64,000 bases of DNA, from positions 192,001 through 256,000 of IMG/VR virus record IMGVR_UViG_3300038679_000051, one strand, 5' to 3'. Of this stretch, positions 1-64,000 are shown piece after piece. Within the stretch, counting starts at the first letter, position 1. Every line of letters starts with the position of its first letter. The notes beneath the pieces are model-generated. The model was not told where the DNA came from. It ran no database searches and saw only the letters and a list, made by a program, of their open reading frames with translations. The stretch is from a virus. Lineage: Duplodnaviria; Caudoviricetes. The position numbers and the translations under genes were made by a program.

Positions 1-2
1 GT

Positions 3-2486
3 GTAAAGAGATTGTTGTCATCAATTAGAATGCATACTGACCTGTCAAAAGTTACAATTTTTATCAGTGATGAGTCCACCAATCACGTGGTCAAGGATTG
101 GTTGCGGGAACAGAATGACATAACATTAATTGACAATCAGGTGAAACTTGGGGTTGCTGGTAATAGTAACAGATTATTGAAATGTTTATCTAGATTTAAA
201 TACAAAATTTTATTGAATGATGATGTAGAAATATTGAATGATGGATGGGAGAAATTTTATTTTGATGCCATGATTAGAACAGGAATGCACCATTTTTGTT
301 ATAGGCAGGCTGGTGTATATGGTGCCAATTTAGCTGATGCTAAACGCATGAGGGTGAATGATACCATAGTAAACAAAATCGACAAAAAGCCACATGGTGC
401 AGTCATGGCTTTTGATCAACTGTGTTTTGAAAAGGTAGGATATTTTGATGAAGGTTTCAATCCTTACGGTATGGAGCATGTTGATTGGTCTAATAGAATT
501 CATTACGCAGGGCTTCAGCCAAGTGGATATTATGACGTCAATGGCTCGGAGAGATTTTTTAAAATCCATCATGAACGATCTGCTTCTGAGGACAGAAGTG
601 CAATGTTGGCAAAATCGAATGGCATATTCAAAACTGTTTCTGCAGATAGGAATAGGATTTATATAGATAGCAACGTGATGGTTCCAAGCATGAGCGTAAT
701 AGTGCCATTTCGTGGTATTGATAGAGCGAAAGCAATCAGAACGGTAGTAGAAAATCTTCGTTGTCAATTGTTTCCGGTATTGGAAATACTGGTGATAGAA
801 CAAGATGAAATTTCTAGATTGAATCCAGCGGACATATATCCAGCAAAATTGATGCATTGTCCAAACAATCCTGGTAGACAATTTTGTAAATCGGCGGCGT
901 TCAATATGGGGGTGATGAATGCTAGCCATGATTTGTTGATCCTACATGATGCCGATATGGTAGTGCAAATTAATTATGCCAAGTTGATATATGATAAGTT
1001 ACAGAAATCAGAAGCATGTCATATAGGTAAAGATGTTGCCTATTTTGATCATATGACGACCGAGACGATTTATAATCGTGGGATGTCTTTTAATAATATT
1101 GATGATGTGGTGTGTGAACGGACAGTGAATTATTTTGAGGGTGGATCTTTGGCACTTCACAAGGGGACATATCTTAGGATTGGTGGGTTTAATGAGGATT
1201 TTATTGGATATGGGTGTGAGGATTGTGAATTTTTTCGAAGATTAAAAAGCCAATCTAAATTTGACGATGAGAGGACGGTTACTTTATTTCATCTGTGGCA
1301 TGGACGGACTGCTGGATGGGATGGATGTCATAAGACTAACAAACGGAAATGGACTGCCTTCGAATCAAAACCAATGGTCGAGAGAATTTCGCAATTGACG
1401 AATCAATTATCGAAGTGGAAGGGAAAAGTTGCACCATTGGAATGTGTCACTAATTTCGATTCAATAAACATGCAGGAATTAAAGGTCGGGGGCGTGTTGT
1501 GTTGTGGCCCAGATGGTGGTGCGTTTAAATATTATACGGATGGGATTGGGAATGCGTTTAAAGAATTAGGCATTAGATTTCATCAATGGGATGGTAAGGA
1601 TGAATCGATCATAAAAGAGTTGCAACCAAGATTATATATAGCATGTTCAGAGGCATGGCAACATAATTATCCGGAATGGGCCAGAAAGGAATATGACACA
1701 AAGGTTATCATTCATGTTAATCCATATGGCATCACCAAAATAGGTAGCGTCGATGGTGGACCAGTCATCGACGCTAAAGACAAGGACATAAAATGGGTCA
1801 TTTCACAGAAACCACATAGCGTGTTCTGCTATGCTATGAATGAGACAATTGATAATTATTATAATTATTGGCAGAACAGACATGGTTTCAAGACTTATGC
1901 GATGCCACTTGCTGCTGATCATGTTTTATATGGAATGGGTAGTGACGTTGAGAGATTCAAATTCGACGTTGGATGGATAGGTGGAATGTGGCCTTATAAA
2001 CAAAAAATGATGGACGTATATTTAAATCCACTTCGCAATAAATATAAATGTGGTTTTTATGGGTGGAATAATGCGTGGGGAATGGGGACAATATCTAATG
2101 ATGATTCAAAACATTTATTTAAGAGTTGTAAAATTTGTCCATCAGTGTCTGAATCACATTCAGTGCAACACCCGATAGACATACCTGAGAGAGTCTATAA
2201 AGTGCCGTGTGCTGGCGGTTTTACCATTCACACTCCCACTAAGGCAATTGCGTCAATGGGATTATCTGATGTCATACCAGTCGCGGCGGATGCAAATGAT
2301 TGGTTCCAAATGATTCATCATTATATGACTAATGATGACGAACGGATTGATCTTGCATTGAAACAAAGAAGCGCAATCCTTGGTGGACATACATATCTGC
2401 ATCGTATAACGAATCTAATTAATGAATTTTATCCAGAGATGATCAACGTACTAGACGAGAAAAAATCATTACTCATCAATGGATAG
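3..2486 (+). CDS. Multi-domain glycosyltransferase (GT-A/GT2 + GT2/GT7C-like + C-terminal GT-B CgeB-like), 5' end truncated by window
   Basis: ILLNDDVE and LILHDADM DxD motifs; GGFNEDFIGYGCEDCEF; C-terminal FDVGWIGG...PERVYKVPCAGGF; frame open to window edge. Confidence 0.85.
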   Translation, partial: VKRLLSSIRMHTDLSKVTIFISDESTNHVVKDWLREQNDITLIDNQVKLGVAGNSNRLLKCLSRFKYKILLNDDVEILNDGWEKFYFDAMIRTGMHHFCYRQAGVYGANLADAKRMRVNDTIVNKIDKKPHGAVMAFDQLCFEKVGYFDEGFNPYGMEHVDWSNRIHYAGLQPSGYYDVNGSERFFKIHHERSASEDRSAMLAKSNGIFKTVSADRNRIYIDSNVMVPSMSVIVPFRGIDRAKAIRTVVENLRCQLFPVLEILVIEQDEISRLNPADIYPAKLMHCPNNPGRQFCKSAAFNMGVMNASHDLLILHDADMVVQINYAKLIYDKLQKSEACHIGKDVAYFDHMTTETIYNRGMSFNNIDDVVCERTVNYFEGGSLALHKGTYLRIGGFNEDFIGYGCEDCEFFRRLKSQSKFDDERTVTLFHLWHGRTAGWDGCHKTNKRKWTAFESKPMVERISQLTNQLSKWKGKVAPLECVTNFDSINMQELKVGGVLCCGPDGGAFKYYTDGIGNAFKELGIRFHQWDGKDESIIKELQPRLYIACSEAWQHNYPEWARKEYDTKVIIHVNPYGITKIGSVDGGPVIDAKDKDIKWVISQKPHSVFCYAMNETIDNYYNYWQNRHGFKTYAMPLAADHVLYGMGSDVERFKFDVGWIGGMWPYKQKMMDVYLNPLRNKYKCGFYGWNNAWGMGTISNDDSKHLFKSCKICPSVSESHSVQHPIDIPERVYKVPCAGGFTIHTPTKAIASMGLSDVIPVAADANDWFQMIHHYMTNDDERIDLALKQRSAILGGHTYLHRITNLINEFYPEMINVLDEKKSLLING

Positions 2487-2786
2487 AGTTTCAGCGATTT
2501 GTCGTCGGAATTGTTCAAACAACCATTTCGACAACTTGGCCGCTTCCAGTATTTCGCCTCTATAGGCGAGCATTGGTTGATTCGTTTTGGGGTCAATGAT
2601 GACGATTGCCGATAACTTGATCTCATTGCTATCTAAATGTTTATATAAAGGGATCATCAATTCCTTGAACCTGGTTTCATATGCCTTTTCGGCATCTTTT
2701 TGTAATTCTTCTGGGTTCTTCGTGGTTACGTCTTGGGTTGGTTGCTCCGGCGTTCTTTTTATTTCTTTTTTTGTCTCTTTTTTCAT
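2469..2786 (-). CDS. Hypothetical protein
   Basis: 105-aa ORF with AAAGGAG RBS upstream of ATG. Confidence 0.7.
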   Translation of the reverse strand: MKKETKKEIKRTPEQPTQDVTTKNPEELQKDAEKAYETRFKELMIPLYKHLDSNEIKLSAIVIIDPKTNQPMLAYRGEILEAAKLSKWLFEQFRRQIAETLSIDE

Positions 2787-2801
2787 GCGTTTCTCCTTTA
2801 A

Positions 2802-2829
2802 AGATTGAATACTTATAAGTATTCAATCT
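2802..2829. promoter_or_regulatory. Perfect 28-bp palindrome between divergent genes
   Basis: agattgaatacttataagtattcaatct is its own reverse complement; lies between start codons at 2786(-) and 2833(+). Confidence 0.7.
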
Positions 2830-2832
2830 ATA

Positions 2833-3459
2833 ATGGATATGACGGATGAGAAAATTCAAACGATTTATGGGTGGTATGTTGATGCTCTAAAGAGAAATGG
2901 TGCCCACCCTAATGTTCCTAAGAAAACTGATCTTAAAAAGACATATGTATGGCGAGCAATTACGAAGTTTGCAAACAAGACGGCTGGCTGGGGCATCAGC
3001 GATGAATTATCAAAGAAATTAATATATGAAGTAGTGACCTTCTCGATGAAGAGAAAAAACAAATCAGCTTTATTGATGAGCGACGCAGTGCTTAAAAAGT
3101 GTCTTAATTTTATGATTGATAGAATGAAAGCACAAGAGGAAGCAATGGAGCGTTTAAGAAAATCCAAAAGATTCCTAGACAAAAACGAAAAATTGTTGTT
3201 AATGAAAGAACGTGACGGAGGTTGGCCCAACATCGTAGTGTGGCATAGATCTGGTGATTTATCATTGTCATGTCTAGCATTATCAAGACGATGTGGACAT
3301 ATAATGAAGCAAATGTCAGAAATCGATAGACGAAATTTACCTGATTTAGATAGAATTAATAAGATACGCATTAAGTATCTTATAAATGATGAGATGTCAG
3401 AATGTTGTCGCAAAACATTGGGTTCTGATTTGGTAACACCAAGGTGGGGGAAACAATGA
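2833..3459 (+). CDS. Hypothetical protein (first gene of RNR/helicase operon)
   Basis: 208-aa ORF; stop overlaps nrdJ start (ATGA). Confidence 0.7.
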   Translation: MDMTDEKIQTIYGWYVDALKRNGAHPNVPKKTDLKKTYVWRAITKFANKTAGWGISDELSKKLIYEVVTFSMKRKNKSALLMSDAVLKKCLNFMIDRMKAQEEAMERLRKSKRFLDKNEKLLLMKERDGGWPNIVVWHRSGDLSLSCLALSRRCGHIMKQMSEIDRRNLPDLDRINKIRIKYLINDEMSECCRKTLGSDLVTPRWGKQ

Positions 3460-6400
3460 TCGATAGATTTGCCACTTCCGTTGGTACAGATCCATTCTCA
3501 TTATGTGATTGGGTTATGACTGAAGTAAGAATTAAAGATCATCGTACTGGTGCGGATGTTTTTTATCTGCCTAAAGCGGAAGTCCCAACGCATTGGTCTA
3601 AAAATGCGGCGCAGATATGCGTATCAAAATATTTTAGAATGACTGATATTCCAAACGCGACGACACCTATTGCTGAAGATGGTGTACCAAATTGGTTATG
3701 GCGTAGGGCAGCGAATGCAAATAATGTGACATATGGCAGTGAAACGAGCGTTAAACAGGTTCTCCATAGAATAACAGGATATTGGACATATTGGGGATGG
3801 AAGTATGGATATTTTGGGGATGAATTAGAAGCAAGAACATTTTACGATGAATGTGTCTATGCTATGGTGATGCAATGGATGGCACCGAATACTCCTGTGT
3901 TCTTCAATGCTGGTCTGTATTGGGCATATGGCATACAAGGCAATAAGAAGGGTATGTGGCGTTGTGATCCAAAGACTGGCGTAGCTTATGAAACTGATGA
4001 TTTTTTTACGCATGCCGGGACCCATGCTTGTCATATATTGTCTTTAAGTGATACATTGTTAGAAGAAGGTGGAATATATGACAATTTATCGGTAGAAGCA
4101 CGAGCATTTGCCACTGGTGGTGGTGTTGGATCAAATTTCTCAAACATAAGATCATCTGGTGAATTGTTGAGTACTGGTAATAGAGCGACTGGATTGATGT
4201 CCTTCTTAAAAGTGTTTGATAGGTCGGCTGGTGTTATAAAGAGTGGGTCGAATAGCCGTCGTGCTGCAAAAATGGTAATTATTGATATTGACCACCCAGA
4301 GATTGAGGAATTTATAGATTGGAAGGCGAATGAAGAAAAGAAAGTAGATGCATTAATATCAGCAGGATATGACAATGATTATGAAGGCGAAGCTTATCGA
4401 ACCGTTTCAGGACAAAACTCAAATAATTCAGTCAGAATATCAAATAAATTCATGAAGACATTGAACGAAGACAAAGATTGGCAATTGACGTCTAGAACGG
4501 GTGGCGATGCAGTAAAAGAAATTAAGGCTGTTGATTTATGGAATAAAATCTTAAAAGCGGCTTGGCGATGTGGCGATCCAGCCGTACAATTTGATGATAC
4601 GTTTAATGATTGGAATACGTGTCCGAATGATGGGAGAATTAGGGGTACCAATCCATGCTCTGAATATTCTGGATTAGATAACACATCATGCAATTTAGCA
4701 TCCATTAATCTACAGAAGGTGGTTGACAGTGATTTGAACGTGGACATCGATAAATTGCGGCATGTTTGCCGATTATTGGTCGTAGCGCTGGATATCAATA
4801 ACATAGCTGCACAATTGCCATCTAAGAAATTAGCTGAGGGAGTTTATAAATATAGATCGATTGGCATTGGACATACTGGGATTGGTGCAGTCTTAATGAG
4901 AGCTGGGATGTCTTATAGTTCGCAGACATCATGTAATTTTGCCGCTGCAGTCACTTCATTAATGACTGCATATGCATATGAGATGAGCAATGAATTGGCG
5001 GGTAAATTAGGGTCATTTCCGCGTTATGATCATAACAAAGACGCAATGATGTCAATTATCGCAAAACACGCCGAATTATCCTGTGGATGTAAATCGCATT
5101 TTTATTATTCGATAACACATCGATTACTTGACAGTAAATTGAGTGATGCATTATGTATATGGACTAAATTGAAAGGACTTGACGGTTTCAGAAATTCATT
5201 TGTCACCCTGATTCAACCATCTGGTACGATAGGTTTGTTGATGGATTGCGACACATTGGCTGTTGAACCGGATTATTCACTAATTAAACATAAGAGATTG
5301 TCCGGCGGTGGAAGTATGAAAATAGTAAATGAGGGCGTCAGGGAAGCATTGCAGAAATTGCAATATGATGATTGTCAAGTTAGGGAAATGATGTTATGGA
5401 TGCTTGGACATGGTACGATTAAGAGTGCGCCACACATAAATGCAAATTCATTGCATGAAATGGGTGTGACGATAGAGGATCTTGATAAAATTGATGCTGC
5501 CGCAAAAAGTGCAATTGAACTTAGACATATTATGGAATTGTCGAATGTCAGCAAAAAGAATGTCGGCATCGAAATGAAATTCAGTGGTAACATATTTAAG
5601 AGACTTAATTTTACTAAAGAACAATATAAAGAGGCGAATGGATGGATATGCGGACATGGGACGCTTGAGGGCGCACCACATATAAAACCAGAACATTTGT
5701 GCGTATTCGATTGTGCGAACGTCAATGGTGATGGCCAAAGATCCATTTCATGGCAAGCACATGTTGCGATGATGGCAGCTGTCAGTCCATTTATATCAGG
5801 GTCAATAAGTAAGACGGTGAATATGCCGAATGATGCTACAGAAAAGGATCTCAATGATGTCTTCATTAAGTCGCATTTAAGCGGCATAAAATGTATATCC
5901 ATATATCGAGATGGTTGCAAACGATCACAGCCACTTAATAATCCATTGGATTTGACTTGGTGGGATCCGCCTATAGAAGATAAGATTTATTTCCGTGGAC
6001 AACGCAAGAAACCACCAAAACGGAGACTAGGCATTATCGAGGAAGCAACGATAAATGATGCAGGGAAACATTATAAATTGTGGGTACAATTCTTCGAATA
6101 TGAAGACGGTGCATTGTGTGAGATATGGATCGACATTAGTAAGGAGAATCCTCATTATAAACTTGCGTTAAAGTGGTGGGCAAGAGCTTTGTCAAATGCG
6201 ATCCAATATGGACAACCTCTCGATGAAATTGGCTCTAGTTTTCTGTTTGAGGAGGGTGGTCCATCGGGTCCTACTGATCATAAATATATAACATATTGTA
6301 AGTCGATACCGGATTTCGTTATGAAATTAATGGCCATGCATTATTTAGGTGACACCAATTGGTGTCGCATTAAACCACCGATTAGTGAATTGCGTTGCAG

Positions 6401-6578
6401 AATGGATCGATCAATTAAATATTCCACTGGCATCACTAAATCTGAAATGGCACCAAAAAGAATGAAAATAAGCAACACTGACATCACTAAGTGCGATAAA
6501 TGTGGTGGGGCTGTGAGTCTATGGCCCTGTCCGACATGTACTGAGTGTGGATATCAATCAAAAGGGTGTAATCCATAA
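3456..6578 (+). CDS. nrdJ: Class II (adenosylcobalamin-dependent) ribonucleotide reductase
   Basis: APNTPVFFNAG, HACHILS, TNPCSEY, SCNLASINL, TLIQPSGTIG, FISGSISKTVN, IYRDGCK; C-terminal Zn-ribbon CDKC..CTEC; no NrdB nearby. Confidence 0.95.
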   Translation: MIDRFATSVGTDPFSLCDWVMTEVRIKDHRTGADVFYLPKAEVPTHWSKNAAQICVSKYFRMTDIPNATTPIAEDGVPNWLWRRAANANNVTYGSETSVKQVLHRITGYWTYWGWKYGYFGDELEARTFYDECVYAMVMQWMAPNTPVFFNAGLYWAYGIQGNKKGMWRCDPKTGVAYETDDFFTHAGTHACHILSLSDTLLEEGGIYDNLSVEARAFATGGGVGSNFSNIRSSGELLSTGNRATGLMSFLKVFDRSAGVIKSGSNSRRAAKMVIIDIDHPEIEEFIDWKANEEKKVDALISAGYDNDYEGEAYRTVSGQNSNNSVRISNKFMKTLNEDKDWQLTSRTGGDAVKEIKAVDLWNKILKAAWRCGDPAVQFDDTFNDWNTCPNDGRIRGTNPCSEYSGLDNTSCNLASINLQKVVDSDLNVDIDKLRHVCRLLVVALDINNIAAQLPSKKLAEGVYKYRSIGIGHTGIGAVLMRAGMSYSSQTSCNFAAAVTSLMTAYAYEMSNELAGKLGSFPRYDHNKDAMMSIIAKHAELSCGCKSHFYYSITHRLLDSKLSDALCIWTKLKGLDGFRNSFVTLIQPSGTIGLLMDCDTLAVEPDYSLIKHKRLSGGGSMKIVNEGVREALQKLQYDDCQVREMMLWMLGHGTIKSAPHINANSLHEMGVTIEDLDKIDAAAKSAIELRHIMELSNVSKKNVGIEMKFSGNIFKRLNFTKEQYKEANGWICGHGTLEGAPHIKPEHLCVFDCANVNGDGQRSISWQAHVAMMAAVSPFISGSISKTVNMPNDATEKDLNDVFIKSHLSGIKCISIYRDGCKRSQPLNNPLDLTWWDPPIEDKIYFRGQRKKPPKRRLGIIEEATINDAGKHYKLWVQFFEYEDGALCEIWIDISKENPHYKLALKWWARALSNAIQYGQPLDEIGSSFLFEEGGPSGPTDHKYITYCKSIPDFVMKLMAMHYLGDTNWCRIKPPISELRCRMDRSIKYSTGITKSEMAPKRMKISNTDITKCDKCGGAVSLWPCPTCTECGYQSKGCNP

Positions 6579-6591
6579 AGTAGAGGGTGGA

Positions 6592-8112
6592 ATGCTAATA
6601 AAAATAAGAGATAACAAAATCATACATGTAGAAGGCATTACCACGACAGAAGAACAATTGTTGCGGAAATGGTTCAGCGCCAGAAACCCTGCATTCAGAT
6701 ATATCCGTGGCATAATGCCAGGGGTCAGTTACGATGGGGTAGTATGTAGATATAATGCAGTTAAACGGACTTTGCCATTGACGTTTAAAAATGAATTGCG
6801 CACGAGGTGTGCCCAATATGACATCAAATTAACGATAATCGATGAACGGCAGCGACCAAAATATGCAGCTGATCCGGATTTAATAAATGAAGACTGGTTG
6901 CCTGGCATTAAATTAAATGATTATCAAATAGATTCAATAAAGGCGGCTTGCGTAGAGGAATGCGGTATATTATGTTTACCTACCGGCAGTGGTAAAGGCG
7001 AATTGATAGCCGGTATTGTGAAGGCATACAAATGCCCAACAGTGATATTAGCTGAACAAGTAGTCATCATCGATCAATTGAAGGAGAGATTAGAACTTAG
7101 AGATGTGGTTGAAGAAGTAGGGTTATTTTATGCTGGGACGACGCCAGACGATAAGTTAGTATGCATTGGGACTTCGTCGTCATTATTGATCCCACCATTG
7201 CCGACAAAATTCAAACACAAACCTACCAAATTTCTACAATTAATGAAAGCAAGACAAACTAGAAGCGAAAATGCTATGAAATATAGAGATTTGCTAAAGA
7301 AAGCTGATCTATTGATAGTTGATGAATGCGATAGAGCAGTTTCAAAGACTTATAAACACATGTTTAGACATTGGTTTAACGGTAGACGTAGATTCGGCAT
7401 GAGTGCAACGCCATTTGATAGGAAGAAACCAATAGAAAATCTATTTGTTCGCGAACATTTTGGATCTATAATTCATGAAGTTCATAGAGACGTAGTGGAG
7501 CAAAGTGGTAGAATCATTCCAATAAAATTCTACATGATAGCTATTGGAGAAGATGGATATAAATTCGAGGGATCGACTTGGGATATCGCATTGAAAGAGC
7601 AAGTAATTGAGAACGGGGAATTCCACCAAACCGTCAAAGGCGTAGTAGAATCATTTAAAGACGATGGTACGTTGATATTAGTGGAAAGAGACGAGCTGGG
7701 CAAAATGCTTGAATCAATAATTGAAAATTCTGTGTTTATTAATGGACAAACTCCTAAAAAACAGAGAAGAAATGTGATTGATCGGTTCGAGAAGAGAGAA
7801 ATTAAGTGTCTGATAGGTGGGAAAATTCTCAAACGTGGATTCGATTTAAAGGGTGGTTGTGAAAATCTTATTTTGAGTGGTATGGGCCAGCTCCACTCTG
7901 ATCTATTGCAGCAGATCGGCCGAGCTTTTCGTTTAAACTCGAAAGGTAAAGCTAGAGTGTTCGATTTTTATTTTATGAATAATAAATATTTATATGGTCA
8001 CAGCAAAGAGCGATTAAAGGCTGTTGTCAATTCTGGATATGATGCTACAGTCATTTTCAAAAATAAGACAATATCTGGACTGGAATTGATTAAGCGTAAA
8101 TTTAGGATATAG
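6592..8112 (+). CDS. uvsW: SF2 DNA helicase, UvsW-like
   Basis: LNDYQ, LPTGSGKG (Walker A), LIVDECD, GMSATP, RGFD, QQIGRAFR; start at ATG 6592 after GAGGG. Confidence 0.85.
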   Translation: MLIKIRDNKIIHVEGITTTEEQLLRKWFSARNPAFRYIRGIMPGVSYDGVVCRYNAVKRTLPLTFKNELRTRCAQYDIKLTIIDERQRPKYAADPDLINEDWLPGIKLNDYQIDSIKAACVEECGILCLPTGSGKGELIAGIVKAYKCPTVILAEQVVIIDQLKERLELRDVVEEVGLFYAGTTPDDKLVCIGTSSSLLIPPLPTKFKHKPTKFLQLMKARQTRSENAMKYRDLLKKADLLIVDECDRAVSKTYKHMFRHWFNGRRRFGMSATPFDRKKPIENLFVREHFGSIIHEVHRDVVEQSGRIIPIKFYMIAIGEDGYKFEGSTWDIALKEQVIENGEFHQTVKGVVESFKDDGTLILVERDELGKMLESIIENSVFINGQTPKKQRRNVIDRFEKREIKCLIGGKILKRGFDLKGGCENLILSGMGQLHSDLLQQIGRAFRLNSKGKARVFDFYFMNNKYLYGHSKERLKAVVNSGYDATVIFKNKTISGLELIKRKFRI

Positions 8113-8150
8113 ATCGAAATATTTAATGTATTAAATTATTGGGAGGTAAG

Positions 8151-9128
8151 ATGATAACTACGATGACAAAGACGAAAAAATTAAATCTTGTCGATTTGGA
8201 CGATGCGCAATTGCGTGAATTACTTCCGCCTAATTATGATTTCAATAGAGATAATCTTCTGAGTAATGGTCTCAGAAGGATGCGATGGATAAATTACATA
8301 AGACATAACAATCCAAATATGGTCAAAATGCAGCAGACACAAAAAATACAAAAAAGTCGTAAGCTTAAAGTGCCTGAACCTGAATCTAAAATCGAAGCGA
8401 ATGTCGATGAAACTGATGAAATTATCGAGAACATTGATAATACAGTTGATAAAAAACTTCCTAAGAATTATTATTTCGACAATGAGAAGGTAGAGAAATT
8501 ATTGCAACGATATGTTGATGGTGCTTGTACTGATGTCGTATTGCGTAATGAAATCATGGAACATGCTAGTGAATTGATTAGACAAATCATACGTGCACAT
8601 GGATTACATAACATTTATCCAGGTCGTGAAGATTCATCTTTTTTTGATTTGTTTCAGTTGGCATGGTGTCAGATTGAATCTACATTATATAAATATCAAA
8701 AAGGAAGAGCCAAAATATTTAATATGTTCAGTCAAGTTGCTAGAACGGTAATTCTGGCACACATTAAAAAGGAAGGCAGAGATAAGAAGAATTGTAAACC
8801 ATATCAAGACATGCTTGTCCGCAAACATGGTACTGCTAGGTCGTTGATGTTCGATAGATTTATTGAAGAAGCCAGAGAGATTTGTAAATTTAATGAAGAT
8901 CATCTTATAGTTTTAGATGCATTGGGTAGATTGTTTGATGTTGACCATAAACCATATGATGGTTTGGTCAGTAAATTAATTAAAATGTCAGGTAGAAGCA
9001 GACAACATGTGGTCAGTTTCATTGAAACTTTACGGATGAGGAGTTCTGAGTTCACTGACTCACCGATAAATGATAAACCAATGCCACACCCATTGGTTTA
9101 TCAAGGGGTGCCCGACGATGAAGATTGA
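8151..9128 (+). CDS. T4 gp55-like late sigma factor (putative)
   Basis: DLFQLAWCQIESTLYKY...IFNMFSQVARTVILAHIKKE resembles gp55 region 2 (F.YF(T/S)Q...RI.KE); sits just upstream of packaging genes. Confidence 0.6.
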   Translation: MITTMTKTKKLNLVDLDDAQLRELLPPNYDFNRDNLLSNGLRRMRWINYIRHNNPNMVKMQQTQKIQKSRKLKVPEPESKIEANVDETDEIIENIDNTVDKKLPKNYYFDNEKVEKLLQRYVDGACTDVVLRNEIMEHASELIRQIIRAHGLHNIYPGREDSSFFDLFQLAWCQIESTLYKYQKGRAKIFNMFSQVARTVILAHIKKEGRDKKNCKPYQDMLVRKHGTARSLMFDRFIEEAREICKFNEDHLIVLDALGRLFDVDHKPYDGLVSKLIKMSGRSRQHVVSFIETLRMRSSEFTDSPINDKPMPHPLVYQGVPDDED

Positions 9129-9555
9129 AGAATCTTTGCCACATTCAATTAAGGATAAGGTGTTTAAGAAAGTCAGACGTAAAAAAATTGGTTCGCCAGA
9201 GACTAATCTACATATAGGGCTAGTTCCTAGAAAATCAGCCAACCATGTTGCTAGGATGTATAGATACGGTAGAGGCAAGGAGGATGAAGACATGGATCAA
9301 AAGAATGTGGAAGAGACTATAGTTGAAGATGTCAATATGGAAGTCATTAAGGCATATGAGGACATGAAGAAGAGCATGGCTGAGCTTACTAAATTGTTTG
9401 CTCAAATAAATCAGACAATGCAACAGAATGTTGCTAGTATGCAGAAATGGGAGAAATTACATGCACTCCAACGACAACAGGAGCAGCGAGAACAACGAGC
9501 GAAACAACGATCTGAACGATCAATTGAGCGAATTGAACCAACTGCTGGACAATGA
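9118..9555 (+). CDS. Hypothetical coiled-coil protein (alternative start 9292 with AGGAGG RBS)
   Basis: ATG overlaps end of sigma gene; Gln/Glu-rich helical C-terminal half. Confidence 0.5.
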   Translation: MKIEESLPHSIKDKVFKKVRRKKIGSPETNLHIGLVPRKSANHVARMYRYGRGKEDEDMDQKNVEETIVEDVNMEVIKAYEDMKKSMAELTKLFAQINQTMQQNVASMQKWEKLHALQRQQEQREQRAKQRSERSIERIEPTAGQ

Positions 9556-9982
9556 TGTGCCAGAAACGATAGAAGAAGCACCCATAACGCAAGAACCACA
9601 GACACAGACAATGGAGATAGCACCGACGGCGCAAATGTTACCGCAAGTACAACCAGCTCAGATTGAAGCAACACAATTATTGTCAGATTTTCAACAGACG
9701 TCACATGAAATATTGGGAAATTTTAGAGAAGATAGGCGACAAGTAGATGAAGTTGTCAGGCATCTTTGGGATAAAGTCAAGAACAATGAAGACATACCAA
9801 GAACTTATATTGAACAATTAGTGTCGGCATTAGGAGTTAAAGCTGACATCAATGCTAATGCTTGTAAATTACTTGAAGCTAAGGCTAAAATGATGTCTGC
9901 TGGAAAATCTGCTTTCATAAATAACAACAACATATTTGCTGGTTCTGATCTAGATGAATTACTAGATAGGCCCATACAATAA
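9461..9982 (+). CDS. Putative terminase small subunit
   Basis: Helical 173-aa protein whose stop overlaps the TerL start; assignment by position only. Confidence 0.45.
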   Translation: MHSNDNRSSENNERNNDLNDQLSELNQLLDNDVPETIEEAPITQEPQTQTMEIAPTAQMLPQVQPAQIEATQLLSDFQQTSHEILGNFREDRRQVDEVVRHLWDKVKNNEDIPRTYIEQLVSALGVKADINANACKLLEAKAKMMSAGKSAFINNNNIFAGSDLDELLDRPIQ

Positions 9983-11811
9983 TGGATCAGCGAATCTTAG
10001 AGATTATTAGTAGGTGTCGTAAATCACCATTTTATTTTATGGAGAATTTCTGTAAGGTCAAACACCCAGGGGCTGGTATAATTCCAATGAATTTGTTTTC
10101 ATATCAGAAAGATTCGTTGCAGAAATTTCTACAACATAAAATGACGTGTTATGTCAAGACTAGACAATGTGGCATAAGTTCGTTGTGCGGTGCTTATGCA
10201 TTATGGTTAATAATGTTCTTTAAATCTAAGACGGTGTTAATTACGTCAATGGGCGATCGTGAAGCAAAAGCATTCCTTGAAAAGAATATAAAATTCGTCT
10301 ATAGAAACCTGCCGGAGTGGATGAAGTCCATTTTCCCATTTCCAATTGATAATGAACATGAATTTGGATGTGGTAGAACTGATTCAAAAATCACAAGTCT
10401 ACCGGCTGGCGACGATGTCCTGCGATCTCATTCGTCATCATTAAACATCATTGATGAATCAGCATTCATACGACAGATGGAAAAAATGTGGGCTGCTGGT
10501 TATCCTACGTTGACGCATGGTGGTAGAGTGATCGTGGTTTCCACTTGTGGAGGAATAGGTGGATGGTATTGGAACACGGTTATGGATGCTAGAGCCAATA
10601 CCAATGATTTCCATTTAATAGAAGTCAATTGGTGGGATATGGATTGGGTGATAGAATATGTTGATTCAATTGATGGGAAGAGACGGCGCATAGCGCCGAG
10701 AGATGGCATCAGAAAATCGACACCAGACGAGAAACCGATTTTTGGTGAATGGTGGTCACCATGGTTACAAGATCAATATCGTCAATTGCAGAGTAAAGGT
10801 GAAGCGCATAAATTCCGTCAGGAAGTATTGGCGGAATTTATCGGAACTGGTAATACGGTAGTACCATTACCTAAACTCAAACATGTGGAAATGTGTGTCA
10901 AGAATGCTCCTAAAAAACAAACTATAGATCGGGTGTCGTATTCAAATCCAGAGGCTAGCATTGAACGCACGCTCGATTTCGAGAATGAATTATGGATTTG
11001 GAAGACGCCAGAATATGGTTCCAATCAGAGATTAATGAACGGACAAATAATTGGTGATGTCGGGCATCAATATGTGTTGTCCGTAGATCCTTCGACTGGT
11101 GAAGACAGAGACCAATCTGCGATCGAAGTTGTTGATCAGAGCACAATGGAACAAGTGGCCGAATATGCTGGTAAGGTTGATTCCACAGTATTATCAATGA
11201 TGGCTGATTATCTTGGTAGATGGTATAATGGCGCTAAAATTTTGGTTGAGCGCAATGGTTATGGTATGGCAGTGTTGCAGAAATTACGCGATGAATTATA
11301 TTATCCAAATTTGTGGAGAGAAATTAAAAGCCCTGGTCATGCTTCTGATTATGGTTGGAAGACAACACCAAACACAAAAGCACAATTAAATGCACGAATT
11401 ATCGATGGCGTGGAGGATGTGACGATTTATTCAGCACGTTTATATAAACAATTGACTATCTATGTAAATCTCCGCAGCAATAAATTTGGCCATGAACCTG
11501 GAGCGGGAAACCATGATGACTTAGTCATGGCATTTGGTATCGTATTGGTCGGGATTGGTTCAAGCTCATCTGAACCAGTGATGGTTGTTAGGCCATCGGA
11601 AACTCCAGAACTGAATGATCCAGACTTGCGCATGAAATTTATGTCTGAGATGTCTATGATTGGTGGTACTAGAGCCATGTTGCCATTTGTCTCATCACCA
11701 TTGGGTATTGATGATGGTGATTTAGATAAATTTACTAAGCAATTAGTTGGCGTTCCAAAACCATTGAAGATGGTTGTCGACAAAAAGAATATGCTACCGC
11801 CAAAGAAATAA
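9982..11811 (+). CDS. terL: Terminase large subunit (T4 gp17-like)
   Basis: KTRQCGIS Walker A, IIDESAF Walker B, VSTCGG, QEVLAEF, VDPSTG nuclease Asp, VERNGYG, HDDLVMA. Confidence 0.95.
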   Translation: MDQRILEIISRCRKSPFYFMENFCKVKHPGAGIIPMNLFSYQKDSLQKFLQHKMTCYVKTRQCGISSLCGAYALWLIMFFKSKTVLITSMGDREAKAFLEKNIKFVYRNLPEWMKSIFPFPIDNEHEFGCGRTDSKITSLPAGDDVLRSHSSSLNIIDESAFIRQMEKMWAAGYPTLTHGGRVIVVSTCGGIGGWYWNTVMDARANTNDFHLIEVNWWDMDWVIEYVDSIDGKRRRIAPRDGIRKSTPDEKPIFGEWWSPWLQDQYRQLQSKGEAHKFRQEVLAEFIGTGNTVVPLPKLKHVEMCVKNAPKKQTIDRVSYSNPEASIERTLDFENELWIWKTPEYGSNQRLMNGQIIGDVGHQYVLSVDPSTGEDRDQSAIEVVDQSTMEQVAEYAGKVDSTVLSMMADYLGRWYNGAKILVERNGYGMAVLQKLRDELYYPNLWREIKSPGHASDYGWKTTPNTKAQLNARIIDGVEDVTIYSARLYKQLTIYVNLRSNKFGHEPGAGNHDDLVMAFGIVLVGIGSSSSEPVMVVRPSETPELNDPDLRMKFMSEMSMIGGTRAMLPFVSSPLGIDDGDLDKFTKQLVGVPKPLKMVVDKKNMLPPKK

Positions 11812-11967
11812 ATTATCTATCATAGTTTATCAGAGGAATTGAATATCCACACAAATTAAAATCTAATTTAAAGGCATGTTAGAAAGGTGGTGTGCATAAT
11901 TATATATAGAGGAAGACTGATATGCAGATTGGATTAATTTTGTCTTTTTGTCACTAGATAGTGAGGG

Positions 11968-13710
11968 ATGAAAATGAGTTGGCAACTTTTTGATAGATTG
12001 AGGGCGCTGTTTAAGCAGGGTAATATATATCGACAAGACCAATTACATCAAGACCAAGTCGATATTGAGAGACTAACAACAGGCAAGAATTCACTTAATT
12101 TAGCTACATATGGCGTATTGCTTGAACAGACCAATTTACAGATCAATCGTCTTGAGCGTTTTAAAGATTATGACCAAATGGATGAAATGGGTGAGATTTC
12201 AGCATCACTCGATATGTATGCCGACGAATCGACATTGATTGATCCTGAATATAAACATAATGTCATGATCAGGTCGAAATATGCTAGAGTTAAGAGTGAA
12301 TTGTCCGATCTATTTTATTCCACATTATGCGTAGATAGTGTACTCCGTTCATGGGTCAGATATTTATGTAAATATGGTGATTTACCACTTGAAATCGTGC
12401 CAACTAAGAACAGGGATGGGGTTGCATCAGTCAGATTTCTGAATGTCTATAATTTCTCACGAGTTGAAACCAAAAAAGGGGATTTGATCGGTTTCTTTTA
12501 TCAAGACGAAGGTGACACACAACCTACGTTTATGCATCCATGGCAAGTAGTACACATGCGACTTGATTCTCTTGAAAACATATTCAAACCATATGGCAGA
12601 AGCATTTTAGAAGGTGGTCGTAAAGATTTTAAACGTCTTCGCCTGATGGAAGACGCTGCATTGATATATCGGATTACTCGTGCGCCTGAACGGCGAGTGT
12701 TTAAAATACCAATTGGTGAAATACCGGCACAGCAAGTCCCTACATATATGGAAATGTTCGCCAGAAACATCAAAAAGCGTAGGTTTTATAATCCATCTAC
12801 TGGGCAAATTGATGAACGGTGGTCACCATTAATCCAAGAGGATGATTATTATCTACCAAGAAGACCAGATGGCACTGGGCCGGAAGTCGACACGTTGCCT
12901 GGTGGTGAGAATTTAGATCAAATTGCGGACATTGAATATTTTAAGAAGAAGATGATATCGGCTATGAAAATACCGTTTTCGAGAGTAGGGTTAGGAGATG
13001 CTGGAGAAGATGGACGTCAATCATTGTCCCAAGTTGCACCAGAATTTGCAAAAGCCGTGCAATATGTTCAACGGGTCACTGCGATTGGATTGCAGAAGAT
13101 TGGATTGGTACACCTTGCATTAAAGGGGATCTCGGTAAATGAAATGAAACGAGTGGAATTATATCTTCCGGCATCATCTGCAATTGATGAATTATATCGA
13201 ATAGAGAAATGGGCGACTAGGGCGGATGTCATTGCTAATTTGAAGGACACTGGATTATTCGATCCAGTATGGATATTAAGAACGTTTACTGACATGTCTG
13301 AAGATGAGATAGTAAAAATGCAAAAGAATATGAAATCATTGCCTGAGGAGCCAGCACTTGGTGAGATGCCTTTGCCTGAAGGCGTGGAAATAGACCAAAG
13401 GGTCATTGCTGAATCGAAAAAATTAGACTCTGATTATGGAATCTTTAAAGAGCGGATGAAACGAGTGATGAATGAGGAGGAAATTACCTCCAACATGTTG
13501 GTGAACATGATCAACAATAATGAACTAGATGGATTAAAGAAAGATGATGAAATCCTGCTTGAACACAACATCGATCGAGTATCGATGCTCGAAATAATCA
13601 AAGAGTGTAGAGAATCGTTTATAAAAGAACGTAATGAATTTATAGAGAAACAAACCAAGGCACAATCCATAGTGCAGGATGAAATAACAGAAACTGACAT
13701 ACCTTCATAA
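11968..13710 (+). CDS. Portal protein (T4 gp20-like)
   Basis: YGRSILE, LRLMEDAALIYRITRAPERRVF, EDDYYLPRR, TLPGGENL, DIEYFKKK. Confidence 0.95.
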   Translation: MKMSWQLFDRLRALFKQGNIYRQDQLHQDQVDIERLTTGKNSLNLATYGVLLEQTNLQINRLERFKDYDQMDEMGEISASLDMYADESTLIDPEYKHNVMIRSKYARVKSELSDLFYSTLCVDSVLRSWVRYLCKYGDLPLEIVPTKNRDGVASVRFLNVYNFSRVETKKGDLIGFFYQDEGDTQPTFMHPWQVVHMRLDSLENIFKPYGRSILEGGRKDFKRLRLMEDAALIYRITRAPERRVFKIPIGEIPAQQVPTYMEMFARNIKKRRFYNPSTGQIDERWSPLIQEDDYYLPRRPDGTGPEVDTLPGGENLDQIADIEYFKKKMISAMKIPFSRVGLGDAGEDGRQSLSQVAPEFAKAVQYVQRVTAIGLQKIGLVHLALKGISVNEMKRVELYLPASSAIDELYRIEKWATRADVIANLKDTGLFDPVWILRTFTDMSEDEIVKMQKNMKSLPEEPALGEMPLPEGVEIDQRVIAESKKLDSDYGIFKERMKRVMNEEEITSNMLVNMINNNELDGLKKDDEILLEHNIDRVSMLEIIKECRESFIKERNEFIEKQTKAQSIVQDEITETDIPS

Positions 13711-13773
13711 TTTTTCGCAAAAATATTTTTGTTAGATTGTGGATACAGAACCCATCAAAAAAGGAGAACCAAA

Positions 13774-16137
13774 ATGTCTGTGAATCAGAAGAAAACGACA
13801 TCCGCAATTACGATGGATGCTCGTAAATTCCTGCACGGAATCAATGAATCTGCACAAGCGAAAATTGTCTTTTTCGAGAGATTGATTAAGAAACTCGGTG
13901 ATGCACAACAGAAGAATTGGAAATTAGTAGCGTTACATCCGAATGAACTGATGTTCGAAGACGTTGACACTCACGTTTATTGTCAGGCGACGATCAAGCG
14001 TGATAAAGGCGGCAAATTGTCAATTGAAGACATCAAGAAGATAAATGTCGTTGAAGAAAAGAAAGAGCAATTGTTCAACCAATTTTGCACTGAATTGGTT
14101 GAGGCAATATCCGAAGACAATCAACACAAAGCCGAAGTCGCATTCAACAAGATCGAATCATGTCGTTTTCGGCCGAATGTAATACCACACAACGGACACG
14201 TTAGAACGCGTGATGGTCGCACGCACTATGTCCCGGTCATTGAATCCGTGGTGGCCGAAGACAAGAAATCAATCATCGTTGCTGCGGCGGTTAAGGCACT
14301 CAAATCTGATGTGAAAATGAGTGAAGGTAGATTGGTATCTGCAACTATCGTCGAAGCGAATGACAAGAAAACCATTACGTTGCCAATAGACGAACTCGTG
14401 CGTCGGCGCGTAGTGGCGAGGAACATGCGGGCTGTTGCTGAGAATGCCTGGAAACAACAGGAATTTCAGGAACATGTTCAGACGATCGCTGGGCTTATAA
14501 GTGAATCGAAAATTACCGAATCAGTCGAATATGCGGCGAAATTTCTGAATGAATACCAGGAATTTTCATTGTTGGACAAAGCAGAGACCAAGAAATTAAT
14601 CGAAAACGCGTTGATTTCGACTGGATGTTTCAATTCAGCATTAATCGAAGATTGTAGCGTCTTGTTTTATAAGACCAATATGAAGATCAATCGTAATGAC
14701 ATAATTGAATCATGGCAAAAAACTGCAGCCAAGACAGAATTTGCTCCTCTTATTTCAGAAGTAAACAAATTAGCGGAATCTAAGAGTTTTGATGAAGATT
14801 ATGGTGCGTTTCTCAAGAACGTATTTATGGAAGCAGCTGACGTCAAAGAAGTTCGTCGGTTAGCCTATTTGAATAGCATGAAATTGATTCGTAACGTAAT
14901 CGACGTTGAAGATGACATCGTTGCAGACCAGTTACAAGACCTAATTGATCGACTGGAGACTCCAGAAGTCGATGATGCAACGCTTCGTGAAGCAGAAGAT
15001 CTATTGGCATCAATATCCGAAGAATTAATGCAAGCCGTTTCTACGTTGGATGATTTTGATAAGATGCCGGGTGAAGACGAGGAATTGCCAGAAATTGAGC
15101 CTGAACCAGAAGTCGAACCAGGGGCCGAACTTGAAGCTCCGGAAGGTGAACCTAGTGGGACCATCGAAACTCCGCCTGAGGCTCCAGCTGCAGCTCCTGA
15201 ATTAGAAGTTCCAGAATCAGTCGATGCGTCTAAAATCATCCCAATTTCGGAAATGAATGAAGATAAACTTGTTGAGGAATTAGCCTGCTGGGAAAAGAAT
15301 CATGAATTGTATGTTACCGAAGATGGCATTAAGGATTGTATGAAACAACTTAATGAATATATTGATCGTGCAGAGACTATCAATTGTCAATCTTTGGCCG
15401 AAAAGTTTAGATCGATGCGTGATCAACATTCAGTAATCAGCGAGAAGCAATATTTTGGGATGCCAAGTTTGAAGAAACCGGCAACCAAGATTAAATCAGA
15501 TTATAAGAAGGTGAATGGCGTATCGCAAATGACTGGTAGTAATCAGAAGGGTGAAGGGCACAAAATGGACGCAGAAGGAACTGCAATCGGTAGTGGGAAA
15601 CTCAAAGATGCTGGCCATGAAATGGATCGCGTTGATGGGAGCGTTGGTGACCAACACCCAGCCACAAAAGCGAAAGCCGCTGGTGAAGCTGTTGTGACTC
15701 ACAAAAACGATCATCCTGCCAACAAAAAAGGCAAGGGTCCAGCAGTTAAGGGTATCGCTGAAGCCATAGAAGGAAAAGCTTGTGAATGTGGTGCGCCGAT
15801 TGGCGAGGATGAATTGTTATGTCCGAAATGTAAAGGTGCTGGAAAAGCACCAGATGTTAAAAGCGCCGGGACGTCAAACAAATCTGACATTAAATCCGAA
15901 TGTACATGTGAATGTGGTGCGATGATGGAATGTGATACACAGGTTTGTCCGAAATGTGGCGCACAAAGAATGTCTGAAGACCAAATTAAAGACCCGAAAA
16001 TTCCGGGTATTGGTTTGAAGAGATCGGCAATTGCAAAAGAAAGTGTCGATGATGACATCGATCAAGCTTTAGCGGAAGTTCTGAAGAATTGCAGCGAAGA
16101 AGATAAGAAAGTGAATAAAGAAGGCAACAAAGAATAG
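13774..16137 (+). CDS. Large acidic prohead-core/internal head protein with two C-terminal Zn-ribbons (putative)
   Basis: Between portal and prohead protease; many (I/L/V)-x-E sites; CECG..CPKC motifs twice; AAGGAG RBS. Confidence 0.55.
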   Translation: MSVNQKKTTSAITMDARKFLHGINESAQAKIVFFERLIKKLGDAQQKNWKLVALHPNELMFEDVDTHVYCQATIKRDKGGKLSIEDIKKINVVEEKKEQLFNQFCTELVEAISEDNQHKAEVAFNKIESCRFRPNVIPHNGHVRTRDGRTHYVPVIESVVAEDKKSIIVAAAVKALKSDVKMSEGRLVSATIVEANDKKTITLPIDELVRRRVVARNMRAVAENAWKQQEFQEHVQTIAGLISESKITESVEYAAKFLNEYQEFSLLDKAETKKLIENALISTGCFNSALIEDCSVLFYKTNMKINRNDIIESWQKTAAKTEFAPLISEVNKLAESKSFDEDYGAFLKNVFMEAADVKEVRRLAYLNSMKLIRNVIDVEDDIVADQLQDLIDRLETPEVDDATLREAEDLLASISEELMQAVSTLDDFDKMPGEDEELPEIEPEPEVEPGAELEAPEGEPSGTIETPPEAPAAAPELEVPESVDASKIIPISEMNEDKLVEELACWEKNHELYVTEDGIKDCMKQLNEYIDRAETINCQSLAEKFRSMRDQHSVISEKQYFGMPSLKKPATKIKSDYKKVNGVSQMTGSNQKGEGHKMDAEGTAIGSGKLKDAGHEMDRVDGSVGDQHPATKAKAAGEAVVTHKNDHPANKKGKGPAVKGIAEAIEGKACECGAPIGEDELLCPKCKGAGKAPDVKSAGTSNKSDIKSECTCECGAMMECDTQVCPKCGAQRMSEDQIKDPKIPGIGLKRSAIAKESVDDDIDQALAEVLKNCSEEDKKVNKEGNKE

Positions 16138-16149
16138 ATCGGGAAAATA

Positions 16150-17247
16150 ATGGTCATTACACACAATAATAAAAAAGCGTTGGTGTTGCATAGCGATGAT
16201 AAATTTCATTATTTGTTTTATCTTGAAAAAGGAACAAATAAAACTAAAATAGTTACAACTAAGAAGGCGAAGGAGGAACCAAAATCTAATTTAATATCAA
16301 AATCTGACACTGAATCAAAACATCTTGGACCGAGAGAACGAAATTTTATCGCTATGTATCTACACACGGTGAAGCATATACCTATGTCTGATGTTGTAAC
16401 ACAAATTGCGAATGTCGATCCAGAGGAATTGTTGCGTATATATAATGAAATCTCTAACAAATATGCAATAATCGGTAATCGTGTTATAACTAAGGAATTG
16501 AAAACAAAAGAAGATAAGTTAGCTAAAGTAATTGCGAGCATGTCATTTCAGGAATTAATTGCATTAGATATCAAAGAGATTGAAGATTATATCAAGGATG
16601 GCAAGGTTGAATTTTTCGACGCCCTAGTTATTGTCGAAAAATTAAGTGAAGAGCAAATAGATTACTATTTAGAATTATATGGGAATGGAATCAGAGAAGA
16701 GAGAGAAGTGCCTGATTGGCTACAAGCAGCGCGGCATGGTAGTTCAAAACCTGTGGCTGAACCTGTGGCTGAACCTGAGATAACAGGGGTTGGGAAATTG
16801 GGGCTTGGTGATTTAATAGCCGCACCTGGTGCTGATGGTCGTCCATATGCGGCAAAAGTATTGAAGATTAAGGGTGCTGGAGGATTTTCGGTAGAAGTCA
16901 AGCCACCCACTGAATATGTCGTTTCGGGATCCAAACCAAAACTTGAGAGAAGGAGCATATCAAGTGGTTCGGTTATTGTAGAAGTTGTCCCATTGAGTGT
17001 CGAAAGTATTGTACATAAAAGTGCCTCAACTATTCCTGTCAGGCAAATTATTTATAAGGATGGCGAAAGTGTGCCACTATTGACGGTAGTTCCGAAGGAT
17101 AAAATACAAATGTCCGGTAAATCAGACGTAAGCGTATCTGCACCAGGGGAACGTTTTGTCAAACCATTACATAAGACTGAACAAGAGGCCATTGCTGATC
17201 GTGCGGCAGAAAAACGTGCAGCAAGGGAACGCGCAAAGGGAACTTAA
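16150..17247 (+). CDS. Hypothetical protein in head module
   Basis: 365-aa ORF; short EPVA repeat; beta-rich C-terminal part. Confidence 0.65.
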   Translation: MVITHNNKKALVLHSDDKFHYLFYLEKGTNKTKIVTTKKAKEEPKSNLISKSDTESKHLGPRERNFIAMYLHTVKHIPMSDVVTQIANVDPEELLRIYNEISNKYAIIGNRVITKELKTKEDKLAKVIASMSFQELIALDIKEIEDYIKDGKVEFFDALVIVEKLSEEQIDYYLELYGNGIREEREVPDWLQAARHGSSKPVAEPVAEPEITGVGKLGLGDLIAAPGADGRPYAAKVLKIKGAGGFSVEVKPPTEYVVSGSKPKLERRSISSGSVIVEVVPLSVESIVHKSASTIPVRQIIYKDGESVPLLTVVPKDKIQMSGKSDVSVSAPGERFVKPLHKTEQEAIADRAAEKRAARERAKGT

Positions 17248-17251
17248 GCAT

Positions 17252-17920
17252 CTACGATGTGTGCTGCATTATGTTGACCAATTTTTTCGATCTGTTTCCT
17301 ACTTGTTTATGCCATTTGGAATTGACCATTTCTTTTGCAGCTTTTCCATAATCACGAACCAACAATGCTTTCCGCATTTCGACGAATTTTGCCAGTCTAC
17401 CCGGTCCCAAATTATATGCCATGTCAATTATTATTAATTGGACGTTGTGCGGATGATCGGATAAATTGATAAAAGCGTTTGCATGTTGTCTTGCTGTTCT
17501 TACGTCTCCTCTAAATAAGACATCAATGTCTGTGTTTGAAAGTCGCTGACCCTTCATGATGTCATTTATGTCATATCCAAGTTTTTCTAATTTTTCTGCG
17601 GCATCGGGTCGTTTCAAATTAAAACCGACGCCAATAGTTGGAACACCCATCGTGTCCAAATAGACTTTATCTCTTCTTCCTTCGTGTGGTTCGATAAATG
17701 CCATCACCATATCATCCGACAATGTTTGTGTTTGAATAGGTAATTTTTGTGTTGATTGTGGTGTTGGTGTTGATTGTGGTGTTGGCATTGATATTGATTG
17801 CGACTGGCGTGGATGTGTGTCTATGTTCGTTGGCATGGTCAATGCAGCCGCACCAATCATAGCCGCATTTCTTATGAATTTTGGCCATGCTGGAGCTTCA
17901 TGTAGTTGGGTTAATTTCAT
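17252..17920 (-). CDS. GH24 (T4-type) lysozyme with N-terminal extension
   Basis: HEGRRDKVYLDTMGVPTIGVGFNL (E-x8-D-x5-T triad), DMAYNLG, SKWHKQVGNRS; Pro/Gln/Thr linker. Confidence 0.9.
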   Translation of the reverse strand: MKLTQLHEAPAWPKFIRNAAMIGAAALTMPTNIDTHPRQSQSISMPTPQSTPTPQSTQKLPIQTQTLSDDMVMAFIEPHEGRRDKVYLDTMGVPTIGVGFNLKRPDAAEKLEKLGYDINDIMKGQRLSNTDIDVLFRGDVRTARQHANAFINLSDHPHNVQLIIIDMAYNLGPGRLAKFVEMRKALLVRDYGKAAKEMVNSKWHKQVGNRSKKLVNIMQHTS

Positions 17921-17981
17921 ATGATATTTTTTATCAATGTAGGTTCTTTTGCAAATATATCGTTAAGGGAGGAGCAAACCA

Positions 17982-18590
17982 ATGGGTGGATTAATCTCTG
18001 ACATCATTCCGTTTGAAATTAAGAAATGTGATCGGATAATGGTGGAGGGCGCGTCAGGGTCGCGTCCAGTTACTAGAGTGTCTGGCATTTTCCAGCGTGC
18101 AAATGTTGTAAACGCTAATGGTAGGATGTATCCAAGGAAAGTATTATCTAAAGCGGTTGATGCTCTACAAGAGGCAGTGAAATGCCGATCGGTGCTGGGT
18201 GAATTTGATCATCCAACTGACGCCAAAATTCATATGGATAGAGCATGCCAATTAATCACCAAAGTGTGGATGGAAGGTGACAACGTTTATGGTGAATGTG
18301 AAATATTAGAAGACATGCCATGTGGCAAAATGTTGAAGACTTTGATTGACAATAAAGTGCGCGTGTCGGTTTCGTCTCGTGGCGTTGGCGACATGGAATC
18401 AATCAAAGAGGGAGATAAAGAATATCAAAAAGTAATGGATGGTTATACTATTGTGACATGGGATACCGTACATGAACCGAGCGTGAAGGGAACTGAGTTG
18501 AGTGTGATGGAAAGTAGAAATCGCATGCTCGATCTTAAGGTGCAATTCGAGCATGAATTGTTGGAAGAAATCAAAGACATGTTGAGGTGA
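17982..18590 (+). CDS. Prohead core protease (T4 gp21-like)
   Basis: NANGRMYP, LGEFDHP, VSSRGVG (catalytic Ser), WDTVHEPS. Confidence 0.93.
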   Translation: MGGLISDIIPFEIKKCDRIMVEGASGSRPVTRVSGIFQRANVVNANGRMYPRKVLSKAVDALQEAVKCRSVLGEFDHPTDAKIHMDRACQLITKVWMEGDNVYGECEILEDMPCGKMLKTLIDNKVRVSVSSRGVGDMESIKEGDKEYQKVMDGYTIVTWDTVHEPSVKGTELSVMESRNRMLDLKVQFEHELLEEIKDMLR

Positions 18591-18660
18591 TAAAATGGAT
18601 TTTAAAAGTAAATTATGCATGATTTTGGAAAAAATAACGATAAGAGAGGATCAATATAAA

Positions 18661-18759
18661 ATGCCGTCTGCAGCGCATCGTCTACGTCAGACGTCATATC
18701 GTTCATCATTCGGGAAATCACCGTCGTTTGGTGGTGTAACAAATGGAAAGGCGAAATAA
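18661..18759 (+). CDS. Small basic ORF (32 aa), not in ORF track
   Basis: MPSAAHRLRQTSYRSSFGKSPSFGGVTNGKAK with GAGAGGA upstream. Confidence 0.3.
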   Translation: MPSAAHRLRQTSYRSSFGKSPSFGGVTNGKAK

Positions 18760-18761
18760 CC

Positions 18762-19019
18762 ATGTCCATTAGAAATTATTTTGGAGGTGCTTCTGGTTAT
18801 TATGGCTCATCTAATAAGATGAATGGCCATAAAATGATGTGCAATGAATGGGCACCACAGCAACCGGTATTGATGGCAGTAGTCGTGAGACAGCCATTGA
18901 TGCAGTTGCAACCGCCGCTGTGTTCTGGTTTTACCTATCTTGATGGTACGTCTAGAAGATTTGGGCCTAGTCGTGGTTTTTATAAATCTCGATATTTTGG
19001 ACCGATTTCTCAATATTAG
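18762..19019 (+). CDS. Small Gly/Ser/Tyr-rich hypothetical protein
   Basis: 85-aa ORF filling the gap after the protease. Confidence 0.4.
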   Translation: MSIRNYFGGASGYYGSSNKMNGHKMMCNEWAPQQPVLMAVVVRQPLMQLQPPLCSGFTYLDGTSRRFGPSRGFYKSRYFGPISQY

Positions 19020-19024
19020 GGTAA

Positions 19025-19594
19025 TTATAGTATCTCTAGGATTTTCTTCTCATTAATCTCTGACAACCACACATATCTAAACCTTGGCATCAATGCATTA
19101 ACGAATGTCTCTTTTGCTTTTGCGCTTTTTTGCATTTCCTCTGTGTTTCTTCTAGCGTCAAGCAATATTTGTCCATCACTGTCGGGATAAAGGAGAACAT
19201 CAAATACGTAGAATGCTTCTTTATATCGTTTCTTATATGGTATGTTCATTTTGTCGAGAATTGGGTAGATATTTAGTCCCTTTTTCTTTATTGCTATCAT
19301 CATAGATATTTTGGTTTTATTATCATCGCTTCGTATAATTTTTAACATTTTTTCCTTGTTTTCTGATTTTGACCACCATTTCTTCATTCTTTGGCTTTTT
19401 TGTTGCCAGTCGTTTCGTGCGATAATTTTTTCCGCCAATTTTCTTCTATTATCTTCATTTTTAAAGAAATTTTTTGTGCGTTCAGAACATTTTGATTTTA
19501 ATTCTTCATTTGCATATGTTTTTTTAAGGGTGTTTATCGTTCGTCGTCGTCTACCATCGTTCCATTGTTGTTTTAATGATTCACTTCTAGTCAT
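19025..19594 (-). CDS. Homing-endonuclease-like protein (basic NUMOD3-like repeats + degenerate DUF559/Vsr-like domain)
   Basis: Lys/Arg-rich S..(M)KK.W repeats, then YPILDKMNIPY...FYVFDVLL...RYVWLSEI. Confidence 0.6.
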   Translation of the reverse strand: MTRSESLKQQWNDGRRRRTINTLKKTYANEELKSKCSERTKNFFKNEDNRRKLAEKIIARNDWQQKSQRMKKWWSKSENKEKMLKIIRSDDNKTKISMMIAIKKKGLNIYPILDKMNIPYKKRYKEAFYVFDVLLYPDSDGQILLDARRNTEEMQKSAKAKETFVNALMPRFRYVWLSEINEKKILEIL

Positions 19595-19853
19595 ATCTTA
19601 TCTGTCTAATTGCTTTTTGTTTCGGGCGTATTTTATGAAATATACAACCAAATGTGTCCTCAACATGCAAACTCTTGTTCCAAATCAGTTGACTATTAGT
19701 AGGCATCAATGCTTTGGCTAATATTTCACAGCGACCATTAGATTTATGCCATACACTTCTCCGGAAATGTTTGCACGTTATGCATTTTTTCATGTTAAGT
19801 GAAATACATCTTATTTGAGTAACATTTTCGAATTTCTTTTCCATATTTTCCAC
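19587..19853 (-). CDS. Small Cys-containing hypothetical protein
   Basis: CITCKHF...C...FGCIFH; coupled to downstream endonuclease gene. Confidence 0.5.
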   Translation of the reverse strand: MENMEKKFENVTQIRCISLNMKKCITCKHFRRSVWHKSNGRCEILAKALMPTNSQLIWNKSLHVEDTFGCIFHKIRPKQKAIRQIRYD

Positions 19854-19961
19854 ATTAACAAATATGTTATTAGTGTCAAATTTACTCCAGATGCCAGAAA
19901 TGGCGAAACCGATGATTGGTCGCAGTAGATGACTAAATCATCAAGACAAAGGAGAAACGAG

Positions 19962-21041
19962 ATGGAAAAGATCAAGGACCTGTTGGGAAAGATTGGTGCT
20001 AGTAAGCAGTTGCAGGAAGCATTGATCGTTGAACTTGACAATTTCGTCAAGACAACTGAGGCGAAGTACGAGAAGTTGTTTAAAGAGCGCAAAGAAAAGG
20101 CCGTCAAGGTTTGTACGGAAGAAGTTGAGAACTACAAACGTGAATTGGCCGGAAAAGTTGCGGTCTTTCTTGAGAGCAAACAGGCTCAAATGGCTCGTGC
20201 GAATGAGAAGCAGCTTGCGTTGGAAGGATCAGAGGCCGCTGACAAGCTAAGCAGGGTTAAAGCTGTCGTCGAAGGCATCAAATTGAATGATGCCGGTGCC
20301 GTTACCAACGAAAATAAGCAGCTCCATGAGCGTGCCCTGGCCCTTGAGCAAGCCAATGCTCGCTTGATTGCCGAACGTGACCTGACCACCAAACGAGCAG
20401 TTCGTGCCCAGACGATTGCTAATGATGTGTTGAAGGCGAATCGTTTACTGGAATCGAAGCTCCAAAAGGGTGAGACGGTTAAAGAGGAGTTCAACACAAA
20501 GGTTTTGTCAGTAGATGAGAAACAACATCTATTGGCTGACCTGCGTGATGTTCTTGCTGGCCAAGGTGGCACGGAAGAGATGAAGAGTAAGCTTCAGAAT
20601 ATGGTTACCAATTTAGAAACTGAATTGGAACCTGAAGCCAAAGTCGGCGGTGAAGATGTGACTGGTGCTGTTGCTGAAGCTGACACTGAAGCTGGCACTG
20701 AAGTTGCTGCTGAAGCTGGTACTGAAGCTGGTACTGAAGCTGTTGCTGAAGCTGGCGCTGGAGCTGGCGCTGAAGTTGCTGCTGAAGCTGACGATGAAAT
20801 TGCAGGGGTTGCTGACAGCATGGATGCTGACGATGATGCCAAAGAGCATCCAGTACTGCCGTCAAAACTCAGCGGTTCACCGCCGTTCGACGGAGAAGTT
20901 GTCGAATTCGCGGACAAGAAGGCTGGCAAAGTGGTTACAGAGAGTTTGAAATCTCTACGCACCAAACCAGCTACCACCATCAAAACAAAAGCCAAAACGG
21001 CGGTCGATCCGATCAGTGCCATTGCTGATATGGTCGATTAA
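19962..21041 (+). CDS. Prohead core scaffold protein (T4 gp22-like)
   Basis: Long coiled coil directly upstream of MCP; AAGGAG RBS before ATG 19962; multiple x-x-E-S/A sites. Confidence 0.8.
   Translation: MEKIKDLLGKIGASKQLQEALIVELDNFVKTTEAKYEKLFKERKEKAVKVCTEEVENYKRELAGKVAVFLESKQAQMARANEKQLALEGSEAADKLSRVKAVVEGIKLNDAGAVTNENKQLHERALALEQANARLIAERDLTTKRAVRAQTIANDVLKANRLLESKLQKGETVKEEFNTKVLSVDEKQHLLADLRDVLAGQGGTEEMKSKLQNMVTNLETELEPEAKVGGEDVTGAVAEADTEAGTEVAAEAGTEAGTEAVAEAGAGAGAEVAAEADDEIAGVADSMDADDDAKEHPVLPSKLSGSPPFDGEVVEFADKKAGKVVTESLKSLRTKPATTIKTKAKTAVDPISAIADMVD
20673..20798 (+). repeat. Imperfect in-frame tandem repeat (GCTGAAGCTGG) encoding AEAG/TEAG/TEVA
   Basis: About ten 12-nt-period units in scaffold gene. 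Confidence 0.85.
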
Positions 21042-21068
21042 CCACCCCCATGGGTGAAAGGACATAAC

Positions 21069-22592
21069 ATGTCGCAAACGCTTACAGAAGCACGCGAGAC
21101 GATGCTTCTTCAAGAGAGTAAAAAGAATCAGATCGTAGAGAAGTGGATGCCGGTTCTTAAGAAGATGCCGGAAGTCGGCAAACGCAAAGTGGCATTGATT
21201 GCGACTTTGCTTGAGAACCAGCACAATTCGATGAATGCCAGGCGTTCCAGCTCGTTGTTGAGCGAAGAGACCACCACCACCAACAACGTTGCGGATTTTA
21301 CCCGGTTTGCTCTGCCGTTGATCCGCAAGTCGTTCCCTCGGTTGATTGCTGACAATTTGGTCGGCGTACAGCCGATGTCAACTCCAGCCAGTTTGATCTT
21401 CTACATCCGCTATCGTTATGGTCTGAATAAAGGCCAGACGGTTGCTGGTACGCAGATCATGCGCCAAAATACGGCCAACCAATTTGCTCGTCAAAATGGT
21501 TGGGCGTTGGACCCCTACTACAGCAGCCAGACCGTTCGGAAAGAAACTCTGACGGTCAGCGGTGGTGGTTTGGTCATTTCTGGTACGTTGTTGCACAAGC
21601 CTGTCCTCGCTGGTACGGTCGTCGTAAGCGTCTATCCAGATGCTGATACGGCTTGCACCGAAGCCGATCCTTGCTTGCAGGTCATTTTTGATAGCAATGG
21701 TGAAGCTTCTACCGTGTTGGTTGGTACTGGTTCAAGTTGTCCTTCTTTCGTGGTTGATGCTGGCGTTACTACTACGCATTTCGATCACGATACGGCTTCC
21801 GTCCAAATCACTCTGACCGGCACGGCCATCCCAGCTGGGTATGTTGCGTATGCCGATTATGAATATGATTTGGAAAACAATCCATTCCAGCCAGAAGTGA
21901 CGTTGAGCATTGATTCCGACAGCGTTTCTGCTTCTACTCGAAAGTTGAAAACCTCTTGGTCCATCGAAGCTGCACAGGATCTTAAGAGCGTTCACAACAT
22001 CGACGCAGAATCTACGTTGACGGATCTGATGGCCGATGAAATGGTTGCGGAAATCGACCGCGAAATCATCAACGATTTGATCATCGCTGCTGCGATTCGT
22101 GCGAATCACAATTTTGCCACCGCTGCCGGAGCATCCGTGAATTTCACTGACCGGAACATTGCGTTGCTCTATAAGACGCTGGAAGTCGCCAACATCATCC
22201 ACAGAACCACTCTTCGTGGTCCGGCCAATTGGATGGTTACGTCGGCTGACATCAGCTCTAAGTTTGAACAACTCAACGATTTCCGTGGCAGTGATGCATT
22301 GGCGGAAGACGGAATTGACGTTGGCATCGTCAAAGCTGGCACGATTCAAGGCAAGTTGAAACTCTACAAGGATCCGTTGTTCCCCAACTGCAAAATCCTG
22401 TTGGGCTTCAAAGGTTCTTCGGTGCTTGATAGCGGATACTTCTACGCACCTTACATTCCGCTTCTGAGCACTCCTACCGTGTTGGATCCGAACAGCTTCA
22501 CGCCCAATAAAGGGATCATGACTCGGTATGGCAAGAAACTGATCGAGGATGGTTCGTTGTTCTACGGCACGATCAATGTAACAAATCTATAA
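21069..22592 (+). CDS. Major capsid protein (T4 gp23-like)
   Basis: LVGVQPMSTPASLIF, STRKLKTSWSIEAAQDL, AEIDREII, YFYAPYIPL, GIMTRYG. Confidence 0.97.
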   Translation: MSQTLTEARETMLLQESKKNQIVEKWMPVLKKMPEVGKRKVALIATLLENQHNSMNARRSSSLLSEETTTTNNVADFTRFALPLIRKSFPRLIADNLVGVQPMSTPASLIFYIRYRYGLNKGQTVAGTQIMRQNTANQFARQNGWALDPYYSSQTVRKETLTVSGGGLVISGTLLHKPVLAGTVVVSVYPDADTACTEADPCLQVIFDSNGEASTVLVGTGSSCPSFVVDAGVTTTHFDHDTASVQITLTGTAIPAGYVAYADYEYDLENNPFQPEVTLSIDSDSVSASTRKLKTSWSIEAAQDLKSVHNIDAESTLTDLMADEMVAEIDREIINDLIIAAAIRANHNFATAAGASVNFTDRNIALLYKTLEVANIIHRTTLRGPANWMVTSADISSKFEQLNDFRGSDALAEDGIDVGIVKAGTIQGKLKLYKDPLFPNCKILLGFKGSSVLDSGYFYAPYIPLLSTPTVLDPNSFTPNKGIMTRYGKKLIEDGSLFYGTINVTNL

Positions 22593-22606
22593 CGAGTCAC
22601 AATGTT

Positions 22607-22831
22607 TTACACTAAGAGCCAGGATATCCTGGCTCTTAGTGTATTTATGTGTACGCAAGAAACGGTGCTACCATTGGCTACTACGGTGATTACTCCCATA
22701 AATGAACCATTCGCGCCGTTTTTTGTTCCGGCCAACCATGGAAGCCCACAATGATTGGCTTCTACATAACCAGTCCCTGGCACTTCATCACCTGGCTCAA
22801 GAACATTCGTTCCGTCTTCTAAATTCATCAT
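22607..22831 (-). CDS. Hypothetical protein
   Basis: 74-aa ORF with GAAAGGA RBS. Confidence 0.55.
   Translation of the reverse strand: MMNLEDGTNVLEPGDEVPGTGYVEANHCGLPWLAGTKNGANGSFMGVITVVANGSTVSCVHINTLRARISWLLV
22608..22643. repeat. Perfect 36-bp palindrome at convergence of MCP and minus-strand genes (terminator/cruciform candidate)
   Basis: tacactaagagccaggatatcctggctcttagtgta equals its reverse complement. Confidence 0.85.
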
Positions 22832-22832
22832 T

Positions 22833-23756
22833 TTATTTCCTTTCTACTTCCGGTTTGGACTCTTGTTGTATTTGTATACTTCGCTTTTCGACGATTGTGC
22901 TGCCCACTCGTTTTAATCGTTTCCATTCATCGTCCACACACCACTTACACCTCACCTTGTTTATTCGTCCTTTGCAGAAATAAATTTTGTGGCCCTTGCG
23001 CAACGTTCTGGATATGCGCGGTGGTTTCAATTTAGTCAACGTCGCTACAGTCTCTATCATTGATTTCATTGTGTGTTCACCATCAATGTTCAATAAAGCA
23101 TCTTCGATCACACCAATCGTACGCATGGACGCAGAATTTAATGCTTTGACTCCTGGCCATGGTCTAGCATTGAAATTGTCTAATTTAGAACTAATGCCAG
23201 ACATTTTGTTTCTGATCGCAATAATTGATATTTTTATTAATTGTCGTATACGTTCTCTGCTAATATTATGAATCTCGCCTATTTGTCTAAGATTCATACG
23301 TTGGCATAAAATGCCATAATAACGTTTAATCATGTCTGTTTGTCGTTCAGGCAATGAATCAATCATAGACAGTATGTCGTCGAATCGTTCTAGACCGTGG
23401 ATTGTGCGGGCTGTGTTTAGAGATCTATAATCATACAATATGTCGTCGGATGGTTCTAATCCCATTGATAACAATTGTGGTGATTTACTCGTACGCACCA
23501 TGCCAATTTGACGTAATTGCTGTTTGATGCTAGTATATAATCGTTGCCGTGCCCAAAAGAATGCATATGTCGAGAATTTGCCCAATTCTGGATTATAACG
23601 TTCAGCTGCAGTGATTATACCTATTGATGCTTCGGCAATGCAATCGTGTCTATTCATACCAGCTAATCGTCTCAGACCATAGAAATGGTGTCTAACTATT
23701 TCGATAGCTACCCAGTGATGGTCCTCTACCAGTTTCTGTTGGTCTCTTGTCAGCAT
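22833..23756 (-). CDS. Sigma70-family RNA polymerase sigma factor
   Basis: Region 2 DCIAEASIGIITAAERYNPELGKFSTYAFFWARQ; region 4 LPERQ...MNLRQIGEIHNISRERIRQ; start uncertain (23756/23816). Confidence 0.9.
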   Translation of the reverse strand: MLTRDQQKLVEDHHWVAIEIVRHHFYGLRRLAGMNRHDCIAEASIGIITAAERYNPELGKFSTYAFFWARQRLYTSIKQQLRQIGMVRTSKSPQLLSMGLEPSDDILYDYRSLNTARTIHGLERFDDILSMIDSLPERQTDMIKRYYGILCQRMNLRQIGEIHNISRERIRQLIKISIIAIRNKMSGISSKLDNFNARPWPGVKALNSASMRTIGVIEDALLNIDGEHTMKSMIETVATLTKLKPPRISRTLRKGHKIYFCKGRINKVRCKWCVDDEWKRLKRVGSTIVEKRSIQIQQESKPEVERK

Positions 23757-23876
23757 ATGCCTCTCACAATCTATCGACGTCGATTTTCTCGTTTTATTTT
23801 TATCGTTACTCCTCATTTTGTAAATGTCGAGCAAAAATTGTAGTATTTGAGGAAATAAACATGGGGGCAAAGATCA

Positions 23877-24182
23877 ATGGAATACCAGACGTTGGTTAAT
23901 GAAGTCAAGAGGCTTAGCATTAGAATAGCCAAGTTGGAATCTGTCGGGTTTGATGACTCAGATGACGTTTATGAATTTGTTGAACCACATGTTACTGGTG
24001 GACGTTGTGTCGTTAGATTGCAGCGTAAGACGATAATAAATAATATGCGCACATGTGAACAACACAAAACTAAAAGGAAACTAACAACCGATGACGAATT
24101 GGTTGATGAATTTTGTACGACACATTATGCCTATAAGATCAAATCTTCTAAATCATTTACGATGCGACATAATGTGATATGA
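23877..24182 (+). CDS. Hypothetical protein
   Basis: 101-aa ORF. Confidence 0.55.
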   Translation: MEYQTLVNEVKRLSIRIAKLESVGFDDSDDVYEFVEPHVTGGRCVVRLQRKTIINNMRTCEQHKTKRKLTTDDELVDEFCTTHYAYKIKSSKSFTMRHNVI

Positions 24183-24204
24183 TGGTCATGAGGAGGAAAT
24201 TTCC

Positions 24205-24489
24205 ATGCAGAGTGAATTTTTGAGTGATCAAAGTGAATGTACGACAGAAACAATAAAGCAGATCATTGATGCGGTGCGTAGGTCGCCACGTTTGTCTAAA
24301 ATTGTCAGTAAGCATCAAGATGAGATAATAATAAAAGCGATTTCTGATGAATCTATATTATTTTATAACATCATCACATTTATGGTTGATCCAAAATTGT
24401 CAATCAGGAGAATCAGTGAACTACAAGCCAATCAATCTATGGATCCAGCGGTCCGTCTAGAGAAATGGCTGAAGGATCGGCAATCTTAG
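24205..24489 (+). CDS. Hypothetical protein
   Basis: 94-aa ORF, GAGGAGG RBS. Confidence 0.65.
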   Translation: MQSEFLSDQSECTTETIKQIIDAVRRSPRLSKIVSKHQDEIIIKAISDESILFYNIITFMVDPKLSIRRISELQANQSMDPAVRLEKWLKDRQS

Positions 24490-24515
24490 TATTTCAAAAA
24501 TAGAAAGGAGAAACC

Positions 24516-25283
24516 ATGAATAAATTAGGAAATGCGAAAAAATTCGTAGCACAGGCTATGGGCAGTTTAGGTCGAATTTGGGAGATGGTTCCAAATTCTG
24601 AGGATAATTTTTTCTGGATGTCGATGATGCATGTCGACGGTAGGATAATAACGGCAGATTTCTCCGCATTATTTAATAACGTTCCAGATGACGTTAATCC
24701 AAGGCAAGCTAAAGAAATTATTTCTGATGCCATCAACATTGTGACTTATGAACATAAAATAATGGAAGCCGTCATATGTTATAATTCGACAATCTCACCA
24801 TATCACAATACATATGGTTCGAGCACCGTGGTGGCGTTCAATTATCATGGAATTCTGGGGCAGAAATTCAATTTCCGGCCAATTTGTATCATCGACGATA
24901 TGAAGATCAGCGATAGACCATATTTAGGTAAATGTGACAAACCAATAGGCGACGTGACGAAATGGATGGATGCTAAGCCGGATTTGTTCAGAGATTTGGT
25001 GCCACATCAAAAGGTTAGATTGGACATAACTCAACACGAGGATCGATGGTATCTTAGCGTGTGTGATTTAGCACCAAAAGTTCTGCCGAATGCGACTGTC
25101 AATGGTTTTAAATCTAGATTTGAGGCCATCGAACATATAAAGATGATTGAGGAAGTAATGCAAACGTACAACGCAGAAAAAAGCGTTTTGCAAAAAATAA
25201 ATCGTGAATTTTACGCAGAGAGAAAACGGCGTTGTCCAATCAAGATGGGGATAAATTATGGCGGAATTGATAAACCTTGGTAA
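24516..25283 (+). CDS. Hypothetical protein
   Basis: 255-aa ORF, AAAGGAG RBS. Confidence 0.7.
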   Translation: MNKLGNAKKFVAQAMGSLGRIWEMVPNSEDNFFWMSMMHVDGRIITADFSALFNNVPDDVNPRQAKEIISDAINIVTYEHKIMEAVICYNSTISPYHNTYGSSTVVAFNYHGILGQKFNFRPICIIDDMKISDRPYLGKCDKPIGDVTKWMDAKPDLFRDLVPHQKVRLDITQHEDRWYLSVCDLAPKVLPNATVNGFKSRFEAIEHIKMIEEVMQTYNAEKSVLQKINREFYAERKRRCPIKMGINYGGIDKPW

Positions 25284-25815
25284 TGGCAAAATAGTATATG
25301 TGACGTTTTCTGATGAGTCGGAGAGGCGTGATTTCGATAACATTAAAATTAAAGACAATTTATTGACTGCGTATAGATGGTGGTTGGGAAGACATAAAAA
25401 GAAATCATCCAAAACGAATAAAACACCCAAAACACCACCTAAAACGCCGCCATCATTATTTGACGATGTTCAGGTTCCTTTTAAAAAGAAGTTGAGAGCG
25501 ATAATGGAGGAACCGCATATGTTTTGGTATCCGAAGCCAGACACACCAATCACCATACCGGGAACTGACATGTCATTCAAATTTGGTTTTGATCTGCGTT
25601 TGGAGAGATGGGCACCACATCTCTATAATGATTATTTGCGGGCGATTACGAGAGAAGGCATAGTCGGTAATACTCCAGGCGGGTGGCAATATATGGTATT
25701 GCCACCGGGGAAAAATCCTATTTTTAGACCAGCGACCGCAGATGAAGTCGAGCGATGTCTGAAGCTTCCGGATGAATGGCTACAGCGCATCGTGATTGAT
25801 GATTGGGGTGATTAA
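25258..25815 (+). CDS. Hypothetical protein
   Basis: 185-aa ORF in operon. Confidence 0.6.
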   Translation: MAELINLGNGKIVYVTFSDESERRDFDNIKIKDNLLTAYRWWLGRHKKKSSKTNKTPKTPPKTPPSLFDDVQVPFKKKLRAIMEEPHMFWYPKPDTPITIPGTDMSFKFGFDLRLERWAPHLYNDYLRAITREGIVGNTPGGWQYMVLPPGKNPIFRPATADEVERCLKLPDEWLQRIVIDDWGD

Positions 25816-26050
25816 GATGATGGTATGTAAGATAATTGAAGAGAGTTCTGATGGACATGTCAGAATCACACGCGGGGATAATTTTTTGATTGTAGGTGGT
25901 AGTGAAGAATCACATGTGTCATTACAAAACACAATCATGACGTTGAGTGATAAATTAAATGATAGAGATTTATCATCGCCTGAAATAGTGGAAATCCTAA
26001 ATGAATTGAATTTTGGCGACATTAAGTCGGTCGAATCGATCGATTTATAG
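25796..26050 (+). CDS. Hypothetical protein
   Basis: 84-aa ORF in operon. Confidence 0.5.
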   Translation: MMIGVIKMMVCKIIEESSDGHVRITRGDNFLIVGGSEESHVSLQNTIMTLSDKLNDRDLSSPEIVEILNELNFGDIKSVESIDL

Positions 26051-26087
26051 AGTTAATCTTGCTGTCGTTCCATAGTATTTCAACGAC

Positions 26088-27086
26088 ATGCTAGAAATGA
26101 CTTCTGAACATATCAAGAATTGGGTCGCTAAGCATTTTGAGTATAAATCAAACGACAAGCAGATTAGGATTTGTAATCCCGCAGATCCAGACGACAAAGA
26201 ATTCAAATTATATATTTCCCTTCGTAAAACTAAATCTCGACGATCGGAGAAAACCAACTTTTGGGTGCACGATTTTAGGCCGAATCATGGTTGTTATGAT
26301 GGGTCATTCTTAAATTTTGTCGCTAAGTACAAGCAGATTACATTTAAACAGGCAGTCAGGGAAGTTGTTGGCGCACGATCGTTTTTAATTAAAAAGGATA
26401 AAGAAGAAGACAAAGAAGAAACGATCACATTGCGTGAGATGAAAGGGTTGTCTTTGCCAGAGGGGGCAATTAGGATAGATGGTTCTGACGATCCGATACA
26501 AAAAATGGCATTGGTGTTCCTAAAGAAACGTGGGTTCTCCACGATTGATGCTATGAAATATGATTTACATTATACGATTGGTTCGATCATATTCATATAT
26601 CGTGAATTTGGTAGAGTTGTGCATTGGCAGCAGCGGTCATTATTAGGTAAGACTTTCAATTTTCCAGATGCCAGCAAGAAGGGTGACCATTTGTTTGGTT
26701 ATGACTTATGTAATGATAATTCTCCGATTGGAATCACAGAGGCAGCATTTGGTGCGATGGCTTTGGGACCAGGAGTTACAGCTTCCGGTGGGGCGTCGCT
26801 GACTGAGAACATCGTTAAATTGTTGAGAAAGAAAAACCCAAGCAGGATCATACTAACTCCAGACAATGATAAAGCTGGAATTAAATCATTAAAATCAAAT
26901 TGGAAGATATTGATAAAACATTTTGATAACATATATTATTGTTTACCGCCGAAAATGCCAGAAAAGAAGGATTGGAATGACGCAATGTTATTGTTTGGGC
27001 GTGATGCTATTAGGTCTTTTTACTCTGATCATCAGCGGTTGTTGACAATAGGGGAGATATCGAAGCCACGTCTATTTCCTTTATGA
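26088..27086 (+). CDS. DNA primase (DnaG/T4 gp61-like, Toprim)
   Basis: FKQAV after degenerate Zn-binding region; FLKKRGF; ITEAAFGA; PDNDKAG; KDWND. Confidence 0.8.
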   Translation: MLEMTSEHIKNWVAKHFEYKSNDKQIRICNPADPDDKEFKLYISLRKTKSRRSEKTNFWVHDFRPNHGCYDGSFLNFVAKYKQITFKQAVREVVGARSFLIKKDKEEDKEETITLREMKGLSLPEGAIRIDGSDDPIQKMALVFLKKRGFSTIDAMKYDLHYTIGSIIFIYREFGRVVHWQQRSLLGKTFNFPDASKKGDHLFGYDLCNDNSPIGITEAAFGAMALGPGVTASGGASLTENIVKLLRKKNPSRIILTPDNDKAGIKSLKSNWKILIKHFDNIYYCLPPKMPEKKDWNDAMLLFGRDAIRSFYSDHQRLLTIGEISKPRLFPL

Positions 27087-27351
27087 TTTCACAATTATTT
27101 TGTTTTGCAGTTCGATATGCCTGTCTAAAAGAGTCTGGAATTGATTCCTTCATCCATTTAATGATATCGCTGGCATCTAATCTATCTAATGTCTGTGCGT
27201 TGGATCTTATTAAATTTACATCTCTTTGCGAAATATATTTTGAATCAAGATAAGCAATTAGGCCGTTTTCGTTCTTGATAAATAAACCTAGGCGGAGGGT
27301 TTCCTTTTCTCCAGCTTTGTGTTTAATGTGCATCAATTGCATGAGGAACAA
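27010..27351 (-). CDS. Hypothetical protein
   Basis: 113-aa ORF. Confidence 0.5.
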   Translation of the reverse strand: MFLMQLMHIKHKAGEKETLRLGLFIKNENGLIAYLDSKYISQRDVNLIRSNAQTLDRLDASDIIKWMKESIPDSFRQAYRTAKQNNCEIIKEIDVASISPLLSTTADDQSKKT

Positions 27352-27356
27352 TCTCC

Positions 27357-28595
27357 ATGGGTGATCCTAAAAAGACGCAGGGACCAACGGTTAAAATACT
27401 AGTTGAGGGCTTGGATGGTGAACCAAATTTTGCTTATTTCGAATGGATGGCTATGGCAAATGGCGGTTATATTGTGCGGGCGAGAATACATGATCCATAT
27501 CTAAATTTCCTCGATAAGATTGCAAAAATTTTATTACAGAAAGCAAGAAGTGATAAGGTTGAGGTAAAATTCAAAATCAAATGGGTTGATGGAGATGAAA
27601 CAGAGGAAATTAAGGCATGGGTAGTGGACGTTACAGTACCACAAGGAAATGCAGCATATGCCGAAACTGAAATTATAGCGATTGATCCTCCAAGCTGGGC
27701 GCTGAATGCCGGACAAAGCCTCGGTAAGATGTATAAAGGTAATGTCACTAGTGTCATTAGGCAAGTCATAGATGATCATAAGTTTGGTGGTGCACCTAAT
27801 TTGCAGAAAATTACTGAGACAAAAGACGACAAGAATAACCAGTGGTGGATTATGCGACAAGATCCCAAGACGTTTATACAGATGTTGCTCGATTGGTCAT
27901 CATCAGTAACGCCACAGAAAACAAATTGGGTTACAAATTGTAAGAATTATGACATGAACATTGTCGAACAAGCCGACCTACCAGACAAAAATTTTGGTAC
28001 TTATAAGGTTAACATAGAGAATTGGGGTGCCGCTACTGATGTTAATAGCTCTAGTGGATTTACATTGCAATCTGATACGTTGTTGTCACTTTGGCAGACT
28101 GAACTACATACCCAAGGATTGTCTGCGGTGTCTGGAAAATATTATGACAGAATAACTTCAAAAGATGATGTCATCGTAAAAGATGAGAACACAGGAGCAA
28201 AAATCAATTCCTCTTGTAAGTCTGAAGAGTCGTTTCAAAAGCCAGGACAAAAATGGTCGACGAGTTTATTGGGCATACCTGAACACAATGCTGGCGATGT
28301 TGGCATTAAATATGGGAAATATGTTGATGGGAAATCCAGGAATATGTATATCAGTCAATTAAATTTGATGCATCGGATTTGTGTCAGCGTACGTGGCGAC
28401 GCAAAAGTTACTGATCCGCTTGGTTTGGATGGTACGTCATGTAATTTCCTGTGGATCAATGAAAAAGGACAGAATTATTGGTTAGGTGGCAAATGGATAG
28501 TATATGGTTTCCACCATAAAGTATCTAGGGAGAATTGGACGACAGATCTATACTGTCGCAGATATGACTATAATGCGGCGGCGCAAAAGCGATGA
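27357..28595 (+). CDS. Baseplate hub-like protein (T4 gp27/phage D-like)
   Basis: YKGNVTSVIRQVI, WWIMRQDPKTFI, GKWIVYGFHHKV; leads tail operon. Confidence 0.6.
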   Translation: MGDPKKTQGPTVKILVEGLDGEPNFAYFEWMAMANGGYIVRARIHDPYLNFLDKIAKILLQKARSDKVEVKFKIKWVDGDETEEIKAWVVDVTVPQGNAAYAETEIIAIDPPSWALNAGQSLGKMYKGNVTSVIRQVIDDHKFGGAPNLQKITETKDDKNNQWWIMRQDPKTFIQMLLDWSSSVTPQKTNWVTNCKNYDMNIVEQADLPDKNFGTYKVNIENWGAATDVNSSSGFTLQSDTLLSLWQTELHTQGLSAVSGKYYDRITSKDDVIVKDENTGAKINSSCKSEESFQKPGQKWSTSLLGIPEHNAGDVGIKYGKYVDGKSRNMYISQLNLMHRICVSVRGDAKVTDPLGLDGTSCNFLWINEKGQNYWLGGKWIVYGFHHKVSRENWTTDLYCRRYDYNAAAQKR

Positions 28596-28624
28596 TTCAA
28601 ACTTAGTAAAGATGGAGATGAAAC

Positions 28625-31600
28625 ATGGCTGATAGAAGCCAACAAGCTGCCGAAATATTTCTAGGGACCGATGTTTTTCCTAACACATCGTCCATTAAAG
28701 TGGCTGTAAATGAAATAGGAAATGCATTAATACAAGGTATGGAGAAAGCGTATCAGAAGGTCAATGCTCAGATGACCAGGAAGATGGCGACAGCTGAAAA
28801 TCTTATACAATTTAAAATAAATATCGCAGATCCGACCGCAGAAATCACGAGAATACAGGAACAGGCCGTAGAAAAATGGAAGAAGGGACGTTTATTGATC
28901 GCTGCCGATCCGACTTCTTTAGCCGAATTTTCAGCGAGGGAATTAGATACGTTATCTAGAGAAGATCTCTATGATCCTGCTAAAGCCGAACAATTATTAA
29001 ATTTGTCCAATGCATTGAAGCTTACAGTAAGAGACACTGCGAACATAAATCTTTTTACGTTCGATGAACGAGAAGCGATCGTTGCTAAGACGCTCCACTT
29101 AGAGAAATCTCTCCAGAGGACGCACCGAGACATTACTGATGAAATGTACGAATCTTTAGAAGCAGCACAAATTATGGAGAAAACTGAAGGTAAATTGAGC
29201 AAGGAGATGCTGAAGAGATTATTGAAGGCGTCTGATGAATATAAGAAACATGAGAATTTAATGATCAGGATCAATAAATCAGGAGAGAAAGATATAAATC
29301 GACATAAAGAAACTATTGGCATTATGGATAAGATGTTAATTAGACAGAATAAGTTGCTTAAACAAGAAGAGGAGATGTTAAAAATAGGGAAGTTATTAGA
29401 TGCGCTTAAGATGGGGTGGGCTAAAAATTTATTGTCGGCACAGGGCATAGCTACTACCGTATTAGGTGGCCTTGCTGATAGTTTTAGTATGATGATCACC
29501 ACACAAGAACGGTTCCATACCGTGAATTATCGTATGTATCACAGCATAGGAGAGACATCAAATCAGATTTATGCGATGGCAAGAAATACTGGACTTCTGA
29601 CTGAGAATATTGAGAAATCATATCAGGCGATGATGGAAGTTGGTGCACCAAAGGCGGCAATTACGGAGTTGACTGAACAGAATGCTAAATTTGTTAGGAC
29701 TACCGGTGCGTCAGCAGATGTAGTCGCGAGATTTCAGAAAGTATTATATGCCACTACTGGGTCGACCAAATCGACTAGAGGTGCAATGGCTGCACTGATA
29801 CACCAAATGAAGACGGTTGGACTAAATGCCAGAGACGTTGAAGAAATTATGTCGATGGTTGAGAAAAACGCTGTAGCGTTTAAGACGATGTTTGGCAAAA
29901 GAGAGATTGAAGAATTTTCAGCTGTGATGATTAAATCAGCCGCAGCTGCTAAGCAATTTGGGGAATCGACGGCCAGAGCAGTTATGGATACAATTGGAAG
30001 AGTGTCGACTGGTGCGCTCGATCAATGGGACATGATGTTATATGGTGCTGATTTGATGTTTATGAAACCATCAGAAGCGATTACAACTATGATAATGGGG
30101 GCGGAGGACGCCAAACGGCAATTGGAAGGATTGCCATATTTTATGCAATTGCAACTTAAAGATCGTGCAGCGACCATTGAAGTGCACAGACAAATGTTGA
30201 AAGAGGCACAGGCAGCGGCACGTGCTCGTGGTGATGTTTCTAAGGAGGCTGTGGAGAGAGAATTAAAGAGAATAAACAAGAACAATGAAATAAAGGAGAA
30301 GGCAGAGGCAGAATCGCAGAGGACTTTACATATGCAGTTCAAGAAATTTACGGATGCACTCATACGAATCGGTGCATTGTTGGCCGATCCATTAGAAAAG
30401 CTTGTCGGACCAATAGAATGGGTAATCAAGGGCATTGAGACGCTTGTCGGCGGATTTGATAGCGCCACTAAAGGCATGGGTGTATTTGGTAGTGCTCTGA
30501 AATTATTGATTCTTGGTTTCATTACTATGAAGTCCATGTCGTTATTATATTGTAATACGATTGGTAAGGTTTTTGGTTCAAGTGGTTGTGTGACAAATTC
30601 ATTTGATGGAATATGTAAAATCCTTGGAAATAAGTTCAAAGGTTTGAGCAGCATAGTTAGTGGATTGTTTACTAAGAAAGCAGCGGGTGCCGCCGCTGGT
30701 GTGAGCGTTAAAGCTGCAGGTGCCGCTGCTGTGGGTGCTAAAGGTGCTGGTGGAATATTAGCTAGTATTGGCATGCTATTTAAGGGTGGGGGTGGATTGT
30801 TTGCAAGACTCGGTAGTGTATTAATGGGGGTTTTTAAGGTTGGTGTGAAATTTTTGGGATTATCGAATCCAATTGGATGGGTCATTTTAGCGTTGACATT
30901 GTTCCATAAAGAAATCTGGGGAATTGTCAAACCATTGTGGGATGTGGTATCGAAATTACTTGAATTGGCTTGGAGTGTGGTGAAGATCGCACTGATGCCA
31001 CTTCGTTTTTCCTTGACATTAATAGCCAAATTATTGCAATACTTCTTAGCTCCGGTTATAAAATGGTTTGGTGGATTAATCGAAAAAGTAAGTTATGCTG
31101 TGAAATGGTGGGAGGATGCTATGTTTGATTTCATGACTGAAATATTAGTGTGGACTAATAGACTTACTCTCGGTTGGAAATCGGCAGACACAATCCGAGC
31201 TGAGAGAGCTGCCGAGAAGGCAGCAAATGCAAATACAAAAGCAATTGAAGAGAACACTAATGTGATGGTAGGAGAAGAAGAAATAGAAGAAGAACCATTT
31301 AAAGCGATCGAAGGACCAGAATGGTTAGAACAATATCGACAGTTATCTAGCTTAGATAAGGCTGGACGAGAAGCTGAAGCTCAAAAACTCGGTTTTTCTG
31401 ATTTTAATGCTTGGACTGATGACATAAATAAGAAACTGGAACAAGAGGCACTTAGAAAAACTGAATTATATAAAACTGGCGAATATGATATCAGAACCGG
31501 ACAGAAAATGACCAAAGAAGACAAAGAGAAAGAAATCGAGAAGTCACGCAAAAAAGCGATAAAAACGGGAGTAGAAACAAAAGCAAAAGCAGAAACAGAA

Positions 31601-32083
31601 GTAAAGGCGGAGGCTGGCATTGGTTTTATGGATATTGCGGGGGCAATAATTCCTGGTTTGGGCATGTCTAATCTAGCAGCAAAAATAGCAACTAGTGCCA
31701 AGGGACAGCAAGATCAGATACAAATGCGGAAGTTACCAAGTTCTGGGAATTATCTTGCTAATGAGGATGGAACATATGACAACCTTCCCTCGTGGGTACA
31801 TGACAATACGACGAGTTCTGCATTGGCCACAGCCGCACCAGCCACTAATACGCCTAATGAACCGATAAATGCCCCATTGACTACAGATACGGCACGACCA
31901 AAAATTACTAATGAAATTGATATATTGACCATAATTAAGAATACGTTGCTGGGCATAGATGATAAGATTGATTTGCGACCATTGAAGGACATAGCTGTGA
32001 CGTTAGGGAATCAAGAGAGGAGTAGGTCGCCAAGTTTAGCTGGACTTGGGGTAGATGCCAATCAATGGCATAATAAGGTGTGA
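28625..32083 (+). CDS. Tail tape measure protein
   Basis: 1152 aa, helical Ala/Lys-rich, central hydrophobic/Gly-rich segments and W-spaced repeats; position in tail operon. Confidence 0.85.
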   Translation: MADRSQQAAEIFLGTDVFPNTSSIKVAVNEIGNALIQGMEKAYQKVNAQMTRKMATAENLIQFKINIADPTAEITRIQEQAVEKWKKGRLLIAADPTSLAEFSARELDTLSREDLYDPAKAEQLLNLSNALKLTVRDTANINLFTFDEREAIVAKTLHLEKSLQRTHRDITDEMYESLEAAQIMEKTEGKLSKEMLKRLLKASDEYKKHENLMIRINKSGEKDINRHKETIGIMDKMLIRQNKLLKQEEEMLKIGKLLDALKMGWAKNLLSAQGIATTVLGGLADSFSMMITTQERFHTVNYRMYHSIGETSNQIYAMARNTGLLTENIEKSYQAMMEVGAPKAAITELTEQNAKFVRTTGASADVVARFQKVLYATTGSTKSTRGAMAALIHQMKTVGLNARDVEEIMSMVEKNAVAFKTMFGKREIEEFSAVMIKSAAAAKQFGESTARAVMDTIGRVSTGALDQWDMMLYGADLMFMKPSEAITTMIMGAEDAKRQLEGLPYFMQLQLKDRAATIEVHRQMLKEAQAAARARGDVSKEAVERELKRINKNNEIKEKAEAESQRTLHMQFKKFTDALIRIGALLADPLEKLVGPIEWVIKGIETLVGGFDSATKGMGVFGSALKLLILGFITMKSMSLLYCNTIGKVFGSSGCVTNSFDGICKILGNKFKGLSSIVSGLFTKKAAGAAAGVSVKAAGAAAVGAKGAGGILASIGMLFKGGGGLFARLGSVLMGVFKVGVKFLGLSNPIGWVILALTLFHKEIWGIVKPLWDVVSKLLELAWSVVKIALMPLRFSLTLIAKLLQYFLAPVIKWFGGLIEKVSYAVKWWEDAMFDFMTEILVWTNRLTLGWKSADTIRAERAAEKAANANTKAIEENTNVMVGEEEIEEEPFKAIEGPEWLEQYRQLSSLDKAGREAEAQKLGFSDFNAWTDDINKKLEQEALRKTELYKTGEYDIRTGQKMTKEDKEKEIEKSRKKAIKTGVETKAKAETEVKAEAGIGFMDIAGAIIPGLGMSNLAAKIATSAKGQQDQIQMRKLPSSGNYLANEDGTYDNLPSWVHDNTTSSALATAAPATNTPNEPINAPLTTDTARPKITNEIDILTIIKNTLLGIDDKIDLRPLKDIAVTLGNQERSRSPSLAGLGVDANQWHNKV

Positions 32084-32091
32084 GGTGAATC

Positions 32092-32616
32092 ATGGCACTA
32101 ATGATACAACATGATCGAGATTTGGCTGGAACGGTTTCTCTAAATTTTACGCCTGGAGGAACACCAAAATTTCAATTTCCGCCGATATGTACTGCAGATT
32201 CGAAAAACACCGATTGGATGGAAATTGACAGTTGGTCAAATGAACGTACATCGATTAATAAGGGTGCGAATGGTCGTAAGTTAGGAATTGAGGCGACATA
32301 TATCATAGATGGTGATTGGACAGCCAATACAATCATTGAGCAAATTAGAACGATCAAAGCATTTTGTTATTTGGGACCACAAATTAGAGCCAGATATGTG
32401 ACAGTCAATTTCTATGAAATTTCTGGCGGAGCTGGAACTTATAGAATGACTGAAGCTAATGTAAAATATGAAGGGCCAATTATTGGGAAAGGAAATGATG
32501 CATTGCCGATGATATCGCGTATCACAATGGAACTCACATTTTATTCTCAATTACAAGGTAAACAGCAGATTGCTGGCCTGGTACAAGATGCAGCGTCAAA
32601 TAGGAAATGGTATTAA
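32092..32616 (+). CDS. Baseplate/tube-initiator-like protein (putative)
   Basis: Follows TMP; KFQFPP...VKYEGP..G..ALPMISRITMEL pattern of gp48/54-type proteins. Confidence 0.45.
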   Translation: MALMIQHDRDLAGTVSLNFTPGGTPKFQFPPICTADSKNTDWMEIDSWSNERTSINKGANGRKLGIEATYIIDGDWTANTIIEQIRTIKAFCYLGPQIRARYVTVNFYEISGGAGTYRMTEANVKYEGPIIGKGNDALPMISRITMELTFYSQLQGKQQIAGLVQDAASNRKWY

Positions 32617-32628
32617 TGGAGAAACATC

Positions 32629-32940
32629 ATGCCGATCAATCAGATTAGAAATGCCAGGTTCAATGAATCCATGCCGATCATTTTCGATGGTAAAGAATCA
32701 TTTGGGATGTGGAAGAAACCGAAATTCTTAGATGGTCGTCCATTTGAAGAGACCGTTGAATATGTCGTAGATAACACGAAAGCCGGACGCCCTGACCTGA
32801 TTTCCGATGAGATTTATGGCACGCCACAATTATATTGGGTTGTCATATCAGCAATGCGGCCGATGGTTACGACTAATTGGCCCAATGCCGGTGACGTGCT
32901 GAAGCTTCCATCGAGTTCCGAGGTGTATGCTCAGTTGTAA
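32629..32940 (+). CDS. Baseplate wedge protein, LysM-like (T4 gp53-like)
   Basis: GRPDLISDEIYGTPQLYWVVI...GDVLKLP. Confidence 0.85.
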   Translation: MPINQIRNARFNESMPIIFDGKESFGMWKKPKFLDGRPFEETVEYVVDNTKAGRPDLISDEIYGTPQLYWVVISAMRPMVTTNWPNAGDVLKLPSSSEVYAQL

Positions 32941-32954
32941 GGATACATAATGAC

Positions 32955-35225
32955 ATGAGTGGATCTCCAAGAACGCCGGGGCAACTCGGTAGCGACAATC
33001 TTGCACAAGTTTGGCGTCGATATTATGACGCCAGAACTGCTGATTCATGGCATCGTTTTAACGGTTGGTTCAGGGCGGCTGTGGTTGAGACGAATGACCC
33101 GTTGCAAATGCATCGTGTCAGATTTAAGTGTCCAGAATTACATGACCATGATTTGAAGCCAGAGGAATGTCCATGGGCAGTTCCAGCGCCGTGGATGGGT
33201 TGTTCGGGTGCACAATTCTGGGCGCACCCAATGATTGACGATATTGTCTGGGTATATTGGGAGAAAAACAATCCAGTCGCTCCCATTTGGGTCGGTTTTG
33301 CTACGCCGACGCGCAGAAAATTTTATGCGCTTGAGTCAGTCTATACGAAATCACCGCTTTCAGTAAACAAAGATGGTGATCCAGCCGACAAACCGAACGA
33401 TTATTTGGAGGAATATTTATCCAAGGATTATAGGCCATATTCATTGGGTTGGAAGGATAGATATGGCACGTTCTCGTATTCACATTCAATAGGTTATTTT
33501 CCAGATGAGCACAAGGATAAGCCAGCACCAGTTGGATATGATGCGATACAAAAGGGTGAATTTGAACCGAAAGGTCAAGCACCGAAAGTCAATGATCCAG
33601 ATGTGAAATTACATGCGTTGTGTACTAAATATGGCATCTATAGTTTATCTGTTGATACCGGATATCATTGGCAGAAGAAAGACGGTGATGATTATGGTGA
33701 ATTCGAAGGAAAATTTGATAAAGATCGTGAATTCGACATCAAACGTTTTAAATATTTGCGCAAGCATTTTAATGAGCAAAAAGAGAAGGATCGTGATCAA
33801 CGAAGATATGAAGTTAGAACCAGATATGGACATAAATTCGAAATGCGCGACGTTGGATGGGCGCAGAAAAAGCCAATAGAAAGCAAGAGCAGACCAAAAG
33901 AATATGATGAAGAGAAATATCTATCTAAAGAAGAAGAGCGCGATGAGACATGGATAAAATTGCGCTCCAAGAACGGCCATTTGTTTCAGATGTATGACAA
34001 GGGCGTGAATTATAAAAAAGATGAATTTATCAAGAGATTGATTAAAGAGGAAATAGGTGGTGAGCCGGATGAAGAAGATGGTTATTGGAAGGAGAAGGAA
34101 GACGCCCGTTGGGTCAGATTGATGACTAGGTGGGGTCTGAAGTTCGTCCTCGACGATCGTGGCGTCCATTATACTGAAGCAGAAAAACACGTCAAACCCA
34201 GAGCAAACGGCATATTGTTGAAAGGACGTAGGAAAGTCTGTGAGAAGGATGACGGCAAAGATGGTCTCGGATTTGGCATAGAATTCTGTGAAAAGAAACA
34301 ATTGAATAAATTGTCGATGTATACGCCGAAGAGCAAAATATTAGAGTTGAATGACAAAAAAGATTATATTATGTTGTGCACGGACACGGAATCACCATTA
34401 TCTGAATCATGGAAGGGATTGGAACAACATGAGTTTGCATTGAACATGGCTATGACGTTCGAACCAGAAAAGAATACACATCATCTTAAACTCGATTATA
34501 TGAATGAATACGTTAGATTGAAAACTAGGGCTGGTAATGGCAAAGGCGCAAAAGGAGAGACCGGCTGTGATGAACCATGTGTCAAACTCAAAGCTCTAAA
34601 TCAAGGCATAGAAATGCGCGATGGTGAGAAATTATGTGGTACTGGGCAGACATGGACCGAAATCAATGACGCCGATGATAGAGGTCTGTGGTTCTCGCAC
34701 GACAATGAATTTTCGGTCTGGAGGGCCAGACTCAAAGATTTTGAAGGCAAACCGGCAAGAGACATGCACATTGGCATGTCCGATAAAGGGAAATTTATAA
34801 TCATTTGGAACAATGAAGAGGGAGGTAAGGTACAAATATGGTGTGCGCAAGACGTTGAAATTAAATCTGACAGACATATAAAATTAGACGCCAAAGATAG
34901 CGTTTATATCAAAGCTGGAAAGAAATTCTGTGTAGAGGCTGGGGGCGCACATCTTTTGCTTGCCCCGAACGTGCTTGGTACGGATGTCGATTTTAATGCA
35001 CCGCGATCAAATGCCATTCATACTGGATGTGCACCTGGTGGCGATGCTGGTCCGAAATCACCAGTTTCTTGCGTACCACCAAGCGTTGCACCTAGATTCA
35101 TAAGTCCAGTGGCACCATCTGATAGAGCGGAAGTGAAGAACGAGCCGTTTGACAAGGAAAAAGAAGAAGTACTTGAAAAACCGGATGATGACGATGCCGG
35201 TGAGAAAGGAAAACCAGGTGAATAA
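32955..35225 (+). CDS. Baseplate central spike/hub (gp5/VgrG-like OB-fold)
   Basis: AVVETNDPLQMHRVRFKCPELH...PWAVP...HPMIDDIVWVYWEKNNPVAPIWVG; C-terminal QDVEIKSDRHIKLDA beta-helix repeats. Confidence 0.8.
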   Translation: MSGSPRTPGQLGSDNLAQVWRRYYDARTADSWHRFNGWFRAAVVETNDPLQMHRVRFKCPELHDHDLKPEECPWAVPAPWMGCSGAQFWAHPMIDDIVWVYWEKNNPVAPIWVGFATPTRRKFYALESVYTKSPLSVNKDGDPADKPNDYLEEYLSKDYRPYSLGWKDRYGTFSYSHSIGYFPDEHKDKPAPVGYDAIQKGEFEPKGQAPKVNDPDVKLHALCTKYGIYSLSVDTGYHWQKKDGDDYGEFEGKFDKDREFDIKRFKYLRKHFNEQKEKDRDQRRYEVRTRYGHKFEMRDVGWAQKKPIESKSRPKEYDEEKYLSKEEERDETWIKLRSKNGHLFQMYDKGVNYKKDEFIKRLIKEEIGGEPDEEDGYWKEKEDARWVRLMTRWGLKFVLDDRGVHYTEAEKHVKPRANGILLKGRRKVCEKDDGKDGLGFGIEFCEKKQLNKLSMYTPKSKILELNDKKDYIMLCTDTESPLSESWKGLEQHEFALNMAMTFEPEKNTHHLKLDYMNEYVRLKTRAGNGKGAKGETGCDEPCVKLKALNQGIEMRDGEKLCGTGQTWTEINDADDRGLWFSHDNEFSVWRARLKDFEGKPARDMHIGMSDKGKFIIIWNNEEGGKVQIWCAQDVEIKSDRHIKLDAKDSVYIKAGKKFCVEAGGAHLLLAPNVLGTDVDFNAPRSNAIHTGCAPGGDAGPKSPVSCVPPSVAPRFISPVAPSDRAEVKNEPFDKEKEEVLEKPDDDDAGEKGKPGE

Positions 35226-35358
35226 GCCGATAAAAAGAGAACCGATTAAGAAAATCCCCGCCGTCGTTAAGAAAAAAGGGGTCAATTCTATGATGCCAGG
35301 GAAAAATCATGGATATGGGAGAAGCACTCTAAAAGTAATTAAAGGTTAAAAATAAGGT

Positions 35359-36063
35359 ATGATCATTAGTTTTCCGACTGCATTGTATAAAAACGTCATT
35401 CCTGGTCCTGGTGGCAGTGGGAATGTCACTTGGTTGATTTCTAGTACGGATCCACCACGGTCGGTCGAATCATTCCAGCAAATACCCCCAGCTGAATCAA
35501 TTCGTAGAAGAGATCCGCCGACGTTTACCGATAGACAACGTAGAGACGCCATGGGTGATGCCGTATTTTCGTTATCGCAGGGATCACAAAGCATCGTTGG
35601 CACTGCTGTAAAGCAATTCGAAATAGGTCAAATTCTCGAATTCGAAGATGAAACGTTACCGGAAACGACCATCACGCCATTACCAGCCATGGTTGACATA
35701 CAGCAGAACACTAATTTGTTGGATTTGTCTGCATTGGGACTTACTGATAGTGAGATAGATAGAGTGACGCAGGAATCTGAAAAAGTTAAGAAACAGATTG
35801 AAGATGAGATTGTTTCTCTCAAACGGAACGTCGATGATATGTCGATATCGATAAATGAAAACCAAAAACGAATCAATGAAGCAGATAAAACGTTGGATGC
35901 TGCAACCGTCATTAATGATGAAGCCATTGTCAATAAAATGAATCTCAAAATATCTGAATTGACCGAACAGAGAATAATATTGGTGGAGGAATTGAATGCA
36001 TATAATGAACGGATCGGCGTGAAGTATGATCAATTACTCAAAGTAATACAATTAGTAAGATAA
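35359..36063 (+). CDS. Hypothetical baseplate-region protein with coiled coil
   Basis: 234-aa ORF between spike and gp25. Confidence 0.6.
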   Translation: MIISFPTALYKNVIPGPGGSGNVTWLISSTDPPRSVESFQQIPPAESIRRRDPPTFTDRQRRDAMGDAVFSLSQGSQSIVGTAVKQFEIGQILEFEDETLPETTITPLPAMVDIQQNTNLLDLSALGLTDSEIDRVTQESEKVKKQIEDEIVSLKRNVDDMSISINENQKRINEADKTLDAATVINDEAIVNKMNLKISELTEQRIILVEELNAYNERIGVKYDQLLKVIQLVR

Positions 36064-36090
36064 TCCAAAAATAAGGGAGAGGGATCATTT

Positions 36091-36480
36091 ATGGCTGTTG
36101 TTAAGAACTCAATATATCGTGGTTGGAATGCCCCATTCGTAGGTGGCAATCAAGGATTAATGTCTTTGCAATCGGACGAACGTTTAATCAAAAATGACAT
36201 ATTGCAATTATTGTTGACGTCACCGGGCGAGAGAGTTATGATGCCGAATTTCGGCACTCCAATTAGGACAGCACCGTTCGAACAATTAGATCAAGTGACG
36301 ACGGATGAATTAGAAAGGGCGATCAGACGGTCATTAGATGCGTATGAAAAAAGAGTGATCGTCGATGACGTGCTGTTGTCTAGAATAGATGAACATAATC
36401 TTCTAGACATAAAAATTTTTGTGAGATTGAGGACTGACATTGAGAAGAAATTACTGATTGAAGCAAAGGTGAAAATCTAA
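36091..36480 (+). CDS. Baseplate wedge subunit (T4 gp25-like)
   Basis: LLLTSPGERVMMPNFGT...YEKRV. Confidence 0.92.
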   Translation: MAVVKNSIYRGWNAPFVGGNQGLMSLQSDERLIKNDILQLLLTSPGERVMMPNFGTPIRTAPFEQLDQVTTDELERAIRRSLDAYEKRVIVDDVLLSRIDEHNLLDIKIFVRLRTDIEKKLLIEAKVKI

Positions 36481-38063
36481 TGGAACAAGAATCACATTTC
36501 ATTCTTCCTAATTCTCCAGAGGAGTTTGGCGTATTGCTCCCACTCCCCGAATTGAGGAGAATAGATTTTTCGGCTCTAGAATTTACGACGTTACAACGTG
36601 CATTGATCGAATACATGAAATCATATTATCCTACTTTTAATGATTTCACGCCGCAAAATGGTGTAATGATGCTAATAGACTTAATAGCGTATGTTGGTTC
36701 AGTTTTATCATTGCGTTCCGACATTCTTGCGGATGAATCATTTTTGCCTACTGCCCAAACGATCGACGCCGTCATCAATCATTTGGAATTAATTGGACAG
36801 AAAATGAATCGTCCGACTCCAGCCGTAGTTGATTTAGAATGTTCAATCTCAGAGGCTGCACAGAGCGAGATTAGAATACCTTCTGGTATTGTGTTCAATC
36901 TCCGTGGGGCTGATGGTGCGCCATTGACGTATGAATTATATAGAGCACCTGGTGATTTTACCAATCCAATAACGATACCGCCCGGCAAACGTGGCGTCAT
37001 TGGGTTTGCTATCGAGGGTCTATTCGCCACTCCAGTGATTGCAACGTCGGCTGGTGGTCCATCACAGACGATCGACCTAATCAGCAAAAACATTTTAGAT
37101 GATCCAATCTTTGTAGACATAACTTCAGGAAACACAATCAAACGATGGCGTCGGGTGAATTTCATTGAAACGGCTGATGCTACGGATGAAGTATATGAAG
37201 TTAAATTTTTTGAGGACAAGGCTACAGTCGTTTTTGGCGATGATGTACATGGTAAAGCACCATTGGCGGGTCAGATTTTTGAGATTAGATATAGAATTGG
37301 TGGTGGCATTAGAGGCAGAATTGGTGCTGGTTTGATTAGAGAGAGCAGACCAATTTCTCCCCAACCGCCGTTTACGGCGGCGGTTGACGTGACGTTTAGA
37401 AATCTTAATGCTTCGTCTGGTGGGGTTGATGGAGAGTCAATAGAAGATGCAAAACGTAGGGCACCAAGAGAATATGCAACGCATGGCAATGCAGTATCTG
37501 ATTCTGATTATGCACATATCTGTTCGCAATTTAGTCATCCAGTATTTGGATCAGTCTTAAAAGCGGTAGCAACCATCAGGACGTCGTTAAATGCTAATTT
37601 AGTAGAGGCATATGTGCTTGCTCAAGGACCAGGCAATGTTCCAGTTGCACCGTCTGCTGGATTAAAGAAAGGTCTAATTACATATCTTGAAGAAAGAAAC
37701 GTTCTGACAGATGAAGTGCGGGTGATGGATGGAGCCATTAAACCAGTTGATGTTCAGGCCAATGTGGTGATGGCTGCTAATGCTGACGCTGGCACGGTCA
37801 AAGAACAGGTCAATGCGGTGATCGACAATTTCTTCAGCATTAACAATTTTGATATGGGACAGGGTCTTTATTATAGTCAATTGTTGGCAGCAATGCAACA
37901 AGTCGATGGAGTTCAATTCGTGGACATGTTTAAACCATCAGATGACATATTGCCGACAAAGAAGATTGCCGACCCAATAAATCAAGGGGTTGGATTCAAT
38001 GAATTGATTACGATTGGAAATAAGAAGATCAGGTTCTATTTTGAGAAAGGCAGATACAATTGA
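36480..38063 (+). CDS. Baseplate wedge subunit (T4 gp6/baseplate J-like)
   Basis: IDFSALEF, GVMMLIDLIAYVG, FGDDVHGKAP, GGVDGESIEDAKRRAP, AVSDSDY. Confidence 0.92.
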   Translation: MEQESHFILPNSPEEFGVLLPLPELRRIDFSALEFTTLQRALIEYMKSYYPTFNDFTPQNGVMMLIDLIAYVGSVLSLRSDILADESFLPTAQTIDAVINHLELIGQKMNRPTPAVVDLECSISEAAQSEIRIPSGIVFNLRGADGAPLTYELYRAPGDFTNPITIPPGKRGVIGFAIEGLFATPVIATSAGGPSQTIDLISKNILDDPIFVDITSGNTIKRWRRVNFIETADATDEVYEVKFFEDKATVVFGDDVHGKAPLAGQIFEIRYRIGGGIRGRIGAGLIRESRPISPQPPFTAAVDVTFRNLNASSGGVDGESIEDAKRRAPREYATHGNAVSDSDYAHICSQFSHPVFGSVLKAVATIRTSLNANLVEAYVLAQGPGNVPVAPSAGLKKGLITYLEERNVLTDEVRVMDGAIKPVDVQANVVMAANADAGTVKEQVNAVIDNFFSINNFDMGQGLYYSQLLAAMQQVDGVQFVDMFKPSDDILPTKKIADPINQGVGFNELITIGNKKIRFYFEKGRYN

Positions 38064-38102
38064 CGATTGTGGACGATGTGATATATTGAATACGGGGTGC
38101 GC

Positions 38103-38606
38103 ATGAAATCAATACACATCGTAGTAAGATTAACTATGAGATTGACGAAAGAAAATGTCGCTCTGATTAGACGCAGAGCAACGGATGGTTTTGTGTTGGA
38201 ACCAGATCATATATATGAGGAAAAGTGGACGCGATGCGTAAATGATTTAGTCGAAAATTTAAGGCGGCGGAATGAAATTGAAAAAGCAACGATGTTAATT
38301 CAACAACAACAAAAGATGAGTGAACATAGAAAGAAAGTTCTTGATTGCAAGATTTTAGACATGCCAGGAGACGCGGATGCATTGGTCATCACAGATGGCA
38401 TAAACGTCGGTCGTTTTTCCTTCAAAGAAGGCACTAGGATTGCGAATGCCTGGGTTGATTCGGCTGATCATGACGTTTATGTGGTTAGGAGGATGCTTGA
38501 AGTCTTGTGTAAATCATTCATGATCGATTCTGCGATGATTGAAGGTTCTGGTCGATATAAAAAATGGATAGAAAATGAAAGCAATTCGTTCCCTGCGGTA
38601 AGTTAA
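38103..38606 (+). CDS. Hypothetical protein
   Basis: ORF of about 167 aa; start uncertain. Confidence 0.5.
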   Translation: MKSIHIVVRLTMRLTKENVALIRRRATDGFVLEPDHIYEEKWTRCVNDLVENLRRRNEIEKATMLIQQQQKMSEHRKKVLDCKILDMPGDADALVITDGINVGRFSFKEGTRIANAWVDSADHDVYVVRRMLEVLCKSFMIDSAMIEGSGRYKKWIENESNSFPAVS

Positions 38607-38827
38607 CGACCAATTAGAAAATCATTTATTATCCTTTCAGTTTTGTCGTTTACTTCATCTTTATCAATCTCGAACTTCGTGGATATGTGTTCGACGATTG
38701 AATTCGCAAATTCGTCGATTGTCATCGATTCAGGCAATTCATATTCATTGTCCCTAGTCGATGCGACGTAGAAAAAGATGGCCTCGGCCAGAGCTTTTAG
38801 ATCGGGTTTCTGTAAGTCGGTCGCCAT
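38603..38827 (-). CDS. Hypothetical protein
   Basis: 74-aa ORF, GAGGAGG RBS. Confidence 0.6.
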   Translation of the reverse strand: MATDLQKPDLKALAEAIFFYVASTRDNEYELPESMTIDEFANSIVEHISTKFEIDKDEVNDKTERIINDFLIGR

Positions 38828-38912
38828 GGTATTTCCTCCTCACATTGTGCACTCCTCTACTTTTATTTTACACTAAAATGTAATTTTTGTCAAGTTTGTT
38901 AAACATATTTAG

Positions 38913-39758
38913 TTATGATTTGAGGCTTTTCGCTAACTCATCAATTTTAGTCATCAAATTTTTTATATCAATCTTTTGGTATGTCTTCGGTATGTCTTCC
39001 GATTTCTTGATCAATTCTTCGACGCTCAGTTTTCCCTCCTCGTATTGTTTTATCATTTTCATTGGTTCCTGGAGAGAGAATAATTTGTTTTCAGTCAATT
39101 TATATATGAAATTGAATTGTTCCCAGTCATGCCATATAATTGCGTCATTGTTGATCGTACCGCCTATTCGCGTTTTTATTTCTTTTAGAATTTGTGCATC
39201 CACATCACTAAGTGCAATAATCGGTCCATTGGACATTATCATAGTCATGCCTTTTGTTTCTAATAAACCGAAGAAATAACCAATGAATGCATCGTCATTA
39301 AAGCGTTTTTTAACAAATGATTGCTTGTCATTTAATTTTCGCATCTCTTTGGCATACATATCAAGATTCTTGATCTTGGTGATCAATGATTGTTCACGAT
39401 AATCAATCATCAACTTCGCATGACGTTGTTTTATTTGCAAAAATGGCAGAATTTTGATCATCAGGAAATAACCATTCAGTATGCCAAGTCTCCAGAAGAT
39501 TTGTTTCTTGTTATCATTTTCAAGGAATTCACCAACGCCGGTCATGGTGCGTAATGCTACTATGAAATTGGCATTCCTAGAACAGACTCTAATCATCCAA
39601 TGCAGATGATCATTTTCCGTAGTGCAAGTAAACGATGCGGCTGAATCGACTACTCCAGCAATAAATCCCATTTCAAGATCATTTAAGTCAAGGCATTTAT
39701 CTTTATGTCTTGCTAATAAGGCTCTTCTGGATTTATTCATGCCATGTCTCCTGTTCAT
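38913..39758 (-). mobile_element. Free-standing double-motif LAGLIDADG homing-endonuclease-like protein (degenerate motifs)
   Basis: GFIAGVVDSAASF and GYFFGLLETKGMT; ILPFLQIKQRHAKLMIDY. Confidence 0.7.
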
Positions 39759-39861
39759 ATTCTATGTTCATATTTGACAGAAAATATATCATTAATGGAA
39801 ATTTATGTTAGTAGAGGGAAGTTTGGTTGAAAGAGAACCCTAGAGAAAAGGAGAAATAACC

Positions 39862-40266
39862 ATGCCAGCTGAACAACCAGCCAATGCAACAATCGAAATC
39901 TTTCGAAACGTTAGAACGTATCGACAAGATTTCCGCCATGAGAGTCTGAAAGTGCTCGGCCCGAAATTGGGTCGTTCACCAGTCATGTCGACGCCTGGTC
40001 GTGAATACTTGGCCGCACAAACGACTGATGGCGTTGTGAGCGATGCCTTCCGGTACGGCCATCCGGTTGTCACGTTCCCGCGTGCTTTTGTCAGTTTGGG
40101 CGATGTCCTCACCAACGTTGCCAACGTGCAGGTTGTTCGGTTGGTTGGTGGACGCGACTTCTTCGTCACTGGTACTGCTGGCAATAACACTGCTGATCTT
40201 CATGCAAGCGTTCGTGCTCGCGACAAAGTGGCGAATCCGGACAATACGATTAATCCAATCGCTTAA
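39862..40266 (+). CDS. Hypothetical, probable virion protein
   Basis: AAAAGGAG RBS; codon style resembles MCP/sheath. Confidence 0.65.
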   Translation: MPAEQPANATIEIFRNVRTYRQDFRHESLKVLGPKLGRSPVMSTPGREYLAAQTTDGVVSDAFRYGHPVVTFPRAFVSLGDVLTNVANVQVVRLVGGRDFFVTGTAGNNTADLHASVRARDKVANPDNTINPIA

Positions 40267-40342
40267 TTTGCGATTCGGTTAAAATTAGGCGATGGGTTAC
40301 TTAGAAATCCTAAGTAACCCATCGCCGTATCTGGAGACATCC

Positions 40343-40630
40343 ATGCAATTAAAACAATTACATGAAAACCAATCAATCACCCTTAATCGCGAGGGCACCG
40401 AGAATACGTTCACCGTAGGGCAAAAAGTTCGACTCGTGAGTGAATTGGGCGATGGGCTTGCCGACGAAATCAAACCAGGTGAAATTGGAACGATATTGTT
40501 TATTCGTGGACCAATTAATGGAAGATATTCATTGAGAATAATGTGGAATAAGGAAATATTGTCATATAAAGGAAATTTAATGCGTCCGGTTAGTCAATTA
40601 GAAACAGATAGAGTGGAACCAGTTATTTAA
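40343..40630 (+). CDS. Small SH3-like beta protein with MQLKQLHE N-terminus
   Basis: GGAG RBS; FTVGQKVRL...GEIGTILFI. Confidence 0.6.
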   Translation: MQLKQLHENQSITLNREGTENTFTVGQKVRLVSELGDGLADEIKPGEIGTILFIRGPINGRYSLRIMWNKEILSYKGNLMRPVSQLETDRVEPVI

Positions 40631-40931
40631 CTTCGTCTATGGCAGCGAGTAAGTTTGTTCGAATGGTTCTTACGTTCTCGTCGACCATATTTAATTTCTT
40701 ATGTGGTAACTTCTTTACGTAACAAGTCCAAAGATAAATTATGTCATCTTTGACGAATTTCTTTAAATCGCGTCGTCTCTCTGCATAAGTGAAAATACCG
40801 AATTTCTTATTCTTGATTAGGTACATACCGGTATCTCTATCCCGCCTTATTTTAAGGGACAATGGGTCTTTAAAGCGAAGAATCAGACCTTTACGAGAAA
40901 TGCGTTTAATGACAATGTGGGTGTCCATCAA
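40623..40931 (-). CDS. Hypothetical protein, possible HicB-like fold
   Basis: LKIRRDRDTGMYLIKNKKFGIFTYAERRRDL pattern. Confidence 0.4.
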   Translation of the reverse strand: MMDTHIVIKRISRKGLILRFKDPLSLKIRRDRDTGMYLIKNKKFGIFTYAERRRDLKKFVKDDIIYLWTCYVKKLPHKKLNMVDENVRTIRTNLLAAIDEVK

Positions 40932-40989
40932 GATCCTCGTATCGGGATTGTTCGTAAAACATTTTATCTAATTTTCTATTCACTGTCAA

Positions 40990-41733
40990 TTATGCTATGT
41001 GGCACATCAAAGGCTCACCCCACAATATAGCCTTTTGTCTGACCTTCTCCTTCTCATCGTAACCTTCGGTTACTAGAGAAGCACCATCTAGTGTTATGGA
41101 TGATCCATCTGGTGCAGGAAATGATGCAAATTTTCTGCGAGCATGTCCCAACATTATTTTGGTTTCAGCGACCATCATGTCCATTGCGAGTTGTCTTGCG
41201 ATGGGTGACTGAAATTCAGTCACCCTAGGCATATATTCGACGATGACTGGGAATGTGCTCTTAGGATTAGGATGTAATCTAATCTTGTTATGACTAACGA
41301 AGTCCCAGCGACCTTCAGTTCCAAGGACGCGTTGGGACCATTTTCTATAATGTTGAAGCAGATGATAATCGACAAGCATGTTCTGGATTCCGCTAATGTT
41401 CCCGATATTGAACAAGAATGATTCGGCACCAAACACGTTGTCAATTCTGGTGGTTACTGGATCCCAACTTACCTTGACGACCCAATATGCGTCCTCCGGT
41501 ATGTCATATTCTATTACTGTCGGTTTAGTGAAAAAATATGCGATTTTCGATTCGAGTGGGAAATATTGACAAATGAAATCCATTGCAGTACGTATTGATT
41601 CCTCCCATTGCGATTCAGTGACTTCAACGGCGACGGATGGTCCACCTAGTTGATTTATGGCATGTAATTTTAATGGATCTGTGTCCTGTTTGCGGAATAC
41701 GGATGGCATTTGGGTTGGTCCGAGAATGGCCAT
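40990..41733 (-). CDS. Neck protein (T4 gp13-like)
   Basis: INQLGGPSVAVEVTESQWEESIRTAMDF; MLGHARRKF...PDGSSITLDG..LVTEG. Confidence 0.85.
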   Translation of the reverse strand: MAILGPTQMPSVFRKQDTDPLKLHAINQLGGPSVAVEVTESQWEESIRTAMDFICQYFPLESKIAYFFTKPTVIEYDIPEDAYWVVKVSWDPVTTRIDNVFGAESFLFNIGNISGIQNMLVDYHLLQHYRKWSQRVLGTEGRWDFVSHNKIRLHPNPKSTFPVIVEYMPRVTEFQSPIARQLAMDMMVAETKIMLGHARRKFASFPAPDGSSITLDGASLVTEGYDEKEKVRQKAILWGEPLMCHIA

Positions 41734-41809
41734 TTGACGCAGCCTCCTTTAATGATAGATTTGAGGGCGCAAGTATTTAAGAAGATGACATCGTTCAAGA
41801 GGGGGACAG

Positions 41810-41953
41810 ATGAGTTTATTTCTCGTAATGCTCATTATTGCTTATGGGTTTGATGTGTCATTTCCAATATGGCTATATTTTATTGTCTTGCTCGCGGATG
41901 TCGGGACAGACGGATATGGTGGATGGAGAAAAACTAAAGAGGGGGAAGAATGA
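41810..41953 (+). CDS. Small membrane protein (47 aa), not in ORF track
   Basis: MSLFLVMLIIAYGFDVSFPIWLYFIVLLADV...; GAGGGGG RBS; stop 1 nt before DHH ATG. Confidence 0.5.
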   Translation: MSLFLVMLIIAYGFDVSFPIWLYFIVLLADVGTDGYGGWRKTKEGEE

Positions 41954-41954
41954 C

Positions 41955-42803
41955 ATGTTAATCATACATCACAATGATCTTGATGGAAAATGTGCGGCAG
42001 CAATTGCATACCAAAAAGAAAAGGATCAACAGAAGAACATCCGTTTCTATGAAACGGATTATAAGATGCCACCACCGACTATAAAACCAAATGAGATAGT
42101 TTATATTGTGGATTTTAGTTATGACCCAACAAACATGAGTAAAATAACGAATAAGTCCAATAATGTTGTGTGGTGTGATCATCATAAAACTGCAAAGTCA
42201 TATGGCTATGACTTTGACGGTTTCCGTGATTTCTCGGAAAAGGGATTGGCCGGATGTGAATGTACATGGAAACATTGTTTTCCAGATAAGGACATTCCCC
42301 GTGCCGTGCGGGTATTGGGTAGTTATGATAGTTGGCGATTCAATGATGAGGATGAAGAAGAGACAAAGGCATTTTATGAAGGATTAAAATTACAGGACGT
42401 AGAACCAGACGGTGATTTTTGGCAGAAGTTGTTCAATGATGAGAAAATTTATGATGATATTTTGACTGATGGGAAGATTGCCATTAAATATCGGGATGCA
42501 TACTTGCGTGATTTATATAAAAACAATGCATATGAAGTAACGTTTGATGGTATCTCATGTTTGGCACTTAACGTACAAGGTTTTGGTAGTGCGGCATTTG
42601 GTGAAGATCTTGCAGATTACGATGCGTGCATTGCATATATATATGATGGCAATGAATATGCTGTGAGTTTATACTCTGAGAACGTAGACGTGGGTGAAAT
42701 GTGCAAGAAGCATGGTGGTGGGGGGCATAAGGGCGCTGCGGGATTTACTTGCAAGAAATTACCATGGCAAAATGAAGTTAGCGCAATTGCACAGGACATG
42801 TGA
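41955..42803 (+). CDS. DHH/DHHA1 phosphoesterase
   Basis: HHNDLDG, IVDFS, WCDHH, YDSW, GGGGHKGAAGF. Confidence 0.93.
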   Translation: MLIIHHNDLDGKCAAAIAYQKEKDQQKNIRFYETDYKMPPPTIKPNEIVYIVDFSYDPTNMSKITNKSNNVVWCDHHKTAKSYGYDFDGFRDFSEKGLAGCECTWKHCFPDKDIPRAVRVLGSYDSWRFNDEDEEETKAFYEGLKLQDVEPDGDFWQKLFNDEKIYDDILTDGKIAIKYRDAYLRDLYKNNAYEVTFDGISCLALNVQGFGSAAFGEDLADYDACIAYIYDGNEYAVSLYSENVDVGEMCKKHGGGGHKGAAGFTCKKLPWQNEVSAIAQDM

Positions 42804-42815
42804 ACCGAGGAAAAA

Positions 42816-43295
42816 ATGCACGAAGATAAATTGCACTATAAATGCGTGGTAGGAGAACCATGTGAGAAATGTGCGGAATTTTTAAAAATGCATGACATTG
42901 TATATTGGAACGCAACAGGAAGTGAAATATTGATACACGAAACGATCGATGAAGCAATCGAGGCGTTTGTAGATGATTTAGACGACATTGAAATTGAATT
43001 TTTTGGAGTTATGACGGTCGATGGGTATCAGCGGATGGATCATATTGGGGTGGTTTCACCTGAAGAAGTGCTTGATAGAACGATAGATTTGCTCGACGAA
43101 ACTTATGGCAATCCAGATGGAGCGACGGAATTGACGGATGCCATGCGGGATGCAGCAAGGAAATTTATAGACGTGATTGAGAAGGAATATAAGCCTTGGG
43201 CATGTGAACAAGTCTGTAAGGTTGACGTGAATGTATGTGAATGGAGAAAAGACCATCATGGCAAACATAATATAGAGAAGGAAGGTCCTAATTAA
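42816..43295 (+). CDS. Hypothetical acidic protein
   Basis: 159-aa ORF, GAGG RBS. Confidence 0.65.
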   Translation: MHEDKLHYKCVVGEPCEKCAEFLKMHDIVYWNATGSEILIHETIDEAIEAFVDDLDDIEIEFFGVMTVDGYQRMDHIGVVSPEEVLDRTIDLLDETYGNPDGATELTDAMRDAARKFIDVIEKEYKPWACEQVCKVDVNVCEWRKDHHGKHNIEKEGPN

Positions 43296-43306
43296 GGAGA
43301 ATTATC

Positions 43307-43750
43307 ATGATTGAAAACACTAATGTTTGGTCGCTTTCTGTAGTGGCAACTGGGACGTCTAGTGGTCGTGTATGGAATCGCGGTTTTTGTGTGATGAAAG
43401 ATTTTGATGCGTCACCAAGATTCGTCGATCCGGTCACGTTTGAAGAACGCGATTACAGATTCGTAGATAGTAATCGTGCTGATTTCAGTGGTTTTAAGGT
43501 CATAGCATCGTTCCGGACGTTTCTGGCTGCATTAGGTTATGCCCCTGGTGCGTATAGGGACGTCGACATCAATGATCTGTCGTTCAGATTTAATGCAACC
43601 ACTACGAATGGTGGTACGATCAATGTGATTGGAACGAGTGATGCGATGACGCCGTTGTTTGAGAGCAACAATCAGGTCGTTGCGTTAGCAGATTTGCATT
43701 CCGATTATCATTTCAATGCATTGTTCACGCAAATTGCCAATTGGCTATAA
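43307..43750 (+). CDS. Hypothetical protein (possible virion)
   Basis: 147-aa ORF, AAGGAG RBS. Confidence 0.65.
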   Translation: MIENTNVWSLSVVATGTSSGRVWNRGFCVMKDFDASPRFVDPVTFEERDYRFVDSNRADFSGFKVIASFRTFLAALGYAPGAYRDVDINDLSFRFNATTTNGGTINVIGTSDAMTPLFESNNQVVALADLHSDYHFNALFTQIANWL

Positions 43751-43759
43751 GGAGACGTC

Positions 43760-44008
43760 ATGGCGACGATCAATACGGCAACGCTAATCCTGGTGCCAGT
43801 AGATGCTATTGGTAACGTAGTCAACAAAAATACGGCTACGATTGGCCAAATGGCTACTACCTCGTCTGAAATTAGGGTAAATCCAGACACCGATTTACCA
43901 AATACAATCGGATATCCAACGATAGCTGAATATTTAAATAGAGAGGCTGCTGATGGGATGTTGTTAGCGCATCTTGACCAAACATATGTCATTACGCAAA
44001 AGACATAA
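43760..44008 (+). CDS. Hypothetical protein (possible virion)
   Basis: 82-aa ORF, AAGGAG RBS. Confidence 0.65.
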   Translation: MATINTATLILVPVDAIGNVVNKNTATIGQMATTSSEIRVNPDTDLPNTIGYPTIAEYLNREAADGMLLAHLDQTYVITQKT

Positions 44009-44023
44009 TTTACAAAATGAAGG

Positions 44024-44548
44024 GTGAGAATAAACGATTGCATGAAAATCGAAGAAAAAATTCGATTGAAATTATTAAAGGTCGCTTGTGAATCACAGCA
44101 ACCATCTGAAGGCGTATGGTATCTAATCTATTTAAAACCGAATTGGATCATTCGTGCTTATAAGGACATAGATTATCCAAACGTTGATCATGTCAAAGTG
44201 TGGAGTAGAGACGTTTCCCATATCGTTGCTGAGCATTATAAAACGTCGCAGAAGGAAATTGAAATGCATCCATATGCATTTCCACGTGGTAGAGTAGTAA
44301 ATATAAATCCCTCCAGAAAGGGTGTTCCAACTAGAGCCGAAATGTATGGTGATAAATGGGCTATGTATTTTGGCGATGATCTACCTGGCGGTGCCGCGAA
44401 GTGGAAGGCTAAGATCTTAAATGAGTTCGACCTTTCATGGACGATTGGTCGGATTGAATGGAGATATGATGATCATGAGATTCGACAGGATGAGGACGTA
44501 CGTTCTTTGTCCGTCGCGATTGGCGTAGATCTATACCGAGTGCGATAG
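44024..44548 (+). CDS. Hypothetical protein
   Basis: 174-aa ORF, HPYAFPRGRVV. Confidence 0.6.
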   Translation: MRINDCMKIEEKIRLKLLKVACESQQPSEGVWYLIYLKPNWIIRAYKDIDYPNVDHVKVWSRDVSHIVAEHYKTSQKEIEMHPYAFPRGRVVNINPSRKGVPTRAEMYGDKWAMYFGDDLPGGAAKWKAKILNEFDLSWTIGRIEWRYDDHEIRQDEDVRSLSVAIGVDLYRVR

Positions 44549-44640
44549 ACAATCTATTTCTTAATTTCCTGTCGAGGATGCGCAATCTATCCGGTCTCAT
44601 ATTTCCTCCGCAAACATATTTTTGGTAAGGAGGATTACAA

Positions 44641-45123
44641 ATGCCACATCCTAGTTATGCACCGGTTGCACCATATTGGACTATGGTGCAGTTCAAAGTC
44701 TTTGCCAATCTAGTCCCATTAGAGGGCAAACGATGGGAGACTATTCGCGACATGGAACGTGTCGCGAATGAGGTAGAAGCAGCGATAATTGCTGGACTAC
44801 CGACGATTAACATTGCGACGCCGATTGCTTTTACGCCGCAATTTGGAAGTAAAACAGCCAGGATCACCATCGTGGGCACGGTACGTGAAGATGATCCATT
44901 GCGTGCAGATAGAACGAATGCCACGTTTGATCATGATAATGCGATCATGTCTGGTCAGATTGGTGGTCCAAACATGGCACGAACGGATCCTCTTGTAGAT
45001 GCTGCCGTCAAAAGGTTGAAATCATTATTGGAAGGTTCATCGTCTCATTTATTGAATCACATTTATCGCATCGAATATGCCGGTTGCGTTTATGGAGAAG
45101 GTGGACGCCATTTCCCACTGTAA
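44641..45123 (+). CDS. Hypothetical protein (possible virion)
   Basis: AAGGAGG RBS; 160 aa. Confidence 0.7.
   Translation: MPHPSYAPVAPYWTMVQFKVFANLVPLEGKRWETIRDMERVANEVEAAIIAGLPTINIATPIAFTPQFGSKTARITIVGTVREDDPLRADRTNATFDHDNAIMSGQIGGPNMARTDPLVDAAVKRLKSLLEGSSSHLLNHIYRIEYAGCVYGEGGRHFPL
44983..45013 (+). repeat. 31-bp direct repeat, copy 1 (copy 2 at 45895-45925)
   Basis: acggatcctcttgt(a/g)gatgctgccgtcaaaa, 30/31 identical. Confidence 0.9.
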
Positions 45124-45195
45124 TGGAGAACTAACATCGTTCCGGCACCATTGAAGTCTAAAGCAAAATGCTTTTGACTAGAAAGCAAGGGCAAA

Positions 45196-45702
45196 ATGGA
45201 AGGCGTAGACGACGTCAAAAAGAGAATAACTGATATGTTTGCGGGTTTGGCGGGAGGGGCCAAAGAAGCCGGTCTTAATAAGGCCATGGAATACGCCAAG
45301 AGAATAATGAGTGGCGAACCAAAGGAAAAAGTTCTTGAAGGTATCGGTCCGGTGTTTCGTAAGAGCGTCGACCAGGCCATCAATCAATTAACTGCTGCTC
45401 AAAAATCACAACCGCAGGCTAAAGCGCAACCACAAAAATTAACTTCTCAACAAATTTTTGATTGGGCAAAAGGGGGCGATAAACGGTTGCAGATTGCCGT
45501 CGCTAGGATTGTTTCCGGTGATGATCGGAATCAGATCAAGACGTTACATAATGCGATCGCTGGCGATGAACAGTCGAGAAAATGGTTGACTGATTATGTA
45601 AGTGCGATGGGTGAAAGTCCTCAAAAATCAGCCATACCAATTCGTAAGGAAGGTTTGACATTCGCTGAACGAATTAGACTGGTGCTCGAAGAATTAGAAT
45701 AA
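45196..45702 (+). CDS. Hypothetical protein
   Basis: 168-aa ORF ending EGLTFAERIRLVLEELE. Confidence 0.65.
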   Translation: MEGVDDVKKRITDMFAGLAGGAKEAGLNKAMEYAKRIMSGEPKEKVLEGIGPVFRKSVDQAINQLTAAQKSQPQAKAQPQKLTSQQIFDWAKGGDKRLQIAVARIVSGDDRNQIKTLHNAIAGDEQSRKWLTDYVSAMGESPQKSAIPIRKEGLTFAERIRLVLEELE

Positions 45703-45731
45703 AATTGCATCAAAATCTGATCGTAAACATA

Positions 45732-45851
45732 ATGAAATTATCATTGCTTTTCGAAACCCCGGATGTTGAACCATTTGGGTCGTTCACATGTCTTGACAAC
45801 GAATATCCATATTGGGGTAATCCACGCGGTAGAGATAACAATGGAATATGA
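45732..45851 (+). CDS. 39-aa ORF with MKLSLLFE N-terminus, not in ORF track
   Basis: [39 protein letters not shown]; shares N-terminal motif with other genes. Confidence 0.5.
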
Positions 45852-46962
45852 CAAGGGTAAATTTAATCGATATGCCAAATTGGGAATGCATGCGACGGAT
45901 CCTCTTGTGGATGCTGCCGTCAAAAAGATAAATAGAATTATGAACCTCACAAAAACGGCTTTCCTCACTGGTATTACTGGTCAAGATGGCGCATATTTAG
46001 CAGAATTTCTATTAGCGAAGGGATATTGTGTCCATGGTCTGATCCGACGTACCAGTAGTTTCTCTACGGGACGTATTGACCATCTTTATCATGATCCACG
46101 ATTGAAATTACATCATGGTGATTTATCTGATGGCAATAGTTTGGCGAGTTTATTGCATGAAATTCGACCACAGGAAATTTATAATTTAGGTGCACAGTCA
46201 CATGTAGCTGTTTCTTTTCAAAATCCAGTTTATTCGGCCGATGTGGACGGGTTGGGCGTTTTGCGTCTGCTGGAGGCGATTCGTGCACTGAATTTTCCTG
46301 TCCGTTTTTATCAAGCTTCATCTAGTGAAATGTTTGGTTCTACGCCACCTCCACAGAATGAAAATACGCCGTTTCATCCGCGCAGCCCATATGCCTGTGC
46401 TAAAGTGTACGGTTATTGGCAGACCATCAATTATCGGGAGGCATATTCTCTATTTGCTTGTAACGGAATTTTGTTTAATCATGAGTCGCCGCGTCGCGGT
46501 GAAACGTTCGTCACGCGCAAAATCACTCGTGCAGCTTCTCGCATTAAATTAGGATTACAAGAGAAATTGTTTTTGGGTAATTTGGATGCTAGGCGTGATT
46601 GGGGCTTTGCTGGAGATTATGTTGAGGCAATGTGGTTGATGTTACAGCAAGATAAACCCGACGACTATGTCGTTGCTACGGGCGAAACATATTCGGTTCG
46701 GGAATTTCTTGATGAGGTCTTCGGGCAATTGCAATTGGATTGGCGTCGTTTCGTTGAACAAGATGCCCGATATATGCGTCCTAGCGAAGTAGACAATTTA
46801 TGTGGTGATGCGACCAAAGCACGCACGCAGTTGGAGTGGACGCCAAAAATAACTTTTAAAGCTTTAGCAAAAATGATGTTGGATGCTGACATGCAGTTGG
46901 CACAGAAAGAAAAAATCATAAGTTTGAGTGGAGAAACAAATGAAGTTAAATATGTTACATAG
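45841..46962 (+). CDS. gmd: GDP-mannose 4,6-dehydratase (core begins at ATG 45940; possible 33-aa N-terminal extension)
   Basis: [70 protein letters not shown]. Confidence 0.96.
45895..45925 (+). repeat. 31-bp direct repeat, copy 2
   Basis: See 44983-45013. Confidence 0.9.
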
Positions 46963-47644
46963 AAAACCAAAAATGTTACGCCTATTTCATGGTGTGTCAG
47001 GAGACAGTCAAGAAGATGTTGTGGGAAGGACTAAATATCTTGCTTTCAATGGATTTGATGAAAGGGGCGCATATTTTACGCAGAGCATTGGAATAGCTTT
47101 GTCATATAATCGTATGAAGGATTTCTCAAATTTAAAAATGCTTAATGGTGTAATTGAAACAATAATTAATGATTTACAACAGTGCTCAATTGATGGGGAC
47201 GCAATTTCTACGCATCTTGCGTATACACCAAACCATAAGGACGTTACATGGAGAGAATATTTTGATGAACATTGGCCCAACACAAATGATGAATTGAGAA
47301 TGAAGTTTGCTTTGCTTTCTTTCTTGCATACACAATGGGCGGAAAATGATGAAGATCCTATGGGCGATGAGAAATATATTGAGATTTTTGGTGACATCAA
47401 CCCATATGATGCTGCTCAAAAAGTTGCTGATGAATTGACGAAATATAGTGGATGCATCATTGGTGATCAAGATACGTCAAGAGGCAACGTTAAAATAAAT
47501 AGACGAATCCATCCGAATGAAATAATTGGCGCATATTTGTTTGACTGTGATGATAATTGGATGTGTGTTTGCGTTAAAGTTATAAAGGGCCATAACATCA
47601 AAGTTGGTGATAAATTTAAGATGGTGGGTAGGACGGTCTCGTAA
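46940..47644 (+). CDS. Hypothetical protein with ADP-ribosyltransferase-like motifs
   Basis: RLFHGVS...[14 protein letters not shown]; GGAG RBS. Confidence 0.45.
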
Positions 47645-47675
47645 TTGGACGTCACTTTCCGCCGCGTCATTGCGA

Positions 47676-49010
47676 TCAATATTTATAAATAAATCGCAAT
47701 TTTTCTTTTCCCATAACTTTCTCATATTTTATTGAATTTGCGTATTCTTGTTCTTTCATGCCCATTTTAACAGCATGGTCCCACAATGTCTTCTTATGTA
47801 TTACATACCCATCTTTACCGACATACCAATAATCGGGTTTGACAGTTCCGTCTAATTGCCAATTTGAAGCTTTATAAATCGTTCCTGTATGATTGTGTGA
47901 TGTATCTGCGAATGTGATTAAATATTTTAAAGCTGGAAGTTCTGCTTCTATCATTTTCATGCATCTTGATATGAACCATGTAGCAAAATTCTTTTTTTGA
48001 TAGGCTGGATGAATGCAGAATCTTGATAATTCGCGTATTTCTGCCGTTTTTATACCAAGTTTATCAGCGGATTCTTTTCTAGTGATTGTAGAAAAAGCGC
48101 ATACGGCAATTAGATCATTACCTAATTTAACTCCATATCTAATGGAATTCTTACCAATCCTACCAAAGTAGTGATATTTTGCGACAAATTTCCTAGCTTC
48201 ATCATCAGTAATGTGAATGATTTCGACGTCGTCAAATGAGAAATCAATTGGGTTCCAGCCTGATCCAGTCCAATATTTAATCAAATCGACGATCCTGTCC
48301 TTGCAATGAAATTCATGCTCCCAAATGTGTTTTAATTTTAGATGTGGGAAATAACGTTCAAGATATGTGGCTTTTGCTTGATCATTTATCTTCGCCTTAT
48401 CCTTTTTGTGCCAATACTCGCCTTGGCATTCTATGATGAGGTTGTGATCTGGTAAGATGCAATCATAAGTCCAGAACCCAATGATTTTTTCAATTTCATA
48501 TTTAATCTTCAAATCATCTAAAATTGAATATAAAATCAATTGTATTGATGATGGCTTTCCTAATTGGTCATTTGCTAAATATGCCATCTTTTCTTTTACA
48601 GTATCATATTTCCCGATCATCTTTTTCACATATGATTGATCTTGCCATAGTTCTTTCATTCGTCGTTGTATTTTGTTCGATCTCAATAATGATGCTTCTC
48701 TAAAAGATCTCCCTTTAATGTTATATTGTTTAAAAGACTTGTTAATCGTTGCGATGGATACTCCGGCTTTTTTGGCTAATTCAGGTTTTGACATCCTTTT
48801 GTCATAATAATTAATTTTAAACCATTCTTCGGTTAAGAAATCAGGTAATCTTGGTTTGATTGGAATGCCAAATTTTTTTAATCTTCTATAAAGAAATTGA
48901 TCGTTGACGTTAAACTTTTTGACTATTTCTGAATATGGTGTCGTAGCATATAACTTTTCAAGACCTTCTTTCGTGTCAAATTCTGGTCCCATTATTTTGA
49001 AAAATTTCAT
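47676..49010 (-). CDS. HTH repeats + DUF559/Vsr-like endonuclease + Mom-like GNAT DNA-modification domain
   Basis: YDCILPDHNLIIECQGEYWH; KYHYFG, RELSRFCI, LITFADTSHNHTGTIYKASNW. Confidence 0.8.
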   Translation of the reverse strand: MKFFKIMGPEFDTKEGLEKLYATTPYSEIVKKFNVNDQFLYRRLKKFGIPIKPRLPDFLTEEWFKINYYDKRMSKPELAKKAGVSIATINKSFKQYNIKGRSFREASLLRSNKIQRRMKELWQDQSYVKKMIGKYDTVKEKMAYLANDQLGKPSSIQLILYSILDDLKIKYEIEKIIGFWTYDCILPDHNLIIECQGEYWHKKDKAKINDQAKATYLERYFPHLKLKHIWEHEFHCKDRIVDLIKYWTGSGWNPIDFSFDDVEIIHITDDEARKFVAKYHYFGRIGKNSIRYGVKLGNDLIAVCAFSTITRKESADKLGIKTAEIRELSRFCIHPAYQKKNFATWFISRCMKMIEAELPALKYLITFADTSHNHTGTIYKASNWQLDGTVKPDYWYVGKDGYVIHKKTLWDHAVKMGMKEQEYANSIKYEKVMGKEKLRFIYKY

Positions 49011-49087
49011 GTGATCTCCTATTTGATGCCTAAATAAACTAAATACTTCATTTACTTCACTGACATTATATTTTAGTCAAATTTTTT

Positions 49088-49510
49088 ATGGAGGTGGTAA
49101 CAATGGAAGACACTCAAATAGAAATAGCATTAAAAATTGAAATCAGAGAGGGTGGGACCATATTAATCCCGGGATGTGAGCCAATTTCGGAGTTAACTAG
49201 TCCATTGTTTGCACAACGATTAGATTGTAGTGCCAGTGAGATATCGGCAAAACAGGCGATGAAATTGATTCCGGGATCTTACATTTACGTCAATCCATTC
49301 TCACCCAGTAAGAGATTTCTGGTTCTACCAAGTGGCCCACCACCATATGGTAATGATTGTCCGAGAAGAAGATGTGACGATTGGTATTCATATCTGCGTG
49401 AGACGGTTACGCCGACGCCTGATGAGACGCCGCTTCAATGTAATTCGGCGGCATTCGATTTTTCATGGTGTAAAGACATAGACAAAGAAGCAGCGGCAAT
49501 GGCAAAATAA
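49088..49510 (+). CDS. Hypothetical protein
   Basis: 140-aa ORF, GGAGG RBS. Confidence 0.55.
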   Translation: MEVVTMEDTQIEIALKIEIREGGTILIPGCEPISELTSPLFAQRLDCSASEISAKQAMKLIPGSYIYVNPFSPSKRFLVLPSGPPPYGNDCPRRRCDDWYSYLRETVTPTPDETPLQCNSAAFDFSWCKDIDKEAAAMAK

Positions 49511-49547
49511 TTATGAGCATTATGGTCACAAAAATAATTGGGAGACG

Positions 49548-50144
49548 ATGATGCAACCAAATCCGCAACACACGCCATTAAATAAGACGGCAATAGACCG
49601 TCAAACTGATTTTCGCAATGACACCGAAAAGGAGAGCAGTCCTCTATCGGTATACCAAGACAATGCTGATGGCGGCATTGCTGAAAACATTGCAGAAGAA
49701 TTCATAAACATTTCCGGTGCGTGGGTCATTATCAAGGTACGTACAAACCACGATGGATATGATGATGTTTGGGATGAGGACGTAGATCCGACATATAAGA
49801 ATGGTTTCAAAACTAAGGCATACTTCAAGACGGAACCATTACAGACGGAATTGACTAAGTGGGGTGTCGACGTTCCAAATAAAACGACCATTACGTTTCC
49901 GCGTGCGAAGATTTATCACCAATTCGGGAATAGAATGTTGCGGGCTGGCGATCTCATAGACGTGCCATATGGTGCGATCATCAACGTGCCGAAACAATTG
50001 GTAGATACGTCGGCTTTACATTTGGTTCAATATCGAGTATTGAACACCTACGAGACTGGGAATTTCAAATATCGATGGTTGTATTTGAATTGTGATGCTG
50101 AGGTAATAACTGGCGACATGACTGTACGCAAAGATACTTTCTAA
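49548..50144 (+). CDS. Head closure/neck protein (T4 gp14-like)
   Basis: EEFINISG...VWDED...ELTKWGVD...AGDLIDVP...YRV. Confidence 0.7.
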   Translation: MMQPNPQHTPLNKTAIDRQTDFRNDTEKESSPLSVYQDNADGGIAENIAEEFINISGAWVIIKVRTNHDGYDDVWDEDVDPTYKNGFKTKAYFKTEPLQTELTKWGVDVPNKTTITFPRAKIYHQFGNRMLRAGDLIDVPYGAIINVPKQLVDTSALHLVQYRVLNTYETGNFKYRWLYLNCDAEVITGDMTVRKDTF

Positions 50145-50344
50145 GTATTTAAACAGATGGAGAGTGATATGCCATATCAGCGTTGAAGAAGAAATGGCGT
50201 GATCCAATTTATAGACATAAAATTTCGTCTATTAAACATGATTCAGACCGTACGTAAGGACAATTTCTAAACATGTAATTAATATCATCATTTAAATATA
50301 AAATATGATTCATTTTAATGGCTCATTTTTAAAGGAGAAATACG

Positions 50345-50908
50345 ATGAGAATAAATTCGATGGTTGGTCGATTTGCTGGCACAATTACGTTCACTGATGG
50401 GACCATTGAAGTCTTTCACACACAAGGTGAATGGGACGTCAACGGCATAAGTCGGGCCTGGAGTATTGATGAAAACGAATCTAAAGAAGCATTGAAACAA
50501 GTAAATTGGCATTTAAATCCGAATTATCCACCAGATGGACCACAATATCCATATAAAACTGGGGTTGATTTATTTAACATTATGAATGGTTTGTTTCCAT
50601 TTGCTGGATGTGTTTGGGCCAATACACATCCAGCTGCGCAAAAAATTATTTCTGACATGACTTCTCGTTTGGATTTGACATTGGCGCGTGACGACAATAA
50701 AACTTATCAAGTTGCTGCCGTCATATATAAATTTCCGAACGTCATTTTGGAAGGGTTGCCTTTTGCGACGCATCCACCACAATCATTGGTGTCGGTGTCA
50801 TCGGTTGCTGATAGAAGTTCCATGACGGATGCCACCAATCTTGCTGCTGTTAAAGTATTGATTCGTACTGCTTTTAACGTCATCATGGAGACCGTTACGG
50901 TTTCATAA
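50345..50908 (+). CDS. Hypothetical protein
   Basis: 187-aa ORF, AAAGGAG RBS. Confidence 0.65.
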   Translation: MRINSMVGRFAGTITFTDGTIEVFHTQGEWDVNGISRAWSIDENESKEALKQVNWHLNPNYPPDGPQYPYKTGVDLFNIMNGLFPFAGCVWANTHPAAQKIISDMTSRLDLTLARDDNKTYQVAAVIYKFPNVILEGLPFATHPPQSLVSVSSVADRSSMTDATNLAAVKVLIRTAFNVIMETVTVS

Positions 50909-52462
50909 TTTTGCTAAATATCCTTCTGGGTGACCAGACAAATCTTTGATTCCACCATTTTCAACGATTGATTTGAATTGTTCACGGAACACGAAGTATA
51001 GACGAATGACGCCGGATGGTTGTTCTTTCCAATCTTCAATTTTTAACACATCATCTGCTAATTCCTGTGTGATTTTCGCGCCAGCACCAACCGATACTGT
51101 TTGCATCACTGAGACGTCGTTGCCGACTGCCTCGCCGTCATATGACATCGTATATACATCACAGACACTGATGTTGCGAGCACCAATAGGCCCTGTGCAT
51201 CCTGTCGTATATACATCACAGACACTGATGTTGCGAGCACCAATAGGCCCTGTGCATCCTGTTGGACCCGATGGACCCGATGGACCAAAAAACGAACGTT
51301 CGATGTTGTTCTGTCTACGTGTCTTTGGTTCGAAGAAAGCAAAACCAAATGCTGGAACAGTGTTGTGTTTACTAATGATGAGAGAGGCTATGTCCTTCTG
51401 TTCGTCTTTAGTGAAGAAGAATTGTCGCACCACACCGTTTGGCAATCTAAAACCATCAAGCCATAAATTGTCTGGATGAGCAACATATGATTTTGATGGC
51501 CATTTGTGACCACATTCCTCACACAATCTACCCTCTTTGAATTTCGTCTTATGGACTGGACATTCATTTTTATATTGTTCCAATTCTAGTTTTTCAAATT
51601 TTTGGCCGGTAATTGGATTCATGCCCTTGATACTGGGGAGAACGGCGACGTTTAGGGCATCATTCTCAGTCCAATCAAACCATAAACCAAAATCAGGATC
51701 GACTGGACAGACATAACAACCTTCACCGCGCATCCATTCTTGTGGACAACCTGGCAGAGCGTCAACTGGAAACACTGGGACTGGTGCTCCTGGTGGTAAA
51801 GCATTGCTTTCATTGTCGGTCAACAATGGTGCTCGCATCAACCTAGCCGTGAAATTGCCGACTTTCATCTTTCTGACATAACCGGATTTGGCTATAGGAA
51901 CGGCGTAATTAATGCCGTTTCTTTCACGAATGCGCGTGATCTGGTCGTTGATCATTTGTACGCTGTTGGCATAATTGTTGGTATCCACGCCGTAGATCAT
52001 ACCAAACCCCAATTTAGAGGCCATTTGCATTGCTCGTTGTCTAGTCGTAGTATTTGCAGCAATCATATATAGAAATTCCCAACCGATGACTTCCTTCTCC
52101 CCCATCAATTTTGCCAATTCATCGGACGTGATTTTGCTCTCGTTTTCCTCACCGTCAGTGAATGCGGCAATAATTATGTGGTCGGCTTTGCTCTTCTCAA
52201 CATGTCTAACGGCGTACGCTACGGCATCCAGCAACGCCGTGCCGCCGTTAGCTTGAAACGTTTGTAAACGTTCCATTTTCGACAAATTCACCCCATCAAT
52301 GACGATTTCTGATTTGTTGCTAAACGTTATGACGTTTACGGTGCAGTCATCGTTGATCTTACGTTGTTCTTCAATCAATTTGTTGATCGAAGCGATTGCC
52401 GTTTCCATTAGACATTGCATCGATCCACTACGATCAATTATCAACGTTAATTCTGTGGACAT
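50903..52462 (-). CDS. vWA-domain protein fused to a C-terminal Zn-containing domain with a short collagen-like tract
   Basis: IIDRSGSM MIDAS, GGTALLDAV, FTDGEENES; LWFDW..KGMNPITG..WLDGF..VVRQF; GPSGPSGPTG. Confidence 0.85.
   Translation of the reverse strand: MSTELTLIIDRSGSMQCLMETAIASINKLIEEQRKINDDCTVNVITFSNKSEIVIDGVNLSKMERLQTFQANGGTALLDAVAYAVRHVEKSKADHIIIAAFTDGEENESKITSDELAKLMGEKEVIGWEFLYMIAANTTTRQRAMQMASKLGFGMIYGVDTNNYANSVQMINDQITRIRERNGINYAVPIAKSGYVRKMKVGNFTARLMRAPLLTDNESNALPPGAPVPVFPVDALPGCPQEWMRGEGCYVCPVDPDFGLWFDWTENDALNVAVLPSIKGMNPITGQKFEKLELEQYKNECPVHKTKFKEGRLCEECGHKWPSKSYVAHPDNLWLDGFRLPNGVVRQFFFTKDEQKDIASLIISKHNTVPAFGFAFFEPKTRRQNNIERSFFGPSGPSGPTGCTGPIGARNISVCDVYTTGCTGPIGARNISVCDVYTMSYDGEAVGNDVSVMQTVSVGAGAKITQELADDVLKIEDWKEQPSGVIRLYFVFREQFKSIVENGGIKDLSGHPEGYLAKL
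51148..51262. repeat. Exact 57-bp tandem duplication (19 aa) inside vWA gene
   Basis: tcgtatatacatcacagacactgatgttgcgagcaccaataggccctgtgcatcctg x2. Confidence 0.95.
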
Positions 52463-52470
52463 GTCGTTTC

Positions 52471-52538
52471 TCCTTTATCCTTTATCCCTTTGTCCTTTAT
52501 CCCTTTGTCCCTTTGTCCCTTTGTCCTTCCTCCCTTTA
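52471..52538 (-). repeat. Short tandem repeat of Shine-Dalgarno-like units (AAAGG(G)AC/T) in vWA 5' UTR
   Basis: Minus strand: ggacaaagggacaaagggacaaagggataaaggacaaagggataaaggataaaggagaaacgacATG. Confidence 0.85.
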
Positions 52539-52967
52539 TAACAAATCCTCACCCTCACCGTCTGAACCAATCGAGCCGCAAGAACCGGTCGCCCCCGTCG
52601 GGCCGGTTGGACCTTGTGCGCCAGTATAACACATTGTATTGGTTTGGAAGTTGCTGCGCCAATGCCATTCATCGAAGAAAATCTTCCTAGAATCATCATA
52701 GGAAAGTTCGACTGTGGTATCGGTAGTGAGAATGAATAAATCTATAAGTTTATGATATTCACCAACATACAAAATTGGGACAGGAAGATTAATGTTGTGC
52801 GAAACCTTCTTGAACTTCTTTGCCAACGTTAATTTTCGTTTCAATACTTCGACCAACAGTTTGTTGTATTTCTTCAACGCTATCTTATAATTCTTGATGT
52901 GGGCTTCCCTGTGTTTCTTCAACGCCTTAAGAATTGCTTGTGTTTCGAACTTTAGATTCATTTCCAT
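52536..52967 (-). CDS. Hypothetical protein with C-terminal collagen-like tail
   Basis: AAAAGGAG RBS; TGAQGPTGPTGATGSCG. Confidence 0.7.
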   Translation of the reverse strand: MEMNLKFETQAILKALKKHREAHIKNYKIALKKYNKLLVEVLKRKLTLAKKFKKVSHNINLPVPILYVGEYHKLIDLFILTTDTTVELSYDDSRKIFFDEWHWRSNFQTNTMCYTGAQGPTGPTGATGSCGSIGSDGEGEDLL

Positions 52968-53151
52968 GTGGTTTCTCCTTTTTATCATTGTATCTAACTG
53001 CGTAACCGGCCTCGCCTTCTATGCGATGCCCGGTTCTTGCCGCATGTCGAGATGCGTTTCTCGGTCCATGTTCATGATCTTGGGTACTCCACTTGCAGTC
53101 CTGGCATTCTGCAAGGAAGCGTACCAGAAATTGTCTATGTCTGCGTTTCAT
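52927..53151 (-). CDS. Small Zn-finger-like protein
   Basis: CQDC...H..RTGH; ATG overlaps upstream stop. Confidence 0.5.
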   Translation of the reverse strand: MKRRHRQFLVRFLAECQDCKWSTQDHEHGPRNASRHAARTGHRIEGEAGYAVRYNDKKEKPHGNESKVRNTSNS

Positions 53152-54002
53152 GCGTTCCAATCACGATGCTGGAAGAATGGATCAGCTTTACTGTTCGGCG
53201 TAGAAGATAATTTCCGACGCAATTTCGGTAATCTATCATCTTCTTTAAGCGTTTTAAAGGCTAGATCATTCGATGGTATTCTGATTCGTTCAATACCTTT
53301 CTTGATTAGATCATGAATCCCGACTGCATCTAATTTTGTACCGTTGTTGATGGCTACTCGGACGTAGATGCGATCTTCTTCCGGAAGAATGCTCCAGTCG
53401 TTTAAACACTTTTCACACCAACCATTGACTAAGGCGATGTCTGAATGGATTGGGCATTCTTCAATCCAAATCATTGGGAATTCACCGACGCGACACAATC
53501 GATAGACATGACCTTCGACGTTCATAATGCTTGGTGTGTTACGACGTCGTGCGACGTGCAACATTCTTATGCTGGCATTTACGTTTACCATATCGCCATC
53601 AAATGCAATGAATGGTCTGTCGTTTGATCGTCGTCGTAATTCTGATGCAATTTCCGACGAACAATCAGGGCCATATGCCTCAATTAATTCGTTGTCCTTC
53701 CATTGTGAGACCGGGCGCAGAGTAGACATCACATCGATGATTAGGTTTGATTCTTCTGATTTCTCCACGCCTTTCAGAATTGCCCATCCAGCACAAAATC
53801 TGGCAATTTTTACACCGTGTTTATCGACAAAGATCGCTCTGGCATCACCCTCTTTGGTGGTTCCTGCTTTGAGCATCCGATCATCATCAATGCCGAGTTC
53901 ATTAAGATATGACAAAACATCGGAAACCGACAGTTTCATTGTGTCGGCTGCTTTTGTGATCTCTTGTTCTTTGAAGGGGGTAGACGGGACATGATTACTC
54001 AT
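53148..54002 (-). CDS. Hypothetical protein with CPxH..CExC Zn motif
   Basis: 284 aa; GAGGAG RBS. Confidence 0.7.
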   Translation of the reverse strand: MSNHVPSTPFKEQEITKAADTMKLSVSDVLSYLNELGIDDDRMLKAGTTKEGDARAIFVDKHGVKIARFCAGWAILKGVEKSEESNLIIDVMSTLRPVSQWKDNELIEAYGPDCSSEIASELRRRSNDRPFIAFDGDMVNVNASIRMLHVARRRNTPSIMNVEGHVYRLCRVGEFPMIWIEECPIHSDIALVNGWCEKCLNDWSILPEEDRIYVRVAINNGTKLDAVGIHDLIKKGIERIRIPSNDLAFKTLKEDDRLPKLRRKLSSTPNSKADPFFQHRDWNA

Positions 54003-54137
54003 CTTATTTCTCCTCTCGCTCGCAAACGCCTCATGACTCTGGACTAATCAGCACATCGCCTTTCGTCCGCTCCTATAAATACATACGCATGTCAGGATTA
54101 ATGAAAATTCTGTTGAAAAATAAATTAGGGAGGACAT

Positions 54138-54479
54138 ATGTTTACGCTTAAATTTAATGTCTTAAACATGAAAGAGGTACAACAAAAGATGTTGAAAGCC
54201 GTTGAAGGACACATCTCGAACATGTCACCAATAATTGCGCAAATGGCGCGAGAAGAGATGGAGAAATTATCGAAATTTCCAATGTCAGTGAAGATGAATG
54301 GGAATGCAGCACAAATAAGTCCGATTACCAAGAATGAAAAGGAGTCGGAGGAAGCTGTCGATGAGGCTACCAAGGGGGCCAGTCCGCAATTTATGACGCA
54401 ATTTAAATTTAAAAATAAATCCTGGGTGACGCGAAGTCTCAAGATGAAAATGAAGGATGTCAAACATGGGAATTTATAA
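54138..54479 (+). CDS. Hypothetical protein
   Basis: 113 aa; GGGAGG RBS. Confidence 0.6.
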   Translation: MFTLKFNVLNMKEVQQKMLKAVEGHISNMSPIIAQMAREEMEKLSKFPMSVKMNGNAAQISPITKNEKESEEAVDEATKGASPQFMTQFKFKNKSWVTRSLKMKMKDVKHGNL

Positions 54480-55341
54480 TTTTGAATCAGTCAAACACGT
54501 AACCACACAAATGCCGAAGGCACAGTATGGTTACGTTGAACCAGATCCAATTATCCCGACTGCACCACCACAATTTCCTAGTATGGCTAAGAAAGTGAAC
54601 GTAGTTGGTGACCCCATAAATTCAGCACATTATGAAGATGTCATGCCGGTATATGAACCGGCATATCATTATCTCGACGAGGGAATGAAACGATATTTCA
54701 GTGAAATTAGGATACCGACTAGAGATTCCTATCGTAAAATGTCAGTGAAGATTGCTGGTGGAGATAAGTCAATATTGATATGGAAGAAAGAGTTCGAGAA
54801 TGAACACAGCCGCGTTTCACTGCCCGTAATGTCGATCAATCGAACCGGCGAACAATTCAATCCAATGAAATTCTCACCGCCATATATGCCGATCTCCAGA
54901 AAATTCGCGACGACGGACAAGACTAGATTGCAATTATGCTATCGTCCTACGCCGTCTTTGGTATCATATCAGATGACCATTTGGGCTGAACACAAACGTG
55001 ACGCCGAATATGCGCTATACGACATAAGGACTAGGTTTAATCCATTGGCAGAATTCGTGGCAGATGACAAACAGGCAATTGGTAACGTCATTTTGAAATA
55101 TGATGGCATGGTGGATTCTTCAGACAAGGAAGCTGCTGCCGCTGTAAGAGCCAACGTCCGATATGACATTAATCTGACAGCTGAGGCTTGGTTGTCGTTA
55201 CCCATAAGATTAATGCCATCGGTGCTCGGTCGAGTGACACAATTGGCTGAATTCAGTGGTGAGATCTTCGGCACATTATTTGGTAATAGTTTTCATGATT
55301 ATAAAGAAGCATTATTAGATGATGCTACGGCCACTCTATAA
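54466..55341 (+). CDS. Tail terminator/sheath stabilizer (T4 gp15-like)
   Basis: SLPVMSINR...PTPSLVSYQMTIW..RDAEYALYDIRTRFNP...RYDINL.AEAW. Confidence 0.7.
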   Translation: MGIYNFESVKHVTTQMPKAQYGYVEPDPIIPTAPPQFPSMAKKVNVVGDPINSAHYEDVMPVYEPAYHYLDEGMKRYFSEIRIPTRDSYRKMSVKIAGGDKSILIWKKEFENEHSRVSLPVMSINRTGEQFNPMKFSPPYMPISRKFATTDKTRLQLCYRPTPSLVSYQMTIWAEHKRDAEYALYDIRTRFNPLAEFVADDKQAIGNVILKYDGMVDSSDKEAAAAVRANVRYDINLTAEAWLSLPIRLMPSVLGRVTQLAEFSGEIFGTLFGNSFHDYKEALLDDATATL

Positions 55342-55391
55342 TTGTCCATGTATTTAATTTTGGGTATTTCTAAAAAGAAAAGGAGGATGTA

Positions 55392-55682
55392 ATGGCTACA
55401 CGTCCGATGACACAGAGAGAGATCAAGAAGCAACTGGATGCACAGAAGAAGCTGGATTTCGTAGTAGTATACAATTGTTCAAACCAATTAATAAATTTGC
55501 AAATCGAAAGACAATCTAAGCCGGGTCACAAGAAGCTTGATTTCTTTCATGCGCAACAGAACGTGCAATTATATCCAAAGAAGACCGTGAAACTGCCAAA
55601 ATCAATAACGATGACCGAACAACTCAAAAACCTTCAAGCTAAGGGATTTCTGAAGATATTGGGCCAATCATCAGAAGAATGA
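55392..55682 (+). CDS. Hypothetical basic protein
   Basis: 96 aa; AAGGAGG RBS. Confidence 0.7.
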   Translation: MATRPMTQREIKKQLDAQKKLDFVVVYNCSNQLINLQIERQSKPGHKKLDFFHAQQNVQLYPKKTVKLPKSITMTEQLKNLQAKGFLKILGQSSEE

Positions 55683-55849
55683 ATATGAATATGGAAATGA
55701 AATGCATGATTTGCGGCATGCGAATCAGTGCTGCAAAAGAACAAGAATTGCTCAAAAGAGCACAAAAACAAAAATGGGTCAAATCAGAGGACGGATGGCG
55801 TTGCCCAGCATGTTATCGTATGTCTGAACGACATAAGAAACGAACATGA
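55679..55849 (+). CDS. Small Zn-ribbon protein (56 aa), not in ORF track
   Basis: KCMICG...W...GWRCPAC; ATGA overlap with upstream gene. Confidence 0.6.
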   Translation: MNMNMEMKCMICGMRISAAKEQELLKRAQKQKWVKSEDGWRCPACYRMSERHKKRT

Positions 55850-55913
55850 CCACTGCGCTGCACTGCAATGCGCGGCCAAGCTAACCTTTGTAGTTTTGCA
55901 GGTAGGAGATACA

Positions 55914-56183
55914 ATGGCTGATCCGCTTGAACCGACGTGTGAGGCGTGTGGCGTCCCCTATGTTGAGCACCTTGGGTTGATAGGCACCTGTAACAGGTTA
56001 CAGAGAGCGCTGAAGTTGCTGGAGGAGGTCTGCAGTTGGCATAGGGACCAAGACAGCCAGGACTACAACGAATGCGATAAGGAACCGTGTCAGTTTTGCG
56101 TGTGGGTGTCCGAGTTACGGGCGGGAAACGATAACGTAAAACAGGGGTTAACGTGCCTAAGGCGAAAGCGTCATACAAACTAA
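55914..56183 (+). CDS. Cys-rich small protein in a GC-richer patch
   Basis: AGGAG RBS; CEACG...CQFC. Confidence 0.6.
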   Translation: MADPLEPTCEACGVPYVEHLGLIGTCNRLQRALKLLEEVCSWHRDQDSQDYNECDKEPCQFCVWVSELRAGNDNVKQGLTCLRRKRHTN

Positions 56184-56294
56184 GCGGCTTTATGTGCAGC
56201 GCCGATTTTCATTTTGGGGTCAGGTCCAGGAAGCGCGGTCAGGTGTACGGCAGCCTAGAAAGAAGCAATATTGATTGATCCACAGGTGGATTGA

Positions 56295-56639
56295 ACCACC
56301 AGGTGGTTTCAAAGGAAATGTCAACTTTCCTCATGGTTTCTATCACGTGTGACTAAAATGTTATGGAATGATAAACCATTAATCAAGAAAATCATTACGT
56401 TTGCTGATACGACATATGGTCATGAAGGCACAATTTATAAGGCAGCAAATTGGACGTTGATCGGACAAGTGAAGCCCGATTATTGGTATGTTGATGAACA
56501 TGGTAATCGATTCCACAAGAAAACAATATGGGATCATGCCTCAAAAATGAGTCAAAACGAAGAAGAATATGCCAATTTATATGGATTAAATAAAATTGTT
56601 GGTGGTATGAAACATAGATATGTTATTGATCGACCGTAG
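56295..56639 (+). pseudogene. N-terminally truncated Mom-like GNAT gene
   Basis: LSSWFLSRVTKML..IITFADTTYGHEGTIYKAANW..KPDYWYV..FHKKTIWDHA closely parallels the C-terminus of 47676-49010; in-frame TGA at 56292; no intact N-terminal half. Confidence 0.7.
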
Positions 56640-56736
56640 TTTATATACTTAATGAAATTACACCAGATGCAAATCTAAAGCAAAATTACATTGAAGCAGT
56701 TGTTGAGCTGAAACCACAGAAAAGGAGAACACAAAA

Positions 56737-59610
56737 ATGCCAGTTTACCTCTCTCCGGGCGTATTTCCACGTGAAATCGATCTGAGCGTAATCCCGACTG
56801 CAGTTGGTCCGTTACGCCCAGCGTTTATTGGGACCGCAAAGAAAGGTCCAATGAATGCTCCAACATATGTGACTACGTCACAACAATTTATTGATACGTT
56901 CGGGACGCCATTCCCAGAATCGTTCATGGGGTATGCCGTCTTGGCCTACATGGAAGAGGGTAATCAGGCATACATCCTTCGTGCTGGCGTGGAATGTGAA
57001 GAAGGCCAGGTAGAAGAATTGGCCGACATTTGCATAGATACGAGCGGTGCCAATGGACATGGTTGGGGTCGAATACCAGTATTTACTGGCATTGATTATG
57101 GTAAAATTCGTCTGCGCAGCGTTTCAACTACTGAACCATTGGCATTCCACAGCGCGGCCATAACTGACATTTATTTTAGTGATATGGATGTAACGGTTCC
57201 TACTGCAGCGACTTTGTCATTTGTCGGCGGTGGTTTGTCGGATGCATATGCTGGCGCAATCGATGATTCTTATTTGCTTTTGATCACATCCGCACCAACG
57301 ACTGGTGCGATGATAGCCGGTGCAACATATGAAGTCATACGCAACAGCGATGGCGTGATCATTGCATCTGGCATGTTGTCTGAATCGGTCGTTGGGCAAT
57401 CAGATCCAATTACGTTAGTTGATGGCATGATTTGCAGCATAATCGTTACGTCTGGTGAATTGGACGTACAAGACAGCTTTTCTTTTAATGCCCGACCCGA
57501 CAATAGAAGTTTTGGATTTGCGGTTGATCTCTCACAATCACCGACGGTCAACATCCACAGTTTTAATGATGGCGAATCATTCACTGATGCCGATACGTTC
57601 GTCACTCGTTTCAATGCCATAATCGGCGGTTCTGAGGATTATAAAGCCGTTCATGAAGATGAAATCATTTACATTCGTTCTGACGTTGCGGGTGTCAACA
57701 TTCAAATGCAACATTCTGAAGCTTGGGCTTTGGAAGTTGGTCGCAGTTTGTATGCTTATGACATCCCACGATCATTCTTGATTTCTACTGATGCTGGTCC
57801 ATTCAACATCACTGCCAACAACAACCGAATCAAAATGACGGTAGTGGATGGCGAGCCGGTTCAAGCCACTACGGATTTAGAATTCTCAATCCCAATTGGT
57901 TTGAATTTGACGACCGCACAAGTAGCAGCTGGAATTCAGCCAGGCGGCATCAAGAATGGTTCAAGATTTTTCAATGCATACCCATTGGAAATATCAACTG
58001 GCGTCTATTACGTGGTGATTGAGACGGCAGTAGATCATTGTTATGGGGTATTGAAATTGCAAGCCAATCTGAGCAACGTTCGGACGTTGCGATTTGCTGA
58101 AGAATTGGAAATTCAATATCCATACTATCGGAATTTCCGGACTTATGGTGATAGTCGAGCCATGTTGCCGACGACTGGCGTCATTACGCCATCCGTGCCG
58201 CTCTCATGTGAAATCGACCCATTGTCCGATGATTGTGCACTTGATAGTGCATATTTTGCAGGCATTGTCGGCTGGTTTGTGGCGAAATCCCCCGGCACCT
58301 GGATCGACAGCTATACTCTTGATTTGACGCAGCGACTGACCGGAACCACCAGTGGTGGTTCCGTACAACAAGCTGGACATTTTGACATAACATTGCGTGA
58401 TTTGTCTGGCGTGACCGTTGATCGCGTTGAAGACGTTACATTTGATCCGCGTGATTCACGTTTCGTCGGAAACGTCATCAATGCAGGGTCTACGCTCGGC
58501 GGATTCAATGGCAATGCCTTCATCCAATGGGAATCTCGTCCGTCATTTTTGGCAAACGATCCGCTCGATCCAACGACGTTCGTGGTGCGCGTACCAAGCC
58601 CAGTCAATCGTGGTGCGTTCATTGATGCGGCCAATGGCATACCGACCGATCCAGCTTATTCTAGTGAATTGGATCGCGTGTTCATCGGCAATCCAGCCAA
58701 GGAAAGCGGCATTTATGCCTTCCAGAACCCAGAAGTATTCGACATCAATCTGTTGTTGGTGCCTGGTGCGTCATCTGGTGCGGTCATTGGTCAGATGTTG
58801 CAATTCTGTGAAGCACGTGGTGATGTGCTTTCGATCATTGATCCGCCTTTCGGATTGCGCCCACAACAGGTCGTCGATTGGCACAACGGCATGTTGTTCG
58901 CTGATCTACAGAACAGCATTAATAGTTCGTATGGTGCATTGTATTGGTCCTGGTTGCGGATCTTTGATCAATACAACGGCGGGGACATTTACATACCACC
59001 TAGCGGCCACGTCAGTTCAGTCTTCGCTCGTACGGCTCGTGTAGCGGAACAATGGTTTGCACCCGCTGGTCTTAATCGCGGTCATTTGCTCACGCCGACG
59101 GCAGTTGAATTCAATCCGACGATGGGTGAACGCGATTTGCTCTACGGTTCAGGAAACGCCGTCAACCCAATCGTCAATTTCGTGCAAGACGGCATCACGA
59201 TTTGGGGTCAACGGACGCTTCAACGCCGTCAGAGTGCGTTGGATCGCGTAAACGTCCGAATGTTGTTGATTTACATCAAGAAGAATTTGTCGAGAGCGTT
59301 ACGACAGTTCATCTTTGAGCCGAACGATAGAATTCTCTGGGCACAAGTCCGATCGGTCGTCAATCCATTCTTGGCCGACATTCAGGCACGGCGTGGTTTG
59401 CAAGCGTTCAAAGTGGTGTGCGACGAGACCAACAATACGCCTGAACGGATCGATCGCAATGAGTTGTGGATATCAGTCTTCCTCAAACCCACAAGAGCGG
59501 TGGAATTTATCGTGCTCAACCTTGTCATTCTCAGAACCGAGGCGAGCTTTTCGAGTGAAGAAGTCCTCCAAGCAGGCGGTGTAGTAACGCAACAACCAGC
59601 GTCTGTATAA
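56737..59610 (+). CDS. Tail sheath protein (T4 gp18-like)
   Basis: YLSPGVFPREID, PPSGHV, WFAPAGLNRG, VNPIV, WGQRTL, RVNVRML, FEPND, KPTRAVEFIVL. Confidence 0.97.
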   Translation: MPVYLSPGVFPREIDLSVIPTAVGPLRPAFIGTAKKGPMNAPTYVTTSQQFIDTFGTPFPESFMGYAVLAYMEEGNQAYILRAGVECEEGQVEELADICIDTSGANGHGWGRIPVFTGIDYGKIRLRSVSTTEPLAFHSAAITDIYFSDMDVTVPTAATLSFVGGGLSDAYAGAIDDSYLLLITSAPTTGAMIAGATYEVIRNSDGVIIASGMLSESVVGQSDPITLVDGMICSIIVTSGELDVQDSFSFNARPDNRSFGFAVDLSQSPTVNIHSFNDGESFTDADTFVTRFNAIIGGSEDYKAVHEDEIIYIRSDVAGVNIQMQHSEAWALEVGRSLYAYDIPRSFLISTDAGPFNITANNNRIKMTVVDGEPVQATTDLEFSIPIGLNLTTAQVAAGIQPGGIKNGSRFFNAYPLEISTGVYYVVIETAVDHCYGVLKLQANLSNVRTLRFAEELEIQYPYYRNFRTYGDSRAMLPTTGVITPSVPLSCEIDPLSDDCALDSAYFAGIVGWFVAKSPGTWIDSYTLDLTQRLTGTTSGGSVQQAGHFDITLRDLSGVTVDRVEDVTFDPRDSRFVGNVINAGSTLGGFNGNAFIQWESRPSFLANDPLDPTTFVVRVPSPVNRGAFIDAANGIPTDPAYSSELDRVFIGNPAKESGIYAFQNPEVFDINLLLVPGASSGAVIGQMLQFCEARGDVLSIIDPPFGLRPQQVVDWHNGMLFADLQNSINSSYGALYWSWLRIFDQYNGGDIYIPPSGHVSSVFARTARVAEQWFAPAGLNRGHLLTPTAVEFNPTMGERDLLYGSGNAVNPIVNFVQDGITIWGQRTLQRRQSALDRVNVRMLLIYIKKNLSRALRQFIFEPNDRILWAQVRSVVNPFLADIQARRGLQAFKVVCDETNNTPERIDRNELWISVFLKPTRAVEFIVLNLVILRTEASFSSEEVLQAGGVVTQQPASV

Positions 59611-59621
59611 CATATTTTTAG

Positions 59622-59664
59622 GATAAAGAAAAGGGGAGGCGATAAACCTCCCTTTTTCTTTATC
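59622..59664 (+). terminator. Intrinsic (probably bidirectional) terminator after sheath
   Basis: gataaagaaaaggggagg-cgataaa-cctccctttttctttatc inverted repeat with T-tract. Confidence 0.85.
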
Positions 59665-59700
59665 GGAATTATTGCAAAGCATACATAACAGGAGATTGGT

Positions 59701-60141
59701 ATGAAATTGAAGATGCTTTACGAAAATCTAAAGAAAGAGTATGATAAAGATAAACACGAAAATTTAGAGGCCATTGCAGAAATAGCAGGTGCATATATCA
59801 TTAAAAAAGACCGAGACGAATTTTATTCAAATAATCCGAGAGCATGGATGACTGATGATCCAAATTTAAAAGACGAGCGTGGTAATATCATAGCAAAATG
59901 GTATTTGGTGGATTTGGGTGAATCTGGTCCAAGACCAGAACCAGAGGCATGGTGGGCACACGAGAAATATCGATTGGGCGATCCACACAGGAAAAATGAC
60001 TTCTACATCAAATCATTGCAAGTTAATCCCCCTGATCCAATATATGACCGGGGACTTGGCGGATTTCAATTTTATCCTAAAGATTTCTGGAAACAAGAAG
60101 GAATAAAATTTGGATTTGGGAACGATACAATCAGTTTCTAA
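59701..60141 (+). CDS. Hypothetical protein with MKLKMLYE N-terminus
   Basis: 146 aa; AGGAG RBS. Confidence 0.7.
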   Translation: MKLKMLYENLKKEYDKDKHENLEAIAEIAGAYIIKKDRDEFYSNNPRAWMTDDPNLKDERGNIIAKWYLVDLGESGPRPEPEAWWAHEKYRLGDPHRKNDFYIKSLQVNPPDPIYDRGLGGFQFYPKDFWKQEGIKFGFGNDTISF

Positions 60142-60215
60142 GAGACGGCACATCCAACCACACAACCACATAAACAACAAAACATTTACGAGCTTGTGTG
60201 AGGTATTTAAATGAT

Positions 60216-60291
60216 GCGTGTGAAGCATAGTGATCGATGCGCCTGACTACCAGTTGGGAGAGGGGAGTGTAATTCTCGCCCACACGCTCCA
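60216..60291 (+). tRNA. Non-canonical tRNA-Gly-like element (anticodon ACC, encoded CCA)
   Basis: Acceptor GCGTGTG/CACACGC + T + CCA; D stem GCAT/ATGC; anticodon stem CCTGA/TTGGG with loop CTACCAG; T stem GG.GAG/CTC(G)CC with loop TGTAATT; 76 nt. Confidence 0.8.
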
Positions 60292-60495
60292 AAACGTCAT
60301 TTTGTGCAGCCTACTTGGTACGGAAGACCAAGTAAAAGCGCGGATAACAATTCCTAAGGGCGAAACAGTGAACAGTGCAGGCCCGCGACGAAGGAAAGTC
60401 GGCAACTAAACCCCTTCACCCGGTGGGCAGGAACATTTACCGTAAGTCAAACCATTGCGGACTTGTTGAAACCGGGTAAATTTTTAAATAGGGGT
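60292..60495 (+). ncRNA. Candidate structured non-coding RNA downstream of tRNA-like element
   Basis: GC-rich ORF-free gap with hairpins tacttggt/accaagta, cgac/gtcg and nested acccggt/accgggt enclosing aagtc/gactt. Confidence 0.4.
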
Positions 60496-60500
60496 GCAAA

Positions 60501-60776
60501 ATGCCATTATTTGTCGATTTAGAAGGTGTGATGGGCGGAGAATTAGAGGGACCGCTTGTGGGCACAGTCCAACAGGCAATGACGTCTTTAAAGACATCTC
60601 GGATTGTCAGTGGGGCTGGCGATAATGGGGCATGGCACGTTTATGTTCGAGACGATGACAAGTATGTTTGTTGTTTTTATCGTCACTTTACAAAAATAAA
60701 CGAAATGACTTTTACATCAAAAACTCAAGTGAGAATGTGGTTGCGGGAATGGTTGCCGAGAATACAGCACCAATAA
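60501..60776 (+). CDS. Hypothetical protein
   Basis: 91 aa; GGGGTG RBS. Confidence 0.6.
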   Translation: MPLFVDLEGVMGGELEGPLVGTVQQAMTSLKTSRIVSGAGDNGAWHVYVRDDDKYVCCFYRHFTKINEMTFTSKTQVRMWLREWLPRIQHQ

Positions 60777-60795
60777 CTTGGTGGGGAGGGCACAA

Positions 60796-61014
60796 ATGTT
60801 CAGCATAAGAGAGAAGAGAGAAATTTCGGATGCCGTGCAAAAGATTCTGCGAGCAACAAATCATCCGGAATTGCCATCGGGTGAGATTCAGTTTCATTTA
60901 CATGTAGTTGGTGCAGAATCATGGTCATGGGCGGACATTCTCAATAATGGGGCGGTGGTAACGCCTGGACGCAATCCATGGAATGAATCGCAAGATAAGG
61001 AAGCAGTGATATGA
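60796..61014 (+). CDS. Hypothetical protein
   Basis: 72 aa; GGGAGG RBS. Confidence 0.65.
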   Translation: MFSIREKREISDAVQKILRATNHPELPSGEIQFHLHVVGAESWSWADILNNGAVVTPGRNPWNESQDKEAVI

Positions 61015-61472
61015 TATCAGTTTCTATTAAGAACATGCTGGATACCAAAAATGTCACAAATCTTGTTGGGAACATTATAAAAAATACGATATTTAGCATG
61101 GGCGTTGATACGAACAGCAGTCCTATATCCGGTCAATTCAAAGACGTGCAGAGAAATTTATTGGTGGACATTGATAAGGATGATCTTGACAATTTAATGT
61201 CATTAGCCGTCAGACAATATAGCGAGACTGAAGGTGAGATTATGGAAAAATTCCTGCGATTCGACCGAAACGTTGCTGCTGTAAAAGGATATATACCAAG
61301 ACAAAAAGTCATTGAATCTTTTTGTGTATTGCTGATATATAATCGCATCAGAGAAGAAATCTGCTCGGCGGTAATGTCGAATACGATCCATGATGTGCAT
61401 GTTCCAATTGAATTACCAAGATCAGCAGAATGTGTACAATTCAATCTTGTGCTAGCTGAAACAGGCAATTGA
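61011..61472 (+). CDS. Hypothetical protein
   Basis: 153 aa; ATGA coupling. Confidence 0.6.
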   Translation: MISVSIKNMLDTKNVTNLVGNIIKNTIFSMGVDTNSSPISGQFKDVQRNLLVDIDKDDLDNLMSLAVRQYSETEGEIMEKFLRFDRNVAAVKGYIPRQKVIESFCVLLIYNRIREEICSAVMSNTIHDVHVPIELPRSAECVQFNLVLAETGN

Positions 61473-61502
61473 CTAGAAATGATGTGATGATAAAAAAGAG
61501 AC

Positions 61503-61757
61503 ATGAGATACCGCGTCGATTTCAGCAGATTGGCTAGGACGGAAGATGAAGTCATGAAACATAAATTAGTCAGGGAATTCGTAGATGCATTATTCCAAAC
61601 GTATAATCTGAATCGTAAGGAACATCTTCCAGATGGACATATATTGGATGAAATATTCATCGAAGAGGATCGTGATCTATCGGGGATGGACATAATGAAC
61701 GAGCATGTGATTCCGGCATATCCTGAGGCGAAATTGCAATCATGGGATAAATGGTAA
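61503..61757 (+). CDS. Hypothetical protein
   Basis: 84-aa ORF. Confidence 0.55.
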   Translation: MRYRVDFSRLARTEDEVMKHKLVREFVDALFQTYNLNRKEHLPDGHILDEIFIEEDRDLSGMDIMNEHVIPAYPEAKLQSWDKW

Positions 61758-62116
61758 TGATCAAGATGATAGTTGCTGGCAGCAGGGCGTTCGTTGATTA
61801 TGGATTTCTTAAAAAACAATTAGATGAATTCCTTTCATGTTTGTCAGATTCAGACGTTACAATAATATCTGGAATGGCTAAGGGTGCGGACATACTTGCT
61901 GTTAGATATGCCGAGGAACATCATTTACCAATCATCAAAATGCCCGCTGATTGGATTAAACATGGCAGAAGTGCAGGATATAATAGAAATTTAGAAATGG
62001 CCAAAATTGCCACACATTTAGTGGCGTTTTGGAACGGCAAATCACGGGGCACGAAGCATATGATCGACATTGCCGTTTTAAAGGGGTTGACGACTAAAGT
62101 AATCATCGTACCCTGA
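61751..62116 (+). CDS. YspA-like SLOG family protein (DUF2493-type)
   Basis: IVAGSRAF, ISGMAKGADILA, AGYNRNLEMA, AFWNGKSRGTKHMI. Confidence 0.9.
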   Translation: MVMIKMIVAGSRAFVDYGFLKKQLDEFLSCLSDSDVTIISGMAKGADILAVRYAEEHHLPIIKMPADWIKHGRSAGYNRNLEMAKIATHLVAFWNGKSRGTKHMIDIAVLKGLTTKVIIVP

Positions 62117-62196
62117 TGTATGACGATGCGTGAAGCATAGGGATGTATTTAATGCTGGGGTGGGTATGCCTACGCTTCATTTGAAGAAAGGAGGAG

Positions 62197-62448
62197 ATGA
62201 TGAATGCTGTTGATGAAATACAGAAAAGAATAATTCTGACGAAAATTAGAAAGATGCTTGATGAAAAATTGAAGTTAGAAATAACTGAGATGACTGAGAC
62301 AAAGAAGATAGAACAGCAGATAAACCAAGCTGTAACGTTTTTTAGTGAGAAATATCCGCAAGTTGAATTTAAGGTTCAGACCGACACTGTCGATGGGAAA
62401 CTGCAATATACGATAGATATATGGTTAGAAACTGAGACGATCGATTAA
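62197..62448 (+). CDS. Hypothetical protein
   Basis: 83 aa; AAGGAGG RBS. Confidence 0.6.
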   Translation: MMNAVDEIQKRIILTKIRKMLDEKLKLEITEMTETKKIEQQINQAVTFFSEKYPQVEFKVQTDTVDGKLQYTIDIWLETETID

Positions 62449-62990
62449 CGCACCCTGATGTGTTTTTTCAAACCTTCAGCAGTTGCGCCAGGCGTCAAGA
62501 CTAAGCTGATCGGCATCGTCCACCAATTTCCAACTTCTTCTACAGTGATGGTTTCGTCGGCCAATTCATCTTCATCGACGTCAGCTAATTCTTCATTTAA
62601 GAAATCAACAATGTTGCTCAATTCATTGTCGGTAAATTTCGTCATCTGAAAATTATGATCTTGCACTCGTATCCATCCCATATGATCCATCGCGTAATCA
62701 CGTGGGTCCGACCCGTCTTTCAACCATTCTATGGCTTCCTCATTTGCATCATTTTGACGCAACCATGCGATGGCCTCATCAGACAACGGTGTCATTATTT
62801 CCATTTGTGGTGCCGATGCATCCTCAAAAGCGCTGATACCTAAGGCCGCTTCAAATGCCGCCATAGCATGATTATAATCACCTATGTCGCCGTCGGCAAA
62901 CGTTGCCATGCCACTGTCGTCAATCCACCATTCGCCCCTCAACGACGATTCATTGAGAATGATTGGTTTGTATAATCTAGTGATCTTCAT
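62445..62990 (-). CDS. Acidic hypothetical protein, possible internal head protein
   Basis: MKITRLYKPIILNES N-terminus; 181 aa. Confidence 0.65.
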   Translation of the reverse strand: MKITRLYKPIILNESSLRGEWWIDDSGMATFADGDIGDYNHAMAAFEAALGISAFEDASAPQMEIMTPLSDEAIAWLRQNDANEEAIEWLKDGSDPRDYAMDHMGWIRVQDHNFQMTKFTDNELSNIVDFLNEELADVDEDELADETITVEEVGNWWTMPISLVLTPGATAEGLKKHIRVR

Positions 62991-63061
62991 ATGGTATTTT
63001 TTGTTCGTATTTTAATGATTTTTCGTCATTACAATTTCCGTCAAAGATATTACAGACCAGA

Positions 63062-63601
63062 ATGGAGGATTTAAACATGCCAGGATTCACGATTCAGGGT
63101 GGTGAAAACGATGGTGGCCAAATAGTCAGCAATACGGTTGAAACCCGTAGAAATCACCGTTGGCGATGGACGTCAATGGGTAATGCCGTCCAGCCGGACG
63201 TTCTGATTTTGTTGCAGAAATGTCAGCGTCCGAAATTTACTAACGCTGAACCCGAATTGCATCACAATCAAGAAGTAGCCTATTTCATCGGCAAACAAAC
63301 ATGGGATCCGATTGAGATGGCATTCTACGATGCCGAACAACAACCAGATTGTTCAAGAGAAATCTGGAAATGGTTGAAGATTGGTAATTTACTCGATCAA
63401 GCAAACGTCAGCATACCGAAAACGTATAAGAAACGTGGACAGTTGGATATGGTGGATGGTAAAGGCAGCGAAACCGAAACGTGGTTCGTCCATGGTGCAT
63501 GGCCGAAAGAAGTCAGTTATTCTGAGAACGATTATACGAATACTGAAATTGCACTAATCACGGTAAGTCTGCGCTATGATCGTGCAGAAAAAACGAAATA
63601 A
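63062..63601 (+). CDS. Tail tube protein (T4 gp19-like)
   Basis: RWRW..QRPKF..YFIGKQTWDPIEMAFYD..YKKRGQLDMVDG..W.VHGAWP..LRYDRA. Confidence 0.9.
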   Translation: MEDLNMPGFTIQGGENDGGQIVSNTVETRRNHRWRWTSMGNAVQPDVLILLQKCQRPKFTNAEPELHHNQEVAYFIGKQTWDPIEMAFYDAEQQPDCSREIWKWLKIGNLLDQANVSIPKTYKKRGQLDMVDGKGSETETWFVHGAWPKEVSYSENDYTNTEIALITVSLRYDRAEKTK

Positions 63602-63647
63602 TAATTCGTTTAATTAAATTCAGAAACATTCAACGTATTTTAATCAA

Positions 63648-64000
63648 ATGATCGATTGGAATAAAACTAAACAAAAATTTGGATTGACTGAATCTATCGT
63701 AACCAGTAAATCACTGGTCGTAGTAGTATGTGATGAATGTAAATCAGAACGAGTCATAAAATATGTTGGACATAAAACCATCATCAAAGCCCATGGTAAT
63801 TCATTGTGTTCGTCGTGTCGTAGTAAAAGCATAAGAGTGATTCACGCTGAGGCATTTACTAAATCAGATGTGAAACGAGCGGAGACGTTGTCTAGAACAT
63901 ATAAAAAGAAATGGCAGGATAAGAAATATAGGAAGACACAACATGAAATAAGGAATAATGATTATCGTTCTAAGATCAGTAATGCATCTAAACAATGTTG
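63648..64000 (+). CDS. Homing-endonuclease-like protein, N-terminal part (3' truncated by window), not in ORF track
   Basis: MIDWNKT..VVVVCDEC..LCSSC..KKKWQDKKY..SKISNASK; same basic repeats as 19025 and 47676 genes. Confidence 0.6.
   Translation, partial: MIDWNKTKQKFGLTESIVTSKSLVVVVCDECKSERVIKYVGHKTIIKAHGNSLCSSCRSKSIRVIHAEAFTKSDVKRAETLSRTYKKKWQDKKYRKTQHEIRNNDYRSKISNASKQC

What the first reader, a model, noticed from the sequence alone, without database searches (positions are those of the whole stretch)
47676..60291. Candidate self-supplied DNA hypermodification system: Mom-like GNAT plus non-translational tRNA-Gly
Seen: within about 12.6 kb lie an intact Mom-like GNAT domain (about 47676-48245), a second truncated Mom-like gene (56295-56639) and the tRNA-Gly mimic. 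Established: phage Mu Mom is a GNAT-fold enzyme making N6-carbamoylmethyl-adenine, a glycinamide-like adduct that blocks restriction, and several GNAT-fold enzymes (Fem/MurM, L/F-transferase) use aminoacyl-tRNA donors. As I recall, recent biochemistry reports Gly-tRNA(Gly) as the Mom donor (needs checking). Inference: the phage may encode a private glycyl donor that EF-Tu cannot sequester, feeding modification of its own DNA.
Basis: inference. Interest (0 to 1): 0.85.

Follow-up and report, generated by a model that had tools for sequence, protein, structure and literature searches.

The report
Mom DNA-modifier genes with private tRNA-Gly
This jumbo-phage fragment carries several nuclease-Mom DNA-modification genes plus one odd glycine-type tRNA-like RNA, and across public phage and bacterial sequences that same RNA family sits right next to Mom genes, which suggests that these enzymes travel with their own glycine carrier.

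Summary
All three observed features are real. The Mom domain at 47685-48224 is the C-terminal module of a 444-aa HTH + REase-fold nuclease + Mom protein. It is one of five Mom copies in the 151-kb record, a fusion type already described for jumbo phages. 56295-56639 is a decayed C-terminal remnant. 60216-60291 is a cloverleaf that ARAGORN and Rfam miss.

Being within 12.6 kb means nothing by itself, and two Mom-rich relatives (one complete) lack the RNA. The proposed link still survives stronger tests. A search using only the RNA's 5' signature found 45 distinct viral cloverleaves. Of the 38 with enough flank, 36 have a Mom gene directly upstream on the same strand. Bacterial genomes gave 9 of about 13. 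Two cultured phages show the same arrangement.

Across 47 sequences, 97.8% of proposed pairs hold, with heavy compensatory change. The family keeps the glycyl-tRNA synthetase identity set (G1-C72, C2-G71, G3-C70, U73, C35, C36) but has degraded decoding features.

Best reading (about 0.6): a non-translational glycyl carrier for Mom enzymes, here acting in trans. I found no prior description. Charging, EF-Tu avoidance and DNA modification are untested. Earlier scan notes on this exist only for this same genome.

The parts
47676..49010 (-). 444-aa multidomain protein (copy C): N-terminal HTH DNA-binding region, then a Vsr/REase-fold nuclease (about residues 154-250), then a C-terminal Mom domain
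   Evidence: Pfam and PHROG matches. Weak match to the I-Bth0305I nuclease 3r3p. Nuclease residues D183, E194, G197, Y199, H201, D210, K213 and E231 are invariant across the four paralogs. The architecture is described for jumbo phages in PMC7824862.
47685..48224 (-). Mom (GNAT) domain of copy C, which looks catalytically intact
   Evidence: PF25680 E=1.5e-28. It keeps the equivalents of Mu H58, Y59, R111, S124 (as T), D149, G156, Y159 and R216. R151 is absent, but it is also absent from strong stand-alone Moms.
56295..56639 (+). Decayed C-terminal remnant of a nuclease-Mom fusion gene (copy E), just upstream of the tail sheath gene
   Evidence: PF25680 profile positions 85-182 only. No upstream half in any frame. 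The closest relative, L073, has a 281-aa Mom fusion in the same slot before the sheath gene.
60216..60291 (+). Free-standing 76-nt tRNA-Gly-like RNA. It has a 7-bp acceptor stem (G1-C72, C2-G71, G3-C70), U73, an encoded CCA, anticodon loop CUACCAG, a D-loop without GG, a six-position T-stem with a G-G mismatch, and T-loop UGUAAUU
   Evidence: Cloverleaf is the MFE fold. Compensatory changes against L073. Family covariation. R2 score 85.5 bits. Only one copy in the 151-kb record.
63648..64000 (+). Start of a fourth intact nuclease-Mom fusion gene (copy D, 595 aa), which runs off the window's end
   Evidence: PF25680 hit at G000:63007-63501 inside a 605-aa open frame. ORF extracted and aligned.

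Best explanation
The window contains two separate things that work together.

(1) Members of a multi-copy, sporadically inserted family of HTH + REase-fold nuclease + Mom proteins. One is intact within the finding's range (copy C), one is a remnant (copy E), and a further intact one (copy D) starts just beyond it near the window's end. Their Mom domains most likely glycylate adenine N6 in double-stranded DNA, as Mu Mom does. That would protect the phage genome while the fused nuclease attacks unmodified DNA.

(2) One member of a previously undescribed family of tRNA-Gly-like RNAs that is genetically coupled to Mom-family genes.

Proposed mechanism: the RNA is transcribed and trimmed to a 76-nt cloverleaf ending in UCCA. 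The host glycyl-tRNA synthetase charges it, because the full bacterial glycine identity set is kept. It is a poor ligand for EF-Tu and the ribosome, because of the purine-purine mismatch in the T-stem, the altered elbow and the variable anticodon loop. U73 protects the glycyl ester from DTD deacylase. The Mom domains then use it as a glycyl donor without draining the translational Gly-tRNA pool. In this phage a single free-standing copy would serve all four intact Mom paralogs in trans.

Shown here: the domain identities, the RNA's structure and the selection acting on it, and the genomic linkage. Inferred: charging, EF-Tu avoidance, use by Mom, and modification of the phage DNA.
For: Biochemistry: Mu Mom uses Gly-tRNA-Gly. 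It accepts all three E. coli isoacceptors, rejects Gly-tRNA-Ala, and probably reads the acceptor end.

RNA structure: 47 sequences, 97.8% of cells paired against 32-47% for slid controls; 193 cells with changes on both sides against 57 +/- 6 in shuffles (0 of 500 shuffles reach it); acceptor pairs 4-7 use all four Watson-Crick types at 100% pairing, while pairs 1-3 stay G-C, C-G, G-C.

Linkage:
- RNA to gene: 40 of 45 distinct viral elements, and 36 of 38 with at least 700 nt of flank, have Mom directly upstream on the same strand. Pfam scores for those genes are E=1e-45 to 1e-56.
- Gene to RNA: 7 of 79 fusion-centred loci (5 distinct) have a Gly-type element within 8-42 nt of the gene's 3' end (6 loci on the same strand, L182 on the opposite strand), and no tRNA of any other type is adjacent.
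- Replication in bacterial genomes: 9 of about 13.
- Cultured phages: Psychrobacter phage vB_PmaS_Y8A has two unannotated tandem copies 8 nt after its Mom-like gene. Microbacterium phage Warren has a tRNA-Gly 32 nt after its Mom-like 'acetyltransferase'.

Identity kept, decoding lost: U73 in 46/47; C35-C36-A37 in 45/47; CCA encoded in 33/47; U33 kept in only 20/47; position 34 is U, A or C; seven sequences carry an extra anticodon-arm base (8-nt loops in L151 and L140); purine-purine T-stem mismatch in 47/47. The Psychrobacter copies have no D-arm at all.

Trans action: the window copy and the L073 copy lie at different genome positions away from Mom genes, yet differ only by pair-preserving stem changes and loop changes.

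Precedents: S. aureus non-proteogenic tRNA-Gly escapes EF-Tu through weak pairs in the first three T-stem positions. U73 shields Gly-tRNA-Gly from DTD, which matters most for species not bound by EF-Tu.

Not the family's ordinary tRNA-Gly: complete relatives carry canonical tRNA-Gly(GCC) and (UCC) inside tRNA arrays.
Against: - There are no expression, aminoacylation or DNA-modification data for any member.
- In this window the RNA is 3.6 kb from the Mom remnant, 3.3 kb from copy D and 11 kb from copy C, so local linkage is absent.
- Most Mom genes have no such RNA: Mu and Listeria LP-064, the complete relative G001 with 3 fusions and G009 with 6, and 72 of 79 fusion loci. Mu Mom works with ordinary host tRNA-Gly.
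- A few elements have no Mom within reach: L253 follows a DNA methylase, and L227, L293, L301 and L296 have none nearby.
- In 30 of 40 linked cases the Mom reading frame runs through the element. That could point to a cis role on the mRNA instead.
- Many of the elements come from related contigs, so the counts are not all independent events.
Confidence: 0.6

Rival explanations
1. The tRNA-like structure is a cis-acting element of mom transcripts. It could be an RNase P/Z processing site, a 3'-end stabiliser or a translational control device that limits production of a toxic enzyme, rather than a glycyl donor.
For: In 30 of 40 linked cases the Mom ORF reads through the whole element, and 36 of 41 ORFs enter it in the same frame. 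Cutting the RNA out would therefore truncate the mRNA. Mu mom is already known to be under tight post-transcriptional control by Com (annotation). In the L184 group a terminator hairpin follows the tRNA directly.
Against: A pure processing signal has no need for the GlyRS identity set, U73, C35-C36 or an encoded CCA, yet all are conserved. The window and L073 copies are free-standing and far from any Mom gene but are kept by pair-preserving substitutions. The Warren and L182 copies are on the opposite strand to Mom. The Psychrobacter copies lie after the stop codon and are duplicated.
Confidence: 0.14
2. It is an unusual but translational tRNA-Gly, or a nuclease-resistant replacement or decoy tRNA against host tRNA-targeting defences, and it sits near Mom genes for reasons unrelated to Mom chemistry.
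For: The window copy has a 7-nt loop with U33 and anticodon ACC. Jumbo relatives carry large tRNA sets. The Warren copy is a canonical tRNA-Gly(CCC). GNAT toxins that target Gly-tRNA-Gly exist, for example TacT, cited.
Against: U33 is lost in 27 of 47 sequences, two members (L151, L140) have 8-nt anticodon loops, position 34 is unconstrained, every member has a T-stem mismatch, and the Psychrobacter copies lack a D-arm. Relatives already have canonical tRNA-Gly(GCC) and (UCC). Nothing in this reading explains why the neighbouring gene is Mom in 36 of 38 cases, or why the adjacent tRNA is always glycine-type.
Confidence: 0.1
3. The adjacency reflects mobile-element behaviour: tRNA-Gly-like genes are the homing or insertion target of the nuclease-Mom genes, so the two are found together without any functional dependence.
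For: The fusions behave like free-standing homing endonuclease genes. They are multi-copy, occupy different slots in close relatives, and one is decayed. Cultured-phage homologs are annotated as homing endonucleases. tRNA genes are classic insertion sites (general knowledge).
Against: 36 of the 40 linked viral cases involve stand-alone Moms of about 200-320 aa with no detectable fused nuclease domain. The junction is conserved enough for the ORF to enter the RNA in one frame. The linked RNAs are atypical and lie outside tRNA arrays. Only glycine-type elements are ever adjacent.
Confidence: 0.05
4. There is no system in this phage: the element and the Mom genes are unrelated passengers, and the element here is a relic with no current function.
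For: The element is not adjacent to any Mom gene in the window. G001 and G009 carry Mom fusions without it. The 25 nt upstream weakly resemble the 3' end of a lost fusion gene (62-65% identity, null 99th percentile 60%).
Against: All nine stem differences between the window and L073 copies preserve pairing, and the other three differences lie in loops. The identity set and CCA are intact. The record holds four intact Mom paralogs with conserved catalytic residues.
Confidence: 0.06

Closest known systems
Phage Mu Mom (PF25680; PDB 8bv8), the tRNA-dependent adenine N6 glycyl-transferase
   Same: Same Pfam family. It shares H58, Y59, R111, S/T124, D149, G156, Y159 and R216, and the HTH-like insertion region aligns. 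The established co-substrate is Gly-tRNA-Gly.
   Different: Mu Mom is a stand-alone 231-aa protein that scavenges host tRNA-Gly, and no linked tRNA-like gene was found in the Mu region scanned. The window's domains are fused to HTH and nuclease modules, occur in five copies, and lack Mu's R151 and W181.
Jumbo-phage REase-fold endonuclease-Mom fusions (Iyer et al. 2021, PMC7824862)
   Same: The same architecture and phage type. They are predicted to act as a single-chain restriction/modification pair.
   Different: That work assumed an acyl-CoA donor and mentioned no RNA partner. Here a subset of such fusions (5 distinct loci of 79, plus L073 and this phage) carries a Gly-type tRNA-like gene.
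Non-proteogenic tRNA-Gly of Staphylococcus (donors for FmhB/FemA/FemB)
   Same: Extra glycine-accepting tRNAs that are charged by the normal GlyRS, bind EF-Tu poorly because of T-stem changes, and are reserved for a GNAT-fold aminoacyl-transferase. U73 is their protection from DTD.
   Different: Those are cellular and feed peptidoglycan synthesis. They have regular Watson-Crick but weak T-stem pairs and normal anticodon loops. The present family is phage-borne, is linked to a DNA-modifying enzyme, has a purine-purine mismatch in a six-position T-stem, has a variable anticodon loop, and often overlaps the 3' end of the enzyme's ORF.
Canonical phage-encoded tRNA-Gly (Rfam RF00005)
   Same: Cloverleaf shape, glycine identity elements, and sometimes an encoded CCA.
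   Different: The window element fails the Rfam gathering threshold and ARAGORN at default settings. It lacks the D-loop GG and the T-psi-C loop. Relatives' canonical tRNA-Gly genes sit in tRNA arrays, not beside Mom genes.

Membership tests
Mom family (PF25680) | Profile match above Pfam's gathering score | tested here: met
   100.3 bits for copy C and 59 bits for the remnant, against a cut-off of 27.1. Five hits in the record.
Mom family (PF25680) | Catalytic residues R111 and S124, essential in Mu Mom and conserved across metagenomic homologs | tested here: met
   R is conserved in copies A-D. Position 124 is S or T. The remnant (copy E) lacks R111.
Mom family (PF25680) | R151, essential in Mu Mom in vivo | tested here: not met
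   Replaced by S, T or N in the window's copies. It is also absent from strong stand-alone Moms (E=1e-45 to 1e-56) and the cultured-phage homologs, so it is specific to Mu and not family-defining.
Mom family (PF25680) | Transfers glycine from Gly-tRNA-Gly to adenine N6 of double-stranded DNA | not testable with these tools
   Needs biochemistry or nucleoside LC-MS.
REase-fold endonuclease-Mom fusion of jumbo phages | A nuclease domain N-terminal to the Mom domain in one polypeptide, found in a jumbo phage | tested here: met
   Invariant D/E/H/K motif block across four paralogs. Weak hits to 3r3p and PF18741. PHROG 559 and 3339 match at near full length. The record is about 41% of a genome whose complete relatives are 371-395 kb.
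Canonical tRNA (RF00005 / ARAGORN) | Passes the standard detectors; has the G18-G19 and T-psi-C elbow | tested here: not met
   No call at default thresholds. D-loop is AGUGAUCG and T-loop is UGUAAUU.
Bacterial tRNA-Gly identity | G1-C72, C2-G71, G3-C70, U73, C35, C36 | tested here: met
   All are present in the window copy and nearly invariant in the family. That U73 is specific to bacterial tRNA-Gly comes from PMC6097841. The rest of the identity set is from my own knowledge of the E. coli system. Actual charging was not tested.
Non-translational (non-proteogenic) aminoacyl-donor tRNA | Weakened EF-Tu determinants in the first three T-stem pairs, and loss of decoding constraints | tested here: inconclusive
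   Purine-purine mismatch at the third T-stem position in 47/47; U33 kept in only 20/47; two members with 8-nt anticodon loops. This is consistent by analogy, but EF-Tu binding was not measured.
Non-translational (non-proteogenic) aminoacyl-donor tRNA | Dedicated to a specific aminoacyl-transferase | tested here: inconclusive
   Genomic linkage to Mom is strong (36/38; 9 of about 13), but functional use has not been shown.

The most novel reading that the evidence does not exclude
Mom enzymes and this RNA form a portable two-part module in which the glycyl carrier is cut out of the 3' end of the mom mRNA itself. Each transcript would then become either a template for the enzyme or its co-substrate. 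That would give built-in dosage coupling and a donor pool kept apart from translation. In jumbo phages the RNA has become a free-standing, trans-acting cofactor gene that serves several nuclease-Mom paralogs.
Probability: 0.2. Interest if true: 0.93.

Novelty: new variant of a known kind. Interest (0 to 1): 0.88.

Why it matters
Mom was shown only in 2023-2026 to be the first enzyme that uses a charged tRNA to modify DNA, and the published view is that it scavenges host tRNA-Gly.

A conserved, atypical glycine-type tRNA-like RNA wired to Mom genes across many phages and prophages would mean that viruses evolved a private aminoacyl carrier for DNA hypermodification. That would parallel the staphylococcal cell-wall tRNAs, but in the setting of phage-host conflict.

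It would also define a new RNA family that standard tRNA finders and Rfam miss, explain orphan "tRNA-Gly" genes in small phages, and give a compact enzyme-plus-RNA pair for biochemistry and for engineered DNA modification.

It can be tested directly in cultured phages (Psychrobacter phage vB_PmaS_Y8A and Microbacterium phage Warren) using the published Mom assay.

Tried and rejected
- Standard tRNA and RNA-family detection found nothing: ARAGORN at default, Rfam at gathering and at E<=10.
- Megablast and blastn against phage records found nothing.
- Searches with the two small flanking proteins found no relatives.
- An exact pattern over the acceptor, D-arm and anticodon loop found nothing in the viral collection. 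An exact scan of the T-arm core found only one other contig in the viral and metagenome collections.
- The narrow two-sequence model R1 found nothing in 9 relatives' whole records. I first read this as evidence against the link. The wider tests overturned that reading.
- Read laying: RNA-library contigs covered neighbouring ORFs and 60371-60471 but not the element. These were contigs from libraries that usually lose small RNAs, so this says nothing about expression.
- A search for a decayed fusion gene upstream of the window element by tblastn gave only noise. A short DNA resemblance to fusion 3' ends is marginal.
- No N-terminal half of copy E was found in any frame.
- Script slips that I corrected: a sheath C-terminal query was out of frame (those rows ignored); the first upstream-ORF finder stopped 15 nt into the element (redone); the stop positions printed are one less than the true values.
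- The genome-collection scan returned roughly the expected ~17 chance matches. I separated them by acceptor pairing and loop content.
- I considered and rejected an attP-type tRNA fragment: the whole cloverleaf is present, it is non-canonical, and its stems covary.

Full report
**Observation.**
- ORF 47676-49010 (minus strand, 444 aa) matches Pfam Mom (PF25680) over residues 263-442 at E=1.5e-28 and PHROG 1384 at E=5.7e-32. It aligns to the Mu Mom crystal structure 8bv8.
- 56295-56639 matches only the C-terminal half of the profile, positions 85-182. No upstream half exists in any frame.
- 60216-60291 folds into a complete cloverleaf as its minimum-free-energy structure. ARAGORN at default and Rfam do not report it.

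**What the Mom genes are.** The window is part of a 151-kb IMG/VR record that CheckV rates about 41% complete. Complete relatives are 371-395 kb with terminal repeats, so this is a jumbo phage.
- The record has five Mom hits. Four are long proteins with the same plan: a variable N-terminal DNA-binding region, a Vsr/REase-type nuclease with an invariant D/E/H/K motif block, and a C-terminal Mom domain.
- The paralogs are only 29-41% identical to copy C, yet both catalytic domains keep their key residues.
- Comparison with the closest relative, L073, shows the genes occupy different slots between conserved structural genes. The window's remnant lies exactly where L073 has a 281-aa fusion gene.
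- Cultured Campylobacter phages carry the same nuclease-Mom core, annotated as a homing endonuclease.
- This architecture was already described for jumbo phages by Iyer et al. 2021 and interpreted as a restriction-plus-protection pair, with an acyl-CoA donor assumed.
- Across Mu Mom, stand-alone Moms and these fusions, H58, Y59, E108, L109, R111, D149, G156, Y159 and R216 are invariant or nearly so, and position 124 is S or T. R151 is specific to Mu.

**The recalled biochemistry is right.** Silva et al. (bioRxiv 2023; Nat Commun 2026, PMC13219725) showed that Mu Mom moves glycine from Gly-tRNA-Gly to adenine N6 in double-stranded DNA. It accepts all three E. coli tRNA-Gly isoacceptors, rejects Gly-tRNA-Ala, and probably reads the acceptor end. 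The paper describes the donor as a scavenged host resource and mentions no linked tRNA gene.

**Local proximity is not evidence.** With five Mom copies in 151 kb, any site lies within a few kb of one. In the window the RNA sits in a variable region after the sheath gene. It is 3.6 kb from the remnant, 3.3 kb from copy D and 11 kb from copy C. Relatives gave a mixed picture:

| Record | Mom fusions | Element |
|---|---|---|
| G001 (complete, 371 kb) | 3 | none |
| G009 (140 kb) | 6 | none |
| G002 (complete, 395 kb) | 0 | none |

. Complete relatives also carry about 35-41 ordinary tRNAs, including canonical tRNA-Gly(GCC) and (UCC). So the element is an extra, highly derived glycine-type RNA and not the family's normal tRNA-Gly.

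**The RNA is real.** A strict Gly-type acceptor scan hit only this site in the window, and one site in L073.
- The two copies differ at 12 positions. Nine are in stems and all nine preserve pairing. The other three are in loops.
- The two copies lie at different genome positions.

**Forward test.** I collected 79 loci centred on nuclease-Mom fusions, out of 256 relatives in IMG/VR, and scanned 1.27 Mb.
- Seven loci (five distinct) carry a Gly-type tRNA or tRNA-like gene 8-42 nt from the fusion gene's 3' end (one, L182, on the opposite strand).
- The only other tRNAs in all that sequence (Gln, Pro, Asn, and a CUA-anticodon tRNA that ARAGORN labels Pyl) are not adjacent to the fusion gene.

**Reverse test.** I scanned IMG/VR with a pattern covering only the first three acceptor bases and the D-arm, which ignores neighbouring genes.
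- 60 hits; 55 are full cloverleaves, giving 45 distinct sequences.
- 40 of the 45 have a Mom gene directly upstream on the same strand. Among the 38 with at least 700 nt of upstream flank, 36 do.
- The upstream genes are strong, complete, mostly stand-alone Moms (Pfam E=1e-45 to 1e-56).
- One exception follows a DNA methylase.

**Replication.** The same pattern in 596 Gb of bacterial genomes gave about the expected number of chance hits plus about 13 real elements. Nine of those are Mom-linked. Several lie in cultured-strain or chromosome-scale assemblies. The unlinked ones sit among unrelated genes.

**Cultured phages.**
- Psychrobacter phage vB_PmaS_Y8A has two unannotated tandem copies starting 8 nt after its Mom-like gene.
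- Microbacterium phage Warren has an annotated tRNA-Gly 32 nt after its Mom-like "acetyltransferase".
- In both phages a ParB-like gene precedes the Mom gene.
- Mu and Listeria phage LP-064 have none.

**Family anatomy** (47 sequences).
- 97.8% of cells pair, against 32-47% for slid controls.
- 193 cells carry changes on both sides of a pair, against 57 in shuffles.
- Acceptor pairs 4-7 use every Watson-Crick type, while pairs 1-3 never vary apart from one G-U.
- U73 is present in 46/47, C35-C36-A37 in 45/47, and an encoded CCA in 33/47.
- U33 survives in only 20/47. Position 34 is U, A or C. Seven sequences carry an extra base in the anticodon arm (read directly as 8-nt loops in L151 and L140).
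- Every member has a purine-purine mismatch at the third position of a six-position T-stem, and the T-loop usually reads UGCAAnU.
- The Psychrobacter copies have no D-arm but keep the acceptor/T-arm helix.

In short, what GlyRS and an acceptor-end-reading enzyme need is kept, and what the ribosome and EF-Tu need is relaxed. The staphylococcal precedent shows that weak pairs in the first three T-stem positions are enough to divert tRNA-Gly from EF-Tu. [quoted passage not shown]

**An unexpected feature.** In 30 of 40 linked viral cases the Mom reading frame continues through the whole element, and 36 of 41 ORFs enter it in the same frame. The Pfam domain is complete before the element, so the RNA encodes only a C-terminal tail. 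In the nuclease fusions the ORF stops just before or just inside the element. This overlap is the main support for a cis-regulatory rival and for the more novel reading in which the carrier is cut out of the mom mRNA.

**Verdict.**
- In this phage the RNA most likely acts in trans for several nuclease-Mom paralogs.
- The nuclease-Mom fusion and the Mom chemistry are known. I found no description of the linked RNA family in Rfam 15 or in the searchable literature. That literature covers open-access papers and bioRxiv only.
- Charging, EF-Tu avoidance, use by Mom and actual DNA modification remain untested.

Noticed in passing
window 60292-60495: A structured intergenic stretch of about 200 nt follows the tRNA-like RNA. 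A wetland metatranscriptome contig matches 60371-60471 at about 97% identity but is joined to unrelated upstream sequence. L073 has no such stretch after its copy of the element.
   Followed up: partly
L204-L262 (viral loci), e.g. L262:3184-3945: Stand-alone Mom ORFs read through the whole tRNA-like element in one conserved frame, so the RNA also encodes a C-terminal tail of the type S-I-D/E-S-D-A...E-G-G-A-x-P-T. Whether that tail is functional is unknown.
   Followed up: partly
L264:3156-3296 (Psychrobacter phage vB_PmaS_Y8A, record 7786-7926): Two tandem tRNA-Gly-like elements without D-arms, unannotated in the GenBank record, lie immediately after the Mom-like gene and before the terminase genes.
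   Followed up: partly
G001 and G002 (complete relatives); loci L088-L099: These 371-395 kb relatives carry about 34-41 tRNAs. ARAGORN labels some as SeC(UCA) and Pyl(CUA), which would be suppressor-type anticodons, and it reports two with 4-base anticodons. This could indicate stop-codon reassignment or suppression late in infection.
   Followed up: no
L253:375-1202 and L253:1263-1335: One family member follows an N6/N4 DNA methyltransferase gene instead of a Mom gene.
   Followed up: partly
L293 and L301 (Acidobacteriota chromosomes): Free-standing copies with loop UACCCCC lie next to GDP-mannose 4,6-dehydratase-type genes, with no Mom within 8 kb. The window also has a GDP-mannose 4,6-dehydratase gene (45763-46962) just beside copy C. 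This is probably coincidence.
   Followed up: no
L073:6942-7150 (minus strand): A 68-aa ORF ending at the first base of L073's element has a C-terminal half that looks like a small antitoxin or DNA-binding protein. Not checked against any library.
   Followed up: no
window 50903-52462 (minus strand) and 52536-52988 (minus strand): A 519-aa protein with an N-terminal von Willebrand A domain, and a small protein with a collagen-like repeat, lie between the Mom fusion and the tail genes.
   Followed up: no
window 60191-60215: The 25 nt upstream of the element (…AGGTATTTAAATGAT) resemble the last codons of element-linked fusion genes (…AGGTATGTATTTGAT…) at 62-65% identity, just above the 99th percentile of a random control. 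This may be the scar of a lost neighbouring fusion gene.
   Followed up: partly

Follow-up and report, generated by a model that had tools for sequence, protein, structure and literature searches.

A free-standing tRNA-Gly look-alike in a jumbo phage, putative member of a Mom-linked RNA family and candidate glycyl donor for DNA hypermodification

In the window analyzed here, a stretch of 64,000 nucleotides of jumbo myophage DNA, we describe a 76-nt tRNA-Gly-like RNA gene (60216..60291, + strand) that folds as a cloverleaf, is selectively conserved, carries the full set of glycine identity elements, and is genetically linked to Mom-family genes. Judging from sequence comparisons, the RNA is probably a trans-acting glycyl donor for Mom, charged by glycyl-tRNA synthetase (GlyRS) and poorly used by translation; what this reading proposes is that the RNA is transcribed and processed, is charged, escapes translation, and is used by Mom. 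Only in work of 2023-2026 did it become clear that Mom depends on Gly-tRNAGly, and the donor there was host tRNA. In dsDNA, Mu Mom modifies adenine at N6 with glycine taken from Gly-tRNAGly (Silva et al., Nat Commun 2026, PMC13219725). All three Escherichia coli tRNAGly isoacceptors serve in this reaction while mischarged Gly-tRNAAla does not, recognition of the tRNA probably takes place near the acceptor end, and two residues of the enzyme, R111 and S124, are essential (PMC13219725).

Results

The source virus is a jumbo myophage, represented by an IMG/VR virus record of 151 kb (41% complete by estimate), of which the window is the minus strand. Groundwater and coal metagenomes also contain the window DNA, and its copies in other samples (L068, L069, and runs X1-X5) are identical, with zero variation. 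The structural genes include those for a gp15-like protein (54457-55341), a 957-aa tail sheath protein (56737-59610), and a gp19-like tube protein (63062-63601). Of 67 related loci, most have the tube gene immediately 3' of the sheath gene; here a 3.4-kb island of orphan ORFs (59611-63061) stands between them, and the tRNA-like RNA sits in a 359-nt gap (60142-60500) of that island. Among the 67 loci with related sheath genes no homologues of the island ORFs were found, and a synteny search of the same loci found no tRNA and no DNA resembling the ~360-nt gap. A few relatives carry other sheath-tube inserts, one of them (L009) with a Mom gene. The island ORFs match no Pfam or PHROG family apart from one SLOG domain, that of a 121-aa YAcAr/SLOG (YspA-like, DprA-related) protein at 61751-62116 (+). 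Contigs from RNA run X6 cover the sheath gene and neighboring ORFs and not 60004-60756, and are uninformative on expression. Complete relatives (370-395 kb) have 42-47 tRNA genes each; in the 151-kb record ARAGORN at default settings finds none. The tRNAs of the relatives (L100-L113; G001, G002, G005) include A34 anticodons, Phe(AAA) and Leu(AAG), as well as the suppressor-type anticodons CUA and UCA, which hint at stop-codon reading in the lineage. The commonest glycine codon of the phage is GGT (44.5%). Long collagen-like GXY repeat genes occur outside the window, on contig C1 of G000 at 12.6-16.1 kb and ~55 kb.

Direct reading of 60216-60291 recovers every detail of the cloverleaf described in a first-pass annotation of this DNA, and conservation places the bounds of the gene at G1 and A76. 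All of its parts lie on the + strand. The acceptor stem (5' strand 60216..60222, GCGTGTG; 3' strand 60281-60287, CACACGC) consists of seven Watson-Crick pairs, starting G-C, C-G, G-C, and its G1, C2, and G3 are invariant in the aligned family; T73 (60288) and an encoded CCA (60289-60291) complete the end. Positions 8 and 9 are A8 and A9. The D arm (60225..60240) combines a 4-bp stem (GCAT/ATGC) with an 8-nt loop, AGTGATCG, from which the GG dinucleotide is absent. In the anticodon arm (60242..60258) a 5-bp stem (CCTGA/TTGGG), made of three Watson-Crick and two G-U pairs, carries the loop CTACCAG with the anticodon ACC (A34, C35, and C36; 60249..60251). The T arm (60263..60280) reads GGGAG-TGTAATT-CTC(G)CC, and its bulged G (60278) falls between pairs 50-64 and 51-63; EF-Tu reads the T-stem pairs 49-65, 50-64, and 51-63 (PMC3239215). 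The elbow nucleotides U8, G18-G19, and T54-Psi55-C56 are kept neither here (A8, AGTGATCG, and TGTAATT instead) nor in the ortholog described below, whereas the bacterial GlyRS determinants G1-C72, C2-G71, G3-C70, U73, C35, and C36, taken from PMC7826273, are all present. The anticodon loop has the usual-looking frame of seven nucleotides (CUACCAG), with U33 and A37 kept, but it also has A34, never observed in tRNA-Gly (PMC7293025), and additional pairing is possible inside it (C32-G38 and U33-A37). Since bacterial tRNA-Gly normally allow a 32-38 pair (PMC7293025), that pair alone proves nothing. The minimum-energy fold is the cloverleaf itself (-27.1 kcal/mol, z -1.8).

In its acceptor stem the RNA is similar to tRNA-Gly(UCC) of a related jumbo phage. 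An origin from tRNA-Arg(ACG), the best pairwise match, with CCTGACTAC in common, was dropped in favor of the glycine identity set and the family described below. We also set aside as coincidence the recurrence in the genome of the anticodon-arm 12-mer CCTGACTACCAG, which arises because the collagen-like GXY repeat, on the opposite strand, contains its reverse complement.

The low detector score anticipated for such an RNA was obtained: ARAGORN at default settings does not report it, and the Rfam tRNA model (RF00005) gives it 18.3 bits against a gathering cut-off of 29, and thus no match at that threshold, while the genuine tRNAs of the lineage reach 45-77 bits. At an 80% threshold ARAGORN does list the RNA, among 33 junk calls in the window. 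The Rfam E-value of 1.2 spans 1.4 kb and 4227 families; for the tRNA model alone it corresponds to ~0.013 per 64 kb. From the base composition of the window, counting both strands, such a cloverleaf alone is expected by chance 3e-4 times per 64 kb, 4e-7 times with U33, R37, and CCA, and ~5e-12 times when the glycine identity set is added. This composition-based estimate, together with the Rfam tRNA match, excludes a chance origin.

An ortholog at L131:4363-4438 was found at 94 bits with a covariance model built from the single sequence. The contig that carries it (L131, 11.3 kb) has the closest available relative of the sheath protein, 67% identical at the amino acid level over the part present. 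Of the 76 positions 12 differ between the two RNAs, with 9 of the differences in stems, and the covariation that the first-pass annotation had proposed to look for among homologues is evident: all 21 pairs survive, four of them changed on both sides. From the window to L131, pair 4-69 goes from U-A to C-G, 5-68 from G-C to C-G, 7-66 from G-C to A-U, and 29-41 from U-G to G-C, while 30-40 changes on one side only, from G-U to A-U. With nine random stem changes the probability of keeping every pair is 1.8e-5. Change is sparser in loops (3 of 34 positions) than in stems (9 of 42). The ortholog retains the glycine identity set, A8 and A9, CUACCAG, the variable-region AGAG, U73, and the encoded CCA, and likewise the T loop (UGUrAUU), the bulged G, and a D loop without GG (AGAGAACG). 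The acceptor stem and C35-C36, whose conservation was central to the first-pass reading, are thus kept in the ortholog, and in the 11-member alignment presented below they are invariant.

DNA identity between the window and L131 is 84% over the RNA and 64-67% over neighboring homologous genes. The flanks of the RNA are unrelated (the 200 nt on its 3' side are unconserved in L131), and it is the sole DNA-similar stretch outside the structural genes, so the conserved unit is the 76-nt RNA itself. In L131 it stands at a different place of the genome, directly 3' of a 69-codon ORF, and its abutting the stop codon suggests cotranscription and processing. Two features that the first-pass annotation had read beside the cloverleaf fared less well. 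The string GTATTTAA is indeed present 5 nt before G1, but its reading as a -10 promoter element finds no support: it does not recur in the window, gives no match in a promoter scan, and is unconserved upstream of the L131 ortholog. The overlapping frame SIVIDAPDYQ..., likened there to the tails of Mom-like proteins, resembles neither Mom tails nor anything else in the genome, has no PHROG match, and is not conserved past the RNA in L131.

Exact-pattern scans of viral and metagenome contigs for close orthologs returned the L131 contig only, and the single-sequence model (R1), run on 25 related records, found ordinary tRNAs only. Related phages do contain subthreshold tRNA relics, in which the T arm is perfect and the rest broken. 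A shortened tRNA-like element at L122:2054-2112 (-), ~0.5 kb from a tRNA-Asp, has the T loop UGUAAUC, and thus shares the UGUAAU variant with the window RNA. As the differences from L131 preserve pairs, the odd features are themselves kept, and the flanks are unrelated, a pseudogene is ruled out; on this comparative evidence the element is best described as an RNA under selection, neither a chance product nor a decaying pseudogene.

Three loci with a Mom-family domain (Pfam PF25680) lie within 13 kb of the RNA. A 444-aa fusion (47676..49010, - strand) joins an HTH-like N-terminus and a DUF559-like nuclease to a Mom-family GNAT (Pfam Mom, 1.5e-28), and presumably uses the RNA. Shortly before the sheath gene, where L131 has a full Mom of 281 aa, stands a 93-aa Mom-family remnant (56358..56639, +; Pfam Mom 1.6e-13, profile positions 98-182 only). 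The third gene, for a 595-aa protein with a zinc ribbon, W..YR.K repeats, a nuclease-like region, and a Mom-family GNAT, begins at 63648 (+) and runs past the end of the window (63648..64000). The nearest Mom genes on the same strand are 3.36 kb downstream and 3.58 kb upstream of the RNA, with none within ~300 nt; L131 also has three Mom loci, one of which ends 0.7 kb before its RNA. Both the 444-aa and the 595-aa protein align to the Mu Mom structure 8bv8. By our reading of the alignments, equivalents of R111 and S124 appear to be kept in both full-length Moms (the invariant R of ELxR, and Ser or Thr), an assignment that takes chain and Mu numbering to be nine apart. Fusion of the Mom GNAT behind a DUF559/Vsr-like nuclease and varied DNA-binding modules is seen in the window and in L123-L186; each jumbo-phage contig has 3-4 copies, which sit between conserved genes much as homing elements do.

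The association with Mom was approached from both sides. In a Mom-first survey, ARAGORN and a second covariance model (R2) were run on 76 viral loci of this Mom subfamily and on 79 whose Mom stands alone. Gly-type tRNAs lie 0-70 nt from the Mom match in L128, L190/191, L194/196, L204, L205, L220, L232, and L245/266; at ~140 of the 155 loci there is no look-alike RNA within 3-10 kb, so Mom does not need one. The Mom loci of the cultured phages LP-064 and Alsa_1 lack it as well, and model R2 gave only matches of at most 64 bits in 26 records of Mom-bearing or related jumbo phages. Only a handful of non-Gly tRNAs come equally near to Mom, namely an Arg tRNA in L272 and, within a tRNA cluster of L193, those for Thr and Arg. 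An encoded GCG...CGC-U-CCA end is common to six of the Gly-type RNAs (L194, L196, L204, L205, L220, and L232). Their T arm reads GGCGG-TTCAATT-CCG(A)CC (in L220 the loop is TGCAATT), its bulged purine stands at the place of the bulged G of the window RNA, and the anticodon region, Y-RUUCCA-R, yields an 8-nt or a 6-nt loop. More generally, family members have a TTCRATT loop in this arm. Against it, the T stem of the window RNA differs by double-sided changes at two pairs, with the bulge retained. The L128 RNA comes closer to that of the window, with the same CUACCAG loop, a T loop starting in UG, and a D loop without GG. This tRNA-Gly(ACC) (L128:10554-10627, -) overlaps, in antisense, the final 16 codons of a Mom fusion ORF (653 aa); on its own strand, the gene directly 5' of it encodes a GDP-mannose 4,6-dehydratase. 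Across the family G55 accompanies the loss of the D-loop GG (window, L131, L128, and L220), while members with U55 keep GG; the joint occurrence in four sequences suggests that the elbow was remodeled as a unit. With G55 and U56, the T loop of the window RNA is more degenerate than those of the rest of the Mom-linked family.

In an alignment of 11 Mom-linked members G1-C72, C2-G71, G3-C70, U73, C35, and C36 are invariant, 98% of the cells pair, and 17 of the 21 pairs have changed on both sides. The converse, RNA-first search scanned 185,579 prokaryote genomes for a pattern of bulged T arm plus CGCT that made no use of Mom. It returned 16 matches, against ~0.3 expected from base counts, and 15 of these are cloverleaves; 13 of the 15 have a same-strand Mom domain within 0-254 nt and one further cloverleaf sits at a contig end. 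The contigs belong to metagenome-assembled genomes (MAGs) of many phyla. As the pattern fixes the T arm and the bulged A, the 15 MAG copies are not independent evidence for the bulge; the recovery of Mom neighbors by an RNA-only pattern makes the Mom association a property of the RNA family. Most family RNAs lie 0-100 nt from a Mom start or stop, on the same strand. In L194 (6127-6528, 7227-7859) the module of Mom and RNA stands between a gene for DUF1599 ("nucleotide modification associated domain 1") and one for sigma-70 region 4, with a Toprim gene upstream. The anticodon loops of the RNA-first copies have 3-8 nt, mostly with ACCA or UUCCA. The family does not look like decoders, because ordinary decoding is closed to such loops, even though C35-C36 and the acceptor determinants are maintained. 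One copy, L303:1725-1797, has the bulged T arm and the GCG/CGC-U-CCA ends, but its anticodon arm is 6 bp with a UUU triloop, and C35-C36 are missing, a state hard to square with charging that depends on the anticodon. Taken together, the alignments place the window RNA as an apparent member, divergent and free-standing, of a family of tRNA-Gly look-alikes that travels with Mom.

Discussion

How might such an RNA serve Mom? We propose that it is transcribed with the late genes of the + strand and trimmed to G1 and the encoded CCA, and that the host glycyl-tRNA synthetase, whose determinants (G1-C72, C2-G71, G3-C70, U73, C35, and C36) are kept, would charge it. The T-stem bulge, the remodeled D/T-loop elbow, and the self-closing loop with A34 would make it a poor client of EF-Tu and of the ribosome; because of this the charged RNA would constitute a private glycyl pool, from which the Mom-type domains of the phage would take the glycyl group for adenine hypermodification of phage DNA, as Mu Mom does. 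The suggestion of the first-pass annotation that this is a dedicated glycyl carrier and no pseudogene gains from the ortholog, from the Mom-linked family, and from the published biochemistry of Mom, with the carrier role itself a prediction from sequence. The free-standing place of the RNA, both in the window and in L131, favors action in trans and speaks against its being a part of the mom mRNA. The same fact is also a counterpoint, as most family members are adjacent to Mom and this one is not (3.36 kb here, 0.7 kb in L131).

Several other readings deserve attention. That the RNA is a working translational tRNA-Gly(ACC), perhaps with I34, reading GGU and GGC in the glycine-rich genes of the phage, its Mom link being a drain on Gly-tRNA or a coincidence, seems unlikely to us. 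Decoding keeps some probability given the 7-nt loop with U33 and A37 and the standing of GGT as the main glycine codon (44.5%), to which may be added the full identity set, the encoded CCA, the collagen-like GXY genes, the other A34 anticodons among the 42-47 tRNAs of the relatives, and an A19 and U56 that could restore the G19-C56 elbow pair. Yet U8, G19, U55, and C56 are replaced and the T stem has a purine bulge, all of it conserved in the ortholog; the Rfam score is 18 bits, where real tRNAs of the lineage have 45-77; A34 has never been seen in tRNA-Gly (PMC7293025); and the loops of family relatives run from 3 to 8 nt. Also improbable is a structured RNA tied to Mom in some role other than donor, be it as regulator of expression or processing signal, as inhibitor or scaffold of Mom, or as decoy for host enzymes that attack tRNA-Gly. 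The same-strand position of most members, 0-100 nt from the start or stop of Mom, is cis-like, one member (L303) has lost both C35 and C36, and toxins such as FaRel2 are reported to target the acceptor ends of tRNA-Gly. A cis role fits poorly with the window and L131 copies, free-standing at 0.7-3.4 kb from Mom among unrelated flanks as trans action would have it, and a role without charging leaves aside that what charging needs (G1-G3/C70-C72, U73, C35, and C36) is invariant in the 11-member alignment, with CCA in most members.

Decay and accident fare worse. A tRNA-Gly pseudogene would not be out of place in a tRNA-rich lineage whose genomes each hold several subthreshold relics, and the RNA does fall below the ARAGORN and Rfam thresholds; however, none of the nine stem differences from the ortholog breaks a pair (P 1.8e-5), conservation extends to the odd features, and the relics of the relatives show the opposite pattern, with an intact T arm and the rest broken, so that we regard this origin as very improbable. 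Least credible of all, to the point of being almost negligible, is a cloverleaf arisen by chance or forming part of a small coding gene. A 59-codon ORF (60230-60409) does overlap the RNA, and ARAGORN at a loose threshold makes 33 such calls in the window, but the chance estimate is at most 4e-7 per window, an ortholog and a family exist, and the 59-aa ORF has no homolog, was called by neither source's gene finder, and is unconserved in L131.

Returning to the glycyl donor, a wider proposal would be that non-decoding, GlyRS-chargeable tRNA-Gly mimics co-evolve with Mom GNATs, supply glycine for DNA hypermodification, and evade EF-Tu and the ribosome, the present RNA being a free-standing version that acts in trans for several nuclease-Mom fusions. 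On the sequences compared, we hold the chances of this wider proposal to be evenly balanced. If such a class is indeed widespread, it would provide the first case of a viral tRNA given over to DNA chemistry instead of translation. It would also be the second natural tRNA withdrawn from translation for a transferase, after the staphylococcal cell-wall tRNAs, and the T-stem bulge and the acceptor end would be features that Mom and EF-Tu may read. A simple annotation rule would be gained too, because tRNA finders miss or mislabel the look-alike genes.

Four known systems frame the finding. Canonical tRNA-Gly (RF00005) shares with it the cloverleaf, the GCG/CGC acceptor start, U73, CCA, and C35-C36; A8, G55, U56, the missing G18-G19, the bulged T stem, A34, and the subthreshold Rfam and ARAGORN scores set the window RNA apart. 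As in Mu, there is a Mom GNAT domain with apparent R111 and S124 equivalents, and the acceptor end of tRNA-Gly is the presumed co-substrate. Mu lacks a tRNA gene and draws on all host isoacceptors; the present phage, by contrast, supplies an atypical RNA itself, and its Mom is fused to nuclease and DNA-binding modules and occurs at three loci. Phage-encoded tRNAs are unmentioned in the Mom paper (PMC13219725) and its preprint, and our literature search found no paper linking them to Mom.

The proposed mechanism mirrors that of the nonproteogenic tRNAGly of Staphylococcus aureus. Those tRNAs, which diverge in the D and T arms, are weak ligands of EF-Tu and the preferred substrates of FmhB, acting in FmhB/FemAB pentaglycine synthesis as donors to a GNAT-fold aminoacyl-transferase (PMC7826273); their lineage occurs only in staphylococci (PMC7826273). 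They too keep the GlyRS determinants G1-C72, C2-G71, U73, C35, and C36. They are, however, chromosomal, regular cloverleaves with 7-nt UCC loops, and their acceptor is the peptidoglycan precursor, whereas the window RNA, set apart from them here by descriptions, is viral, has a T-stem bulge and A34, and presumably serves DNA as the acceptor. Nearest of all is a tRNA-Gly-like "pseudo-tRNA" at the start of mom homologues in the ssrA genomic islands of Dehalococcoides (McMurdie et al. 2011, PMC3146451), which pipelines label as pseudo-tRNA and to which the 2011 paper assigned no function (PMC3146451); the glycyl-donor reading, if true, would explain an RNA unexplained since then. Both are conserved 76-nt tRNA-Gly-like cloverleaves tied to a Mom gene and mislabeled or missed by tRNA finders, and the Mom-adjacent family found here fits the account of the Dehalococcoides RNA, the two being compared by description only. 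The latter is contained in, or abuts, the mom frame of an integrative island, while the window RNA is free-standing, 0.7-3.4 kb from Mom genes (counting L131), and differs from it in the anticodon ACC, the T loop UGUAAUU, and the lack of the D-loop GG. What is new, then, is the divergent, free-standing jumbo-phage variant, with its anticodon ACC, degenerate elbow, and covariation with an ortholog, and, for the family as a whole, the evidence of a common T-stem bulge, of non-decoding loops, and of an RNA-first test of linkage to Mom.
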